This document shows positions 1-64,000 of a stretch of DNA of 64,000 bases, one piece after another. The DNA is from Psammoneis japonica (lineage: Eukaryota), in the NCBI GenBank assembly GCA_008632985.1, contig QPGO01000004.1:310001-374000 (forward strand), in the 5' to 3' direction. Both the position numbers and the translations under genes were made by a program. The stretch's first letter is position 1, and each line of letters begins with the position of its first letter. The notes beneath the pieces were generated by a model. That model had not been told where the DNA came from. It saw nothing but the letters and a program-made list of their open reading frames with translations, and searched no databases.

Positions 1-3000
1 GGGAGGTTGCAAATGCTGAGCAAGTGCTCAGACTTTGTTGCAAAGCTGAAATTCCCAGTGTGAGAGATTGCAAGCCTTTTTTGCAATCAAACCAGGTGAA
101 GAGCTTGTCCATGACTGTGCAACATTGTGCCTGAAAATGTGGACAGGATGGTGGCCATTTGGGTCATTAAAAAAGGAAAGACCAAACACGCACATCAGCC
201 CCACAAGAAGAACAACATGATGGCAATTCTGCCTGAGACATCATGCAAGAAGTAGAGGAGAGAAGGCATGATCCTCTGCATTGACATTGTGGAAGTGTGC
301 AGAGCCAAGTTGCTGTGCGCAATTGACAAGACAATCAAGTGTCAATCAAGTGTGAGATTGCACTCAAAGAAGCACGTTGATGTGTGCAGCATGCTGGACA
401 TGATGGTGTGCCAGCACACCACAGCTTTGTTCAAGATTGACTTTGTTGAGTGTGATTCTGAGTTCAAGAACATGCCGGCAAAAGCCACAGATGGCATGAA
501 TCTAGAACTGATGTTTGCAAACACACCAGCGACCATGTTCCCAAAGTTGAGCAAAGCATTGAGATCATCAAGGAGCAAACTTGAGCCACAGCACACCACC
601 TGCCACACAAGATGATGCCCAAGAAGTTTGTGTGAGCATGCCATGATCAAGAGCACTGTGATGGCAAACATGCACCCATGGAAGGAAAGAATCTCTGACA
701 CGTGCAGTCCACACACTGTCATGCAACAAAGAAACCTTGACCATGACAAGCACTTCAAGTTTGCCTTCAGCTCATTTGTCTTGTCTTGCATTGAAAACAA
801 CCCAACAAACACCATGGCTGCACACGGCATTAACAGCATGCACTTGCAACCACATTTTGACATTCCTGGGGGTGGTCACTGCTCTGTGAATTCACACATT
901 ATGGGGAAGCTGCTAAACCCATGCAAGTGCACTGCTGCACCCTTGACTGACAAATGCACACAAGCAGTTGACAAGATAACCTCAGCACAAGGCATCAAAG
1001 ACTTCAAATTTGTGGGCAAATGTGGGGACAATCTGCCCAATGCGGATTGGACTGCAGGAGCAGACAATGACAACAGCAAAGACAAAAGTGACAGCAAAGA
1101 CAAGAATGAGCACAAAAGCACCAGCTGTGTGACAGAATCTGAAGACAAAGATTGTGAAAACACCCCTGATTCAGATGGTGAACATGAAGAAGCAAATGAG
1201 ATGCCAGCAGGTGAAAAATCCAGTCCCAGTCAACAGCAGGAGAAGCAAGAAGACTGAAAGAGACAAAGCACCCACAGAGGAGACAAGAGGAGAAGAGAAG
1301 CTGGAGAAAGAGGCAACCAAGATGCCAGCCAGAGTGACAAGGAGTGGCACAAGATTTGGGGCATCCCACAACATGAAGTCACATGAACACAGAGAAAAGA
1401 CAGTTCAATTGCAGGAGTGGCAGATGCAGAAGCAGAGCAAGAAGAGCAGAACAAATGTGAGCCCCAATCCAGGGGACAACAACATTGAGTGTGATGCAGA
1501 AAGAGGAATGGTTTCAGCACAATTTGTGTGCAACAAGATCAATGACCAGGTCCAATCAGGAAAGAGCATTTCCTTTGCCCAACAGCATTTGCCACATGAA
1601 AGCCTCAAAGTGTTTGGCCAGAAGGAGCCCAGGCACAATGCCTCAGAGAAGGAGATGAAACAACTTTGTGACAGGGTGTGCTTTGCACCAACATCAGTCA
1701 AAGATGACATGACTTGAGCTGAGAGGACCAGTGCTGTGATTGCCTCAATGTTCCTGATGGAGAACCAAGATGGTTGCATGAAATGGCAAATGGTCTGCAA
1801 AGGAAAACTGACCAAAGAATGGATGAACAAGGATGAGTCAGCAAGTCCAACAGTGTTGCTGGAAGGAACACTGATGACAGCAGTCATTGATGCCATGTGG
1901 AAGAGTGCAATGCAATGAGCATTGATGCACTGAGCATGTTTGTGCAGACACAGATTCCAGAGCCCAAAGAAGTCAAAAACCAGATTGTGATGACTGCAGG
2001 TGTGTTGTTGGCTGCCATGCCAGCAAGCATTGATCACAACCTGCTTGTGCCACATTTGGTCATGGAAAAGGGGGAAACCGTCCTCCACATCCAAGTTGTT
2101 GGAGCCACACATGGCATGTTGATCACGGCTCTGCTGCGGCTCAAGCAATTTTGAAAGGAGGTCTTGAAGAAGATTGGACTCAAGTTCTGCCCATGCAATC
2201 CATGTGTTGCCATTGCCAATTGGTCAGTCAATGGCAAGCAACACACTTTTCATTTCCATGTGGGTGACCTTTTGTCAAGCCACAAGAACCCAAAAGCAAA
2301 TGGTGAATTTTTGAGCCAGCTGAACAAGATGAATGGAAGCCATGGCAAAGCTGGTGCAACAAGGGGGAAGAAGCATGACCACCTCAGCATGAGGTGATGG
2401 TTGACATGACCAACTGCATTCACAAGATGATTGGCCAGTTTCTGGACAAGATCAAGAGCACCTGTTTGACACCAGTGGCATCAGGTTGCCAGCCAAGAAA
2501 GCAAAGATGTTCCATGCATGGGCGGCCAAGAGGGGCCATTCCTTTCCAAGAGAGGCTTCATGGATGCACACCCAACCAGCATTGCAGGGTCATGCACACA
2601 AGTCAGAGAGCCAACCAACAAGGACTGGGGAAAACTCTGTTTGAACCAGACAAGAAATGAAGTCACATCTTTGAGTGCAAAGGACCTCTGAGTTGTCAAA
2701 TGTGGTGCATGGATGCATTGTTTGCAGTGCACCCAGATTTCAAGAGCCACACAGGAGGAATTGTGACAGTGGGAGACTGAGCAATGCAGGCCACACATCA
2801 AATCCGCAGAAGCTCAACACCTGAAACAGCACAGAGGCTGAACTTGCAGGAGGAGTTGACGATCCAATGACTGTGATGCTTGGGACAAAGTTGTTGATCA
2901 TGGAGCATCAAGGCCATCCAATTGATGAGAACATCCTGCATCAGGACAACAAGAGCACCACACTGCTGGAGACCAATGGGCACAGGAGTGCCAGAAAATG

Positions 3001-3200
3001 GTCCAGAGCACTCAACATTTGGCATTTTTTGTTGCCAATCAGGAGATCAAGGAGGGCAATCTTAGAGTGCAGCATTGTCCAACCAAATGACATGCTTGGA
3101 GACTTCATGACTGAGTCATTGCTGCACCTCAAGAAGTTTCAAAAATTCAAACAAGCTGTGTTGTGGGTTGTGGGCTGTCAACTCCAAGCACAACAGGAGA
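1..3200 (+). mobile_element. Highly degenerate Ty1/copia (CoDi-like) pol remnant: integrase, RT and RNase H; truncated by the window start
   Basis: Motif fragments across frames: FAQQHLPHESLKVFG..EMKQLCDRVCF, ASPTVLLEGTLMTAVIDA, FHVGDLLSSHKNPKANGEF (~FHVDDL), RGKKHDHL, NILHQDNKSTTLLETNG..SRALNIWHF, MLGDFMT. Many stops and frameshifts. Purine tract ACAGGAG near 3193. Confidence 0.85.
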
Positions 3201-4899
3201 GTTTCCTGTTTGTGAGATGAGATGAGAATTCTGACACAGGTGGGTGAAAGAACCCTGCAACCCAGAAGATTTGTTGAGTCATGTGGTTCAACAACCAATC
3301 ATGATTTGTTTTTCAGAGCCAACCATGATGTTGATGACCATGATTGCCAGCATTGGAAGAGAGCCACCAGAGCATGTCAATGAAACAATGGCCATGACAT
3401 TGTTGGGACAAGTTTGTGAAGTTAAACGGATTGTGATCAAAAAGAGGAAGAAATTCTAAGACCAACACCACCAGAAGGCACTGGTGGCAGAATGTGACAA
3501 GTGGATGAAGTGTGGACACTCCTCACCACCTCTGGACCTGTTCATTGATTGAGGAGCAATTGATGTGGGTCTGCTGCCAATGATCAAGTTCAACAAGGAT
3601 GGGAAGCCCACCTGGACTGTTGTTCTTTGAGGAACACTCAATCAAAACAAGAAGGAATTTGAAAAAGATGCCACAAGCTGTGGATGGCAAGGCACAACAC
3701 AATGCAGCATTGTGTGCATGTTGAAAAGCTGGGATGGGCCAGCAGAGTGTGTCAGCACACATCCACTGCAGCACTGATGATCTCCCCTTTTGATGAGGCA
3801 GGCAAGACAAGGATGGAAATCAAGGAACATGCAAGAAAAGCACACAAGACCAAAGAATGTTGGTGAGTTGTTGGAGGCCAAGCCTGTGCACATGGCAGGA
3901 AATGCTGCCACAAGGATTACAACCAAGAAGAGTTGGGCAATGAGTGCAATGAAGAAACTGTTGCAGGATTGCAAGGAAATGAATTTAGACCTGCCCCAAA
4001 CAAGTGTGACATCAATCACCTGGGTGAGCTGTCAACAGCGGGTTGTCCTGCATGTGGTGTGGACTTCTGTGGAACATGTGGACCTGTTGTAGAGTGTGCA
4101 GCACCAACCAACCCAGAGAAAATAAATGCAGCAATTTGGAACAGTGCAAGATGACAATGGTGATGTCCATGATGCTTTCAAGTTGGCAAGATTCTTCCAA
4201 CGTGAAACTGTTGAAGCAAAACCCAGTGGGCAGTGGGCCTGCTGCAATGGTTTTTTTTTTAGCTGTGCTCATGGACAATCAGTGACTGGGTCACAAACTT
4301 GATTGGGAATTTGGGTTGGCACAGCAAGGCTTTGATGGAAAACACTCATTGCACTTGTGTGTGTGAAGCATTGTGTGGATCAAGTGAGCAAGATCACAAA
4401 TGTGTTCAATGATCTGATTAATTTCCATTGTTGTGGGCCAGAATTTTCCTTTGATGCCTGTGCATGTGAGCTGGAGGATGACAGCATTGAGGCAGCCAAC
4501 TCACCTGGTGAGTTTGTGGCAAACATTCTGCCAAAAATGACAAGCCCATGCACTTTGGCCAAGTCAGACCACAATGGAATGTTGATTCGAGTGGCAGGAG
4601 TGTGTTGGAGGATCTGGAAAAAGGGAAAGCCAAGGAGCCTGGATGTGTTGAAGAGAAGATGTTGTTGCTCCTGTGATGTGGAAGATTCAGCAACTCTTGT
4701 GATTGGAATTTCATCATGGCTGATCTCTCTTGCCTTTCTGTTTGTCTCACTCTTTGGAGTGAATCATTTGGTTTGTTTGGGTTGCACAATTCCATTGCAT
4801 CAGTGCCGCTGAGTGTCTGTTTGCATCATGAGTTTGAACTTTGTGTCAACAATTTCCAGGAAAACCATGGTTACCACCACAAATGAGCAGCACAGGAAG

Positions 4900-6400
4900 C
4901 ATTGCAGGATCCCCTTTTGTTGACATTTGCTTGCCAGTTCAACAGCTTGGATTGGCTGGCCATGTCAATCTGTTGTCAGCACTTGGCTTCATTGGGGAGA
5001 ACAAAACAAAGGCACTTCCTGTTGCAGCAGCATGAGGGCCCACCACATTGGATTGCAACCCAAGGCCTTGTGCCTGAAAGCCCAAGCTGAGGTCACCAAA
5101 GCTGTCATGAGCTCCTGTCTCAAAAGCAAAAGGTGGATGGGACCATTGATGGCCAGTTGATGCAAGAGACAACCTCCAAAATCTCTTTTTCTCAGTCACC
5201 TCACCCATCAGGAGTGTCTTCCTCTTGCAGTCTCCTCCAGCAATGATGACACAGCCCTCATCCACTGCACTGGTGCTGTTGAACTTTGTGAGAGGAAGGT
5301 TGGTCAGGAGCTCATTGAACTCCATGCCAAATGCATGGAAGCAAGATGAGCACAAAGTTTTGCCCTTGTTGGTCATTGTGTTGAGAGAGATGCTGCTGCC
5401 TTGGGGTGCTCAGTGACCCAAGATGCATTTGACTTTCCTCAGCAGCACTGCTCTTCAATCCACAAAGTGGCGGCTGCTTTGATTGGGTGGTTGGAGCACT
5501 CAACAGATCCCTGGCACCACAGCATTCCGGCCCCACCCTGGACAGTGCTGCAGCATCATGGATCAAGATCCTGGATGGCTTCAGTGACTTCCTTTGCTGT
5601 GAACTCCCTCCCATTGTCTGTGTGGCTCACAAGGGGGCAGCCCATCAAAGAGGAGCAAATGTGACAGAACTCTCAGGTGACCCACTTTGCTTTCTTGGAG
5701 GGAATGGCAGCTGTCTGGATCAACCTGGTGCAGCAGCCAATCTTTCAAAACCATTGGCCACTTCATGGTTGGAGAGCTGGGATCCCCTGGGTGGAACTGC
5801 CAAGGGCCCTTTTGACAATCCACCAGGTCAATCTGGGAATGATCCCAGAAACTGTGACTCATGATGGGGACTTGAGCCCCCTCAACTCTTGCCACAGAAG
5901 GCTGCATCTTGCTGCAAGTGGGGCAAAGGTCAGTGAAGCAAGAAACCAGCATCTCTGTGACACATTGTAAAACTTCTTCTTGGTGTCATTGAACATGTGG
6001 CCCAACTTGAGATGACGACCACCCATGTGTCCATGGTGCTGTGCAACAATGTCAAAAACCTGCTCAGTGTGGACAACAACAAGCTTGGATGTCACAGATC
6101 CATCCTTGCCTTTCTTCTTGATCTAGAAAATCATGTCACAGCCAAGGTTGTTGGTCTCCACCAGGTGACTCTGCCACCAGGAGCAAGCTTGGCTGCCAAA
6201 AAGTTTGCAAAACTCTCTTGCACTGAGACCATCAGCCCAGTGCCTGGGTTCCTGAGTTTGGCTGCCCAAGTCTTTGTTTCCCACTCAGATCAAAGCATGA
6301 GCTTGGACATTGTCTCAAGCACAGCACTGTTGTGGTCATTGCCGACAATGCCAAATGCAGCCTTGTCGAAGGCTTCTTAGTGTTTTGTCTCCACAAAGAT
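4900..6400 (-). mobile_element. Degenerate DDE integrase with H2C2 zinc finger (Ginger/KRBA2-SCAND3-like)
   Basis: Minus strand reads HGHMGGRHLK..FTDLCPTC (zinc finger), PIMSHSFWDHSQIDLVD (first D), HTDNGREFTAKEV (second D, ~5610-5575), QGSVECSN (E), then CFHAFGM. Broken by stops and frameshifts. Confidence 0.7.
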
Positions 6401-8799
6401 GTTCCTGACCTTGTCAGGAGAAGTCATGCCAACAGTGGCATCAGAGTGGGAGAGAGGAACGGCAACTGACATGCAGGGTGTGGACAGCACAAAGAGACTC
6501 ATCTTGGCCAAAAAATGCCACAAAATCACATCAAGAGAGGTGCTGCAAAAAAGCAACAGAGATGGACAGCCAAGGTGCCATGTCTTCTTGAGCAAGGCAT
6601 CAATTTTTTTGAGAATCTGGTCACTGACAGAAAAAGGCATTGTGGTGAACCAGTCAGGCAGATTCTTGAAAATCCGTGGTTCACAAGAATGGGGATTTTG
6701 GTGCAAGGTCCAATTCCAAACAGTCCATTTTTACAAGATTCCATGCCTCAACAAGAGTTGCAGATTCACAAGAACTGTTGCAACAGATCCACGCTTTGCT
6801 GTGGATGAGACCCATCACCATGGTCAAACCATTGGATCAATTGGCACCATTGACCATGGACATTCCAAGCAGTTCTGACTTGGAGAGCAACACAAAGGAT
6901 GCCGTGCAGGTTGTTTCTGTTTGCAAACCTTCTGACACATGTGATCTGTCCTTTTCTTGGTCCAGAAAAAGAAGAAATTGTGAGCTGCAGCAGGCTCCAA
7001 AACCCAGCACAGGACAATGTGGAAGCACCAACAAGAACCAAGAATCATCTGCCTTTTTAGGATCTCCTGGTGGCACATCAGCAACTTCAATGATCAAAAT
7101 TGATTGTGTGTTGAACATCATGAAGAGGCTGTGTTGCGTGTGAATGTTCTTGGTGTTTCTCCAGCAACAAAAACAATTGTGGAAAAAGAAGCTAACTGGT
7201 GTTGCTTGTGTCATCACTTTTGTCTTCATTTTGTGTGGATCAAGATGACATCTTGTCACTGTCAGCATCAAGTGGTGCAGATTGCACTGGTGTGGCTGCC
7301 AATTGGAAGTCTCTTGTGAAGCAATGTCAAGTGCTGCCTTGGATGGAACTGAGGTTGGTGCACAGAAGATTTGTCTGGTCAAATCTGGCACAACTGCTCA
7401 AGAGGACTTTGCTTTGCACACCGGAAATCCATCATGGGCATTGAAGCAAAGACATTTGCAGCCAAGCACCTTTGCACCTTTGCTCCCAATCTGAAGCCAC
7501 TTGCTGCAGCCATCATCTGAAGGAAGACCATGACTGAAAAGTGTCAACCTGTTGGCACTGCTGGAAGCCAATCTGCAGCAGCAAAAGCAGCAGGTGTTGG
7601 CAGCAACCAAAGCAATGAAGAAGAAGATGCAGAGAACAAAACAAACAATCTCAACTGCTGCAGATCGGTGGGTGTGCTCTCTCATGAGCATGTGAAACCC
7701 AAGCCAGCTGGTGTCTTGTGGAAAATTGACAAAGCTTGAACTCAGTGACAAGGTGAAGCCAGTCAACAAGTTTTCAGAAACCCCAGCTGAAGTCTGCAAC
7801 ACCAAGGAAGCTTGCAACAAGATGAAACAGGCTCCTCATGGGCATGATGAACAGCATGAGTGGGAGAAAGCAGCCTCAGAAAATCCAAGCGCATTCAGTC
7901 CAATCACTCCCAAGCAAGCAAAAAGCAGCTGCACATTTCTCATTTCTTCTCCATCACTGCAGTCATCTCACAGACAATTTTTCTCAGTCAGGTGAGAATG
8001 ATGATGGCCCAAAGCCATTCAGAGAATTCTGTTGGAACAGGCTCTGCTTGGCCTGCCTCCATGCATTTTTGCAAGAGGCCAGAGAGGGCCTCGTTCAAGT
8101 TGCACATCATCAACTGTCCAGCATTTTGTCAATCTGGGGAGAAGCATGTGAATGAGAAAAGGAAACCCAAGGGCAGAGGAGGCAGCAGCAGTTGACACAA
8201 TGACAGTCTTGGGCAGATTGCACATGCTCAGCATCAGAAACGTCACACCACATTGCACACTCTGATGACAGAATCATTTGGAGAGACAACCTGGGCTCTT
8301 GAGACCATCAATGCCTCAAAAAAATCAAAGAGGAGGAAGTCAAAGGAGTTGATGGGGAAGAAACATGCAAAGAAACTGATCAAGAAAGCAAAGCAGAATC
8401 AAAAAGTTCAGAACTGTGATGTTGAGAAGAAGGAGGGGGTTCTAGCTAGTCTGGACAATGAGCTTGCAAAGGAGTGCTGCAAACAGGAGGAAAGGAGCAT
8501 TCATTTAAATGATCAGCTTGACAAGGTCAAAAACAAGATGATGGCACACATGCTCACTGCTCCAACTGACTGGGTTGCAGTCCCATCAACTCACTTGACC
8601 TGCTCTTGGCTGCAATTGTGCAAGTGGCTTGCAACACAGTGCCTGCATTTCAAATTGGACCAAAATGCTGTCCATGCCATGCAATGTGGCAACCTGTGCT
8701 GCAGTTGTCATCCTGCAGCATCCTCAATTTGTGCCAGTGCTGTTGAGTTTTAGATTGGGCCATTTAAAAAAATCTGTCCACTGCTTTCTGCATTGCTGG

Positions 8800-9530
8800 G
8801 TGGGAGGTGGCACCCTTGGTGTGCCAGAGCTCCTCCCAGATCCTCTCATTGGAGGGTGGAATTCCCACCTTGCTCCTCTGGGGGCCCACAATCCAGCCCA
8901 TCAATTGGGCGGAGGCAGCTGAGACCACTGAGAGCACCCTCCAGATGGTTGACATCATTGTCACCACCACTGGTGGCTGCTGATCCACCCTTTTTTCTTC
9001 CTGTTTGTCAATGACAGAATTGTGAACAAGACAAAAAGAAGCTTGATGATCTCACTGTCCTTCTCTGGGTTGTGCATGAGGTGATGTCAAAAAATCCTCT
9101 GCATGGTTGCCAACCTCTCAAAAGCCATTTCAGTTTGGATTCTCAGCTGACAAAGAAAGAAATGGAAAGTTCATTGTGACTTGGTCAAGTTCCTGCTGCT
9201 GCAATGGATGATGTGCAGGTTTGAAAGCTCACCTGCATTGTCAGCAACAACAAAGTGCTTGGAGTGGTCAGCATGTGGTGCCATCTAAAGAAGCCATTTC
9301 TTGAAGTTTCTGCATCAATTGATTGCCACAATGTCCTTCATCTTGCCAGGAGCAGCAATGTCCATGAACCCAAAATGAAGTTGTGAGTCACATGCAGCTT
9401 GCACATTGAGACCCAGTTGCTTGCAGTGTGCTGAATGACAACCACTGGGGTTGTTGACACCTTCTTGTGGTTGTGCACAGCACAACCAACCATCAAGTGC
9501 AAGTGTGTTGGCAGTGGGTGGGAACAACCT
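8800..9530 (-). mobile_element. Degenerate PIF/Harbinger transposase (DDE_Tnp_4-like)
   Basis: LALDGWLC...HSAHCKQLGLNVQAACDSQLHF...AAPGKMKD, then KHFVVADNA and SQLRIQTEMAFERL. All three catalytic motifs are recognisable. Confidence 0.8.
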
Positions 9531-12061
9531 CTTTGCCCAAATGGACCATGGCAGTCATCAACACTCATGACAAAAAAAATTGTCATCATCACAACTCATG
9601 CTGCTTGTGAGACTCAATGTGCACTCACAACATGCAAGGCTGAGCTTCCAATTTCCACCACACACACACCATGTGAGCACAAAACAGAAGTTTCATGGGA
9701 CCCATGAAACTCAGTGCAAAACAGCCATGATCTCCTCCCCAAACAATGCTGGCATTTGCATCACAACCTTTGCTGCCAACCACCTTGGAAGCCCCAGACA
9801 CTTTGCTCACCACCTTTTCCTTGGAGCCAATCAAGAACAACCATTCCCTGCCCCTCCTCTCCCCTCAGAACTTGCAGCATCTTTCTTCCAACATCCACCC
9901 ACATGCACTGCCCATGCCAATGCCCAACTCTCTCCATCTGGCCTCCTCCACACTGTCATGTCCTGAAAAAGTGTTGCCTCTGCCAGATTTGGCCTCACCC
10001 ACCATGCCACCACCACTCCCACCCTGTGGGGCCTTCAAAGCTTTGGCCTCAACATCATCAAATCTCATGCCAATCAACTCCTTTGCTGCTCCACCAAACT
10101 CCACACACACCTTGCTGTTCCCACTCACACAATGCTCCTGCTCCCCACCCACATGATGTGCCGTTTCACCCCACAATGCCATCTGCACATCACACCACAC
10201 CATCGCCAGGTGATGTGGCATGTGAACTCCTCACATGCATGCAACAGGCAGTTTCCCCCTGACCAATGAAGTTCACCACCAAGGGACCACTAAGACAGCC
10301 TGCTGCTGTTTGCCAAATTGCATCCAAAGCCTCAGGATCATCACAAAAAGTTGTGCTTTTGGTGTCACAACAGCAGCAATGACATTCCAAAACAACAAAC
10401 AAGTCATCGCATCATTTTTGAAAAAAAAGAAAGTTTTTGGTTGTGATGTGGCATGGCAAAGTGCAGAAAAAGGTGACAACTTTGTTGCTCTCATTGATGA
10501 CAAATGCAAGGCTCAGGCCCTTCTCAAGCACCTCTCAACACCCTCTGTTGACTGAGTCAACTCTCGTTTTGATCCAAGAAAATTTGTTTCTACTTCTGCT
10601 TTGTCAGTGGAGAGGGTCATTCCTGCACAGACAGTGAATCACTCTCAAGTTGTGAGCCTTGCTTTTGCTTGGCACAAGGAGGGGCCATGCCACATCATGA
10701 AACAACAAAACACCTTCAGCACATTGTTGTCAACACCGGGAGAGAGCGTTTGTAACGTGAACTTTGCTGCTCTGTCAAAGCGATTGACGCATCCATTGTT
10801 GTTCATCTTGTTGCTTTTGTCGGCATTGTCAGCCAATGTTTCACATGTGGTGTGGCATGCACTCTGCTTGCACAGAGAACCTGTGTGAGGTGCACCATCA
10901 AAGATCCAACATCAACTGCCCCGTGCACAGTTTGATTTCTTTGAGTGCAGCGAAACGTCAAGATGCCCCCCCCACGAACGGCACCCGTTTGATGATGGCA
11001 TTGCTCTGGTGGTGAGCTGAACTGTCATCAATGCAGGCCGCTCTGTCCCTGGCATTGGCTCAAGATGGCAATTTGCCGACTGCTGTTACAACAGACACCC
11101 CACACGGACGACCCCCACCTGTCTCCACTCCACCCGCCAAGATTGTCACTGTGTGCGGTGCGACTCACCCCGTTGTTGAGTTGCATCCTGCAGCAACAGC
11201 TCCATCCCACACTCCCACCAACACTCACCTGAAACCCACCCATGTTCCAGCCTCCAATGCCTCTGCTGCTCCCAAGAAGGCCGCTGCCACCTTTTTGCCG
11301 TGGACGTGCGTGTGGGCCCAGAATTTCTCAAGCCGAGTCAATGCCCCTGCCCATGCTGCTGCACTGTCAGTGACCACTTCACCAGTTGCCTCTTGTTCCT
11401 TTTCAGCGACAAACAAGACTGACCCATTGGCTGTTTTTAAGATTGCTTTGGGCAAGCTTGAAAAGCCAGTTGAGCACAAGCGTGCTGGCGTTGCTCTGTT
11501 GACCGAGCAGCCATTGCACGCTCATGAACAAGGCGATTGCTGCAGTCAACACACACACACACTCCCTTGATGCTCATCAATGCATCACATGTTGCAAGCT
11601 TCCATCTGTGTGCCACTTGCAGATGGCTTCTCTGCACACCGCGAATGAGGCAATTGGATCTGTTGTCTTTTCTGGGAAGTCAATTGTCTTGGACATTCCA
11701 GATTCTGCTGGCCTCAACCCTGCCAATGTTGCAAGCCTCTCCCATTGTGGGGGGGCTGCACTGCTTGGAGTTATTGTCAGTTGTTACCTTGGCCACTCCC
11801 TGGCAAAATGCTGCCACCAAATTGGCACTGCTCCGGTCGCCCACATGATTTCCTCTTGGATTGAACAAGGTCTGGACGGCCTCCCGATCACTCTCATACT
11901 TTACCCGTGACTTACAGACCTCCCAGTTGGGAGTGCGCTGCACCGCGCTTTTTTTGCTCCGATAGTTTTGAGCCTCACACCGCATCCTGCATCCTGTGTC
12001 TTTGCCATTTCCTTACCCTGGGAGTGTTGGCCTTGTGTGTCTGTTTGTCTTGAATCTTACA

Positions 12062-12565
12062 ATGTCACATCGAGCTCTTTCCGGTTATCGTCGTCTATTT
12101 CGTGCGCGTCGGATTCTTTTCGCAGGAGATGATCATGCCCTGAGAGAATCACGTGTGCAACTGCGGGCTGAATTCCAGAAACATCGAGACGTACCAGCGG
12201 GACCTCATTTAGAAGGCCTTTTTACCATGATCGACGAAGCAGAAGACATGATGTTGCACGGAATTGTACGTGGTGAATTGAATGAGCAAACGGGAAACTA
12301 TGGTAAGACGAAAAAACATGTAGGACATGAGTGTCGCCCTGTGTCTGCGTAAAATGTGCCGGCCATTCTCATTGCTGAACGGTCCTTCAATCTGATAGAG
12401 GTGAAACTGAAAGCTGAGCATGCGAATACACCGGGTCAAGAGGCTGGGGCTGGCGGTGCAAATATGGAGCCGATCACGTCCGAGACAGCTGAAAAGATGA
12501 CGCAACCGGCAAGAGTTGAGGTCACCCAATCGAAAGCTTCGGCAAGTGAGAAAAAATCAATATAG
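12062..12565 (+). CDS. LYR-motif protein, complex III assembly factor MZM1/LYRM7-like; 2 exons (intron 12303-12398)
   Basis: ALSGYRRLFRARRILFAGD..ESRVQLRAEF..EAEDMMLHGIVRG. The GTAAG...TAG intron restores the frame (NYEVKLK). Confidence 0.8.
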
Positions 12566-12852
12566 TCACATTGTGTTTTACAAGGATTTGATGGCTGGAC
12601 TTAGAGAATCATCAGAAGTTGGATACCATGCTTCTTAGCGGTATAATCGCTACGGTATATCCATACTAGCTAGTCAAGAAGTGCTTGAGAGAACTACATG
12701 CGTTGTACTGATGGTTGCGACCATTATTTCTTTTCAAAAACGAAAGACTACGTCTGCCCATTTCGTAACAGTATTCGTATCACTCTAGAATGCTGAAAAT
12801 TCTTCATAGCAAAAACGGCACCTTCAGCAATTCTCTCCGGACGTTACGCCCC

Positions 12853-13494
12853 TTATTTGATTTTGATGTTGAAAGAGCAGGCCGCCATATTTTGTCCGTC
12901 TGCGAGGAAATCACAAGATACGACTGCTGGGATGCCCAAATTCGCAAGTGCGCCCCTTACTAATCCACAGGGAAAGGCCAAGAGTTGAATTGCAGCCACT
13001 CGAGCAGACTCCTGATTTGGAGGCAGTCTTGTCAACCACCGTAGCTCCATATCTTTGAGTACAAAGACACCCCGATGATTCGTTTGAAGCTTGTCAATCT
13101 GTTTTCCGAATATAACAATCCAAAACTCTTTGCAAAGGAACTTGACTGCCTCCAACTGCAAGGCTGCAACCGCCTGAGCCGGGTCTTTTTGAGCCGCAAT
13201 GGCGGCAGCAGATGAGCTACTTCCAATCGCTTTGCTTTGAGCAAGTCGTTCACAAAGTCGATATCCAACAGAGTATCCCATCCGTTCTAACTTTGCTGCC
13301 GCCATTTCAGCAGCCATAATTTTCCCTTCTTCAGTACCTGCAGCATTGTCGTTGGCATCGGCTTCACTTGCCTGCACCCAATGCAAAATCTCCGACAGGA
13401 GCGCTTCATACATTGGTGCGGCTACCTCGTTTGTTGCTTCGCGTTTCTGAGGTTTATTCGTGTTCGTTGGTGCTGTTGGTGCCGCCATGGTCAC
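12853..13494 (-). CDS. TRAPPC6: TRAPP complex subunit Trs33/TRAPPC6
   Basis: LERMGYSVGYRLCERL, VKFLCKEFW..IFGKQIDKLQTNHRGVFVLKD, LAFPCGLVRGALANLG. Confidence 0.92.
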   Translation of the reverse strand: MTMAAPTAPTNTNKPQKREATNEVAAPMYEALLSEILHWVQASEADANDNAAGTEEGKIMAAEMAAAKLERMGYSVGYRLCERLAQSKAIGSSSSAAAIAAQKDPAQAVAALQLEAVKFLCKEFWIVIFGKQIDKLQTNHRGVFVLKDMELRWLTRLPPNQESARVAAIQLLAFPCGLVRGALANLGIPAVVSCDFLADGQNMAACSFNIKIK

Positions 13495-13781
13495 AAAGTG
13501 CTGGTATCACGAATGCCTTTACGAATGCAGGTCATCAACAGTGAGAGCAGTACCGTACGGTAGGAATAGCAGTTGCGAGCGGTGAATTGTGAATTTCGTC
13601 ATTTCCAATTTGGAATTTTCATTTTTCCGTTTTCCGCAGATTTTCGCTTCATCCTTCATCCTTGCGGGAACAAAAAAATGGCGACGGTCCTCGGTCCTCG
13701 GTGTCTCGGTGTTTTCGTCGTCCACCTCTGTCAAGAGTTGAAATGAAGACAGAAAGAAAGGACTGGTGAAAGAGACAATGC

Positions 13782-14063
13782 ATGAGAATGGATCGGGAAT
13801 CGTTTCTAAATGGATTGGCGCGTGTTCTTCAAAGCGAAAACTGTTGCTTGTCACCTGATGAAGCACATTGCGTTGCTGAGGCGACAGTGGAGGACACTGG
13901 CGAAAGCGCTTCTGAACTTTCCTCCATTCCGTCGAATCCAGAGTTTCGAAAGGCTCTTGCTGTGCGAGTTGGGCGACTGCCATTCTTTGCCGTGGGAGGA
14001 AGGGTTAAAGCTTGTTGAGACTGCTCTCAAAGGCAGTGAATCTAACTTTTGCGAAAGCAACGG
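13782..14063 (+). pseudogene. 5' part of an HNH-type (YisB-like) gene interrupted by the copia insertion
   Basis: The frame ending ..SESNFCESNG at the left TSD continues in frame as NGEHIDD.. after the right TSD. Probable frameshift near 13955. Confidence 0.65.
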
Positions 14064-14410
14064 TGTGGGAAAGCAGCCAGAACTCTAAGACTCGTCTGCA
14101 CTTTCAGCGATCAAAAGCTGCAATTGCGATGCAACAATCAATCAGTAACTTCACTGCACCAAAAGTTGAGAGGTGACAATCAGTACGTTAGAAAGATTAT
14201 GAGCAGTTTTTATGAGCAGATGCAGCTGCCATCTAAAGGAAACGCGAAGTTAAACAAGCGTGAAGCTAGGAACAAACATCGCATTCGTGACTCGGCTTCC
14301 GCGGGATTCGAGACTGAGCATCGCACACGGGGTTCGAATCTTGGATCTCTGATTTGAATCGTGGAGGTCCGATGTTGTTGTAAAAACATGCAAATATGAA
14401 TATTGTCACA
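14064..14410 (-). repeat. 3' LTR
   Basis: Direct repeat of 20279-20625 with 11 substitutions and no indels by manual alignment; TGTG...CACA termini. Confidence 0.97.
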
Positions 14411-14453
14411 CTCCCTTCAACAATGTCGGGTGGAATGATGACTCGAAAACGTC

Positions 14454-17400
14454 TTACCACTTAAGGAGCGATTTCCTGTGTTTAACGAAGAGATTCTGTG
14501 GTAGAGGTTTGGTGAAAATGTCTGCAATCTGATCCGCCGTATCAATTGGTAGGATTGATATGAGACCTTTGCGAACATGGTCTTTAAAGTGGTGGAGAGT
14601 GAGGTTGAAGTGTTTTGTCCGAGGACGCATCTTAGGCAATCTCGCGATCTCCAATGCTCCAGAATTGTCTTCAAAAGCCTTACAATGTACGACTGGTGTC
14701 TTGGAAGGGACATTATGACCGTGATCCATAAATTCTTGAATGAGGTTCATAATTGGGATGGCGCTTCGAAGACTTTCCGAAAGAGCGATAAATTCAGCTT
14801 CAGTAGTGCTGAGCGCGATCTGAGTCTGTAGCTTGGACGTCCAGACAATCGGACATCCTGCATAGGTGATGACAAACCCAGTTCGAGATTTGGAAGTGCC
14901 GACGTCATCGGGTGCAGTCAGCTTATTCCAATTGCCCACAAAGTCCGCGTCGGCGTGAACTTCAAGGGACTTGTCCGTTGAGGGCTGTAGTATAATACCT
15001 TCAGTTCTGGTTGACCTTAGGTACTTACAGAGCCATAGTACGGCTTCACCGTGAGAAACCTTGGGATCGGAAGAAAAGCGTGCGACTTGGTGCACCGCGT
15101 AAGCGACATCCGGTCGAGTGCTCTTCTCCAGAAAATTGAGCTTGCCGATGATGGATCGGTAATGAAAGCTCCCTTGGAAAGCAGGCTCACTCATATGCCT
15201 GTGGAGGATCTTGGAGGAAGGAGCAGGAGTAGACTTATCTGGTAGTCTCTTTGGAACATTGGCCATCTCCAGCATCTGATTGACAAGGTGAGGTTGGGTG
15301 AGTTTCATTCTGCCGTCTGGCAGTGTCTCGACATTGACACCGAGATAGTCGTCCAGAGTGCCTTGATCATCAATATCAAAATTCTCATCTCTGATATCCT
15401 GTATCGCCTTGTCAATAGCAGACTTGTCAGGGGATGCAAAGATGCCGTCATCGACACAATGAATGAAAATGACATTGCCACGAAAATGCAGGCACTCATC
15501 AACTGCCGATTGTACGAAACCAATCCTTAACAATCCATCACGTAAGTGTTCTTGCCATACTCTCCCTGCTTGCTTTTGTCCATATAAGTTCTTGAGCAAC
15601 TTCAGAACATGAGTCTTGCCATTGCCACATTTTGTTTCAATTCCTGCAGGTGACTCCATGTGCATGTCACACTCGATGTCGGCATGCGGATGCGCCAGAA
15701 CGAAGTCGACTTGGCGTGTATGCCACTTCTTAAGAATGGCAATGATCAGTAGGAGCTGGATAGTGAACCAGAAGACCACGGCAGAGTAGGTCTGGAAGCA
15801 GTTGACAGCGTGCTCTTGCTTTCCGCCGTGCACATTAAGTCGGGACTTCCATTTGTAGACGGCTTGGGTCTTAACATCTCTTTTGCGCTTCATGGACCAT
15901 ACCGAAGGGAGAACATCAACATCGTCAGGTACATCCTCTCTTGGAATGAGTGTCCAATGTTTCCTTTCAATGTGATCATTGACCTCCTTAACACAGGCCT
16001 TGACAAATTCGTCTCTGTCAGGTTCACGCATGGCCTGATCAAAGCACATGGTGTCGGGGTCCGAGCTCGCCAGAAAAGAGACAGGTGAGTCCATATCGTC
16101 CTGCAGTTTGTAATCATCCTCGTGCATCGCATCATAATGTGCCTCTGCCTCTGCATTGTAGGAGACAATGCCTTGAGCCCGTTGCAGTTGGCTCTCGCGC
16201 ATCCTTTCGGTCGGGCGTCGTTGTCGGCCGGACCTGCTGGTGCTGGGTTGACCCATAGTGCGCTGTGGCTCAGATGGTGCGTCAGAATCATCTGGAGGCG
16301 TGTGTGGCATTTCATCATCCGGTTGGGCCTTATCAAATGAGTCATCAGTGGTGGACGTATCAGCAGGATGCAGCAGCTGAGACGGGACATCCGAATTCGG
16401 CTCAGGTGGTTCCGTTGTGGTGGGGACTGATCCCTCAACCGGTGCGTCACTTGATTTCCCAAAGATGTTGAAAGCACTCCTTGTCTTGAGTTGTCTGAAA
16501 CCTGCAATGCCTTGCCATTGTGAGAATGTAGGAGGATTCCCAGCAAAAGGGCGAACGGTCTCAAAGAAGTCGTCAAATTGTACGTGAAATTGCGGCGACA
16601 CGAGTCCGGTCTGCAAATTCAAAACCAAGGTAACTGAACCTGCGTGTCTTGTTGATGGTCCCAAATTGATTCCTAACCTTGCCCTTGGGTCCCACTTAGG
16701 CAGCCTACCTCCTCCCTGCAACCGGTTGTGCAAGGCGTAGACGGGACAGCCGAAGGTATGGTGTTGTTTGAGACCAGGCTGGACCTTGACGGACGAGAAA
16801 CGTTCCAGCGGAGAAGAGCCGTCCTCGTGATTCGGCAAGTGATTCTTGATCTCGTTTGAGTTCCTGAGAGCGCTTGGCCATGAGTTCAACTCAACAGCCG
16901 TTGGCCATCTCACTTTAGCATGCAGGAGTTGCTTCCGAGATTGCTCTTGGAGGTCCCTTGTTCTTTTCTCCGCGATGCCGTTTTGGAAGTGGGCGTTGAC
17001 CCCACAATGGGACATTGTTTGCTGTCGCTTCTTGACGTCTTGTATGAAAGCATTGTCAGCAAATCTTCCATTGTCGGCGTGGCAGTGTTGAATGCGGACG
17101 TGCATCCGGCGTGCGAATGCCTCGAAAGCGTGCTTGGCTTCGAGCGTCTCGGCTGAGGTGAGTCCTTTCTGCAAATGTGTGCATCCCAATCCGCTGAAAT
17201 GATCAACAAAAATTGTCGCTGCTCGATGCCTTTGTTTCGTAGGTCTCCCTTTGAGCTGTGGGATCAATCCAGGAGCAGGACTCTCAAGCTGGTCGACGGA
17301 TGCGGCTTCTCCAGGCGAAGTTGCCAAGTGGATTCGTCGGCTCCGCTTGGACTTGGAGCGCCATGGTCGTTTCGTCATGGCACCGTGTGGGCAGCCGGCA

Positions 17401-20204
17401 CATTTTGGGTTGTGTGCCTTTGTAAGGCGTTTCGGTAGAATGCGCAGGGCGGCCAACAGCTTTGTCATTTTGAATGACATGTGGCCCAGGCGGCAATGCC
17501 AACGCAACAGTTCACCCTGGTCATCTGTGGCAGCAAGGGCGTCATCATTTGGCATGATGTTGATGGGTTCCGGCAAGTCCTGCTGTGCCTCCGGTGTCGT
17601 GAAATCCCTTGGGTTTTCCTCGTCTGAGTCTGAACGACTTGCTCCATCTGTTGGCTCAAATGAGACAGGAGCATCCTCATCAGCAGTGTTGCGTGCGTCT
17701 TGCGTCTCGGAAGGACGTGTCTCGGATGGACTTCTGAAGACGTCTGTGTCAATTGCAGCCTCGTCATCATTCGCAATGCTCTCGTCGTCTGGTGGTGTGA
17801 TGTGAGCTTGATGGGCCACGTGCTCGACAGTTTCGACATCGGCTTGTCCTTCGACAGTGGCTGCAAAGGTCCGGCATTTGTTGGAACCGGGTGCGGAGCG
17901 CATCTTGGCGACATCAGAGTTGGCGGACCATGGAGTCAGGTGATGGCACTTGCGCTGGTCCCACATCAGCAACAGTCCGTCGTCCCTGGTCCAAGACACG
18001 GTTCCGTGAGGCTCTGGCGTGTGGTCATCAGCTTGTTGGCTCCATTGCTGCGGGCAGAGAAGACAATGAGGCAAGTCCGGCACTTTCAACGCATCTCAAA
18101 TTTTGATGCTGTGCACTCGTCCCATGTCGTCCTCAATTGCCCACTGCACTGTTCCTTCTCCCTTGGCATGCAAGCAGCCCTTGACACCGAGCACCACTTT
18201 GTTGGATTTGCGAAGAGGACCAATGAAGTGTGCCTCGTCGTTGGACATGGTGCAGGAAGAATGCGAGTCGACGCCGATTGCAAATGAGCCCGAATCGCAA
18301 GTGGGCTCCGTTCGCTCGGGACGGTGTGGTGTGGTTGAGCTGCACGCTCCAACCGTCTTGCATCGCGCAATGACATGGCGAGCCTTTTTGGTGGCCACTC
18401 TGGAGCGGTGACCTGGCCTCGTCGACGCATGATGCCGTGCGCAGTGCCTCGTCGTTGGCCGTCGCTGGTGAGTCTTAACTCGTCTTGTGCCCAGTTCAGC
18501 CAGGACATGTGAGATGACCCACTCACCCAGTGTCATTGCGGCGTGTGACAGGCGCTTGCACTTTTCTGAAGGAAGAGATGGCATCACGAACAGCAGCATG
18601 ATCCAGATCGATGCTGCACATTTCATGACGCCAGCGACCGCCATCAGGAGCACTGACACAGTGACGGCTGTCTGCAAGGACAGCAGCAGTGTCAGAGTGA
18701 ACCTGCAGAGCAGCCACTCTTGATCCACTTCGTTTGGGATGGCAGAGATGGCACTTGCGAAGGAGACTTTCTTGTCCGACGTGTCTGTGGATGGAGCAGA
18801 CTGTTGCTTGCGGAGTCTGCAGCCTTGGTTGCCCGGATCATCAGGCAAGTGCATGACCCAAGCAGTGTGACATGGGCACCAGTGACAGTCGCGATTGTTG
18901 ACGCGCTTGTGACAGCGCTGATGACCGTTCACTGTCTTCTCAGGAGCGTCCTCCTTGGGCGGGACTTTCTTCCAGGCTTCGTCCGCTTTCTGTCTCTGAC
19001 GTGGAGTGGTCTTGGTCTTCCTTGACCGTGTGCTTCTTTCCTTGGTTGAGCCAGCCTTGGCCTTCAAAGCTTTAGACAGCTGAAGGTTCTGATCCTTGAT
19101 GGAGTCTGCCTTGGCTGCAAGCGCGACGATTTGCTCTTCAGCCGGTGACAGTGCTCCCCACTTCTTCTCGCGCTTGAGGTTGGTGCATTTGTTCAGTGCC
19201 AACGTCATGATTTGCGTCGGCGTGAATTCCTCACTGTCGTCGCACCTGTCCTTGTGTGACATGATGCACTTGACGAATGCTTCGTCAGCAGCTGCGGCGC
19301 ATCCTTTGAATGGGTTCATGATGAGGTCGTTGCACTGCTCTCCTCTAGCTTGGAGTCCGTCAACGTTGAGCTTGGCGCACTTGTTGAACTCTTCGATGTC
19401 CGAGTCAACAGCCACCGTGCACGCATCCAGGCTTGACAAGTTCTCGCGGAAGCAGTTGGTGGCAGAGCGTGTGTCAACGATGGCCTTTTGCGCAAGCAGC
19501 TTGAAGAATGGTGTGCCGATTTGATTTCCATTGATCGTGTGGGAATCCATCTCAGCCAACATCTTGTCTCTTGCTTCCTCCGCAAGGGATTGAGAGATCG
19601 CCTCGGCCATCTGCACATTGTTCTGTGCTTGTCGCGCAGGTGGATTCGCGAAGGTGTTCGCGTGGGTTCCAACATCCTGCAGAGTGAGCAGTCCGTACTC
19701 AGAGATGAGATCTCGTGGAGTTCCATTCGCGTCGGGAATGGCAAGCATGTCTCCTGCCCCTGTTTTCCATCCTGCCTCGGCAGCTCGTTGACTGAGTGTC
19801 TCACAAAACCGTTTGAGACCTTCTGAGTCGCCGTTGAACTCGTGTGGCAGCGGTGCAGCAGCGGCGTTCCAAAGCTTGAGGCCTTGCGATGTGCCGCAGT
19901 CGATGAAGTTGTTGGGACGGTGTTGACCTGGAGTCAACGAGAAGATCGGCAGTGGTGGCACAGGTGCCAATGGTGGTCCACCTGGCAGGACTCCACCTCC
20001 GCCTCCTCCTCCACCTCCTCCGCCACCTCCTCCTGGAGGTGCACCGGGAGGAACGACTGGGGGAGGTACAGGAGCAACTGGAGCGGCTGCAGGAGCAGGT
20101 GCTGTTGCCGGAGCAGCAGCAGTGGCAGGAGCTGCAGTGGGTGCAGCAGCGGGAGCTGCAACAGAGGCAGCTGGAGCAGCCGCGGTTCGTGTCTGCGTGA
20201 CCAT
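14454..20204 (-). pseudogene. gag-pol polyprotein with one in-frame TGA at 18096-18098 and many TA-loss missense changes
   Basis: Protease GVDSHSS; GAG-pre-integrase WHCRLGH..CAGC; integrase VDQ/ADNG/NGIAE; RT CVDD (normally YVDD); RNase H ADADF, STTEAE, EDNSGA, ADIFTKPL. The two track ORFs share one frame (IKI*DALKVP). Confidence 0.9.
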
Positions 20205-20265
20205 GGCAACAGCAGAGTAAAGTAGAATCAAGAGCTTAAGATCGATTGACTTAACTTGTAGATTT

Positions 20266-20278
20266 CGCAGAGGAAGCG
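20266..20278 (-). promoter_or_regulatory. Putative non-canonical primer-binding site complementary to the tRNA-iMet D-arm
   Basis: Directly internal to the 5' LTR. The + strand CGCAGAGGAAGCG(TG) resembles the initiator tRNA segment CGCAGNGGAAGCGTG as recalled. No TGG start. Confidence 0.55.
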
Positions 20279-20625
20279 TGTGGGAAAGCAGCCAGAATTC
20301 TAAGATTCGTCTGCACTTTCAGTGGTTGAAAGCTGCAACTGCGATGCAACAATCAATCAGTAACTTCATTGTACCAAAAGTTGAGAGGTGATAATCAGTA
20401 CGTTAGAAAGATTATGAGCAGTTTTTATGAGCAGATGCAGCTGCCATCTAAAGGAAACGCGAAGTTAAACAAGCGCGAAGCTAGGAACAAACATCGCATT
20501 CGTGACTCGGCTTCCGCGGGATTCGAGACTGAGCATCGCACACGGGGTTCGAATCTTGGATCTCTGATTTGAATCGTGGAGGTCCGATGTTGTTGTAAAA
20601 ACATGCAAATATGAATATTGTCACA
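20279..20625 (-). repeat. 5' LTR
   Basis: Direct repeat of 14064-14410. Confidence 0.97.
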
Positions 20626-21108
20626 AACGGCGAACACATAGACGATAGTATAGAAAGTGACGTCCAACTCGTCCCCGATGAAGATAGTGACGGCGAAGTG
20701 ATTCAAGAAGGTGAATGTGAATTGTGCGAGCGCTACATCCAGCTTACGAAACATCATTTGATTCCAAAGTGCACCTGGCCTCGCGTGAAAACAAAACTTC
20801 AGCATGCTGTTGAGGCCCTCGCGACCGGAGACAAGCACCGAGCTAGCGTCATAATGGGTCCGGGACTTGCACACTTGTTACCATGTCTCTCAGAATCGGA
20901 AGATCCCAAGACATTCATCAGGCAAGCGTTACAGCGTACATGTGAGATCTGTCGACCGTGCCATTCCGCCATCCACCGGACGCATGATAACATGACTCTT
21001 GCGTGCGACCACAACACCGTGGAAAAGCTCCTTGACGACGAGTCAATCTGCAAGTTTGTCAAATGGGCAAGCAAGCAGAAAACAGGAAAGTATGCGAGAA
21101 ATCCATAA
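20626..21108 (+). pseudogene. 3' part of the interrupted HNH-type gene (complete CxxC-HH-CxxCH domain)
   Basis: CELCER..LTKHHLIPK...ICRPCHSAIH..NTVEKLL..KFVKWASKQK. Confidence 0.8.
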
Positions 21109-21175
21109 TAAAGCAGATTTGCATTAGTTATAGTCTATCATTTAGCCCCCCTGGTGTTTGTGTGCCATACCTTTC

Positions 21176-22357
21176 CTAAGACTTCGAATCAGCGTCTTCC
21201 TCTTTAGCTTCTTCCTTTGGCGAAGATGATTCTTCGGTTTTAATGGGAGGCATAGCGTAGAAGTTGACCTCTTCGTGTAAGCCACCTCGTCCAAGCCAAG
21301 AACTACTTCCTTTTATCTTGGTCCGTTTCATTTTAGTACAGAGACCGGGTCTACCCCGAAGAAAGAGTTCGTGGTAGTACCCACCTTTGTCTCGACCGTC
21401 GGTAATTCGCTTGAAATCGTACAAGTTTAGCTGCCTCTGAAAACTTGAAAAGCGGCTCATCCGAAAGTACTTCGGCATGATCTCGACCACAAACCTTTCG
21501 GGGTTGTGAATCAAGAAAGCCCGTCCATGTGGAAGGAAACAGGCAATGTCGGTAAGTGGCGAATCTTCCTTGTCTAAATCTGTCAACATGCGATGCAACT
21601 TCTGAGGAAAAGGTTCAGAAGCTCCACCGCCTCTTCTTGTTCTCTTGCCGGTGATTTTGCTCAGCAGATCTTGCTTAGGGTCTGGAATCGTAGAGGCATC
21701 AAAATATGGCGAAGCCATGGGAGTTGAAGCTAGCGATGGCGTTGTAGCAGCTTGATGTAACATTGCTAGACCTTGAGCAGCGGCTGCGTTCTGTGACTGC
21801 GGCAGCAAAAACGGAGTGGTAGACGCTGCGGGAGACACCTTGTGAGCTTGAGATGCAGCACTTAGCAAGGAGCTTACCGCGAGCTGATTTGACGCGGCTG
21901 CTTGGAGAGAACCGGGACTCGTACCTAGATTGGGTGGAAATGCTGTGCTTTGCAAGTGGGGGAGGACTGAGAGCGCAGCCAGTTGCGATTGTAGCAATTG
22001 CTGTTTCCGATGTTGTTCTTGAGCCAGAGCGAATCCAATCATAGCTGCATTCTTGACGAGCTCGGCATTGGAGTTCATAGCGGCTAATTTCTCGATTACA
22101 TCCTGAGCAGGTAGGTTCAAAGAAGTGGCTGCTGACGGATTAAGTGAGAAGGCAGCGGGGTTGGCGGTGGCTTGACTTCGCGAAATTGCACCTTGAGGAT
22201 GTAGGTTCATAGAAACAGCTGGCGGATGAAGTGAGAAAGCAGTCGGATTGGAGTTGGCTTGATCTTGCACCGCTTCCATAGCAGCAGTCGCTTGAGTGTC
22301 CTCCTCGTCGCTTGACAGTCCTGTGGTCTTTCCCGTCTTTGGAGGAGAAGAAGCCAT
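21176..22357 (-). CDS. HSF-type DNA-binding transcription factor
   Basis: PFPQKLHRML..FLPHGRAFLIH..FVVEIMPKYF..FSSFQRQLNLYDFKRI..YYHELFLRG, after a low-complexity N-terminus. Confidence 0.92.
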   Translation of the reverse strand: MASSPPKTGKTTGLSSDEEDTQATAAMEAVQDQANSNPTAFSLHPPAVSMNLHPQGAISRSQATANPAAFSLNPSAATSLNLPAQDVIEKLAAMNSNAELVKNAAMIGFALAQEQHRKQQLLQSQLAALSVLPHLQSTAFPPNLGTSPGSLQAAASNQLAVSSLLSAASQAHKVSPAASTTPFLLPQSQNAAAAQGLAMLHQAATTPSLASTPMASPYFDASTIPDPKQDLLSKITGKRTRRGGGASEPFPQKLHRMLTDLDKEDSPLTDIACFLPHGRAFLIHNPERFVVEIMPKYFRMSRFSSFQRQLNLYDFKRITDGRDKGGYYHELFLRGRPGLCTKMKRTKIKGSSSWLGRGGLHEEVNFYAMPPIKTEESSSPKEEAKEEDADSKS

Positions 22358-22944
22358 ACTACAACTCGCAAAAAATGCGAGTATCTTCCAGTGGAACCGA
22401 GTGCAAGCTGCGTTGTTGCAGATGCATCACTTGCTTTATGGGCTGGTTCGCTGTTCGTTTTTGGTGGCTCCGTTCGTTCGAATTTGGAACCAATCCCGCT
22501 GACGTGGTTTTCTCCCCTAAGTACGTTGTTTGCGCCATCTGCTTTGGTTTCCGTTTGTTCTAAGTAAAGGTAATCTTCTGTTTAACGATATTTTCAAGGC
22601 TTTCTGGATTGCGTTAGTTAAAAAATCTGATTCAACATCTGCACTGAACGACATCGGAACACGTGTTCACGTGCGTGGTTAAGTACGCAGATCGTACTGT
22701 AGGGAAAACGTATGCACCGGTACCTGTTATTATGTAGAATAGATAAATTTCTCCACCCTCTTTCCCCTATTATCATAGTAAAGAATGTTCGGGGTTCGTT
22801 CGACGATGCGAGAACACGTCAGCTTTAACGTCGCTACAAAAATGTGTCCAAGTCTGACGTGGCGCCTTGAAGATAGGGCCCAAGTTCAGAGTTCGCGTGC
22901 ACACCTACCGTTCGTCGTGTCATCTATCTGCACTCCACCCCACT

Positions 22945-23240
22945 CTCTACTAGTCTACTAGCTAGAGAGTAGCTCTAGTAGCTACTCTAGCACCCCCCGC
23001 ACTTCAACGTTTTCCTGTCGTCTACTCTACTATGTACTAGCTACTGTCTCTAGAGTAGAAAGAGAGGTCTACGCTTACCTGCACTCTCTACTAGACTCTT
23101 CTCTACTAGTGGTAGAGAAAGTAGTGGAGGGCACTCCAGGGTCATTCTCATACGAACTGCAAAAGATGGCAACAGCAGCGTTTTACACGAGGGCACAGAG
23201 TTGTGGTGCTGGTGCTAACCTAAAGTCTACTAGAGTAGAA
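22945..23240. repeat. CTAG/CTAC/TAGAG-rich low-complexity intergenic tract
   Basis: ctctactagtctactagctagagagtagctctagtagctactctag and related motifs recur. Confidence 0.6.
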
Positions 23241-23326
23241 GATGCATCCGGTACAGTAATTCTTAAAAAACAAATAATGGGAAGACGATTCATTTGTGGA
23301 ACTACGATGAGTCGCAGCGAACTCGT

Positions 23327-25219
23327 TCAGACATCGTCCTGCTTCATGAGGGTGCGATAACAATCCTAAGAGCAAAATAACAGAGCAAGGGCATGATGAG
23401 GAAAAAGGCGTGACGAGAGAAGAAACTGCAGACCCCCTTACCTTGATGTTCACAGCTGTACGATTTCTCAGAATCACGCTATATTCACTCTTGATTTTTG
23501 ACCATTTTCCAAAACCAAACTTCCGAACTCCCTCTTTGATGGCTGTTTTTTCCTCCTCGGTAAATCTCCTGCGCTTCTTTGTCCCATCTGGGTTCAACAG
23601 AATCACGTCAGGTCTCTCCATGCGTGAATTTCTCGGCGCCTGAATTTTGGCTCGGTTGGGCACGGCACTAAGCTTAACACCACTCTCTTCTTCACTCTCG
23701 TCGGAGTCTTCAAACTCAAGAGATACCCCGGACGGTTTCTTGGCATATATATCGCTCTGCATTGCTTGCTTCTTTCGGGTGGGACTCTTTCGTGATGTGC
23801 GGCGAGAAGGTGCTACAGCGCTGGCCGCAATCTGCCTGGACTCCTCTAAGGGATCTTCAAACTCTCTACGCAAAGTTGCGCGAGCGGTCTTGAGATTCTC
23901 GACGTCACGATTCTCCTTCGCAGGAGACTTTTTCTTTGATGCAATCTGACCCATCTTTCTCTTTCGAGATTTCAGCGCCCTCGCAACTCCCTCTTCCTGC
24001 GAATCTTCGTCTTCGATATCCTCCGCGTGAGTAGGCTGAGTCTGAAGCATCATTTCTTCACCTTCCTCGCTCTCTTCCTCTCCCTCTTCCAATGCTTCGT
24101 GGAATACGTCTCCCGAGCGACCTCGGTAACCTACCCTAACAAGCGTGGGAGGTGCACCTTCAGTGATATCCCGGGCCCAGTACCTTAGCAAGTCAGATAA
24201 ATGCTTCTGGAACCGATCAAGCGCAAACGGTTTGACCTGAAGAATCTTTCCAAGCTGCTCAAGTGAGACTAGAGCCACGCCGTGGCTGCGGGTGTTCGCA
24301 CGATTGCTACGAACAAGAAAGCCATGTAGCGCTTTCATTGCCATTTCATCGTCCTGGAATTCAGCCTCGATGATTTCACTATATTTGCCAATGCAACCAA
24401 AAGTGCAACAGTGTGACAGGGTTGTCAGTAGCTGCGCTTGGAAGAACTCGCGACTTGATTCTTTTTGGAATGCAACTAGAAGTACTTACGCGAACTCATT
24501 CACGGCCTCGCTTTTCACGTCTGGCCTCCCTTCTTTGCGTGACCGCACCTGTTCTTCAAGTGTGGCTCGAAAGCCACTCAAGGCTCGCTGAATCTTAAGG
24601 AGCCTAAGAATCTTGTTGAACTTTATGCTATACCAGACAGAATCTTCTTTTCCGCGTTCTGGATGCAGCTCATCGCTCTCTTCGTCGAGCCATTCGGAAT
24701 CCTTGCGAATCACCTTTTCTCTCAGGTGCAGCAAGGACGTTTCAAGTTCACACCAATTACTTCTGCCCCAGTCGGAAAGGACTGTGATTGCTGAGCTATC
24801 CTCATCTTGTTTGTACGGAAACGCAACGCAGGAAGCAGCATAGATCTTTGCAAGTCGGTATAAACAGTAAATCCGGCCGTGCTTCTTCTTGTACCCGTCA
24901 ATCTTCCTGAAAAAGTACTGTGAATATGAACAAGCAACGAAGGAGCACCAATATGAGCACCCCGTATATAGCAAAAAGCAATAAAGAGATATCGCAAACA
25001 CCGAGAGGAGCATGACTTAGCAGTGGTCGCCTGTACATTGGCCATCAGTACAAAAAGTACGGCACTTACGGTCATGGACTTCTGCGCTTCGAAGGCATCG
25101 CTAGCTCCTCTGCTAGCGCTCTCCGTCAAAATCTGGTCGCTCAGCATTTCTACTGCATCCACCATGATTCGACGGGAGAGGTCGTCGGGCGCATCATCTC
25201 TTTTCAGCTTGGGCGGCAT
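23327..25219 (-). CDS. Myb/telobox (TRF-like) domain protein, multi-exon
   Basis: C-terminal RRRFTEEEKTAIKEGVRKFGFGKWSKIK..LRNRTAVNIK|DCYRTL after splicing out ~23366-23442. Further GTAAG donors at 25069 and ~24489. The 5' exon structure is approximate. Confidence 0.75.
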
Positions 25220-25557
25220 GGTGAAGAACGGCGCTGATGTCTCTCGTCTCTTCAAAATTTTTGATTGAACTTCTCGCTTCTGCCGCTACATGACACCCAG
25301 TACATTTGCTACAGGGGGTTCAAAACGAATTCTGCGTAAGTTTCTACGTGAACCATATTGTAGTGTAGGGTTGCAAAAATGACGCTATTTCTGGCTGAAT
25401 GAAGCTCATAAAAGGGTCTAAGAAAGACCAAATAAGAAAATTACGAAAACGCATCGAAAATTATGAAAAGCTCAATTTGAATCACCAACGATCGCGATGT
25501 TGTCGTTGTCGTCGGAAAACAGGAGGGAGGTAGCGATAAGCGAGTGTTCAACGTTTG

Positions 25558-26391
25558 ATGACCAGCATGGCGGAACCGGCCGTAAACCAGCTAGTGTCTA
25601 TGGGATTCAACGAGTCCCAGGCGAAAGAAGCACTTCAGAACTGCGGTGGCAACTTAGAGCAAGCTGTCAACTTTCTGCTGGGCGTTGCTCCGCCGACAGT
25701 TTCTTCTACTAGTTTGCCTTCGACGAGCTGCGCCATAATGATATCAGGGGATATTTCTCAGTACTCTGTTGAAAATGGGCGATCGGCTTGTACCTGCATT
25801 GCATTATCGGCTGCAACGTCGTTTCTTGAGCAGATAGAGGCCGGTCAGAGAAAGACTGCGGACGCGATTATCACACCTCAGTTTCTGAATGAGATGGTGA
25901 CCAAGGGGGTTGAAACATATCAAAGAATATCAAGAGAGGGCAGTGTCGAACACTTGTCTGCCGAGGAAGTGCTGCAACAAAAGATTCCCGAGTTTGGTTC
26001 TCTAAAGACGGTAGGCTGCGTCAGACAAGGTGTCTTAGCAGCAGACCGGCAGAACCCCATGGGATTGTATTTGCTCTTACAGGGACTGATGCAAGAAGTC
26101 TCAGACTCAAACAAGTGGTTGGCTGTTCTGATTACAAAAGCGCCCGAAACTGTAATTATATGCTTGCCACCTTCTGGTGTTTCGAACTTCATCTTGTTGG
26201 ATTCGCATCCGAGATCTCAATTTGGAGGTGACTCGTCTTACGGCAAAATACACGAGTCGCTTTCAGACTTGGTCACCAGCCTCGAAATCATTTTTCCTCA
26301 GACTGATTTAGGTCCAGATGTTCCTGAAATGATGTCAATGATGTACAACAGCTTTGATCTCTATCCGCTTGTAACGAATGGAGGAAAATGA
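25558..26391 (+). CDS. UBA-domain protein with putative viral-tegument-like (peptidase C76/VTD) deubiquitinase domain
   Basis: UBA: VNQLVSMGFNESQAKEALQNCGGNLEQAVNFLL. Then GDISQY..GRSACTCIAL and ILLDSHPR (Cys ... Asp-x-His). Confidence 0.7.
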   Translation: MTSMAEPAVNQLVSMGFNESQAKEALQNCGGNLEQAVNFLLGVAPPTVSSTSLPSTSCAIMISGDISQYSVENGRSACTCIALSAATSFLEQIEAGQRKTADAIITPQFLNEMVTKGVETYQRISREGSVEHLSAEEVLQQKIPEFGSLKTVGCVRQGVLAADRQNPMGLYLLLQGLMQEVSDSNKWLAVLITKAPETVIICLPPSGVSNFILLDSHPRSQFGGDSSYGKIHESLSDLVTSLEIIFPQTDLGPDVPEMMSMMYNSFDLYPLVTNGGK

Positions 26392-26743
26392 TCTGGGCTT
26401 GAAACGACTCTATTGTACGTGTACTATCGTACAAATCATTGGGGCTTCCTATCCTCTATCTCACGCCATCCTTGATATCTTCAGTATCACGTTCTCTGGA
26501 TAGAATAAAGTATTCGAGGACTCGAGACAGTAGTCAAATACCATGAAGAATCATCGTTTGATTTTCGTGTTCACCTTGCCACGCGTGTAGCACGTGCGTG
26601 CGTGCGTGTTACAATGTGCTTTACAAAGCTGTCACGCCCATTTTACCCCCTCTTTTTTCGCTGTCAAAATTCGGGCGAAGCAGCGATCCTTTGGTGTCGT
26701 TTCATCGTTGCAAGTGCTACTCCAAGAACATGAAAAGACGACC

Positions 26744-29700
26744 ATGTCCACCTCTCGGAAGGGTTTTGCAGATGATGTTCTCAGGCTGAATTTCAGTGAT
26801 TTGAAAGTCTACGGACGATCGCAAGAACTACGCACCTTGATTGACGTGTATCATAATGTCAGCAAAGAAGACGACACAACGAAATCGAACAATTTTGTCA
26901 TGGTTCAGGGGTACTCAGGAACGGGTAAATCGACGCTTGTTAGAGAATTCCGAAAGGAAATGCGTCGAGGTAATTTTTGTTCGGGGAAATTCCAACAGCT
27001 TCGAGGCACAGAACCCTTTTCAGCTCTGGCGTCGGCGTTCAGTGACTTGTGCAGAGCGATAATCAATTCGAAGCAAGAGGAGCTCTCAAAAAAGATCCAA
27101 ACAACCATGACTGAAACGGAAATTCGTTCATTGGTCAAGGTTGTATCTACGTTGAAAGAATTGATTAGCAGCAGTCTCTGTGAGAGCGACGGTGAACATC
27201 GGATATTCCTGGAGAATCTGCGCAAGGAGGAAGGAACGCAAGGAGAGGGAAAAACTGAATCGTTCAATCAATTGAAGTTCGCATTCAGTGCATTTATTCG
27301 CGCTGTATCTAGTCCTTCTGACCCTCTTGTCGTGTTCCTTGATGATCTTCAATGGGCCGACGTGGGTTCGTTGGATCTTTTCAAGTATCTTGTGACCGAT
27401 TCGACGTTGAGGAACGTTCTGTTTGTTGGTTCCTACAGAGACAATGAGGTGACAAGCGGTATTCATCCTCTAGCTCTTTTGATACGAGATGTCAAAGAAG
27501 AGAAACAGATTATCCGAATCAAGTTAGATAATTTACCTGAGGAAACTGTGAACGAGTTGGTTTCAGATTTAGTTCGGGTGGACGCTGAAGCTTCTATGCA
27601 GCTCACAAGCGTAGTCTTCCAAAAAACACTGGGAAACATCTTCTTTGTTCTTCAGTTCCTCGGACTATTACAACAGGAAAAGCTGCTTTACTATTGCCTT
27701 TCCCATTGCCAATGGATGTGGGACATAGAACGAATAAAGTCCAAGATGCAGTTGTCGGACAATGTTGTCGACCTGGTTGCTTCCAAGATCACGCGTCTGA
27801 ATGATGACGTGCAACGGGTGGCAAAGGTTGCATCTTGTCTCTGCTCTTCTTTTGAGGCTGGTTTGTTGAGCTTGATATTCCTGAAGTTGGACCGACCTTG
27901 GTCTTTGGACGCGATGCGTAGCAAAGACGTGGATGTGTTGGAAATTGTTGAAATAGCTGCTTCTGAAGGGCTGTTGGAACATGTGAGGGGTAGTCGTTTC
28001 AAGTTTAGTCACGATCGCATCCAACAAGCGGCATATTCGCTGATTCCCAAAGGTCAAGTGCTGGAAATGCTGCATCTACAGATTGGCCAACACCTACAAG
28101 AATTAATGAATAGGAATGAATTCGCTGATGGCAATCCCTACGGGAGTAGCAACGAACAAATGATCTTTGTGGTTGCAGATCAGTTAAACCGAGGGCGTTC
28201 TCAAATTTCAAATCCAGAAGACCTAGTGAAGCTAGCTAAATTGGACTTGGTTGCAGCAACAAACGCGGTTCAAATGTCAGCATATGTTCCAGCTTATGAT
28301 TTTCTGAAGTCTGGCGTCGCGGCTCTGGACGAGAACACGAAATGGGAAGACGAGTATGAATTGAGCCTTAATATACTGAGCACCTTTATTGAGGTGTCGC
28401 ATGTCATTGGAGAATTTGAGGAAAGCGAGAAACTTGTAAAGGAAGTTCTAGCCCGTGCTCGGTGCGTCGAGGATAAAAGTCGCGTTCAGATCAGTTTTGC
28501 ACAGTCGCTTGCAGCACAGCAACGCCTGGAGGAGGCGTTAGACTTTGGGATAAAAGCTTTAGATGAGCTTGGGCAGAGGATCCCAAGAAAACCCTCAGTC
28601 CTCCAAGTCATTCCGGCTTTTGTCAAGGCAAAACGTTTGATCAGAAGAATGACCGACGAAGATTTTCTGTCCCTGCCGTTGATGACTGATCGCAATAAAA
28701 TCACCGCACTCAGGATAATCTTTTCTATTGGACGGACCTCATGGATGCTTCAACGATATAATCAGCTATCGATCATGATTTTCCGTTCGATTCAATTGAT
28801 AGCTCGCTATGGCCTTACTCAAGACTCACCCGAAGCATTCGTGGGATATGGAATGGCCCAATCTAGTCTTGGGGACTTGCAGGCGGCTTATCGGTTTGGG
28901 CGAATCGCGAAGAAGTTAGCAGATAGGCTGCATGCTAGGAAGGCAGAAGCAATGATCCTTCCGACGTCCGGATTCTTTTTAGACCACTGGGTTCTTCCTC
29001 TTCAAGATTGTTTGCCAAGTTTCTTACGGGGGCACAAAATTGGAATGGAAGTCGGAAATATAAAATATGCAATGGATGGTGCGTCAGGCTACGTGATCTT
29101 TTACTTTGCTGCGGGTCTGCCGCTAGGACCCTGGGAGAGCGACGCCAACGCTTTTAGTCAGCAGATGCGCGATTACAATCAGGATGATGCATATTACTGG
29201 TTGATGCCGTGGTTGCAGTGTGGTCTGAACCTAATGGGGCGGTCAAGAGATCCAACTGTGTTGACGGGTGAGGCTTTGGACCAAGATGAATTCCTGATGA
29301 AAGTAGCCACTCACAAAAACATGACCGCTCAGCAGAACTTTCAACTGGTTCGTTCCCAACTTGGGTACTACTTTGACGACATGGATCTGGCTGTTGAAAT
29401 GATTGAGAACCTCAGAAAAAACATTGGAAGCAGCAAGGGGCATGTGCTTTATTTCTTGTACCTAGTCTTCCGGGGTCTTATTTCCATTGAAATGTACAGG
29501 CGCACCAAAAAGAGAAGCTTCAAGGTCCGAGGCATGTCTTCTGTCAAGGCACTAAAAGTGCTTGCATCTCGTGGTGGTGTAAACTGTGTGCACAAGGTAT
29601 TGTTGCTGGAGGCCGACTTGGCCGCTACGTCTGGTATGGCAAAGGATGCCGTAAAGCGGAAATTTGATAAGGCTGTTGCTACTGCCTCACGGGTGGGATT

Positions 29701-29983
29701 CTTGCAAGATGCTGCTCTTGCCAACGAGAGAGCAGGATTGTTCTTTCTTCGAGAAGGGAATTCGGAGGATGACGAATTCTGGGCGTCCACATTTCTTTCT
29801 CGGGCCCATGAACTCTATGTTCAATGGGGTGCACTTGGCAAGGCGGAACAACTATGGCGTGTGGCGGGAAGCTCGGTTGTGTCTTCAAATCCAGCATCCA
29901 GCTCGACGAGTTGCAAGGCCATTGCCCGTTTTGATGATTCTGCTGACGCAAAAAGCAAGAGGCTCTCTGTCATTTTAAAGTAG
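26744..29983 (+). CDS. COG3899/AAA_16-type STAND-like ATPase with helical C-terminal region; intronless
   Basis: VYGRSQE, Walker A GYSGTGKS, Walker B VVFLDDLQWAD, GSYRDNEV, KTLGNIFF, FKFSHDRIQQAAYSL, ALANERAG, WGALGK. Confidence 0.88.
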   Translation: MSTSRKGFADDVLRLNFSDLKVYGRSQELRTLIDVYHNVSKEDDTTKSNNFVMVQGYSGTGKSTLVREFRKEMRRGNFCSGKFQQLRGTEPFSALASAFSDLCRAIINSKQEELSKKIQTTMTETEIRSLVKVVSTLKELISSSLCESDGEHRIFLENLRKEEGTQGEGKTESFNQLKFAFSAFIRAVSSPSDPLVVFLDDLQWADVGSLDLFKYLVTDSTLRNVLFVGSYRDNEVTSGIHPLALLIRDVKEEKQIIRIKLDNLPEETVNELVSDLVRVDAEASMQLTSVVFQKTLGNIFFVLQFLGLLQQEKLLYYCLSHCQWMWDIERIKSKMQLSDNVVDLVASKITRLNDDVQRVAKVASCLCSSFEAGLLSLIFLKLDRPWSLDAMRSKDVDVLEIVEIAASEGLLEHVRGSRFKFSHDRIQQAAYSLIPKGQVLEMLHLQIGQHLQELMNRNEFADGNPYGSSNEQMIFVVADQLNRGRSQISNPEDLVKLAKLDLVAATNAVQMSAYVPAYDFLKSGVAALDENTKWEDEYELSLNILSTFIEVSHVIGEFEESEKLVKEVLARARCVEDKSRVQISFAQSLAAQQRLEEALDFGIKALDELGQRIPRKPSVLQVIPAFVKAKRLIRRMTDEDFLSLPLMTDRNKITALRIIFSIGRTSWMLQRYNQLSIMIFRSIQLIARYGLTQDSPEAFVGYGMAQSSLGDLQAAYRFGRIAKKLADRLHARKAEAMILPTSGFFLDHWVLPLQDCLPSFLRGHKIGMEVGNIKYAMDGASGYVIFYFAAGLPLGPWESDANAFSQQMRDYNQDDAYYWLMPWLQCGLNLMGRSRDPTVLTGEALDQDEFLMKVATHKNMTAQQNFQLVRSQLGYYFDDMDLAVEMIENLRKNIGSSKGHVLYFLYLVFRGLISIEMYRRTKKRSFKVRGMSSVKALKVLASRGGVNCVHKVLLLEADLAATSGMAKDAVKRKFDKAVATASRVGFLQDAALANERAGLFFLREGNSEDDEFWASTFLSRAHELYVQWGALGKAEQLWRVAGSSVVSSNPASSSTSCKAIARFDDSADAKSKRLSVILK

Positions 29984-30509
29984 AGCCAGTCTTGTTTATA
30001 GTCAACTCTTCTCAACAGAGCTTTGCAGTCTGTGGCGCATCGTGGGCGCAACACCAGGTTGCGTTGTGGTCGGGGCGGGCAAGCAGGTCGTTGGAAGATT
30101 CACAAACCGCGGACAACCAGAACGCACATGGAGGTGCGCATGCAACACGATTGCTCTACAATAAATCTTGTGATAGACTACACATAGATTCAACATCACT
30201 TCTCTAGGGTCAAAGTTGAAAGTTCAACCTGATGAAGCAATAGAGTTCGAGAGTGGTCCTCGTCTCAAGCATCGCCCGCCTATCGCGCCCGGCCCGCCCG
30301 CCGCGCGCCTCACGCCGCCGTCGTCGTTTGGCTTCGACCGTCATAATCTCTCTATCGATGAGTGAGTGAGTCGTCATTCGTCACATCAGTCGGAGGAGTC
30401 GTCGTTGTCGGTCTGCGGAGTCTGCAATGGCAAATGGGCGATGGGCGAACACAGAACACAGCAATACCCTTTATTCGCTGCACACTAGCTGCAAAATAGG
30501 TAAAAGAAA

Positions 30510-32496
30510 ATGGGCGATTGGCATAGTGCAAAGTTTGGTAGCGACAATGTTGTTATCGAGAATGATCTGACGTTTACCTCTCGACGGTCGCCATTTTTGT
30601 GCCGGAAAGGATGCGTTTCAAGCTCGCAGCCACTTGCTTCCTCGGTGGGTTTGGATTTCCTTCGAAAGGGAGCGAACGCAGCCGATGTTGCTGTTGCGGT
30701 CGCAGCTTGCTTGGCCGTATTGGAGCCATGCAGTACGGGTGTAGGAGGCGATATGTTTTGCTTGTACTATGACGCCTCTACGAAGAAGGTGTCAGCAATC
30801 AATGGCAGTGGTCGATCTCCTCAGAATCTCACGAACGAGGTGATGAAACGGGACTTACCAGACGGAAACGGCGGTATTTCTGAGGCAAATTTTAAGTTCT
30901 CGCAGCATTCTGTTACGGTACCTGGTGCCGTTCAGGGATGGGAAGATGTCGTTAAAAGACACGGGTCTGGGAAGTGGAGTTTATCGGAGCTGTTAGAGCC
31001 GGCGGCTCAATTTGCAGAAGAAGGCTTTCCCGTTACCCCAGTGACAGCACACCACTGGAAAGCTGGTATGTATCAGATCAAAAAGTGGTTCTCTAGCCCT
31101 GACGAGGAAGAGCTTCCTCTCACTGTAGACGGCAAGAACGCGCCAGAGGCTGGGCAGATATTCAGAAATCCTGGTATGGCACGAGTTCTAAGGAGCATTG
31201 GAGAAAAAGGAGCGAAAGACGGGTTCTATAGGAGTGATATAGGTCAGGCTATTGTTGACGTTGTTCAGAGCCATGGTGGATTGCTTACCATGGAGGACTT
31301 GGAGACGCACTCGTCTCTCTTTCCAGATCCGATGTGTGCTTCATACCGAGACGTAAAAATGTGGCAGGTACCACCGAATGGTCAGGGTGTGGCAGCTTTA
31401 GTTGCCTTGGTGGGACTCGAGCACCTTGAGGAACATGGCAAATGTCCAAGGTTGTCATCTGAGAATATTGGCTCTGCTGCCGCATACCATGCACAAATGG
31501 AAATGATGAGACTGGGGTTTGCCGATGCTCGAGCCTACGTCTCTTGTCCGGATTCTTGCCCCGTCTCAAACGAGTGGTTAGTATCCAAGGATCGAGTCGG
31601 GAATAGGGCCGAGGCAATGTTTGATCCTGACAAAGCTCGGATTCAAGGACAGCCTTTGCCCTCGAGCTGTACCGTTAGTTTTCAGGTTGTAGATCCGCAT
31701 GGCAACGCAGTCAGTTTCGTGAACAGGTACGAAGGGCGCACTGCTTGTTGTTTACCGCATTTGTACAAATAACTCATTCATAATTTTGCGCTTAGTAATT
31801 TCACCGGATTTGGTTCTGGTATGTCACCTCGTGGTTGTGGTTTCACTTTGCAGAACCGTGGATCCGGTTTTACCGTCAATGACCAAGATCACCCTAACGC
31901 CGTAGGTGGCGGGAAGCGACCGCGTCATACTATTATTCCATGCATGCTAACACATAAAGATACAGATGAGCTTTATGCTACGCTAACAAACATGGGAGGC
32001 AACATGCAACCTCAGGTATGAAACGATTTCGCCATGTGCCTGTGAGAGCGGGTCTTTTATTCGTTTTCTCACTGTAATCAAAACGTTACCATTGACAGGG
32101 ACATTTGCAACTTACGGTGGACATGGTGGCTGCGGATCTTGACCCACAGGTGAGATTTCACAGTGAAAGTTTTGACGGTTCCAAAGACTCGTCTCAAGAA
32201 TGCTGATACCCCTTTTGTCGTATTATTTCTCAATATTTGTTCTCTAGGCGGCTATTGATAGGCCACGATTCTGTATTCCAGATGGTACCAAGTCAGGAAC
32301 TATGGTTTTGGAAGAAGGAGTTCCTCGAGAAGTTGTCGAAGAGTTGAAGGCTCTTGGTCACGATTTGGTAGCTGACATTTCCGGCCACCGAAGGAGTGTT
32401 TTCGGTCGTGCCCAGATCATTAAGCGCGACCGTGAAACTGGTGTCCTTTGGGCCGGATCTGATGGTCGGGCGGATGGCTGTGCCATGGGATTCTGA
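30510..32496 (+). CDS. Gamma-glutamyltranspeptidase family protein; 4 exons (introns ~31727-31795, 32016-32098, 32150-32247)
   Basis: [32 protein letters not shown], catalytic Thr in [37 protein letters not shown]. Confidence 0.93.
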
Positions 32497-32770
32497 AGAA
32501 AAGTATAGTTAGAACTTGGTAAGAACTACGACTTTACTTAACCTTTAGGGTGCACATTCCTTTTATGGAGATTGCAAGTTCAACCAAGTCCATCTCATAA
32601 GGTAACTAGACCTACGAGTACTCTAGAGGGCCTAGCCTAATAGTGCTATTGTGTCCGAAGTGCACGAGGTGCGATTTCATGATGTTGAGATGCAAGTCGT
32701 CGATCCGTCGACCGTCGAGCTACGGTAACCGACTATACCGTACCGATAAACTCTCTAATAATCAACGACG

Positions 32771-33846
32771 ATGATCACGAAGGACAGCAAAATGAATCGT
32801 TCAGATATCCCTATTGAAGGTTCCATAGAGCGTGGTAGAGTGAGTCGGATTGAGCCTTATGGAGCTTTTGTGCAACTAGATCGCTATTCGAAACGCGGGC
32901 TGGTTCACATTTCTCGCTTGACTACGTGAGTGAAATCTTCTATGGTGTCGTACGGTTGTCCCGTGGGCTATTCTTATTGACAAACCCGGTTCTTCTTGTT
33001 TTGTAGTTACAAGGTAGAAAGAGTTGAGGATGTCGTATCGATCGACGACAATGTTTGGGTGAAGGTGTTGGAAGTTCAGGAGGACGGACCGCACCTGAAG
33101 ATTTCGCTCTCAATGAAAGACGCATCGCAAGATGGCACTGCCCAAGATTTGGAACAGGGAAATCAAGAATCTGATAATCGAAGAAAAGACTTAGAACAAA
33201 GTCTTAATTCGACGATAGGTATGGGTATCGCATTGGATCCAATGGCGGGAATGAGTGGTGGCGGTAGCAACAGACTTGTGCTTAAGAACGCCAAATCAGA
33301 TACGAGAGTATTCAATGGATATGCCTTGGTAGATGACACAGAAGGTGAACCAGAGCCAACATCTCTACCAAATGAAAGTGGTACCGCTGCAGTCGGCTCT
33401 ACCGGTGTGGCAGTAGTAAGGCCTATGGGCCGTGGCCGAGGCACTACTCTTCCAGCTTGGATGACTCAGAAAGCCGTGGCTAGCGCTACCAACAAGAGCG
33501 ACGACGATGGGGATTCTTTTCACTCCAAAGGCTCCAAAAAGGCGGCTAGACGCAAGAAACGCAAGCACAAAGAGAAACGCAAGCATGGGAAGAAAAAAAG
33601 CACAGACACCGCAGAGACGATCGGAAACGTCGACGACGGAGCGACAGTGACGATTCATATGACAGGCATCGAAGAAGTTCGAGCCACAGGGAGGACCGAA
33701 AGCACCGAAGTAGAAAGCACAGCATCAGCTCTTATGATAGTGGTGGTAGCGGGTCAGATTCGAGAGAAGGAGGACGATTCGCGAATTTGGAAGAGGCAAA
33801 AGAGCTTATTGCTAAGCTTGAAGAAAAGAAGAGGCACAAAAAATGA
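32771..33846 (+). CDS. S1 RNA-binding domain protein with basic RS/KH-rich tail (intron 32926-33006; apparent 1-nt frameshift in the A-run ~33591-33599)
   Basis: IEPYGAFVQL..RGLVHISRL..VEDVVSIDDNVWVKVL..KISLSMK, then GRGRGTTLPAWM. Confidence 0.8.
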
Positions 33847-34189
33847 ACCCAACTGTTGGAATGCTAAATAGCTCGATTTTGATGGAACCATGCTATTTGA
33901 TGCTAGCACACAGTACAGATTATTTGGTGAACAGTACTATGATTTGTGATGAATGTTGGAATATCTACCGGTACATCTTCGCGAGACGAAGCCAAGATAC
34001 GACTTCATAGAAACAGCAGAAGCCTGAAGAGACGGCGATGCAGCATGCGATCTCACAAAATATCAAACTGCAACATCGCCTCACAGTAGCCATCGAAACG
34101 ATCCTCAATCCCTACCATCCCTCCATCGATGCGCGAATGGTTACAAGGGTTCCGAATCCAAAAGGTTGCTGCTTGTCTGAATCATTCAA

Positions 34190-37100
34190 TCAAAAGTGAA
34201 AGTCGTAGTCGTCAGCCATCGATCCCAAGGACTGGACTTTCTTTTTCTTCGATGGCTGACCATCAGCCTTCTTACGACGTCTTGCTTTCGAGCTTCGTTC
34301 CATTGACGAAATGCCTGACGCCTGGTGAGAAGAGCTCTTGTCGGAGCGCTCTTTCGTCCGAGATGCAGCCTTCCTCGACGATGTCGCTGCTTTGGAACTT
34401 GTGGACGCCGATTCACGACGAGGCTCCGCACTTTTCTTGTGCTTCACCAGGCTCCTACCTGAAGAATCACTTGAAGGCTTTCGAGGCTGGGGTTCCTGAC
34501 CAGACGACGAACTCTTGCGCCTGACAGCCTTCGAAGAGGAAGACTCAGTTGCCTTGGGTTCGCGAGGCTTGGACGAAGCGTGCGACCGTTTTTTCCCGCT
34601 TTCCTTCTGCTTCTTAGTCTTCTGATGAGTCTTCTCGGTTGGATCAGCAGATTTCCTCCCCGTTTCCCTGCTCTTCTTGCGAATTCTATTGCTCGATACG
34701 TCGTCATCACCAGAATGCCTAGACTTATGTGTCGAAACCGTCGTCTGAACCTGCTCGTTTCGGGGATCGTCCTGGCTCAGCTGAGTGAGGATGCTGGGAG
34801 TAGTCGCATACGATGGTTTGGCAAAGACGTCATCAACATATTCCGCATCCGATCCTTCGGCTACTACTATCTCATCGGGGGTAGCACCGTCTAGAGCACC
34901 CCAAGTCACCCTGCGGTGGGAACCAGAACCAGCGCGAGCTGTCGCTGATTCTTCTGCTGCAGCGTTTACATCAAATAAAGAAGCACGTCTCCCCAGAGAA
35001 AGAGAACTGTCCTTCTCCCTGCGCTTTGACTTTGTATGACGACGCTTGAGGCCGGAGGAGTCTCCTGATGCCGTCTCTACTTGAGGGTCGCTTCGACGTT
35101 TCTTTGGTAAACGTTCCCGGCTTTCGGACGAATCCTCGTCGAGCCGTTTCCTGCTCTTCTTGCGTTCGACTCTACTCGATGTCTTGGGCCTTTCACGCGA
35201 AGAAGATTTGATTGGCTTTGCCTCGTTGAAAGCCCGAGTCTCCGTAGCACCCTCTGACAGAGTCCGTTTGACCGTAGACACCGACAGCGCTCCGTCTGAT
35301 TTCGGTTTGGAGGAATTTTCCTCCTTTCCAACCTCCGCTCGCTTCAGTTTCTGGTGCTTCGACCTCTCGGTTCTTCGCCCTTCCTCCCTGCGCCTGACCT
35401 TGTTGGGAACCTCTTCATCGAACTCAGACGAATGGGAAATCATCTCACGTTCATCGCTATGACGTTGGTCTTTCGACGATCCAACCTCCGCTCGCTTCAG
35501 TTTCTGGTGCTCCGACCTCTCGATTCTTCGGCCTTCCTCCCTGCGCCTGACTTTGTTGGGAGCCTCTTCATCGAACTCAGACGAATGCGAAAACTCACGT
35601 TCATCGCTACGACGTTGGTCTTTCGAAGACGCCTCTTTCCTCTCTCGTCGACGGGCCTCGCGTTCTCGCTGCTCGGCATTGCGACTTCGGCGTTCTGCAT
35701 TCATTGCGGCTTTCTTCTTCGCAATCCTCTGAATCTCAAGGCTATGCTGAAGGGCTCGTAAACGACTTTCGCGATTCTTTCGAGCCGTTGCCACTTGCGA
35801 CTCACAATCACTTCGCAAGCCACTAAGTGATTCTTGGACGAGTTCGTCCTTACCCTTAGAGATATCGTATTGGACGATCACGTCTGAGAGGGTTGGACAC
35901 TCTGGTAGTGCGTAAGAAAGAAAAGATGCCAGTTAGTGCTTCGTCCATACAGAGTTACTGGAGAGGAGCTGAATGCCTTTTTACTTACGTTCAAGCAGGA
36001 GCGCGATCTCTGTCTTTTTGTCTTCGATCAGAATATTCTGCTCCCGATTATAGCTGTCGATATCGGCTTCCGTCTCGCACCCTATCTCTGCTGCGAGATC
36101 TTCCATCTCAATCTGCAGTTTCTCAACGACAACCCGCGCTGCCTCGATCTTTTCCTTTGAAGCTTCCGCAGCGGCATCGTTCTCGTTCTTTTGTCTTTTC
36201 AGGGTGTCACTTGCTTGTTTGGCTCTCTCGATTTCCGTTGAAAGTTGCGATTTGAGCTCGGTGATCGCTTGCTTCTTCCGTTCCGTTTCTTGTTGGCACT
36301 GCAAAAGTTTCTCCGATGCGTTGCGACTCGACTGAGCAACCGACTCTTCGGCTTCCAACATGGAACTCTGCAATTCTTCGACTTCGGATCTCACGCCGTC
36401 AAGCTTCGACTGAAACTCTTCTCGTGCTTGCTGTCTGCGGTTTTCGATGATTTCGGCCTCGTCTACTGCCTTCTTCAGCTCCTGATGCTGTTGCAGCGCC
36501 GCCTTCTCTTTCTCAACTAGTCTCGTCAAATCCTTGCTACACGAGGAAATCGATGTTTGAAGCGACTCGTTTTTCTCCTTCTCGACAAGAACTCGATCCT
36601 GCTCGACTTGTACTTGCGCTCGAATCGAGGAAATTTCAAGGAACGGTGGAGGATGCCCGTCTACCGGCTCGGGACTCTCGTCATATCCTTCCTCTCGTTG
36701 AATCTTGACGCAATGAACCCAGGATTCACGAAGCTCCTTCCTCTTCTCTTCTGTTGCTTTGAGGAGAATAGCCTTCTTCGCTTGAATATCAACCACGGCT
36801 GTTTCGTAGGATTCCAACTGGCTCTCTGCCAAGGTCAATGCATTGGCGTGACGGGTTTCGTTCCTTGAAACTTCCTCCGCGATGCCTTCCGCACGCAGTT
36901 TCGTCGAGGCCTCGAGGTCGATGGAGGTTGCAAGACTTTGGTTGAACCCACATGTCTCCGATAGGAGCTTTGCTGTTTCTTCCTGCAACTGTTTCGACCG
37001 CACACGAAGGTTCTGGATGGACTTGCGTAGAGACTCTTCACGGCGTTTCGCCTCGTGACGTTTCGTCACTTCCACCTTGGCTTGATCCTTCATTGAAGCG

Positions 37101-37961
37101 TTCAGCCGAGTCAGATCGTTCTCGGACTTTGTAGCGGCCCTAAGCTTCGACTCCAGCTTGCTACGAAGAGCTTGAAGAATGGTAGAAACGCTAAGAGCAT
37201 TTTTCAACCCCTTGTCAAACCCGCCAAGTGAGTCTCCCCATGAGGAAGTCCGTTGTTGGACGGAACCGAGCTCCCCAGTGCATTGAGATAGCACCTCGCG
37301 ACACCTGACAAGCTGCGCTCGTTTCTCTCCGTTCGAGAAAGTCAAAGATGTGAGCTCGCTCTCTAGCGCCGCCCGTTGCTGAAGCTTCTCTTGTTTGGCG
37401 AGCTTGATCGAGCTGAGCTTGCGTTGTGAATCCCTTTGCTGTTGCTCGAGAACGCGTAGGTCTTCCATCACTGTTGAGGTATATCACAAAGAGAAAAGAG
37501 AATGCAACCGTGAAAAACGAATTTCAGCAAACGATAGATCCATGATATCGAGCATTGTATTCGATTGGATGGACAAATCAATGTTTGTCGTCAAGGGAAA
37601 CGCGACACGGTCTCTACGAGGTGGAAGCAAGTTTCCCACCGACACCAGTACCACAGCCTACGCCCGGTACGTGGGACTCACCTTCTTCCATCGATATTGC
37701 GCCTTGCACTTGCGACTCGTTACGCTGTTCCTGCTGTACGACTGTCTCTTTCGCGTGATGCTGCTGCTGCTGTACATGACGCTCCTGCTGGCGTTGGATG
37801 CCTCCGCGTTGAACAGTATTACGCGGCCGCTGTATGAGCTGCTGCGTATGCCCACCACCGCCTCGCGGTCTTCCGATTCCCGGCGCTCTCGTCATGACGT
37901 TCCGGTTGATACCTTGCGATGACGGCATCCTACTCCTGTTCTTGGACAGAAGGAACGACAT
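34190..37961 (-). CDS. Large coiled-coil protein with Ser/Arg/Lys-rich C-terminus; 3 exons
   Basis: ORFs 37614-37961, 35981-37471 and 34190-35881 join in frame via GTGAGT/GTAAGT donors and CAG acceptors. Confidence 0.75.
35328..35630 (-). repeat. Intragenic tandem duplication, 2 x ~150 bp (in frame)
   Basis: SSKDQRxSDERE..SHSSEFDEExPNKVRRREEGRRxERSxHQKLKRAEVG occurs twice; period 153 bp. Confidence 0.9.
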
Positions 37962-38275
37962 GGTAGGAGTGCGCTATCGTCTTCTTGGTTCGATGTTGTT
38001 GTTATCCGTGCTGTAAGCCCTTCGTGATGGCAGTGCGTCGAATTGTGTGTGTCGTCGCGAAGGCTCCGTCGTGAATGCGTGCCGTGGCTTTTGTACTGGG
38101 AAAGGCGCAAGTAGAACCTCGTATGATTTCTACGGGAAGCGCGGTCATTGGTGCGAGATTGTTCGCGCGCCAAACGAAAATTCCAAAATTCCAGTCGACT
38201 TAATCAATACGTCTGGCTGGCTGCCCAGTGCCCAGAGTCCGCCAAAAAGCAAAGAGGAACAGGAATGTGAAACCT

Positions 38276-39358
38276 TCAGGATTCAGGCGGCACGGCTGTA
38301 CTCTTTTGACACTTTTCAACAATTCTCCCATCCTGTAGCTGCGTCAAGTCTTTGTGGTGCTTCGCAAAAACGGAAGGATGAGACCGTGCCAAACTCTTGA
38401 ACGTGTTGTCACCGACAGTTTCGAGCATGGTGTTCCCTTCCATCCGCCAGTGATCCTTTCTATCATAATCCTTTGAACGTTCCCATGGTAGCTCATCTAC
38501 ATTCGTAACGATCGATGAAACAGTTGTAGAAAGACTTGGATTGTAGAAAAGAGGAACAGATACTCGTGCTTGTTTTGAACCTGAATTTGCGAGGACACGA
38601 TGTGGCGTGGCAAGAAAGTAGCCTCCGCTAAACATTTCTGCTTGTTCGCCAAGATTGCAGACCAGCAAATCTTCGCCCATGTTGGTTGGTACGTCTATCC
38701 ATTCGCCTTGCGAATACACTTGAAGTCCTCCAACTTGATCTTGTAAGACGAGCGTTACACAGTTGGTGTCGGTGTGGGGTCCGACACCAAAAGATTGATG
38801 GCCATCATCTTCGGAGCAAGGAGGGTATGATATCAGCTTTAAAAACCAGTGGGGCTCCTTAAAGAATGAGTCTAGAGCCTTCTCGCTCAAGCCGAGGGCC
38901 AGACACAGAGCCTTTCGTAGGCAATCGGCGATACGGCAAACGTTTGCGACATACTCCATTGTGCATTCCTTCAAATGTGGCTGAAACGATTCAGGCCACT
39001 GGTTCTCGCCCATCAGTCTCTCGTATAGTGGTTTGTCTGGGCTTGTAGATAACTCCTCTTTGTATTCTTTGCCAAATTCAATTTGTTCTCGAATGTCAGT
39101 CTTCCCTCCGGTATTCTCAACACCCAGCCGCATGAAGCCTCGGAAAGATGGGCTGTTCTCATAAGACAACGTCATTTTTCTTTCTATCGATCTCGCTTCT
39201 TCAAGCTGTCGTTGCGCTAAACTTTCTGGAAGGTGGTGTCGAAGCAAAAAGAATCCCACACGATGACATGCGGAACGCAAGTCGTTGACAAACCGATCTC
39301 GGTCGGAAAAGTACTCGCCAAAGTCAAGAACAGGGATCGTGCTGAGTGATTTGCTCAT
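38276..39358 (-). CDS. 2-oxoglutarate/Fe(II) dioxygenase (isopenicillin-N-synthase-like)
   Basis: IPVLDF..ACHRVGFF, HTD...H iron triad (GPHTD, ATPHRV), RVS motif, GGLQV. Confidence 0.9.
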   Translation of the reverse strand: MSKSLSTIPVLDFGEYFSDRDRFVNDLRSACHRVGFFLLRHHLPESLAQRQLEEARSIERKMTLSYENSPSFRGFMRLGVENTGGKTDIREQIEFGKEYKEELSTSPDKPLYERLMGENQWPESFQPHLKECTMEYVANVCRIADCLRKALCLALGLSEKALDSFFKEPHWFLKLISYPPCSEDDGHQSFGVGPHTDTNCVTLVLQDQVGGLQVYSQGEWIDVPTNMGEDLLVCNLGEQAEMFSGGYFLATPHRVLANSGSKQARVSVPLFYNPSLSTTVSSIVTNVDELPWERSKDYDRKDHWRMEGNTMLETVGDNTFKSLARSHPSVFAKHHKDLTQLQDGRIVEKCQKSTAVPPES

Positions 39359-39875
39359 TTTAGAATAACTATTCGACTTTTGCTCACGCTTTATGCAAAC
39401 AATCCGTCATCGTCGCGTAGTGCTGGGTCAACGATGGACAATACAAATAGAGGCTGAAAGAAAGCAACGATCTCCGCTTCATTGCTTCTTTTCTTGATCA
39501 TGGGTTCGTTGTTCAGGTTGGAGGGAGTTCCAGATTCCAAAAAAGATCGCATTTTTCAAGAGGTGATCTCCACATCTCACTAAAGTACTCAAATGCTGTA
39601 GATTTTTACGTGATACCCCTCACCACGACAGACGACACCATCGGGAAGCGCGACGCAAGCGCGCAGGCCTGCGGACGGAAACGGTATCGCCGCGCGGGAT
39701 GCGCGTGTCATTTCTGGATTCTGGACGGATCTTGCCATGGCGCTGAGCTTCCGTCGGTGCTTGTTGTAACTTCTGCATACTGTACGGTAGAAATCGATAA
39801 GAAAACCAAGAAAACAGCTTCTGCTTCCTGATTTTAGTTTTAAAAACAACTTCTGAATTCAATTCAGCCACAGAA

Positions 39876-40959
39876 ATGACAGATGTTGATACGCCCCCAC
39901 CTGCTGCTCCGGCACCAATGAAGGAGATTTCCAAGGAAGAATTGGATGATGGCGAAGAGGACGAGGAAACAAGAATCAAAAGAGAAAGGAAACGAACCTT
40001 GTGGACTCGAATCACGCAAGGCTTTGCCGGAGGAAGTATCGGTCTGGCTATTGCGGCAATGGCTATTGAAGGAACGGCACTTCCGATTGTAGCTGGTATC
40101 ATTGCTGTCATTGTTGGAGGTGCTGTTATCAAGTTTCAATTCGATTTGCAAGACACAGACAGTACGTTCATTACCAGTGGTCTTCTGCACTTTGGGGTTG
40201 ACAATTACGTATTTTCGTTGGGCTCTCAAATTTAACCTGTTGTTCTCTCTTTGTTTCCTCCCGTCGGCCGTAGGTCTCCGTCGTGTTATGAACCTACTGC
40301 GGAAGGATGTGAATCGCATTCAGGAAGAAAACAACAAACTCGATAGTGAGATAGACAGACTTACAGTACAAGTGGGAAAGTGAGTTGTGCAGGAAAGACT
40401 TTGGGCTTTTTATGGATTTAAGTGTGTCTCATCTCATCGTTTTTTGCTGCTTTGTTCAGGCTCGAAGCTAGCGAAAAGAAATTACAAGATATCACAGCAG
40501 AGCAAGGTGCTAATGTCGACTCACTTGTAAGCCTGGTCAAGGAAAATGGTGAGATTTTAAAGAAGATGAAAGTGAGTAGTGGTCAATGATGATGCGAAGA
40601 TACATATTATGCGACTATGTACTGTTTTCCCTTACGGACTGCCTTTACCCGTTCAACAGGAGGTTCTTCGTGCTGAAGCCCTTCAGACACTCATGTCGGT
40701 TGTAATGGATAGTGATGTCGATAGTTCTTTTACTATTTCAGGTGCTGAAGTGGAAATTCTAGTAATGCGGTTGCAAAATGTGGAAGGCATCAAGTTCCAC
40801 GAGGAGACGTTTCGAGAAAAGCTTGGTGCGACTGACGGATCGGTAGGGACTATTGTCGAGCTCGTAAAGGATATGTATGACGAAGACATCCCCGAAAAGG
40901 ATCAAATCTTTGAGCTAGATCTTGAGCAAGTGTCATCAACAAGAGTGCTGGAACAGTGA
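39876..40959 (+). CDS. Hypothetical membrane protein (2 TM segments plus coiled coil); about 4 exons
   Basis: Hydrophobic hairpin in exon 1; GT-AG introns at ~40162-40273, 40380-40459 and 40572-40659. Confidence 0.7.
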
Positions 40960-41239
40960 GTATTCAGCCCGGCTCTACAGTCAACACGTAGCTTAATTTT
41001 CTAGTTGTAGCCAAGAATGATTTCAACTACTGAAGAAATACCACTGAGATGTTGGTGTCAACATTAGTGCATGCGGCACTCATGACTTTTACGAGTTGAA
41101 GTTGACATCGACACCATTCGATGCCGTTGTCCTTCACTTCTCTTCCTTTCCCCAACATTCGATTCGTAGATCCCCAATCTACGTGGCTTGCCTGTCATCT
41201 TGAAACCACAAGGCTCAGTTGCCAGACTTAGTACCCGCA

Positions 41240-43620
41240 CCTGGGAAACATGAATCATTGAACACATCTTGGGCTTGCTGCTCTTCCAAGTTGTGTTCAG
41301 CATCCACATCACATGGGTCTGCCCTCTGGCTCTTTCAGACTTGTTCCAAAATGGGTGGAACATCAGAACATCATCTGCTGTGAGTGCATTGTCATCTAGA
41401 TTGAGCATCTTCAGCTTTGGGAAAGAAACTTTCAACAAGGCATTGTCGCCAATCTGCCCATGCTCATTGATTGACAGATTCTGAGCAAACTCTGCTGGTC
41501 TCACCTTGTCCCAACATGAACAGAGCCTGAAACAAGGTAAAGAACAATCAAGCTTCAGACCAAATCCAAATGTTGCACAGAGAACAACACAAGAAGAACC
41601 TCTTGACATGACCAAACAATCCCAGATGGTCAGACTGCCAGAATTCAATGAACCACCAAACCACAACATTTGGTCTCTGTCCAAGAACACATGTTCACAA
41701 CTTGAAGTTGGATGTGTCTGCCAATCTCAAGTCTTTAGAATGGGCTGGCCTCACAAATCTCATTTGTGAACTCCACTGGGGGGTTCCAATTTGGATCAGT
41801 GCAGAACAAGCACTGGCATGTGCTGCACTCATTGTTGGCATCATGTCCAGGTTCTCTCACACATCCCTCAGGCTGTCGTGACAGATGCTGCAGCAGTGTG
41901 AACCACCCATTTCAAAACAACACAAACACACTTTTGGCTTGACTGCAGGATTGACAACAGCACATCATGCACAGCAGCAGCAAAAAAGTGAGCTGACAGC
42001 ACAAAGGCTCAGGCATTGCTGCCAGCACCCCATGCTGTCAGGTGTGAGCACAAGCTGCCTGGCCAAAGCCAGCTCAGTTGCAGTCACCCTTGCTCTCACA
42101 TTCAGGGTCAGAGTCAAGCGAGTTTGTTGCCATTCAAACTCAAAATTTTCAGTGACAGCAGCATGCATCTAAGAAAAATCAAACTCAACACAGGAGATGG
42201 GCCACATTGTTCACTCCAATCAATGTTGCTCAGGCCAAGCTCCAAGAGACATGTGCATTTGCTGGCCTGTGTCAGTGCACAACTGCTCAGCTCCAGATGT
42301 TTTCAGCCCCGTGCTTTGCACATTCGGATTTTCACCCAGATTGATGTCCGTGTCAGCTGGGCCAGGCTCCCAGAGATGTGCATGCATGCATCAGCATGTG
42401 GGTGTGTCAGTGCAAGAATGCAAAGCTGCTCAGCTCCAGACATTCCAAGCCCCCGGTGCTTTGCACATTTGGGTGTCAGCTCTGATTTTCTTGCCAAGCT
42501 CCCAGAGATTTGTGCTGGTCTGTGTCAGCACAGAGCACAGTTGCTTGATTCCAGAGACATTTTCTCAGCCTCCACCACCACTTTGCACATTTGGGCATGT
42601 GTGCCACATGAGCACATCTTTGTGTGGCTCTGCATCTTGTTCTGCAACAAACAGAAAAATGGCTGCCACAGCAAAGCACCATTGCTCCTCCTTGGATCAC
42701 TCTTTCTCAAACTGGTTTTCTGAAAAAAGGCAGCCTGTGGTGTGTTTTTTCTCAACAACAAATGCTTGACAACCCAAAAGTCACACACTTCTCAGCCACT
42801 TGCTGCTGGCAATGACAGTCTGCCACAGATGCTTGGCAGTGTCATCATCTTACAATGCTCTCAAAACAAGGGGGGCAATTGTGCAAATGACCACACATGT
42901 TTGTTCCAGACTCATCAATTTCTGTCAACAACTCTGCCATTTGGCTTGGGCAGTCATTGCCAAATCACACATTTCTTGGATGCAAGTCTCTCAGAATCTC
43001 ATGGTTGTGGTCCTCGTCACTGAGAGTTGCAACACACACCGCAGACCTTTCCCTTGCCATTCCTCTTGATTTGATTGCCACTCAGATCTGACACAGCTGC
43101 CTGACACCTCTGAAAGATTTTGTGTGGCAGTGTGCCTCCCAACCCAACAATGTGCTCTTGTCATGACAACTGTTTCCCAGAGAGACAATGACACACTTGG
43201 ATCAGTGGTGATGCATCTGAGATGAGGGCTTCAGATGATGTGAAGCAATTGTGACAATCCAGCTCTTGAATGGGAGTGACACCACTCAGGACCACCTTTT
43301 CAATGATGGCATTGGTGAGCACTTCCTTCATCTTCTCTTTCCACTTGAAGACAGTTTGTCCTGTTTCAGAGGAGCTGCACCAGCATCTCTTTTCAGCAGG
43401 CCCTTTGTAAAACTGCCAAGGTCAATTGAGAGGTTGTCATGGTCATGGCAGAGATGCTCCAAGACAAACTCTCATGCCCTGCAGCACACCAGCAAACAGC
43501 ATGGCACACCTCTGTGGTTGCTCACTCAGTGCGCTGCTGAAGCCACAAAATTGACCACGAAATGCTGACAGGGCAGTTGGAAGTCACGCCTCACTTACTT
43601 GGGAACTTTTTTGAATGAAA
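41240..43620. other. Hypermutated (TpA/CpG-depleted) block of unresolved, probably TE-derived origin
   Basis: Abrupt loss of TA and CG relative to the flanking genes; no confident protein motif. Confidence 0.8.
42234..42600. repeat. Degenerate tandem repeat, 3 x ~130 bp
   Basis: Units start GCCARGCTCC at 42234, 42361 and 42493 and share TGTGTCAG, TCCAGA and CTTTGCACATT. Confidence 0.75.
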
Positions 43621-43943
43621 CGTCACTGGCGGACAGAAGCTGTTGCCTTTACACTGCATTGTTTTATACTTTGTTCACAGATGCACTGGCATTGCTTGAA
43701 AATTCGAAATTGGTGTGAGACAAACATTTTCATCTCTCAGTTGGCGCTCAGAACACCTTTTACGAGTAGTCGTAGGATCACAGGTGCTACGACGTAGAGC
43801 ATAGAGCCAAAAAGTACGACTACAACGCCTGCAGCATGCCGGGAAAAGAAAGCCCGTGCCGCAGGAGAAACACAAACAGGCAGGTTCTACGTAGAAAACT
43901 TGAGCGCACACATACTTTTAATAACTTCTTGGTTGTTTCTTTC

Positions 43944-45167
43944 CTATGGATACGGGTCAACAATTGATCTCTTCTTCTTCTTTCGGAACTCCCAGAAACG
44001 TTGTTTGCGCAAGCTAAGGCTGCTGGTCCGGTTAGCAGTACGGCCTACTATTGCGGGAGTAGGTGGTCGGTAAGGTGCCTTGGGAATATCAAATTCTTCC
44101 TTGAGACGACGGAAAAAATCGCAGTCGATGCGGATGAGTTCTTGAGCAAATTCATAAACCATAACATCAAGCGCATTCAACATGCTGTAGTTTTCCCGAT
44201 TATACGAGCTGGAGTAGTTGCCGGAAGCAACACGATGATGCTCAATTTCTGTCTTATGAAAGCCCATGAATCCAATTATGTCCTCGAAGCAGATACTCGA
44301 CTCGACATTGATAATGAAATCAAATCGCGAAAGCATACGTCTCGCCATGTTGACGTGACCAATGGTCGGTTGAAAGCCTTCTGGATAATCAGAGCTACCT
44401 GCGGTCAAACTCCACGTCAAGTAGTTTGACTGAACAATCTGCAACCGTTCCGTCCTTCCCGCGTCGGTGAAGTTGCGCTTTCCGAAACAGGTCTGAGATA
44501 GCCACATGTTTACATTGCTAATTGCCCGTGCCACAGGTTCACGAATCGAAATCGAATGAGCAAACTCAGAACAAAACAAACTGTCATCATGATCAAGCCA
44601 TCGCTCATTTCCAATAAAGTCATACGGGGAATCTACCGCTTCACGACACGACAAGGGTTGACGTGTAGCGCAATAGTTGCACCAAAACGGACAAAGAGCT
44701 TTGTGCCGACAGAGCTTTAGTGGGGCCTTGAGTCCATTGTCCCTGACAAGCCGACAGAGACTGGTCCCGCCCGTCTTTGGGATGTGTAAGTTGTATTGTC
44801 TCATGTGAATCCGTGGTATAAATGCCTTAGCAAAGTACTGAAAGTGACGATCAAAGCAAGACGGATCGGCCAGAGTGACGTTGTGTCGCAACTCGTTCAC
44901 TTCCCATGGCTCCATCGTTCCCTGCCGGAGCATCTTTTCAACACTATCGCAATCGACTGGTGGTAAGGGATATTCAACAGGCAAAAGAGGCGAACTTGCT
45001 TCAATAACTTGAGCCGGCGGGGAATCGTCAGTGTACGGTGACTTCTGCGTCGTGTCGGCGATCTTGACGCAGCGTTCGTCTCTCATCACATATAAACCGC
45101 CGTTCATCAACGCCGATAACGCCAACAAGACACCAACATGATACGTAAAGGGAGTCGCCATTGACAT
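43944..45167 (-). CDS. Golgi-type sulfotransferase-like protein, paralog 1
   Basis: N-terminal TM anchor, 5'-PSB motif LHIPKTGGTS, 3'-PB motif IREPVARAIS, LNALDVMVYEFA. Confidence 0.85.
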   Translation of the reverse strand: MSMATPFTYHVGVLLALSALMNGGLYVMRDERCVKIADTTQKSPYTDDSPPAQVIEASSPLLPVEYPLPPVDCDSVEKMLRQGTMEPWEVNELRHNVTLADPSCFDRHFQYFAKAFIPRIHMRQYNLHIPKTGGTSLCRLVRDNGLKAPLKLCRHKALCPFWCNYCATRQPLSCREAVDSPYDFIGNERWLDHDDSLFCSEFAHSISIREPVARAISNVNMWLSQTCFGKRNFTDAGRTERLQIVQSNYLTWSLTAGSSDYPEGFQPTIGHVNMARRMLSRFDFIINVESSICFEDIIGFMGFHKTEIEHHRVASGNYSSSYNRENYSMLNALDVMVYEFAQELIRIDCDFFRRLKEEFDIPKAPYRPPTPAIVGRTANRTSSLSLRKQRFWEFRKKKKRSIVDPYP

Positions 45168-45528
45168 TGGTCGTCCTTACGCTGCCTTACGGTGCGCTCG
45201 CTAGTAGTGTTCAGCACCGAAACGCTAACAGAGAAAGTCAACAACTACTGTTGTTGCTGCCGAGCTCGCGATGCAACAGCATGCGCAAAGCCGACGTTTT
45301 GTGGAAATAAACAGCCTGCTCTTCGTAGCGCGTATCCCTGGTCCGCGCTGACTAATTGACCCTGTCGTAGCATTCAAAGGGAAGGAGAGCTATTGTCATC
45401 GTGAACTCGTTTTTGAAGTGGACACGCGACACGGAACACGGAGAAAGGAGTTGAGTGGATTTGGAGAGTTTTGCAGTGTTTTTGTGAAAATCATGTTGTG
45501 CCCCTGTTTTTGACAGAAACAATCAAGC

Positions 45529-45573
45529 AACGAACGAACAAAGCGAACGAACGAACGAACGAACGAACCGAAC
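45529..45573 (+). repeat. (CGAA)n microsatellite
   Basis: aacgaacgaacaaagcgaacgaacgaacgaacgaacgaaccgaac. Confidence 0.85.
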
Positions 45574-45599
45574 ACAACAAAGAATGCCACAGCCAGCCC

Positions 45600-48500
45600 G
45601 CCTTTGCTTGGTAGAGGGTGGGTGTTGCTGGGTGTTGCTGGCTTTGGTGCCCCGGGCAGGTGAGATGCAGTTGGCAGCTGTCAGAGCAGTGATGATGTGG
45701 TGGCAGCAGCTGCTCTGTGCTGCTGTGTGGCTGTGCTGTTGGCTGCTGTGTTTTGCTCTTCCCCCCTCCTTTTCTTTCATGCAAAATGCTGCTCTGGGAG
45801 GGGCGGCAGTGCTCTCCAACAGAAGCTGGCAGCTCTCTTCTTCTGTGAGCCCAGCAAATGAGCAAGATGACAAAGCATCATTATTTTGGCAACGTTGGCA
45901 CAGTGTGGCTTGAAAATTGCTTGGCCATGTCAGGCTCACTCTGTGTCAGCATGACTTTCATGGACGATTTTTGGACAAAGTGAGGTGGCATGATGAAGTT
46001 GCTGACAGAGTGGAGGGCAGGCAACTTGCTGACTCTTTCAAAGTCAAAAGGGATGATGGTGCAACACATGCTGCTTTTGTTTTGCTCTCTAGCTGTGGGC
46101 AGCTCTTTCCTGCTCTTGAGCCTGCTGGTGGTGGCCTCTGTTCCTGAAAACAAAAAAGCTCCCCCAAACAAAGGAAAGCCATCATGCACAGCACTGTTGC
46201 AAGCAGGGCTTGCTTTGGCATTAGCTTGCTTGCTTGTTTGGAGGACTCATTTTTGGCAACGGGCTTGTGACCAACATTCATGTTGCAGCAGTGGAGAAAA
46301 AAACCCATTTCTTTCACAAATTGTGTGTCCCCTGCAGTTGTCAGCATTGCTTGGTGATTTTCTGCAAAGCAAGCAGATCTTTTCCATTTGGAACAAGGCA
46401 AAGAAGGCAAGCTGGTGGCAAGAAAAGGTGCTCTCCTTTGGCCCAAGCACCATGCTGCTTGGATGGAGATCACCCAGCAGATGGTGAGAGCGGTGTGGCA
46501 GGAAGGGGCTTCTTTAGCAGCACCAGACTTGTCAGCTGTGTCACTCAAGCTGGGGTGTTTAGTTCAGTCTGCCATGGCTGCCAGTTGTTTGTGGCACACA
46601 AACAACTTTTTTGACAACAGTTCCTTGTAAGAAGAACAAAGAGGGCAAGCTTTGCAGCACCACTTGTGCCCCAAGTTGACATTGCAGAAAGAGCAAGGAG
46701 CGCAGAGAGTGGAGAGCAGCAAGTGTGTCTGCTCATCACAAGAAGATGCGCACAGTTTTTGGTTGTCAAATGAAACACAGCAACTGTGTTCATGTGTTCA
46801 GTGCAATTTGGCTCATGTCATCAAATTTTTGATGTGGCCATTTTCCATTTTTTTTTGCAAAGGCCATGCAAAAGAAATGTCGAGCTGCTTCACCCCAACA
46901 ACACACAGTGTGTCATTTGTGGCACTGACTGGAGCTGACAGCCCACCACATTTTTTCAAAAAGCATGGGTGGCTTGACAATGAACAGCAAGCTTGCTGTT
47001 GGTTGCCACAACTCTTGGCACAAAAAGCATCTTTGCAGCCTCGCTCCAAGCAACTTTGATCTTTGTGGGTTCCAGACACCTGCCATGCTTGTTGATGATG
47101 TGGAAACCAACAAATCATGCTTTCAATGGGCTGCAATTTAGCACCTGCCTTTTTCCACCCCCTGCATTTGTTGTCAGAGATGTGTTTTCAATGAGGAGCT
47201 GCAGTTTGGCACCTTCTTCCACCCCATGCTTTTGTTGTTGGAGAGTTTCAGGCAGCATGGTTTGCTTCCTTTCTGTTCAATGGCAGTGTTTGTCCATGAG
47301 CCTGCAAACAATGTCATGGGTCACTCCACTTTTTTTCAGCTGCACTTTTCTTTTGGTGCTTTTTGTGGAAAACCACACACAGGCTGTTGTTGTCCACAGC
47401 AATGGCTTTGGGTTTGGGACCAGCCCCCATGTTGACAAAAGAGCACCATCAAAAATGACATTTGTTTGTGCAAGGTGCTGTCACTCAATGATGCAGAACT
47501 GTCAACTTGGCTGCAAAGGTTGCCAAGCTCACATCATGAAGAGCCAAAAATCACTGCCAGCAACAGGAAGCTGCTTGATTTTTTCATTTTAAAGCAGATC
47601 ATTCTTGTTGCTGCAGTTCCACCAGTTTGTGCCAAAGTTTTTGCCATGCGGGTGATCATCGTCAGCACTGTTGTCATTGTCTCCAAAATTCAGCTTGGGC
47701 TGCTGCAGCTGCAAATTTCATTCTTGACCCTGCAGCAGAAGGTTTGCATCCCTGGGCATGTGATGCAGTGCATTCGCACTGACTTGGAAATCCACAGCAG
47801 CTCTGTGATGCCACAGACAGGCTGGGGGCACTCACTCTTGGCATGGCTGCTGCAGTCTTCCCTGAGACAACACAACAAGCAGCTTTGCATGATGACAAAA
47901 CAAGCAGCTGCACATGTGGCTGCCACTGCCAAAACAACATTGTCTGCTTGTGGAACACTCCAAACTTTTTTCCTGCACCACAGTGCTCCAGTTGTGAGCA
48001 TCACCCTCTGTCCAACCTGGTGTGCTTGTCTCCCATTTTGCTCAACACTGCCATTGCAGGCATGATTTGTCACCATGTTTTGCATGCACAGCTGCAAAGA
48101 TTTTGCCATTCTCTGCAAAACCTCTGCCAACAAGGTGCCATTCCCAACTTCTGCCCATGTTGCACTCTTTTCAGAGCACAGCTTTGCAGCCTCTTCTTTC
48201 ATTGTCAACTTCTCCCACACTTTTGCCAGCCACACTTTGAGCAGCAGTTTGAGTCAAGAGCCAATCATGACTGACCAGTGCTTCAGCCATCAAACATGGG
48301 GTGGGCACAACAACTGTGAGAAGACTTGAAGGAGCTCCAGCCAAAAGCACTGCACCCTGGACTGCAATCTCTCACTGTTTTTGCTCTTTCAAAACAAGAA
48401 AATGAAAAATTGAAAGAGAGCAAGTTGGCAAAGTGAAAAGCAGTGGTTGACCCCAATGATGGTTGGGCTGCATTGCAGTCAGGTGGTTGACAATAGAAGA

Positions 48501-51500
48501 GATGCAAGGGGTGCTGCAAATGTGAGAGAGAGGAGCAAGCCTCACACCTCTTGAGTTTGATCTGTCAGAAGCAACTGTGGGCACCTGGCAGGAAAGATGG
48601 GTCATTGTGCACAACACTGACAAGTGTGGGGCTGCCTTGCAAGCAATGGGGCATGCTCCATCTGTGGCATGATGCATGCATTGTTCCAGCAAACATGTGT
48701 GCCAAACTCTGTTTTGTCTGTGAGTTGTTCCAGAACATTCACCAAACTGCACCATGATCTGCCTCACCACATTGGAAAGCTGACTTGGGGGTCTTTTGTG
48801 CCAAGAGAGCAAAAGCATGGCAGCCACTGCAACCCAGTTGGCCACCAAAGGGCAATGTGCTTGCAGCTGGAGACCTGAGAATGATGACAAAATGGGCAAT
48901 CTCCTGTCACACAGGAGCGATGCTGTGAGCAGCATTCTGGCAGTGCTCAGCCCATGTCATGCTGCCATGTGCTTGCTTGAACAAAGACAAAAGGCATCTT
49001 TCTTTTCTTGTTGATGTCTCCAAGACACACTGTGGGCAGTGAACCCATGCACTGCCAAGGGCAACAACAGACTTTGCCCTCCCCCCCCCCTTCAAAGTTA
49101 GCAGCAGAAGCAAGGGAGCAGCTTCTCTTCAAACTGAAGTTCAAATTGCCCCCAATCAGCTGCTCCAACAACTGGGTTGCTCTCTTCATCTCTTGTGGTG
49201 CCCCATGGAACAGCACCACATGCTTTTTTCAAGTCTGAAAGCAGTGAAAGCTGAGCTCATTTGTTGATCTCTCAAAAGACATCTGTCAAACAGGAGCTCA
49301 AGAACCCTCTGTCAATGCCAATGGCACCATTGCCTTTGTGCAAATCATCTGAGCACAGCAGCCCTTCATGTTGATGAGATCAGTCTCTTCAGAAGAAAGA
49401 ACCCAGCTTCTTTTGTGAGCTTTTCATGTGGCTAGGCTGGGCTTGTTCACTTCTTGTGAGCAACCTTGCTCATCCAGATCAGAGACTTGTGTGGACAAAG
49501 GCCAGATGTTTTGTCAACAAATGTTCTTCTTTGAGATGGTGGTGCACCACTGGGTCCACAAATGTCTCACTTTTGTGGTCTGACAGCACACAATCTGGTC
49601 ATCCATTCATTGGCTTTGGCCAGAGCCATGCTGCAGAGAAAACAGTGGTCAAAATCAATGTTGTTGACAAGTTGAGGAACTTTGGATGTCATTTACAGAC
49701 AGAGATCAGTCCACCTGCTTGCTGAGATGGGTTTCCCTGCTGAGCTTTGGTGCACCAACTCTTCTGACATGAGCCAGATCTGATCCAACAAGGCTGGCAA
49801 GAGGAGTGAACAAGATGACAGCCCAACAAAACCCTTGGCAGTTGCACACCAATGAATGGCAGGGTTGATCTTTGTGCCAATGAGTTGGCCAGTTTGTCAA
49901 CAGTTTGCTCTTTTAGTTGGAGCCTGCAACAACAAGAAACAAGAAAAGAGAGTCTGTGCTCACAGCTTTTCCAGACATCAGCTGCACCCTGCAGCTTTCA
50001 GCTGAGCCAAAGACACAAGGTTGCTTGACATGCAGATGGCCAATTAGATTGCAGGTGTCATGGGGACAAAGCACACAACAACACACACAAAAGACTGTTG
50101 TTGACTTCAGGAGGAACACAACCGCTAATTTTTCAGTCAGCTTGTGCCAAATCTCTTTTTTGGAGCATGCCTGCACCACTTTGTTCACAATGCAGACCAA
50201 CAGAGCATGCAACAAAGTTTGTCAAATGCTGCTGAAAGCTCTGGACATGCATTGGTTGTCAAGACACAATGCCAAGAGATGATGCTGTGGCATTGAGCCA
50301 ATGTGCAAAAAAAAAATGCATTTGGTCTGTGTGCGCAACTTCTTGGCACCGCTTTTTTCCTGAAACGACGGTGTTCTTGAGAAGTCCAGACATTGTGATC
50401 TGCCCCCAATCAAAATCCAGCCCAGTGATTTGCCACACTCTGCTCACAAGAACACATTACCTCTGGTCCAAGGCCTCATTTCTCCCAGTCCATTCTGCAT
50501 CATTGGCCGCCAGCAGCAAGTCGACGCTGCTGCATTGCATTGAACATGTCCGACCACAACAAGATTTTTAAATTTTGTTCATTTTCAAGCACAAAACAAT
50601 TTCTGTTTTGTCAAACAATTTGTGATGTCTTTGAGTGATTTTTGTCATCACCATCAAAACTCTGACTGATTGACACCACTGCAAACCAAATGGCATGACA
50701 CCCAATGAACTGCAGAAATCTGGTTGTGGTTGTGCCAGCGCACTCCTCTGAAGATGAGAAACATCATTGCACAAATGCACAGCACTGTGTGTTCACCAAA
50801 TGACAATTGAGCAATGCAAAGCAGCAGTCTTGTCATTGGCAGGCAATTGGCAAAGCCCATCAAGCTCAAAGTCAGAGGTCCATTTTTGTGACCATTGCAA
50901 ATGAACACCTGCACACTGCAGATTTGCTTCATCAGATTGAAGCACAAAATGCAAATGTCACAAACAAACCCAGACATGCAACAACTTTACAAGGCCTGTT
51001 TTTAAAATTTTGCACAACAAATTTTTTGTGCACAATCTGTCAGATCATTTGCCAAAATGTGAAGTTTGCACTGAGCAAATGCAAAAACATTGCCATTGAC
51101 ATGTTCTTTTTAATGGCAAAAAACCTCCAGGCAACAGTTTTGAGAAATTTTGAACTGGGTTGAGTCAGTGGTTTAGATGAGAGTGTCGGGGTTATCTTTC
51201 TGGGTCCCTCGCCAGAGTTGGTGATGTTTTTTGTGGCATTTGATGCACAGGGCTGGCTGGTTGGTCAAGGCAACAACAGATGGCAGCCACATGCACTGGA
51301 GTGCATGCACCACACCATGGAAAAAATGTGGTGGGTGACACAAAGAAGTGGCAATTGCATGACGCAGGTGAAGACCACTGTCAGCTGCACAACGAGTGCC
51401 CCCCCCCATCACTCACTGCTTTCTTCTCTGTTGCAGCTGGTGGCTGGTGTGCTCTGGCAAAGCACAAGCCACAAGAAACCATGCCTGTCTTGAGCAAGAG

Positions 51501-52680
51501 CAAAAGAAAGCAGCAAGAAGAGTGGGGCAGTGTGGGCAGCAAGCAAGGCCACCAAGGCTTGCTCCCTGCTCTTTGAGCAGCCAATGCACAATGCAGCAAA
51601 ATTGATGAAAAGAAAGAGTGAGCTTGCAGTGCACAATTCTGGTGGCTTGCAGAATGCAACACACACTGCTTCTGCAGCAACTCTCCACTGCCCAGGAAGC
51701 TTGCAAGGGAAACCCCCTCTGTGCAAGGGGGGGGGGGGCACAGACCAATCTTTCCTCTGTTGGCCTGCAATCTGCAACAAAGGTTTGCTGCTGCCAGTGC
51801 CCCCCCCCCCCCAACCTCTGTTTGCCTTGCCCAGCCCATGTTTGTTCTTTGTGTCACTGGCAAAATTGACAAAATGGAGGTTTGACGCAACACAAGAAGT
51901 CTGTGTGACTGGATGCATGCATTGCAGCAGCACGATGCTCCTCACCATGCCCAGAATTTTTTGTAACATGAAACACAAAGAGGTCAACAGCCAACCCACC
52001 ATGATCTCAAAAACCCTGTGGGTCTCTCACAGGATCATCTCAAAACAAAAGTGACTCAGACTGGCAATTGTCTCAAGAGGGCCCACCATCACAGGCTGCC
52101 TCCTGAGAACTCTCCCCAATGTAACCCTCTCTGTGCACAAGGATGTGCAAAGTGACATGTGGTTGGTGCCAAAGCTTTGTTTCCATCCAGTTGTTGATTT
52201 TTTTGGCTTTTGCCAATCTGTGCCACTGCCCCTGCTGTTTTTTCCACACATGAAGGTTTGTTTCTCACCGGCTTTCAACCCTGCTTCATTTTCATTGCTG
52301 GCATCTTGCCACTGTGTGCTTCTGCAGTTTTCTTTTTCTGGCTGTTTTTTGGGTCATTTGCACCTGTGAAAATCATTGGTCCAAGAACATTTGTCATTGG
52401 CCTTGGGGCCAGCCTCGGCCTGTCCTGCTCCATTTTCTTGCACCAAGCATGGCAGTTTGTCTCAAAGCTCTGTGTCTTTCCATCCCTTCCTTGCTCCACC
52501 ACTGGTTGCTTTCTCCAAGCATTCCTGGTTGTGCTGTGCTTGGCCACCGGTGGGACCCTGCCTTCATCATGCACACCCTGGTCTTGCCCACCTTCATCAA
52601 CTCATGGAGTTTCTTCCAATGACCCCAGTTGTTCTCTCCAGGACCAACAGAATGACACCTCATTGCTCACAAACTTTTCA
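45600..52680. other. Hypermutated (TpA/CpG-depleted) block, probably nested TE remnants
   Basis: Near-absence of TA and CG over ~7 kb; no family could be assigned with confidence. Confidence 0.8.
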
Positions 52681-52983
52681 TTTTGGTTGCTACAGAGCTG
52701 TGACACAGTGTGGGCAGAGGGCTTTGATTAACCAGACTCCCACAGTCTCTTTGACGACCTGCCTCCTGATCAGTTTGTGCTGTGGCAAACGCCCAGCTGA
52801 TGGATTTAAGAAGTTGTCACCTGCAACCATCCCTGTTCCAAGAAAGCATAACGCCTCTTTGAATGTCGATGGTGTTGGCTGAATGAACCAATGCCGCAAC
52901 AGAGAATCAGGCAAGTTCAAATTGTCACACGCACTAGCGAAAAAGAACGGACACTGTTGTAATTTGTTGAAGTGAAATTCAGG

Positions 52984-54153
52984 TCAACCATTGTTCTTTT
53001 TAAAAGGTCCTAACAGATAAGAGGTTTGCGCAAGGGGAGATGGTTGGGGTCGATGAGGTGCCTTAGGGATGTCAAATTCTTCCTTGAGACGACGGAAAAA
53101 ATCGCAGTCGATGCGAATAAGTTCTTGGGCAAATTCATAAACCATAGTGTCAAGCGCATTCAGCATGCTGTAGTTTTCCCTGTTGTAAGAGTTGGAGTAG
53201 TTGCTGGCAGCAACACGATGATGCTCAAGTTCTGTCTTATGAAAGCCCATGAATCCAATTGTGTCCTCAAAGCAAACCTTCGACTCGACATTGATAATGA
53301 AATCAAATCGCGAAAGCATACGTCTCGCCATATTGACGTGACCAATTGTAGGCTGAAAGCCTTCCGGATAATCCGAGCTACCTGCGGTCAAACTCCACGT
53401 CATGTAGTTTGACTGAACAATCTGAAACCGTTCCGTCCTTTCCACATCGGTTAGGCTGAGCTTTCCTAAACAGGTCGGAGATAGCCACATGTTTACATTG
53501 CTAATTGCTCGCGCCACGGGTTCTCGAATCGAAATCGAATGAGCAAATTCAGAACAAAACAAATTGCCATCATGATCAAGCCATCGCTCGTTTCCAATAA
53601 AATCAAAGGAGGACTGTGCCGCTTCACGACACGACAGGGACTGCCGTGTAGGGCAATAGCTACACCAAAACGGACAGAGAGCTTTGTGACGACAGAGCTT
53701 TGGGGGCGCCTTGAGTCCATTGTCCATGGCTAGTCGACAGAGACTGGTCCCGCCCGTCTTTGGGATATGTAAGTTGTATTGTCTCATGTGAATCCGTGGT
53801 ATAAATGCCTTAGCAAAGTACTGAAAGTGACGATCAAAGCAAGACGGATCGGCCAGCGTGACGTTGTGTCGCAACTCGTTCACTTCCCACGGCTCCATCG
53901 TTCCCTGCTTGAGCATCTTTCCAACAAGATCACAATCAACTGGTGGTAAGGGATATTCAACAGGCAAAAGAGGCGAACTTGCTTCAATAACTTGAGCCGG
54001 CGGGGAATCGTCAGTGTACAACGCTTTCTGCCTCGTGTCCGCGGTTTTGACGCAGTCTTCGTCTCTCATCACATGGTAGCCCACATTAATTAATGTCGAT
54101 AAAACCAATAATAGGATGCCAATTTGATAGGTAAAGGGACTAGACCTTGCCAT
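52984..54153 (-). CDS. Sulfotransferase-like protein, paralog 2
   Basis: Same motifs as paralog 1; different C-terminal tail. Confidence 0.85.
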   Translation of the reverse strand: MARSSPFTYQIGILLLVLSTLINVGYHVMRDEDCVKTADTRQKALYTDDSPPAQVIEASSPLLPVEYPLPPVDCDLVGKMLKQGTMEPWEVNELRHNVTLADPSCFDRHFQYFAKAFIPRIHMRQYNLHIPKTGGTSLCRLAMDNGLKAPPKLCRHKALCPFWCSYCPTRQSLSCREAAQSSFDFIGNERWLDHDGNLFCSEFAHSISIREPVARAISNVNMWLSPTCLGKLSLTDVERTERFQIVQSNYMTWSLTAGSSDYPEGFQPTIGHVNMARRMLSRFDFIINVESKVCFEDTIGFMGFHKTELEHHRVAASNYSNSYNRENYSMLNALDTMVYEFAQELIRIDCDFFRRLKEEFDIPKAPHRPQPSPLAQTSYLLGPFKKNNG

Positions 54154-54633
54154 TGGAATTTCTTATGCGACCTTTTACGGTGTGTTTCGCTGGTGGGATT
54201 CAGCAACGCAACGGCAACAAAACGTAAACAACCTGCTGTTATTGATGCCGAGATCCGAGCTCGCGTTGATGCGACAATGCAATGGTGTTGTAAGTTGGAA
54301 GCGACCAAGCTGTTTTTCAGAGCGAGTATCCCTGACCCGCGCCGACTAATTAACCCTGTTGTAGCATTCAGAATGAAGGCGAGCAGTGTCATCGTGAGCT
54401 CCTTCTGGTTCAAGTGCGAAGTGCTGGGGTGCGCCATGCGACATCATGATGACATCAGACAGACACCAACCCGACCTCAAATGGGCATAACACACTGATG
54501 ACTTCGAGTTCACTGACAAGCTCATCCCTCCATCCGACTTCAAATTTTCAACCCATTTTCTCTCTCGTTTCTCACTGAAGTTGAGTGCCGCGTTGTACAT
54601 GTTGTTGAGCATAAGTCCTGACGAACGACGAAA

Positions 54634-57600
54634 ATGAAAGACATTACCAATTACTTCAGTAGCACCATGGGCATTCAATCGCAGAATCGAAAGAGCCCAA
54701 TGAAAAAGGCGAAGGAAAACGCGTGTTCTCGTCTCGCCCGCATCAGCACAGGCTCATCCCCATCAAAACCAGCCCCGAGGCAAGTTCAATTGAACGTATT
54801 TGGAACGGTTGACGACTGAGTTGATAATGGAAGGAAGGAATGCAAGAGATGCAAACAAGGTCCCACCTGCAAAAAGGGCCATGACGAGACCTGTCCCCAT
54901 TCAAAGTGCCACATGAAGAGTGGGATTGCGGTCGAGGCCGAGAAGAAACTCTGAGACCATGACAACATCAGCCGTAAGGTTCCGAGTGACATGAAACACA
55001 GTGGTAGAAATTTGGACCCTTCTTTTTTTTCAGCCAAGAAGCACTGTGGAACCCAAAAATGGCCCTCCACCCAATGCAAAGGACCCACCTCCGACTCCGA
55101 CTGCCGTGACGACGAACACCAATGCCACAACCAACTTGCTCGAACGCGACCCTCTCTCACCGGAAGCACTGAAAGAAGAAGTAAAAAAGTGGATTCCAAA
55201 ATTTTCTGCCAACAAGTCGGCCTGTCCAGCAAGCACACAAGCACTTGTGTTGCATCTTCACGACTTGTGCCCGTCCAGATTCAAGAGCGATTCGAATGAC
55301 ACAATTGAAGGAGACATCATGGATCGGAAGCTGCAATGGTGTCAGAAGAGTTTTCCTGTTGGAACTCCATCATTTGCTGTGCCACGAGATGACAAGTCCG
55401 TTGCTCCAGATGCTGTGTGCTGTGAGATTGAGGGTGTCACGATTTACATTGTGTGATGGGAACTCGACAGCATCGGCATCGAGTTGACATGTGTGGATTG
55501 TGGGGGCAGGCTCATGCACCAACAATTTGATGTCAAAAGAGGCTGTCCACTTGCTCCTGTTTTTGACATCAGAGGAACTGCTGATTGGGCCAGCTCCATG
55601 TGGTGCAAATGTGACAAGTGCGGATTGTCGTGTCGCGGCAATGACGGGCATCTCCTGCACTCTTTGCCGCTGCACCTGCAGATGGTGCACCCAGTCGATG
55701 TAAGGCATGCATTGACAAACAACAGCTTTCACATGATGAAGACTGCCACACGCCACATTGATCATGTGATGCAGCAGTGTGGAAATGGCCAGGCGATTTC
55801 GGCGTTCCTACACCGAATGAGGGCGGCAGCCTGCGAGGACATGGAAATGTCCCATTGTTCACAATCAAGAATCACAGCCAAGTCTAAAAAAACAAAGGCA
55901 CTTTCAGAGTTTGAAGATTAGGCTGGACAATGTGGACCAACAGGAGAAAATGTTTGGTCAATGCATGATGCTGTGGCTGCCTCAGAATTGACCGAGTGCG
56001 GTGTCTCGGACAAGATGCATCACACGCTAGAGATGCAGTTGGTTGGGAGCAGCATGAGTGTCGCGAGTGACCACACCTTTGATCAGTTGAAGAACCACTC
56101 TAAAACTGAAGCAACTGGACTCTTTGCTGTGGGGGTTGAGACCAGTGAGATTGGTTCTGCAGTTTGTGTTCCGTCCTTAGAAACCAAGGACTGTGCCCAC
56201 GCAGTGGAACAATTTGCAAAACGGCCAAACGTGCATCCAAAAGTTCATTTCTCAGATGCTTGGCCGAACAACGAATCGTTCTGGAAGGAAATGTTTGATT
56301 GTGAGATGGATTGTCGTCTTGGACTGTGGCACTGGATGAACTGCATCACTCGGACTTTGCAGAAGACACACGCTGACTTCGGAAAGGCGGTTTCGGATTT
56401 GAAGCTGGCTGTGCGACATGGCGAGGAGCTTGATGAAGCAAGGGCAATTAAGGAGTTGGCCTCTGGCAAGCTGAATGGGAAGAAGCACACCACCGAAGAG
56501 ATCCAGCAGCTCAAGGAGAGCAAGCTGTGGAAGAATTGTGCTCCTGACATTCGAAAGTCGGTGCCACCTTTGGAAGAAAGAAACAAAAATCTTGATGCAT
56601 GATTTCAGAAGTGCAAGTGTGCCGCGTCACCTGGGGCACCACCGGGGCAAGGATGATGTGACCCTGATTCTGGAAAGCCGCTCTTCACTGAGGACACAAA
56701 AGAGGCCACAGAGAATGGGAAAAAAACAGCTCCTGGTCTCTGTGAAGCAATGAGTCGGGACAAGATGTGCAGGGTGGTGCTGCCGTCGAAACACTCCAAG
56801 TCCCAATTGAACACATACAAATCAAATGTTGGCACAGAATCAAGACTCAAAAAGTGTCACAATCTTGTCAAAAATTTTGCAAACACCGGCATGAGATCAT
56901 CACTTGCCGATTGTTTGTCCTTGCAAGGGACGTGTGAGCACAACTGCGACATTCGTGAATGCATTAAAATTGATGAAATGATGCCGGAGGAATGCGCAGC
57001 GATTCCACATGCATTTCGCAGTGTGGTCGCTCACTGCAACCACAGCAGGTTGCATTTCATTGATGGGCTTGCCAGGCATGCTGGAGTGTCACATGATGTC
57101 CACCAGAATGTCAGACTGTTGAAGGAAGACAGTGGTGAGCGATTTTTTTCTGAGTGTGTGGATCAACCAGCGACACTTGACATGAAGGCACATGACAACA
57201 GCAAGGACGTCAACCGGTGTCCCTGTAAACTGTGCAGGGGAGCATCACCGAGGTCGCCGCGTGCCACCAGATCAAATCCATGCACCAAGAGGAGCAATGT
57301 AGAATCTATTTTGGAGCCACCAAAAAAGAAATTGGCGGTGTCAACCGATTTGGAGACACAACATGACACAGCGTCTCGCTCCAACATGGTGGCCAGTGCT
57401 GTGGAGGCGACAGCACCATGACCCACATCCTTGACGCCGACTCCTTCTGTCACAACAGCACCTCCAGCTTCCTTGCTTCAATTCAATCCATTTGTTGCAC
57501 CGGTGGGATTTGTCATGCCACCAAACAACCAGGCAATGCTGCCACCGATCAACAATTTCTGTTGTTTCAAAGCAGCCACTTTCCATCAGTCCAAACAAAA

Positions 57601-57670
57601 CATTTTGGGCACTGCAATGCGAGGAAGGGTCCCTCATGATCAATGGTGTTTGTTCAAGCAGTTTTAAAGC
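54634..57670 (+). mobile_element. Degenerate DDE DNA transposase (MULE-like / DUF6729-like)
   Basis: CKRC..H..C and CVDC..CDKC zinc motifs; SDHTF, TSEIGSAVCV, HFSDAWP, RLGLWHWM, GTESRLKKCH..FANTGMR..LAD. Largely collinear frame broken by stops. TA lost, CG partly kept. Confidence 0.55.
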
Positions 57671-58299
57671 AGTTTGTGCTTCATCAAATGCAATGCCAGG
57701 ACCAAAAATTGGGGCCGACGGAAGACGACAGAAAACCCTCACCATCGTCTGCATGATGTCAGCACTTGAATGCTAGATTGTTGATTGCAGTTTTTGTGCT
57801 TTGCTTTTCCTTGCTTGTTTTGCCACCACAAACTGCTCAAAACAATGCACTTGCAGCACCACTCAAGTCTCTTGACAGAGGCTTCCTTCTTCTCTGTCTT
57901 GAAGCATTGGCAAGGCTTGCTTCGCTTGCCTCCCCCCCCCCTTCTTCTGTCGGCACCCCCCCCCAATTTTCACGCACAGAGTGTTGCGTGCAGACGACTT
58001 GAAGATGCAAGAGATGCGAGTTTCTCTGAATGACCACCACCCTGACCAGGGGTGAGTGCCAGGGGGTGAGGGTCGGCGACTGCAGAGGAGCAGCGTGCGA
58101 CCATCCTGTGCAGCTGTGGGTGGGGACGCCGCAGAAATCACGTAAAAACAAAATTTCTTGGATCAAAATGGAGTCACCTCATTTGACAGAGGGTGTTCAG
58201 CAGAGGTGCTTGGAGCAAGGCAGTTGTCCAGATCAAGAGTGATGAAGTGGCCACCATTTTCTTGCACTTCGCCGTGCAACCACGACTCTGAACATTTTT

Positions 58300-61200
58300 G
58301 ACTTTTTTTGCACAGCAACTTGTTGCTTGCAGTAAAAAGCAGAAGCCACCACATCCCTTGTGATGCATCTGCATCCCATGTCAACGACTGACACTCCAGT
58401 TGTGAAGAATGTGAGACAGCATTTTTCTCACCTTTGCCATGCTTCACTGTGCAAAAATCAGCCTGGCACAAAAATGTGAGCCTTCTCAGTGGCGAAGCTG
58501 AGGTCATGTTTTCAAGTGTGATGGACTTTGCATTTTTTGCTCTCTCCATTTGTCTGCTCCACATTTGCAGCTCCCCAACCCCCAACAACATTGGAGCAAT
58601 GACCCAATTTGCCCAACTCTTCATCTCTGAGGAGGCCTGACTTGGCATCACTCTCCTCATCATCGCCCCTTGTGTCTTCCCTGCTTTTTGTCAAGAACTC
58701 CACCAGCGATGGCATGGGTGCATCAAACAAAAGCAAAAGTTTGTTTTGCTGTTTTGTTTTCCACGTGCTTTGGATCTGCTCTCTTTCAGCAAGTGGTGTT
58801 GCAGGTGCATCATTTCATTTTGCTCTCCAGTGGGTGGTTTGCATTGGGTGTGCACACTCTTTGTTTGAGTGGACTTGTGCAGGCATCACTGCCATGAGTG
58901 TCCCACAGCTTTTTGCTTGTTTGCAGACAGGTGTGCTGACTTTGACAGTTTTGCTTCTCAAGCCCCCTTTTTGCCCACATGGCATTGTGCAGTTTCTGCT
59001 TTGTCACAAGAAGTGCTGGCACAGCAGAGCTGCTGGACTTGTTGTGGCAGGTGAGATTTGCGTGGGTGCTTGCCATTGTTCCATTGGCAACAACTCTGTG
59101 CTCCATCCCAACTTGTGTTCATGAAAAACATTGCCCCTCTGCTTTCAGCCTTGTCAACCCCAAAATTTAATCCAATGGGGACCAACCAGCTGAGTCATCT
59201 GTGGATGTTGATGTTGGATCTCATGGATGCAAGTTGACTCAACCTGTTCAATGATTGGGGATGAGTCATCCCCAGGGTGTCAAACACAGAGCATGGGTTG
59301 ATTGGCATCTGAGGCAGCATCAAACTCTGGGGGTCTTTCTGCTGCTGCCGCATGCTCCCATGCTGTCCTTGTCAAAATTGCCCAATGGCGCTGATTCATT
59401 CTGTGTCATGAACTCAGCATGATGTGTTCACTCTGCACATGACTCTTGGAACAACACAATGAGAGCAAAACTTGTGCAAGCAAAAAAGAAAGCTGCATGA
59501 TTGGGGGTTTGCAAGCCGGTTCTGACATGACTTGCATGTTGTGCACAGTGCCATGCACACTTCATGTGCTCACCTGCTCTTCCAGTGCAAAAACTGCACA
59601 ACATTCTGGCTTTGATTTGTGAGATGTCATCATTCAGGTGGCCCAGCTCTGTTTCATGAAAGTGCCACATGGATTGTGGCATGTTGCTCAAAAGAGAGAT
59701 GTGGACATTCCAGACATGACATTTCAAAATTGTTCAATGAGATTGCTGTGTCAAGAAAAGTTGTGCTTTGGTGCACCCCACCTGATTTGACGATGGCAGA
59801 CACAATGGCATCAAAAGCACAAAATTTTACAATGACCTCCATGGTGCATGAGCAACTTGGATGAGAAACAGCAGGTTGGTTTGGTTTTGTTGCTCAGCAA
59901 AGGCTGTGGAGGGAGTTTGAGGCTTTGCCTTGCGCATGGTGACCACACATTGAGTCTCATAAATGGCGGTGATGACGCTCGCTTTTTTTGTCACAATTTT
60001 GATGGCCACCATGGTCCATTTGGACAACAAGGCAGATTTTGCTAAAAAAAATGGACCCACATGATTTCTGTGGCATCCCCACCCACTGCAGCACCAGCAA
60101 GGATTTTCTGTTCACAAGCAAGAAAAACTGGTCTGTCCCCCTCTTGAAAGAGCAACCTTTGTAAAACAACTCTGACAGCTTCTCACTGTTTGACATCATG
60201 CAAAAACCCAATCTGCAAACATCAGTCAAAAAAGTTCAACAGAGATCTTGGCAAGGAAAAAACACCATGGTGCATCAAATGATCACTGCGTGGCTTGCCA
60301 ACAAAAAAATTTGCTGAGATTTTTGACCATCATGGTCACGCAGTTTTAGTGCTGCATGGTGCTGCTTCTTGAGCATGAACAAAGTGCCACTGTCACAAAG
60401 ATGCAAGTTGCAAGAGCTGCAACAATGCCAAAAAGATTCAGCAAGTGCTTGTGTGTGTGTGTGTGGGGGGGGGGGGGGCTTTGTCCTGCTGATGTGTGTG
60501 CACATTGAGGACATTCACCATGCTGCCATTGCAAGAGATGGTGGCCAAGCAATTGACTTGCTGTGTGCAGCTGGGTGGGGCACAGCAGGGCACTTTTTGG
60601 AGAAAAGATGGCTTTCCCACAGTGGGGCTCTTCACTGCTGCATGAAAAAGTGTGCATGAGGGATTGACTGCTGTTCTTTGGCTTGGGCCACCCGCGGGGT
60701 GTGCTCAGAAAAGAACTGCCTTTTTGGGCAATCCCCAAAATTGCCAGGCAATTGCCTCACCCCATGAGGCAATTGCTCAGCAATGTGAGCAATTTGGGGC
60801 CAGTTGAATCCCCCAAAAGGTCTGGGTGACCAATTTCCAAGGAAAAGTGGCAAAACTGAGTGATTTCAAAGAGGCAGGGGTGCTTTTGAGTCTTGCACCT
60901 GCACTGCACATGGACTTGCTGCAGTCTGACAGAGGTTTGACACACTGCAACAGCAAAAAACAGATGCTGCAGTGCACAAACAAATGTTTCAGCTGGGCCC
61001 AATTGCTGCTGTTGTCCCTCTCCACTGTCAGCAGCTCCACCACAACAAAAACAAGAGCTGTCTCTTCTGCCCCCCCGTCCCCATCAATGTGATGCACAAA
61101 AATGGCACAAATGGCTGGCTTTGATGGCTTTGCTTCTTTCCATCACTTGTGATTCAAAAGATTTGGACAACATGATTTTCTGGGGCACGTGGAGGGGTGT

Positions 61201-62850
61201 CTCAAGAGGTGCATCTTGGGGCAGCGTGTCATGAGGCATGCCTTCATTGACTCTTGTGTCTTGCTGACCCCTCGTCACTGCAAACTGCAAAGCATGGACA
61301 TCACAACAACCCAACATTTTTCAGGTCAAGTTGTTTCAGACCTTTTTTGCAGCTCAGAAGGCAACATTGTGAAGCTGCACACTGGCACATCCTGTGAAGA
61401 GCAAAACCACATGCAGCAAAAGAGAGACATCCAATGACCACTTGCAACCAGCTCAACTTGTTCAGCCACTTGCCATCAACAGACAACACATCATCAACAT
61501 TGCTGTTGGTGCAATTCTTGGGATGCTTGTTTTGACTCAAACTGGAGTGCAGGGCATGCTGCAGCACTGCTGTGCTGTCATGAAGAAGTCTGATTGTTGT
61601 GTCAGAATGGCCAAATGAAGACAGGAAACAACTGTCAGCTGCTGCTCCTCCTCAGGGCTGATGCTGGGACCTGACAGCTCTCCATGTGAGTGGCAAAGAT
61701 GGCCATGACAAAAAAGGGGCAAGACAATGAAACAAAAGTGTGGCACAAGAACTGGGCAACTGCAACAGAGAGCAAAATGAGTGTTGACATGGGTTGCTTC
61801 CATGTGATGGCAAAGACTGGCAGATGGCATTGGTGCTGTTGAAAGGACTGGAGAGACAGACTGAAAAATTGCTCCAGTTCTCATGGCGGGTGTTGTGTGC
61901 TGTGTTCAGTGTTGAGGAATTGTGCACATCTGTCTGAATGAGCTCCACCTGCATCAACAAGATCTGGTGTGGTCTGCACAGTCTTCACATGATGGGAATT
62001 GCTGTTGCACAAATTTTCATTTGTTGCTGTGTGTGACACGTGAAAATGAGGCAATCACTGATGTCACTGGGTGAGACATGTCACCCATGAAAAAAGGCAG
62101 TAAAATGCAGTGGTGCCACAGCAATGGTTTTTTGAGCTGCCCCACTTGAGATCAGCCAGCACATGTGTGGACAGTGTGCCTTCAGCCATCGGCATGGCTT
62201 GAGTTGGTGAACAAGCTGCAACCTCCACCAGTCAAAGAGCAGCACTGCTGTCAAATGCCAGGAGCCACAGGTGCATGTGGCACACTCTCTTCTCTTTTTT
62301 GCCATGTGCAATGCACTCTCATCCTTGCACAGCCACTCATGCTGCTTTTCTCTTTCCTTGTCTGCCCCCCCCCCCTTGGTTTTGCACAGACAGAGTCACA
62401 TGTGATGCCCTTTGATGGATCAAGTTTTGTGGGTGTGTGATCTTTTCACACACACCTGCTGTTCTGCTGCACTCATTCACCAACAAAGAACACCTTTGTG
62501 ATTCTGTGAAAGCCCCAGCATCAATGTTGTTTTGGAGACAAATGAAGTCTCATGCACCGCAAAGTGAGGAGGGGCATCACCACACCAGAGCTGTGGAGAG
62601 AGAAAAAGAAAGCAAAGAAAAAAGGGCAGTGGGACTGCTCCACCAGGCTTGCCAACAGATGCAAGCTTGGAGCTGGCTCCTCTCTTGTTGGGCAGCAAGA
62701 TGTTCTGATGCTGGCCTCTTTCTGCCTGTCTTTTGCTGGCTCTGCCTTTCTGCCTGCCTCTCACACATGGTGTGGCCTGCCTGCATCACCTCCAATGATG
62801 GCACAGAGTCACAAGAAGGCTTGGATGTGGTCTCATGCTCCCTTCTGCTT
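58300..62850. other. Hypermutated (TpA/CpG-depleted) block, probably TE remnants
   Basis: Composition as in 1-10700; shares a short diverged segment with 9530-9660. Confidence 0.8.
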
Positions 62851-63081
62851 GTGTTGATAGAGTTGTGATGCACTGTTCGAAGTGGTGCTGGCAGCCAGCA
62901 TGTTTATGTTTTGTGCAGATAAGGCATAACACGCCCCTGTTGATGGGGTGACTACATCATGACATGCGTCCCTTGCTTCAACTAAGCACGACGCCTCTGT
63001 GAATGAAGCCATGTCGCAGCAGCAGAAAAGCAAGCAGATTATACATGTTACAGCGCACAGTAGAGAAATCGAACCATTACC

Positions 63082-64000
63082 CTACGGATTCGGGTCAACC
63101 ATTGTTCTCTTCTTCTTACGGTTTTCCCAGAAAAGCTGTTTGCGCAAGGGGAGGGGGCCGGTCCGGTTACCACGACGAAGCAGCGTGGAAGTAGGTGGAC
63201 GATAGCGTGCCTTAGGGATGTCAAATTCTTCCTTGAGACGACGGAAAAAATCGCAGTCGATGCGAATGAGTTCTTGGGCAAATTCATATACCATAGTGTC
63301 AAGCGCATTCAACATGCTGTAGTTTTCCCTGTTGTAAGAGTTGGAGTAGTTGGCGGCAGCAACACGATGATGCTCAATTTCTGTCTTATGAAAGCCCATG
63401 AATCCAATTGTGTCCTCGAAGCAGACACTCGACTCGACATTGATAATGAAATCAAATCGCGAAAGCATACGTCTCGCCATGTTGACGTGACCAATGGTCG
63501 GCTGAAAGCCTTCCGGATAATCCGAGCTACCTGCGGTCAAACTCCACGTCATGTAGTTTGACTGAACAATCTGCAACCGTTCCGTCCTTCCCGCGTCGGT
63601 AAAGTTGCGTTTTCCGAAACAGGTCTGAGATAGCCACATGTTTACATTGCTAATTGCCCGTGCCACAGGTTCACGAATCGAAATCGAATGAGCAAACTCA
63701 GAACAAAACAAACTGTCATCATGATCAAGCCATCGCTCGTTTCCAATAAAGTCATACGGGGAATCTACTGCTTCTCGACAGGACAGGGACTGTCGTGTAA
63801 CGCAATAGTTACACCAGAACGGACATAAAGCTTTGTGCCGACAGAGCTTTGGGGGCGCCTTGAGTCCATTGTCCCTGACTAGCCGACAGAGACTGGTTCC
63901 ACCCGTCTTGGGGATGTGCAAGTTGTATTGTCTCATGTGAATCCGCGGTATAAATGCCTTAGCAAAGTACTGAAAGTGACGATCAAAGCAAGACGGATCG
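63082..64000 (-). CDS. Sulfotransferase-like protein, paralog 3 (5' end outside the window)
   Basis: LHIPKTGGTS and IREPVARAIS motifs; the frame is open to the window end. Confidence 0.85.
   Translation of the reverse strand, partial: DPSCFDRHFQYFAKAFIPRIHMRQYNLHIPKTGGTSLCRLVRDNGLKAPPKLCRHKALCPFWCNYCVTRQSLSCREAVDSPYDFIGNERWLDHDDSLFCSEFAHSISIREPVARAISNVNMWLSQTCFGKRNFTDAGRTERLQIVQSNYMTWSLTAGSSDYPEGFQPTIGHVNMARRMLSRFDFIINVESSVCFEDTIGFMGFHKTEIEHHRVAAANYSNSYNRENYSMLNALDTMVYEFAQELIRIDCDFFRRLKEEFDIPKARYRPPTSTLLRRGNRTGPLPLRKQLFWENRKKKRTMVDPNP

Follow-up and report, generated by a model that had tools for sequence, protein, structure and literature searches.

RIP, as it occurs in Neurospora and other ascomycetes, converts CpA into TpA and makes the affected DNA AT-rich and TpA-rich; it is repeat-dependent and premeiotic and employs the RID/DIM-2 enzymes. 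In the somatic hypermutation of immunoglobulin genes, AID targets the C of WRCY motifs in tracts of ~2 kb. TadA/ADAT2 acts on A34 of tRNA, which follows the invariant U33 and stands in a U-A-C context in tRNA-Arg, and the resulting A→I change is read as G. Published accounts treat RIP in ascomycetes (PMC7296669) and the methylation of transposons in diatoms (PMC9998398). The closest described system is known from Bigelowiella natans, in which integrated DNA of giant viruses and virophages undergoes hypermutation restricted to TpA, as reported in the main text of a 2026 preprint (Mettrop et al., bioRxiv 10.64898/2026.01.13.699255). In two viral inserts, 230 of 231 de novo mutations were A→G or T→C, all 230 of them on TpA, with a rate of ~6e-7 per site per generation and a TpA rho of 0.45 in the viral insert. 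According to the same text, the hypermutated NCLDV insert is transcriptionally silent, reverse-transcriptase and DDE domains are over-represented in TpA-poor and CpA+TpG-rich coding sequences of B. natans, and ADAT2 is proposed (bioRxiv 10.64898/2026.01.13.699255). The terms "trinucleotide" and "context" are absent from the main text of this preprint, whose supplementary tables may hold flanking bases. The first-pass annotation of the DNA analysed here had known of no description of such a system, a statement superseded by the B. natans work; no report of TpA-only hypermutation in a diatom was found in the literature.

The stretch analysed here comprises 64 kb of Psammoneis japonica DNA (the window; 64,000 nucleotides). 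As far as the main text of the B. natans preprint goes, the two cases share an identical signature (A→G and T→C only, at TpA only, on both strands), confinement to foreign or selfish DNA, whose tracts contrast sharply with the rest of the genome, and clusters that are TpA-poor and CpA+TpG-rich. B. natans is a rhizarian, whereas the host here is a stramenopile, and the targets are an LTR retrotransposon, a Harbinger remnant and unidentified repeats instead of viral inserts. Moreover, the rate was measured directly in B. natans, where targets are far from exhausted, whereas the end state alone is seen here, and it is saturated (observed/expected (o/e) 0.05). Beside B. natans, the window displays a T-A-Y flank preference, coexisting CpG decay and a pattern of spared U3 and hit downstream sequence.

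RIP is likewise a dinucleotide transition hypermutation of transposon DNA that saturates and inactivates its targets and spares single-copy genes, but its direction is opposite: here, TpA becomes CpA/TpG, and GC goes up to 0.55–0.58 in the TA-only tract, staying near 0.48 where CpG decay cancels the gain. The four old blocks of the window, with a CpG o/e of 0.09 and a gain of CA and TG, conform to what 5mC deamination predicts, but such decay cannot remove TpA, and three tracts are TA-depleted with CpG kept. Common to AID and the process seen here are deaminase-type transitions on both strands and, if the TATA-like motif described below is a promoter, an onset shortly downstream of it and a fading over kilobases, with the region upstream of the promoter left untouched; the target here is instead the A in TAY, and the tract measures 3.4–4.8 kb. 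The U-A-C context of TadA/ADAT2 matches T-A-Y, and ADAR hyper-editing also combines A→I changes with a 5' U preference, but the substrates of both are RNA, and the 3' G preferred by ADAR is the resistant context here.

Composition of the window and anatomy of the copia element

About half of the window is TA-free. Segmentation by composition yielded three TA-only tracts, four blocks depleted in both TA and CG, and no tract of ≥600 bp depleted in CG alone (Table 1). The doubly depleted blocks (24.6 kb in total) have o/e values of 0.05 for TA and 0.09 for CpG, and those of CA and TG reach 1.4–1.9 across the depleted DNA (genic TA o/e, 0.60). Depletion is confined to transposon tracts; the intervening host genes, a few hundred bases off, are untouched and keep normal TA. 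The claim of the first-pass annotation that Harbinger, MULE-like and Ginger-like DNA transposons are depleted as well was borne out for the first of these by a DDE_Tnp_4 remnant (Pfam, stops read as X; E 1.3e-7, 31.8 bits vs a cut-off of 24.8), which argues against editing of a retro-transcript; for the MULE-like and Ginger-like elements, the Pfam search gave only this match and a sub-threshold rve match. No family and no homologue were found in searches with the tract at 54700–58500.

Table 1. Coordinates of features in the window
Feature	Position	Strand	Characteristics
Full-length Ty1/copia LTR retrotransposon	14063..20625	-	LTR pair (self-BLAST), Pfam domains, TSD
5' LTR	20278..20625	-	TG...CA, 348 bp; TA kept, o/e ~0.5 (self-BLAST, alignment)
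3' LTR	14063..14410	-	348 bp, 96.8% identity with 5' LTR (self-BLAST, alignment)
gag-pol, single reading frame	14454..20207	-	one in-frame TGA at 18096-18098
Saturated TA-free tract (gag, protease, integrase)	16800..20217	.	10 TA, TA o/e 0.06, CG 0.81
Partly mutated zone of copia	15400..16799	.	6/15 Tyr-consensus columns still Tyr, 7/15 Cys or His
14 short introns, 70-113 nt	15542..19850	+	antisense to gag-pol; spliced out in X2 family contigs
Host flank, 3' of 3' LTR in element direction	13568..14057	.	3 TA only
Old transposon graveyard, TA and CG both lost	1..10700	.	CA and TG near 1.8-1.9
PIF/Harbinger-type transposase remnant (DDE_Tnp_4)	9023..9433 (about)	-	in doubly depleted block
TA-only depleted tract	10400..11900	.	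7 TA, 39 CG
Doubly depleted block	41200..43600	.	9 TA, 13 CG
Doubly depleted block	45600..52800	.	composition segmentation
TA-only or intermediate tract	54700..58500	.	TA o/e ~0.1, CG 0.5-0.6
Doubly depleted block	58200..62900	.	composition segmentation

The range originally assigned to the copia element (14454–20204) was too small, omitting its two LTRs, and depletion is non-uniform across it. The element contains the Pfam domains RVT_2 (E 2.4e-30), gag_pre-integrs and SH3_retrovirus, and a 5-bp target-site duplication stands on either side of it (CCGTT when read along the element; 20626–20630 and 14058–14062). Two additional data sets were compared with the window: independent k-mer contigs (X1) and a public run with contigs of the copia family (X2), which is probably an RNA run and whose own label reads "DNA?". 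Contigs of both sets contain a joint from 14058 to 20626, with 6567 bases skipped and 5 letters shared; the copia insertion also has an empty-site allele, which is part of what is new here. Alignment of the LTR pair gave 11 mismatches, all of them transitions, 10 of which fall within the last 115 nt, 3' of the TATA-like motif CATAAAAAC, chosen by eye as a putative TATA box. Four of the 11 are AA vs AG, and TpA specificity is accordingly not absolute.

The earlier counts for positions 18901–19500 proved exact (TA, 2, o/e 0.07; CG, 39, o/e 0.86). Over 3405 bp of the copia tract, dinucleotide o/e values are 0.06 for TA, 0.81 for CG, 1.60 for CA and 1.38 for TG; elsewhere, TA o/e is 0.55 in the 3' kb of the element, 0.49 in its LTRs and 0.60 in host-gene sequence (16.5 kb). 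Depletion is complete from ~20217 to 16800 and partial from 16800 to 15400, and TA is near normal below 15400; the 5' edge of the saturated tract is placed only between 19850 and 20217, because the first ~350 nt encode an Ala/Pro/Gly-rich stretch that is TA-poor anyway. The gag-pol protein is wrecked (e.g. VYVDD → HCVDD), and its frame stays open because TA→TG/CA cannot make a stop codon. Beyond the 3' LTR, TA o/e is 0.13 in the host flank (13682–14058). In this flank, the empty-site contig departs from the window at 12 positions, and in 775 nt of the other flank at none; among the differences listed, positions 13730 and 13745 read TG in the window and TA in the empty-site allele. The U3 parts of the LTRs are spared, while what follows downstream of either LTR is mutated, a pattern that is new here.

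Direction, strand symmetry and sequence context of the changes

The residue replacements given in the first-pass annotation were checked against the consensus of 19 real homologues and against 60 homologues. WHYRLGH → WHC, HYHADNG → HCH, KRIRD → KRTRD, CVSVDQ → AASVDQ, LAYP → LAHP, MYMELP → MHMESP and VYVDD → HCVDD were confirmed, as were the Tyr changes in SYVHLQ → GCTHLQ and CxYGAMTK → CPHG; the Leu in the "CLYG" form originally given for the last motif corresponds to a variable column. The gag motif NLFKGY lies outside this check, in a part where the homologues do not align. From the 60 homologues, 35 Tyr-consensus columns were obtained. None of the 11 columns in the saturated tract keeps Tyr, and four carry Cys and four His (codons TGC, CAT, CAC); Tyr is kept at 6/15 columns in the middle zone and at 5/9 towards the 3' end. 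The background of Cys plus His at Tyr columns is 103/2056 over all 60 homologues. Because Cys and His are equally frequent at former Tyr columns, both DNA strands are hit, as had been claimed, and equally so. Three of the 60 homologous proteins (P0134, P0126 and P0157), which come from other public assemblies, have 37–63% Cys plus His at Tyr columns, each with its own pattern.

The family contigs of X2 differ from the window at 152 positions; 124 of these have C/G in the window where the contig has T/A, 20 show the opposite direction (window T/A) and 8 are transversions. An X2 contig stretch of 26 nt (15654–15679) contains five differences, four of which are TA in the contig and TG/CA in the window, the fifth (TT vs CT) not being at TpA; site-by-site polarity at the nucleotide level is based on these 26 nt together with codon inference, the differences listed individually being 40 of ~1786. 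If X2 is RNA, as is probable, family transcripts antisense to gag-pol are abundant over 15.4–20.1 kb, the same span as the depleted tract. Thirteen of their introns are supported by contig joints, and the fourteenth was placed separately from one loose contig end. Inside the TA-free tract, 6 of the 8 donors read GCAAG(T/C), equivalent to GTAAG with TA→CA, and some acceptors read TGG.

The depleted blocks retain 76 TAs, distributed as 45 YTAR, 18 RTAR, 12 YTAY and 1 RTAY, vs 132, 178, 191 and 180, respectively, among 681 genic TAs (Fisher p, 1.7e-8 for RTAY and 1.1e-12 for YTAR). TG and CA flanks are near uniform. Since survivors are YTAR and almost never RTAY, the target is T-A-pyrimidine, a context preference that is new here.

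Among 77 loci of environmental copia relatives, no 1-kb segment has a TA o/e <0.19, the minima ranging from 0.19 to 0.87; none (0/77) approaches the depletion seen here (none ≤0.1), which speaks against a family that is TA-poor by descent. Over 8211 nt of 1500–13556, represented by six X1 contigs, 15 letters deviate from the window (99.8% agreement), and X1 contigs agree with the window across 1500–10631; among the matches listed, none spans the TA-free copia tract, for which read support is indirect. A real mutational process, and neither ancestral composition nor selection, turned TpA into TpG/CpA in transposon DNA, as the first-pass annotation had proposed.

Proposed process and alternative explanations

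The best overall explanation, which we hold to be fairly probable, is that transposon DNA of this diatom undergoes local TpA transition hypermutation at the DNA level. The data above show the signature, its direction, its strand symmetry, its confinement to transposon tracts and the T-A-Y context. The A of 5'-T-A-3' would be converted to G on either strand, yielding TpG or CpA, with T-A-pyrimidine preferred, and the process would saturate tracts of several kb. TpA loss would outpace the ordinary CpG decay of methylated transposons and be separable from it; this decay would complete the older blocks. Catalytic residues and splice sites would be destroyed and stop codons never created, so that dead elements would keep long open frames. 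The process is probably the one measured de novo in B. natans. It may serve as a genome defence and, if so, would be a mutational defence opposite in direction to fungal RIP. Within this explanation, the conversion of adenine to hypoxanthine by a TadA/ADAT2-like DNA deaminase, the candidate enzyme, is a tentative choice to which we give slightly less than an even chance. At copia, the process could set in ~150–250 nt 3' of the LTR promoter and move with transcription, a rather doubtful reading based on the TATA-like motif picked by eye. Saturated old blocks lie without X2 cover and the B. natans NCLDV insert is given as silent in the main text of the preprint; both speak against this promoter-downstream reading and fit poorly with a simple form of AID-like transcription coupling.

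Instead of adenine, the mutable base could be a modified thymine at TpA (5-hydroxymethyluracil (hmU) or a base-J-like TET/JBP product) that mispairs with G or is mis-repaired, in which case the primary event would be T→C rather than A→G. The double-strand signature would be the same, so that the Tyr, composition and context data fit both readings; TpA is palindromic and could bear a symmetric mark in the way that CpG, itself lost from the old blocks, bears 5mC, and hydroxymethyluracil of dinoflagellates is enriched at TpA. However, hmU opposite A is not, to our knowledge, strongly mutagenic, and the T-A-Y preference is most simply explained as a flank of the A, which leaves a modified thymine unlikely. 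Error-prone repair synthesis by a Pol eta-like enzyme, repeatedly recruited to transposon chromatin, appears improbable. Its WA→WG preference is in line with the ApA changes (4/11 LTR mismatches, AA vs AG; 1/5 in the 26-nt comparison, TT vs CT), but AA o/e is 1.04–1.20 in saturated tracts vs 1.08–1.19 elsewhere, with TA down ~tenfold, and near-complete TA loss over 3.4 kb at a CpG of 0.81 leaves no link to 5mC-derived T:G mismatches.

Equally improbable is a recombinant origin of the mosaic copia, with an old hypermutated gag-integrase part joined by template switching to intact RT/RNase H and LTRs; tract edges would then be uninformative on targeting, and hypermutation would still be real. 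Co-packaged RNAs recombine in retroelements, and LTRs and a 3' kb of normal TA stand beside a saturated 5' half, but CpG is alike in both halves (0.81 vs 0.85), so that the 5' half shows no visible sign of greater age, one half gives way to the other by degrees across 1.4 kb instead of at a breakpoint, and neither the clustering of LTR mismatches in the final 115 nt nor the TA-poor host flank beyond the 3' LTR would be explained.

That no mutator acts, the DNA being TA-poor by descent or selection or containing assembly or basecalling errors at modified bases, is very improbable and largely refuted by the relatives (0/77 near depletion) and the destroyed catalytic residues. TpA is under-represented in most genomes, genic TpA is itself low here (o/e 0.60) and basecalling of long reads can go wrong at modified motifs; against this, T/A stands in the family contigs at sites of C/G in the window, the depleted blocks recur in the independent X1 contigs (15 deviating letters in 8211 nt), and three proteins of other public assemblies bear the same Tyr→Cys/His signature. 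ADARs are metazoan, and TAG, the triplet they prefer, is among the survivors. Editing of copia dsRNA from A to I by an ADAR-like enzyme, followed by reverse transcription, would suit the abundant antisense transcripts, whose span equals that of the tract, and the 5' U preference of ADARs mentioned in the B. natans preprint (bioRxiv 10.64898/2026.01.13.699255), yet has hardly any probability: it is heritable only as sense-strand A→G (Tyr→Cys) and is contradicted by the strand symmetry of the copia changes (Cys 4, His 4), depletion extends to a DNA-transposon remnant and to non-coding DNA of the graveyard, and LTRs and host flank were changed after insertion.

Extent and carriers of TA depletion

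Inspected in 1-kb steps, the whole window was a mosaic of genic blocks (TA observed/expected ratio (o/e) 0.4–0.8, CG approximately 1) and near-TA-free blocks. Tract classes were called by 400-bp segmentation, which yielded four blocks poor in TA as well as CG and three tracts poor in TA only, these seven being interleaved with normal genic blocks (see table), and not one CG-only tract of ≥600 bp in the window. The doubly depleted blocks (24.6 kb pooled) had o/e values of 0.05 for TA, 0.09 for CG, 1.82 for CA and 1.90 for TG at a GC content of 0.48, with the remaining twelve dinucleotides ordinary. The CpG decay signature thus seen in these old blocks was absent from the saturated tract of the copia element (16800–20217; TA 0.06, CG 0.81, CA 1.60, TG 1.38), and the CpG ratio of the unmutated half of this element was similar (0.85). 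Since TA-only tracts are present, CG-only tracts are absent and copia CpG is equal in the two halves, TA loss saturates well before CpG decay. The old blocks lie at the genome's GC content because TA loss and CpG decay shift GC in opposite directions. The first-pass annotation had placed the feature at 14454–20204, where depletion was indeed found and its count for 18901–19500 (2 TA, about 39 CG) was reproduced exactly (2 and 39), but the feature is much larger than that range.

Main features of the window
Feature	Position	Strand	Description
TA- and CG-depleted block	1–10700		called by segmentation
TA- and CG-depleted block	41200–43600		called by segmentation
TA- and CG-depleted block	45600–52800		called by segmentation
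TA- and CG-depleted block	58200–62900		called by segmentation
TA-only depleted tract	10400–11900		called by segmentation
TA-only depleted tract	16800–20200		called by segmentation
TA-only depleted tract	54700–58500		called by segmentation
Full-length Ty1/copia element	14063–20625	-	348-bp LTRs, TG...CA ends, 5-bp target duplication
ORF family, copy 1	43943–45411		~400 aa, no Pfam family; copies 85–93% identical
ORF family, copy 2	53048–54404		as copy 1
ORF family, copy 3	63081–64000		as copy 1

The carriers identified were the copia element and a Harbinger remnant. The copia element has the domain order of Ty1/copia (gag, protease, integrase, RT, RNase H), a purine tract preceding its 3' LTR and a gag-pol that forms a single frame interrupted by one TGA, whose pol part is 50–63% identical to at least 120 relatives among the proteins listed. 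It is multi-copy, with up to 20 contigs of the public sequencing run X1 at one place. TA loss is complete from ~20217 to 16800 and partial on to 15400; further 3' there is none, and TAs are retained in both LTRs and in the leader (60 nt). The 350 nt that open the complete tract code for an Ala/Pro/Gly-rich region that is TA-poor regardless. When the frame was read through stops over 1–11800, a Harbinger-type DDE_Tnp_4 domain was detected at ~9023–9433 (E 1.3e-7, above the Pfam cut-off), together with a sub-threshold integrase core. Because this remnant lies inside a depleted block, a cut-and-paste element has been depleted too; the earlier claim that DNA transposons are equally affected therefore stands for Harbinger, but could not be verified for MULE-like and Ginger-like elements. 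By eye, a stretch near 2040–2400 may be copia-RT-like.

None of the 109 ORFs (≥100 aa) of the depleted blocks matched Pfam above the cut-offs, so that protein-profile censuses of diatom transposons will under-count such elements. The sole depleted-block ORF match listed at E ≤0.01, to Stc1, was discarded (17.2 bits, below the cut-off of 24.8), and nine further ORFs compared with Pfam at E up to 5 gave noise only. Six-frame read-through found no Pfam match in 41000–43800 or 54700–58499, blocks 45400–54699 and 58500–63100 being scanned as ORFs only. The ESM Atlas returned no usable match for 56657–57418, and a homologue search with 55457–57418 read through gave nothing at E ≤0.001. Eight of 120 copia homologues served as tblastn queries; for the two whose results were inspected (P0121 and P0154), each matched only the copia element at 14–18 kb in the window.

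Long ORFs occur in all six frames of the TA-free tracts because TAA and TAG are missing, and an open frame is thus no sign of function there. A total of 29 ORFs of at least 80 aa overlap 13500–21500, and the dead copia element retains a frame of 1954 codons interrupted by one stop. As mutated elements retain long open frames in all six frames, at a GC content that is normal, gene finders will annotate them as genes; scans for RIP or isochores will miss TpA-hypermutated elements, and dating them by LTR divergence will be wrong.

Direction, strandedness and target context of the change

The direction of change was determined by aligning the best 60 of the at least 120 listed proteins (47–63% identity) with the copia translation and scoring the 35 columns in which at least half of the sequences carried Tyr. 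In the saturated tract, none of 11 such columns had kept Tyr (His 4, Cys 4, Lys 1, Phe 1, Ser 1), the His and Cys codons being CAT, CAC and TGC, whereas Tyr was found in 6 columns of the partial zone at 15400–16799 (His 4, Cys 3, Phe 2) and in 5 at the 3' end (His 1, Phe 2, Leu 1). The baseline for Cys plus His at these columns was 103/2056 over the 60 homologues. The equal frequency of Tyr→Cys and Tyr→His (4 and 4 in the saturated, 3 and 4 in the partial zone) indicates A→G changes on both DNA strands, and both CA and TG are raised in the depleted tracts, as fits two-strand action. The ancestral motifs given in the first-pass annotation were the same in a 20-sequence alignment of real relatives.

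Contigs of the copia family from a second public run, X2, differed from the window at 152 positions (window>contig: C>T 69, G>A 55, A>G 12, T>C 8, transversions 8), the window having C or G and the contig T or A in 124. One contig continued past 15545 into 26 letters that were placed at 15654–15679, where 5 letters differed: at four sites the contig had TA and the window TG, TG, CA and TG, and at one the contig had TT and the window CT. Composition, Tyr codons and contig differences all show A:T→G:C change of the TpA type (A→G or T→C at TpA). The core of the original proposal, a transposon-aimed mutator that acts at TpA on both strands at the DNA level, is upheld.

Since insertion, when both LTRs had the same sequence, they have come to differ at 11 sites, each time by a transition (4 in TA context, 2 in CpG, 4 AA versus AG, 1 other). 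Such an all-transition spectrum, in an insertion that retains an empty-site allele, gives an indirect hint of a raised de novo mutation rate. One of the four TA sites has diverged both ways from an ancestral TA, to CA in one repeat and to TG in its partner. A Pol-eta-like WA→WG process as the mutator would fit the few ApA changes; it is at odds with a tenfold loss of TA while AA is unchanged. ADAR-type RNA editing fixed by retrotransposition fails, since Tyr→His equals Tyr→Cys and a DNA-transposon remnant and the host flank are affected too. TA-poverty by descent was ruled out with 77 loci of environmental copia relatives, whose whole-locus TA o/e was 0.34–0.98 and whose lowest 1-kb window in any locus was 0.19. 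An assembly artefact was likewise rejected, as X1 contigs (depth ~55–70 over single-copy parts) reproduced the depleted blocks, with 15 other letters in 8211 nt over six listed pieces within 1500–13556; for the copia tract, where no long X1 piece is listed, read support is indirect. Deamination of 5mC accounts for the CpG part only, and fungal RIP (C→T at CpA, with gain of TpA and AT-richness) is excluded because the change runs in the opposite direction, TpA being lost and CpA/TpG gained.

A three-base target was indicated by the 76 TAs surviving in the doubly depleted blocks (YTAR 45, RTAR 18, YTAY 12, RTAY 1), compared with 681 genic TAs (YTAR 132, RTAR 178, YTAY 191, RTAY 180; Fisher p = 1.7e-8 for RTAY and 1.1e-12 for YTAR). 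The flanks of TG and CA were near uniform, so that back-mutation does not explain the bias. RTAY contains two T-A-Y target sites and YTAR none, and the order of the survivors is the one that two independent, strand-wise hits on a putative T-A-Y target would predict. The TadA/ADAT2 substrate, U33-A34-C35, resembles T-A-Y, whereas ADAR prefers U-A-G, which does not. Such a target narrows the search for the enzyme.

As a side observation, 10 of the 17 differences listed between the window at 1910–11410 and single-copy X1 contigs (to 11282) were CA/TG versus TA (3) or CG (7); both decays thus also dominate the variation between window and X1 contigs inside the old blocks.

Geometry around the LTRs and putative antisense transcripts

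Of the 11 mismatches between the LTRs, 10 cluster in the last 115 nt, 3' of the TATA-like motif CATAAAAAC (identified by our own reading); the first 233 nt contain a single mismatch, a CpG change. The saturated tract follows the 5' LTR, from at most 430 nt past the TATA-like motif (the start site being guessed), with decay setting in after 3.4 kb. Host DNA downstream of the 3' LTR (13568–14057) has 3 TAs, and TA o/e is 0.13 in 13682–14058 versus 0.57–0.75 in the opposite flank. In contigs from both X1 and X2, 14058 is followed immediately by 20626, the 5 letters shared at the joint corresponding to the target duplication; an allele without the copia insertion thus exists in the same sample. 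Compared with the window, the X2 empty-allele contig had 12 differences in 13682–14058 and none in 20626–21400; in the two that are listed, the window has TG and the contig TA, and X1 has both letters. The heterozygous insertion allows a direct comparison of haplotypes 'before' and 'after'.

These positions provide a lead, and only a lead, to mutation that may have occurred after insertion, starting shortly downstream of each LTR promoter and running with transcription. The onset downstream of a promoter and the direction of transcription would liken it to somatic hypermutation by AID. Against a transcription-coupled process, the old saturated blocks are without X2 cover, and the viral insert of Bigelowiella natans is reported in a preprint to be transcriptionally silent (bioRxiv 10.64898/2026.01.13.699255). 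That the copia mosaic is a recombinant is a live alternative.

The X2 empty-site contig (13682–14058 plus 20626–21400) lies downstream of the HSF gene (21176–22426) in that gene's direction. This may place the copia element within the tail of the HSF transcript or shortly past it; the contig is unstranded and stops short of the gene.

Fourteen segments of 70–113 nt (15542–19850, plus strand, antisense to gag-pol) were missing from the X2 family contigs. On the plus strand, they start with GTGAGT, GTAAGT or GTAACT and finish with TAG or CAG, which identifies them as spliced antisense introns within the coding region of the retrotransposon; judging from these GT..AG skips, X2 would be RNA. The depth of X2 was 266–522 over 15444–20091 and 0–7 over 14116–15443, a contrast by which most copia-family RNA seems to be antisense. 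The spliced antisense RNA of the window copia has no long reading frame (19–36 stops per frame), and a second loose end of the X2 contig, before 17044, could not be placed within the window. In the 77 relative loci (341.7 kb), the strong donor motif GTRAGT was 4.5 times more frequent on the antisense strand (281 occurrences) than on the coding strand (62), and in loci L003 and L006 the counts were 15 and 1. As its positions differ from those of the introns in the window's family, and conserved Thr-Tyr codon pairs may underlie the top clusters, conservation of the antisense introns is not claimed.

Relation to known systems and other contents of the window

The closest match is the TpA hypermutation of the chlorarachniophyte B. 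natans. Of the 302 nuclear point mutations recorded in mutation-accumulation lines of this alga, 231 were located within an integrated giant virus and a virophage, and 230 of these 231 were A→G or T→C, every one at TpA; TpA-poor, CpA- and TpG-rich clusters occur genome-wide and are enriched for RT and DDE domains, and an ADAT2-like deaminase was proposed (bioRxiv 10.64898/2026.01.13.699255). The initial view that such a system was undescribed is contradicted by this 2026 report (bioRxiv 10.64898/2026.01.13.699255). Its main text mentions neither diatoms nor trinucleotide context nor a link to promoters (bioRxiv 10.64898/2026.01.13.699255), and our literature search, diatom transposon papers included, turned up no description of TpA hypermutation from a diatom. 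The observation, which is real and strong, is classed as a diatom case of the hypermutation first described in a chlorarachniophyte. New here are the T-A-Y context, the priority over CpG decay, the apparently LTR-anchored geometry and the heterozygous test locus; the locus provides evidence that the TpA process outruns CpG decay, and a tract geometry that would be tied to the LTRs.

Other copies were affected as well. Three of the 60 aligned homologues (P0134, P0126 and P0157, from public contigs measuring 47 kb, 66 kb and 4–6 kb) had 37–63% Cys plus His at the Tyr columns, in patterns that each differ from the window copy, which indicates that the process hit other copia copies independently and that its signature is present in other assemblies. 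If the process is the same as in B. natans, targeted TpA hypermutation is no curiosity of one alga; it would be a means of genome defence used by two or more SAR lineages, including one that ranks with the ocean's most important primary producers. A bolder scenario, which we regard as unlikely, is an old SAR-wide defence shared by diatoms and chlorarachniophytes, in which a DNA adenine deaminase with T-A-Y specificity would be recruited to selfish-element promoters and move with transcription like AID, erasing all targets over a few kb before CpG decay. It would be the mirror image of RIP, raising GC and hence being missed by AT-isochore scans, and the copia antisense introns would be a further part of this arms race, perhaps serving to withhold antisense RNA from the enzyme's guide pathway.

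The window derives from a raphid pennate diatom. Among its genes is a gamma-glutamyltranspeptidase gene (30504–31772) whose closest named relatives, at 55–60% identity, are those of Nitzschia, Seminavis, Cylindrotheca and Fistulifera, and further long ORFs contain HSF, Myb, UBA, STAND-ATPase, 2OG-oxygenase and TRAPP domains. The three-copy ORF family has normal TA and CG, with each copy flanked by hypermutated blocks. Its spectrum is ordinary, 29 of the 83 polarised changes being transversions; TA changes cannot be polarised with so few copies. On the minus strand, 34190–37483 holds two long ORFs (580 and 500 aa) without a Pfam family, with lowish TA (0.27–0.42) and high CG (1.05–1.25), unlike both the genic and the hypermutated class, and a 150-bp tandem duplication is located inside this region at 35327–35629.
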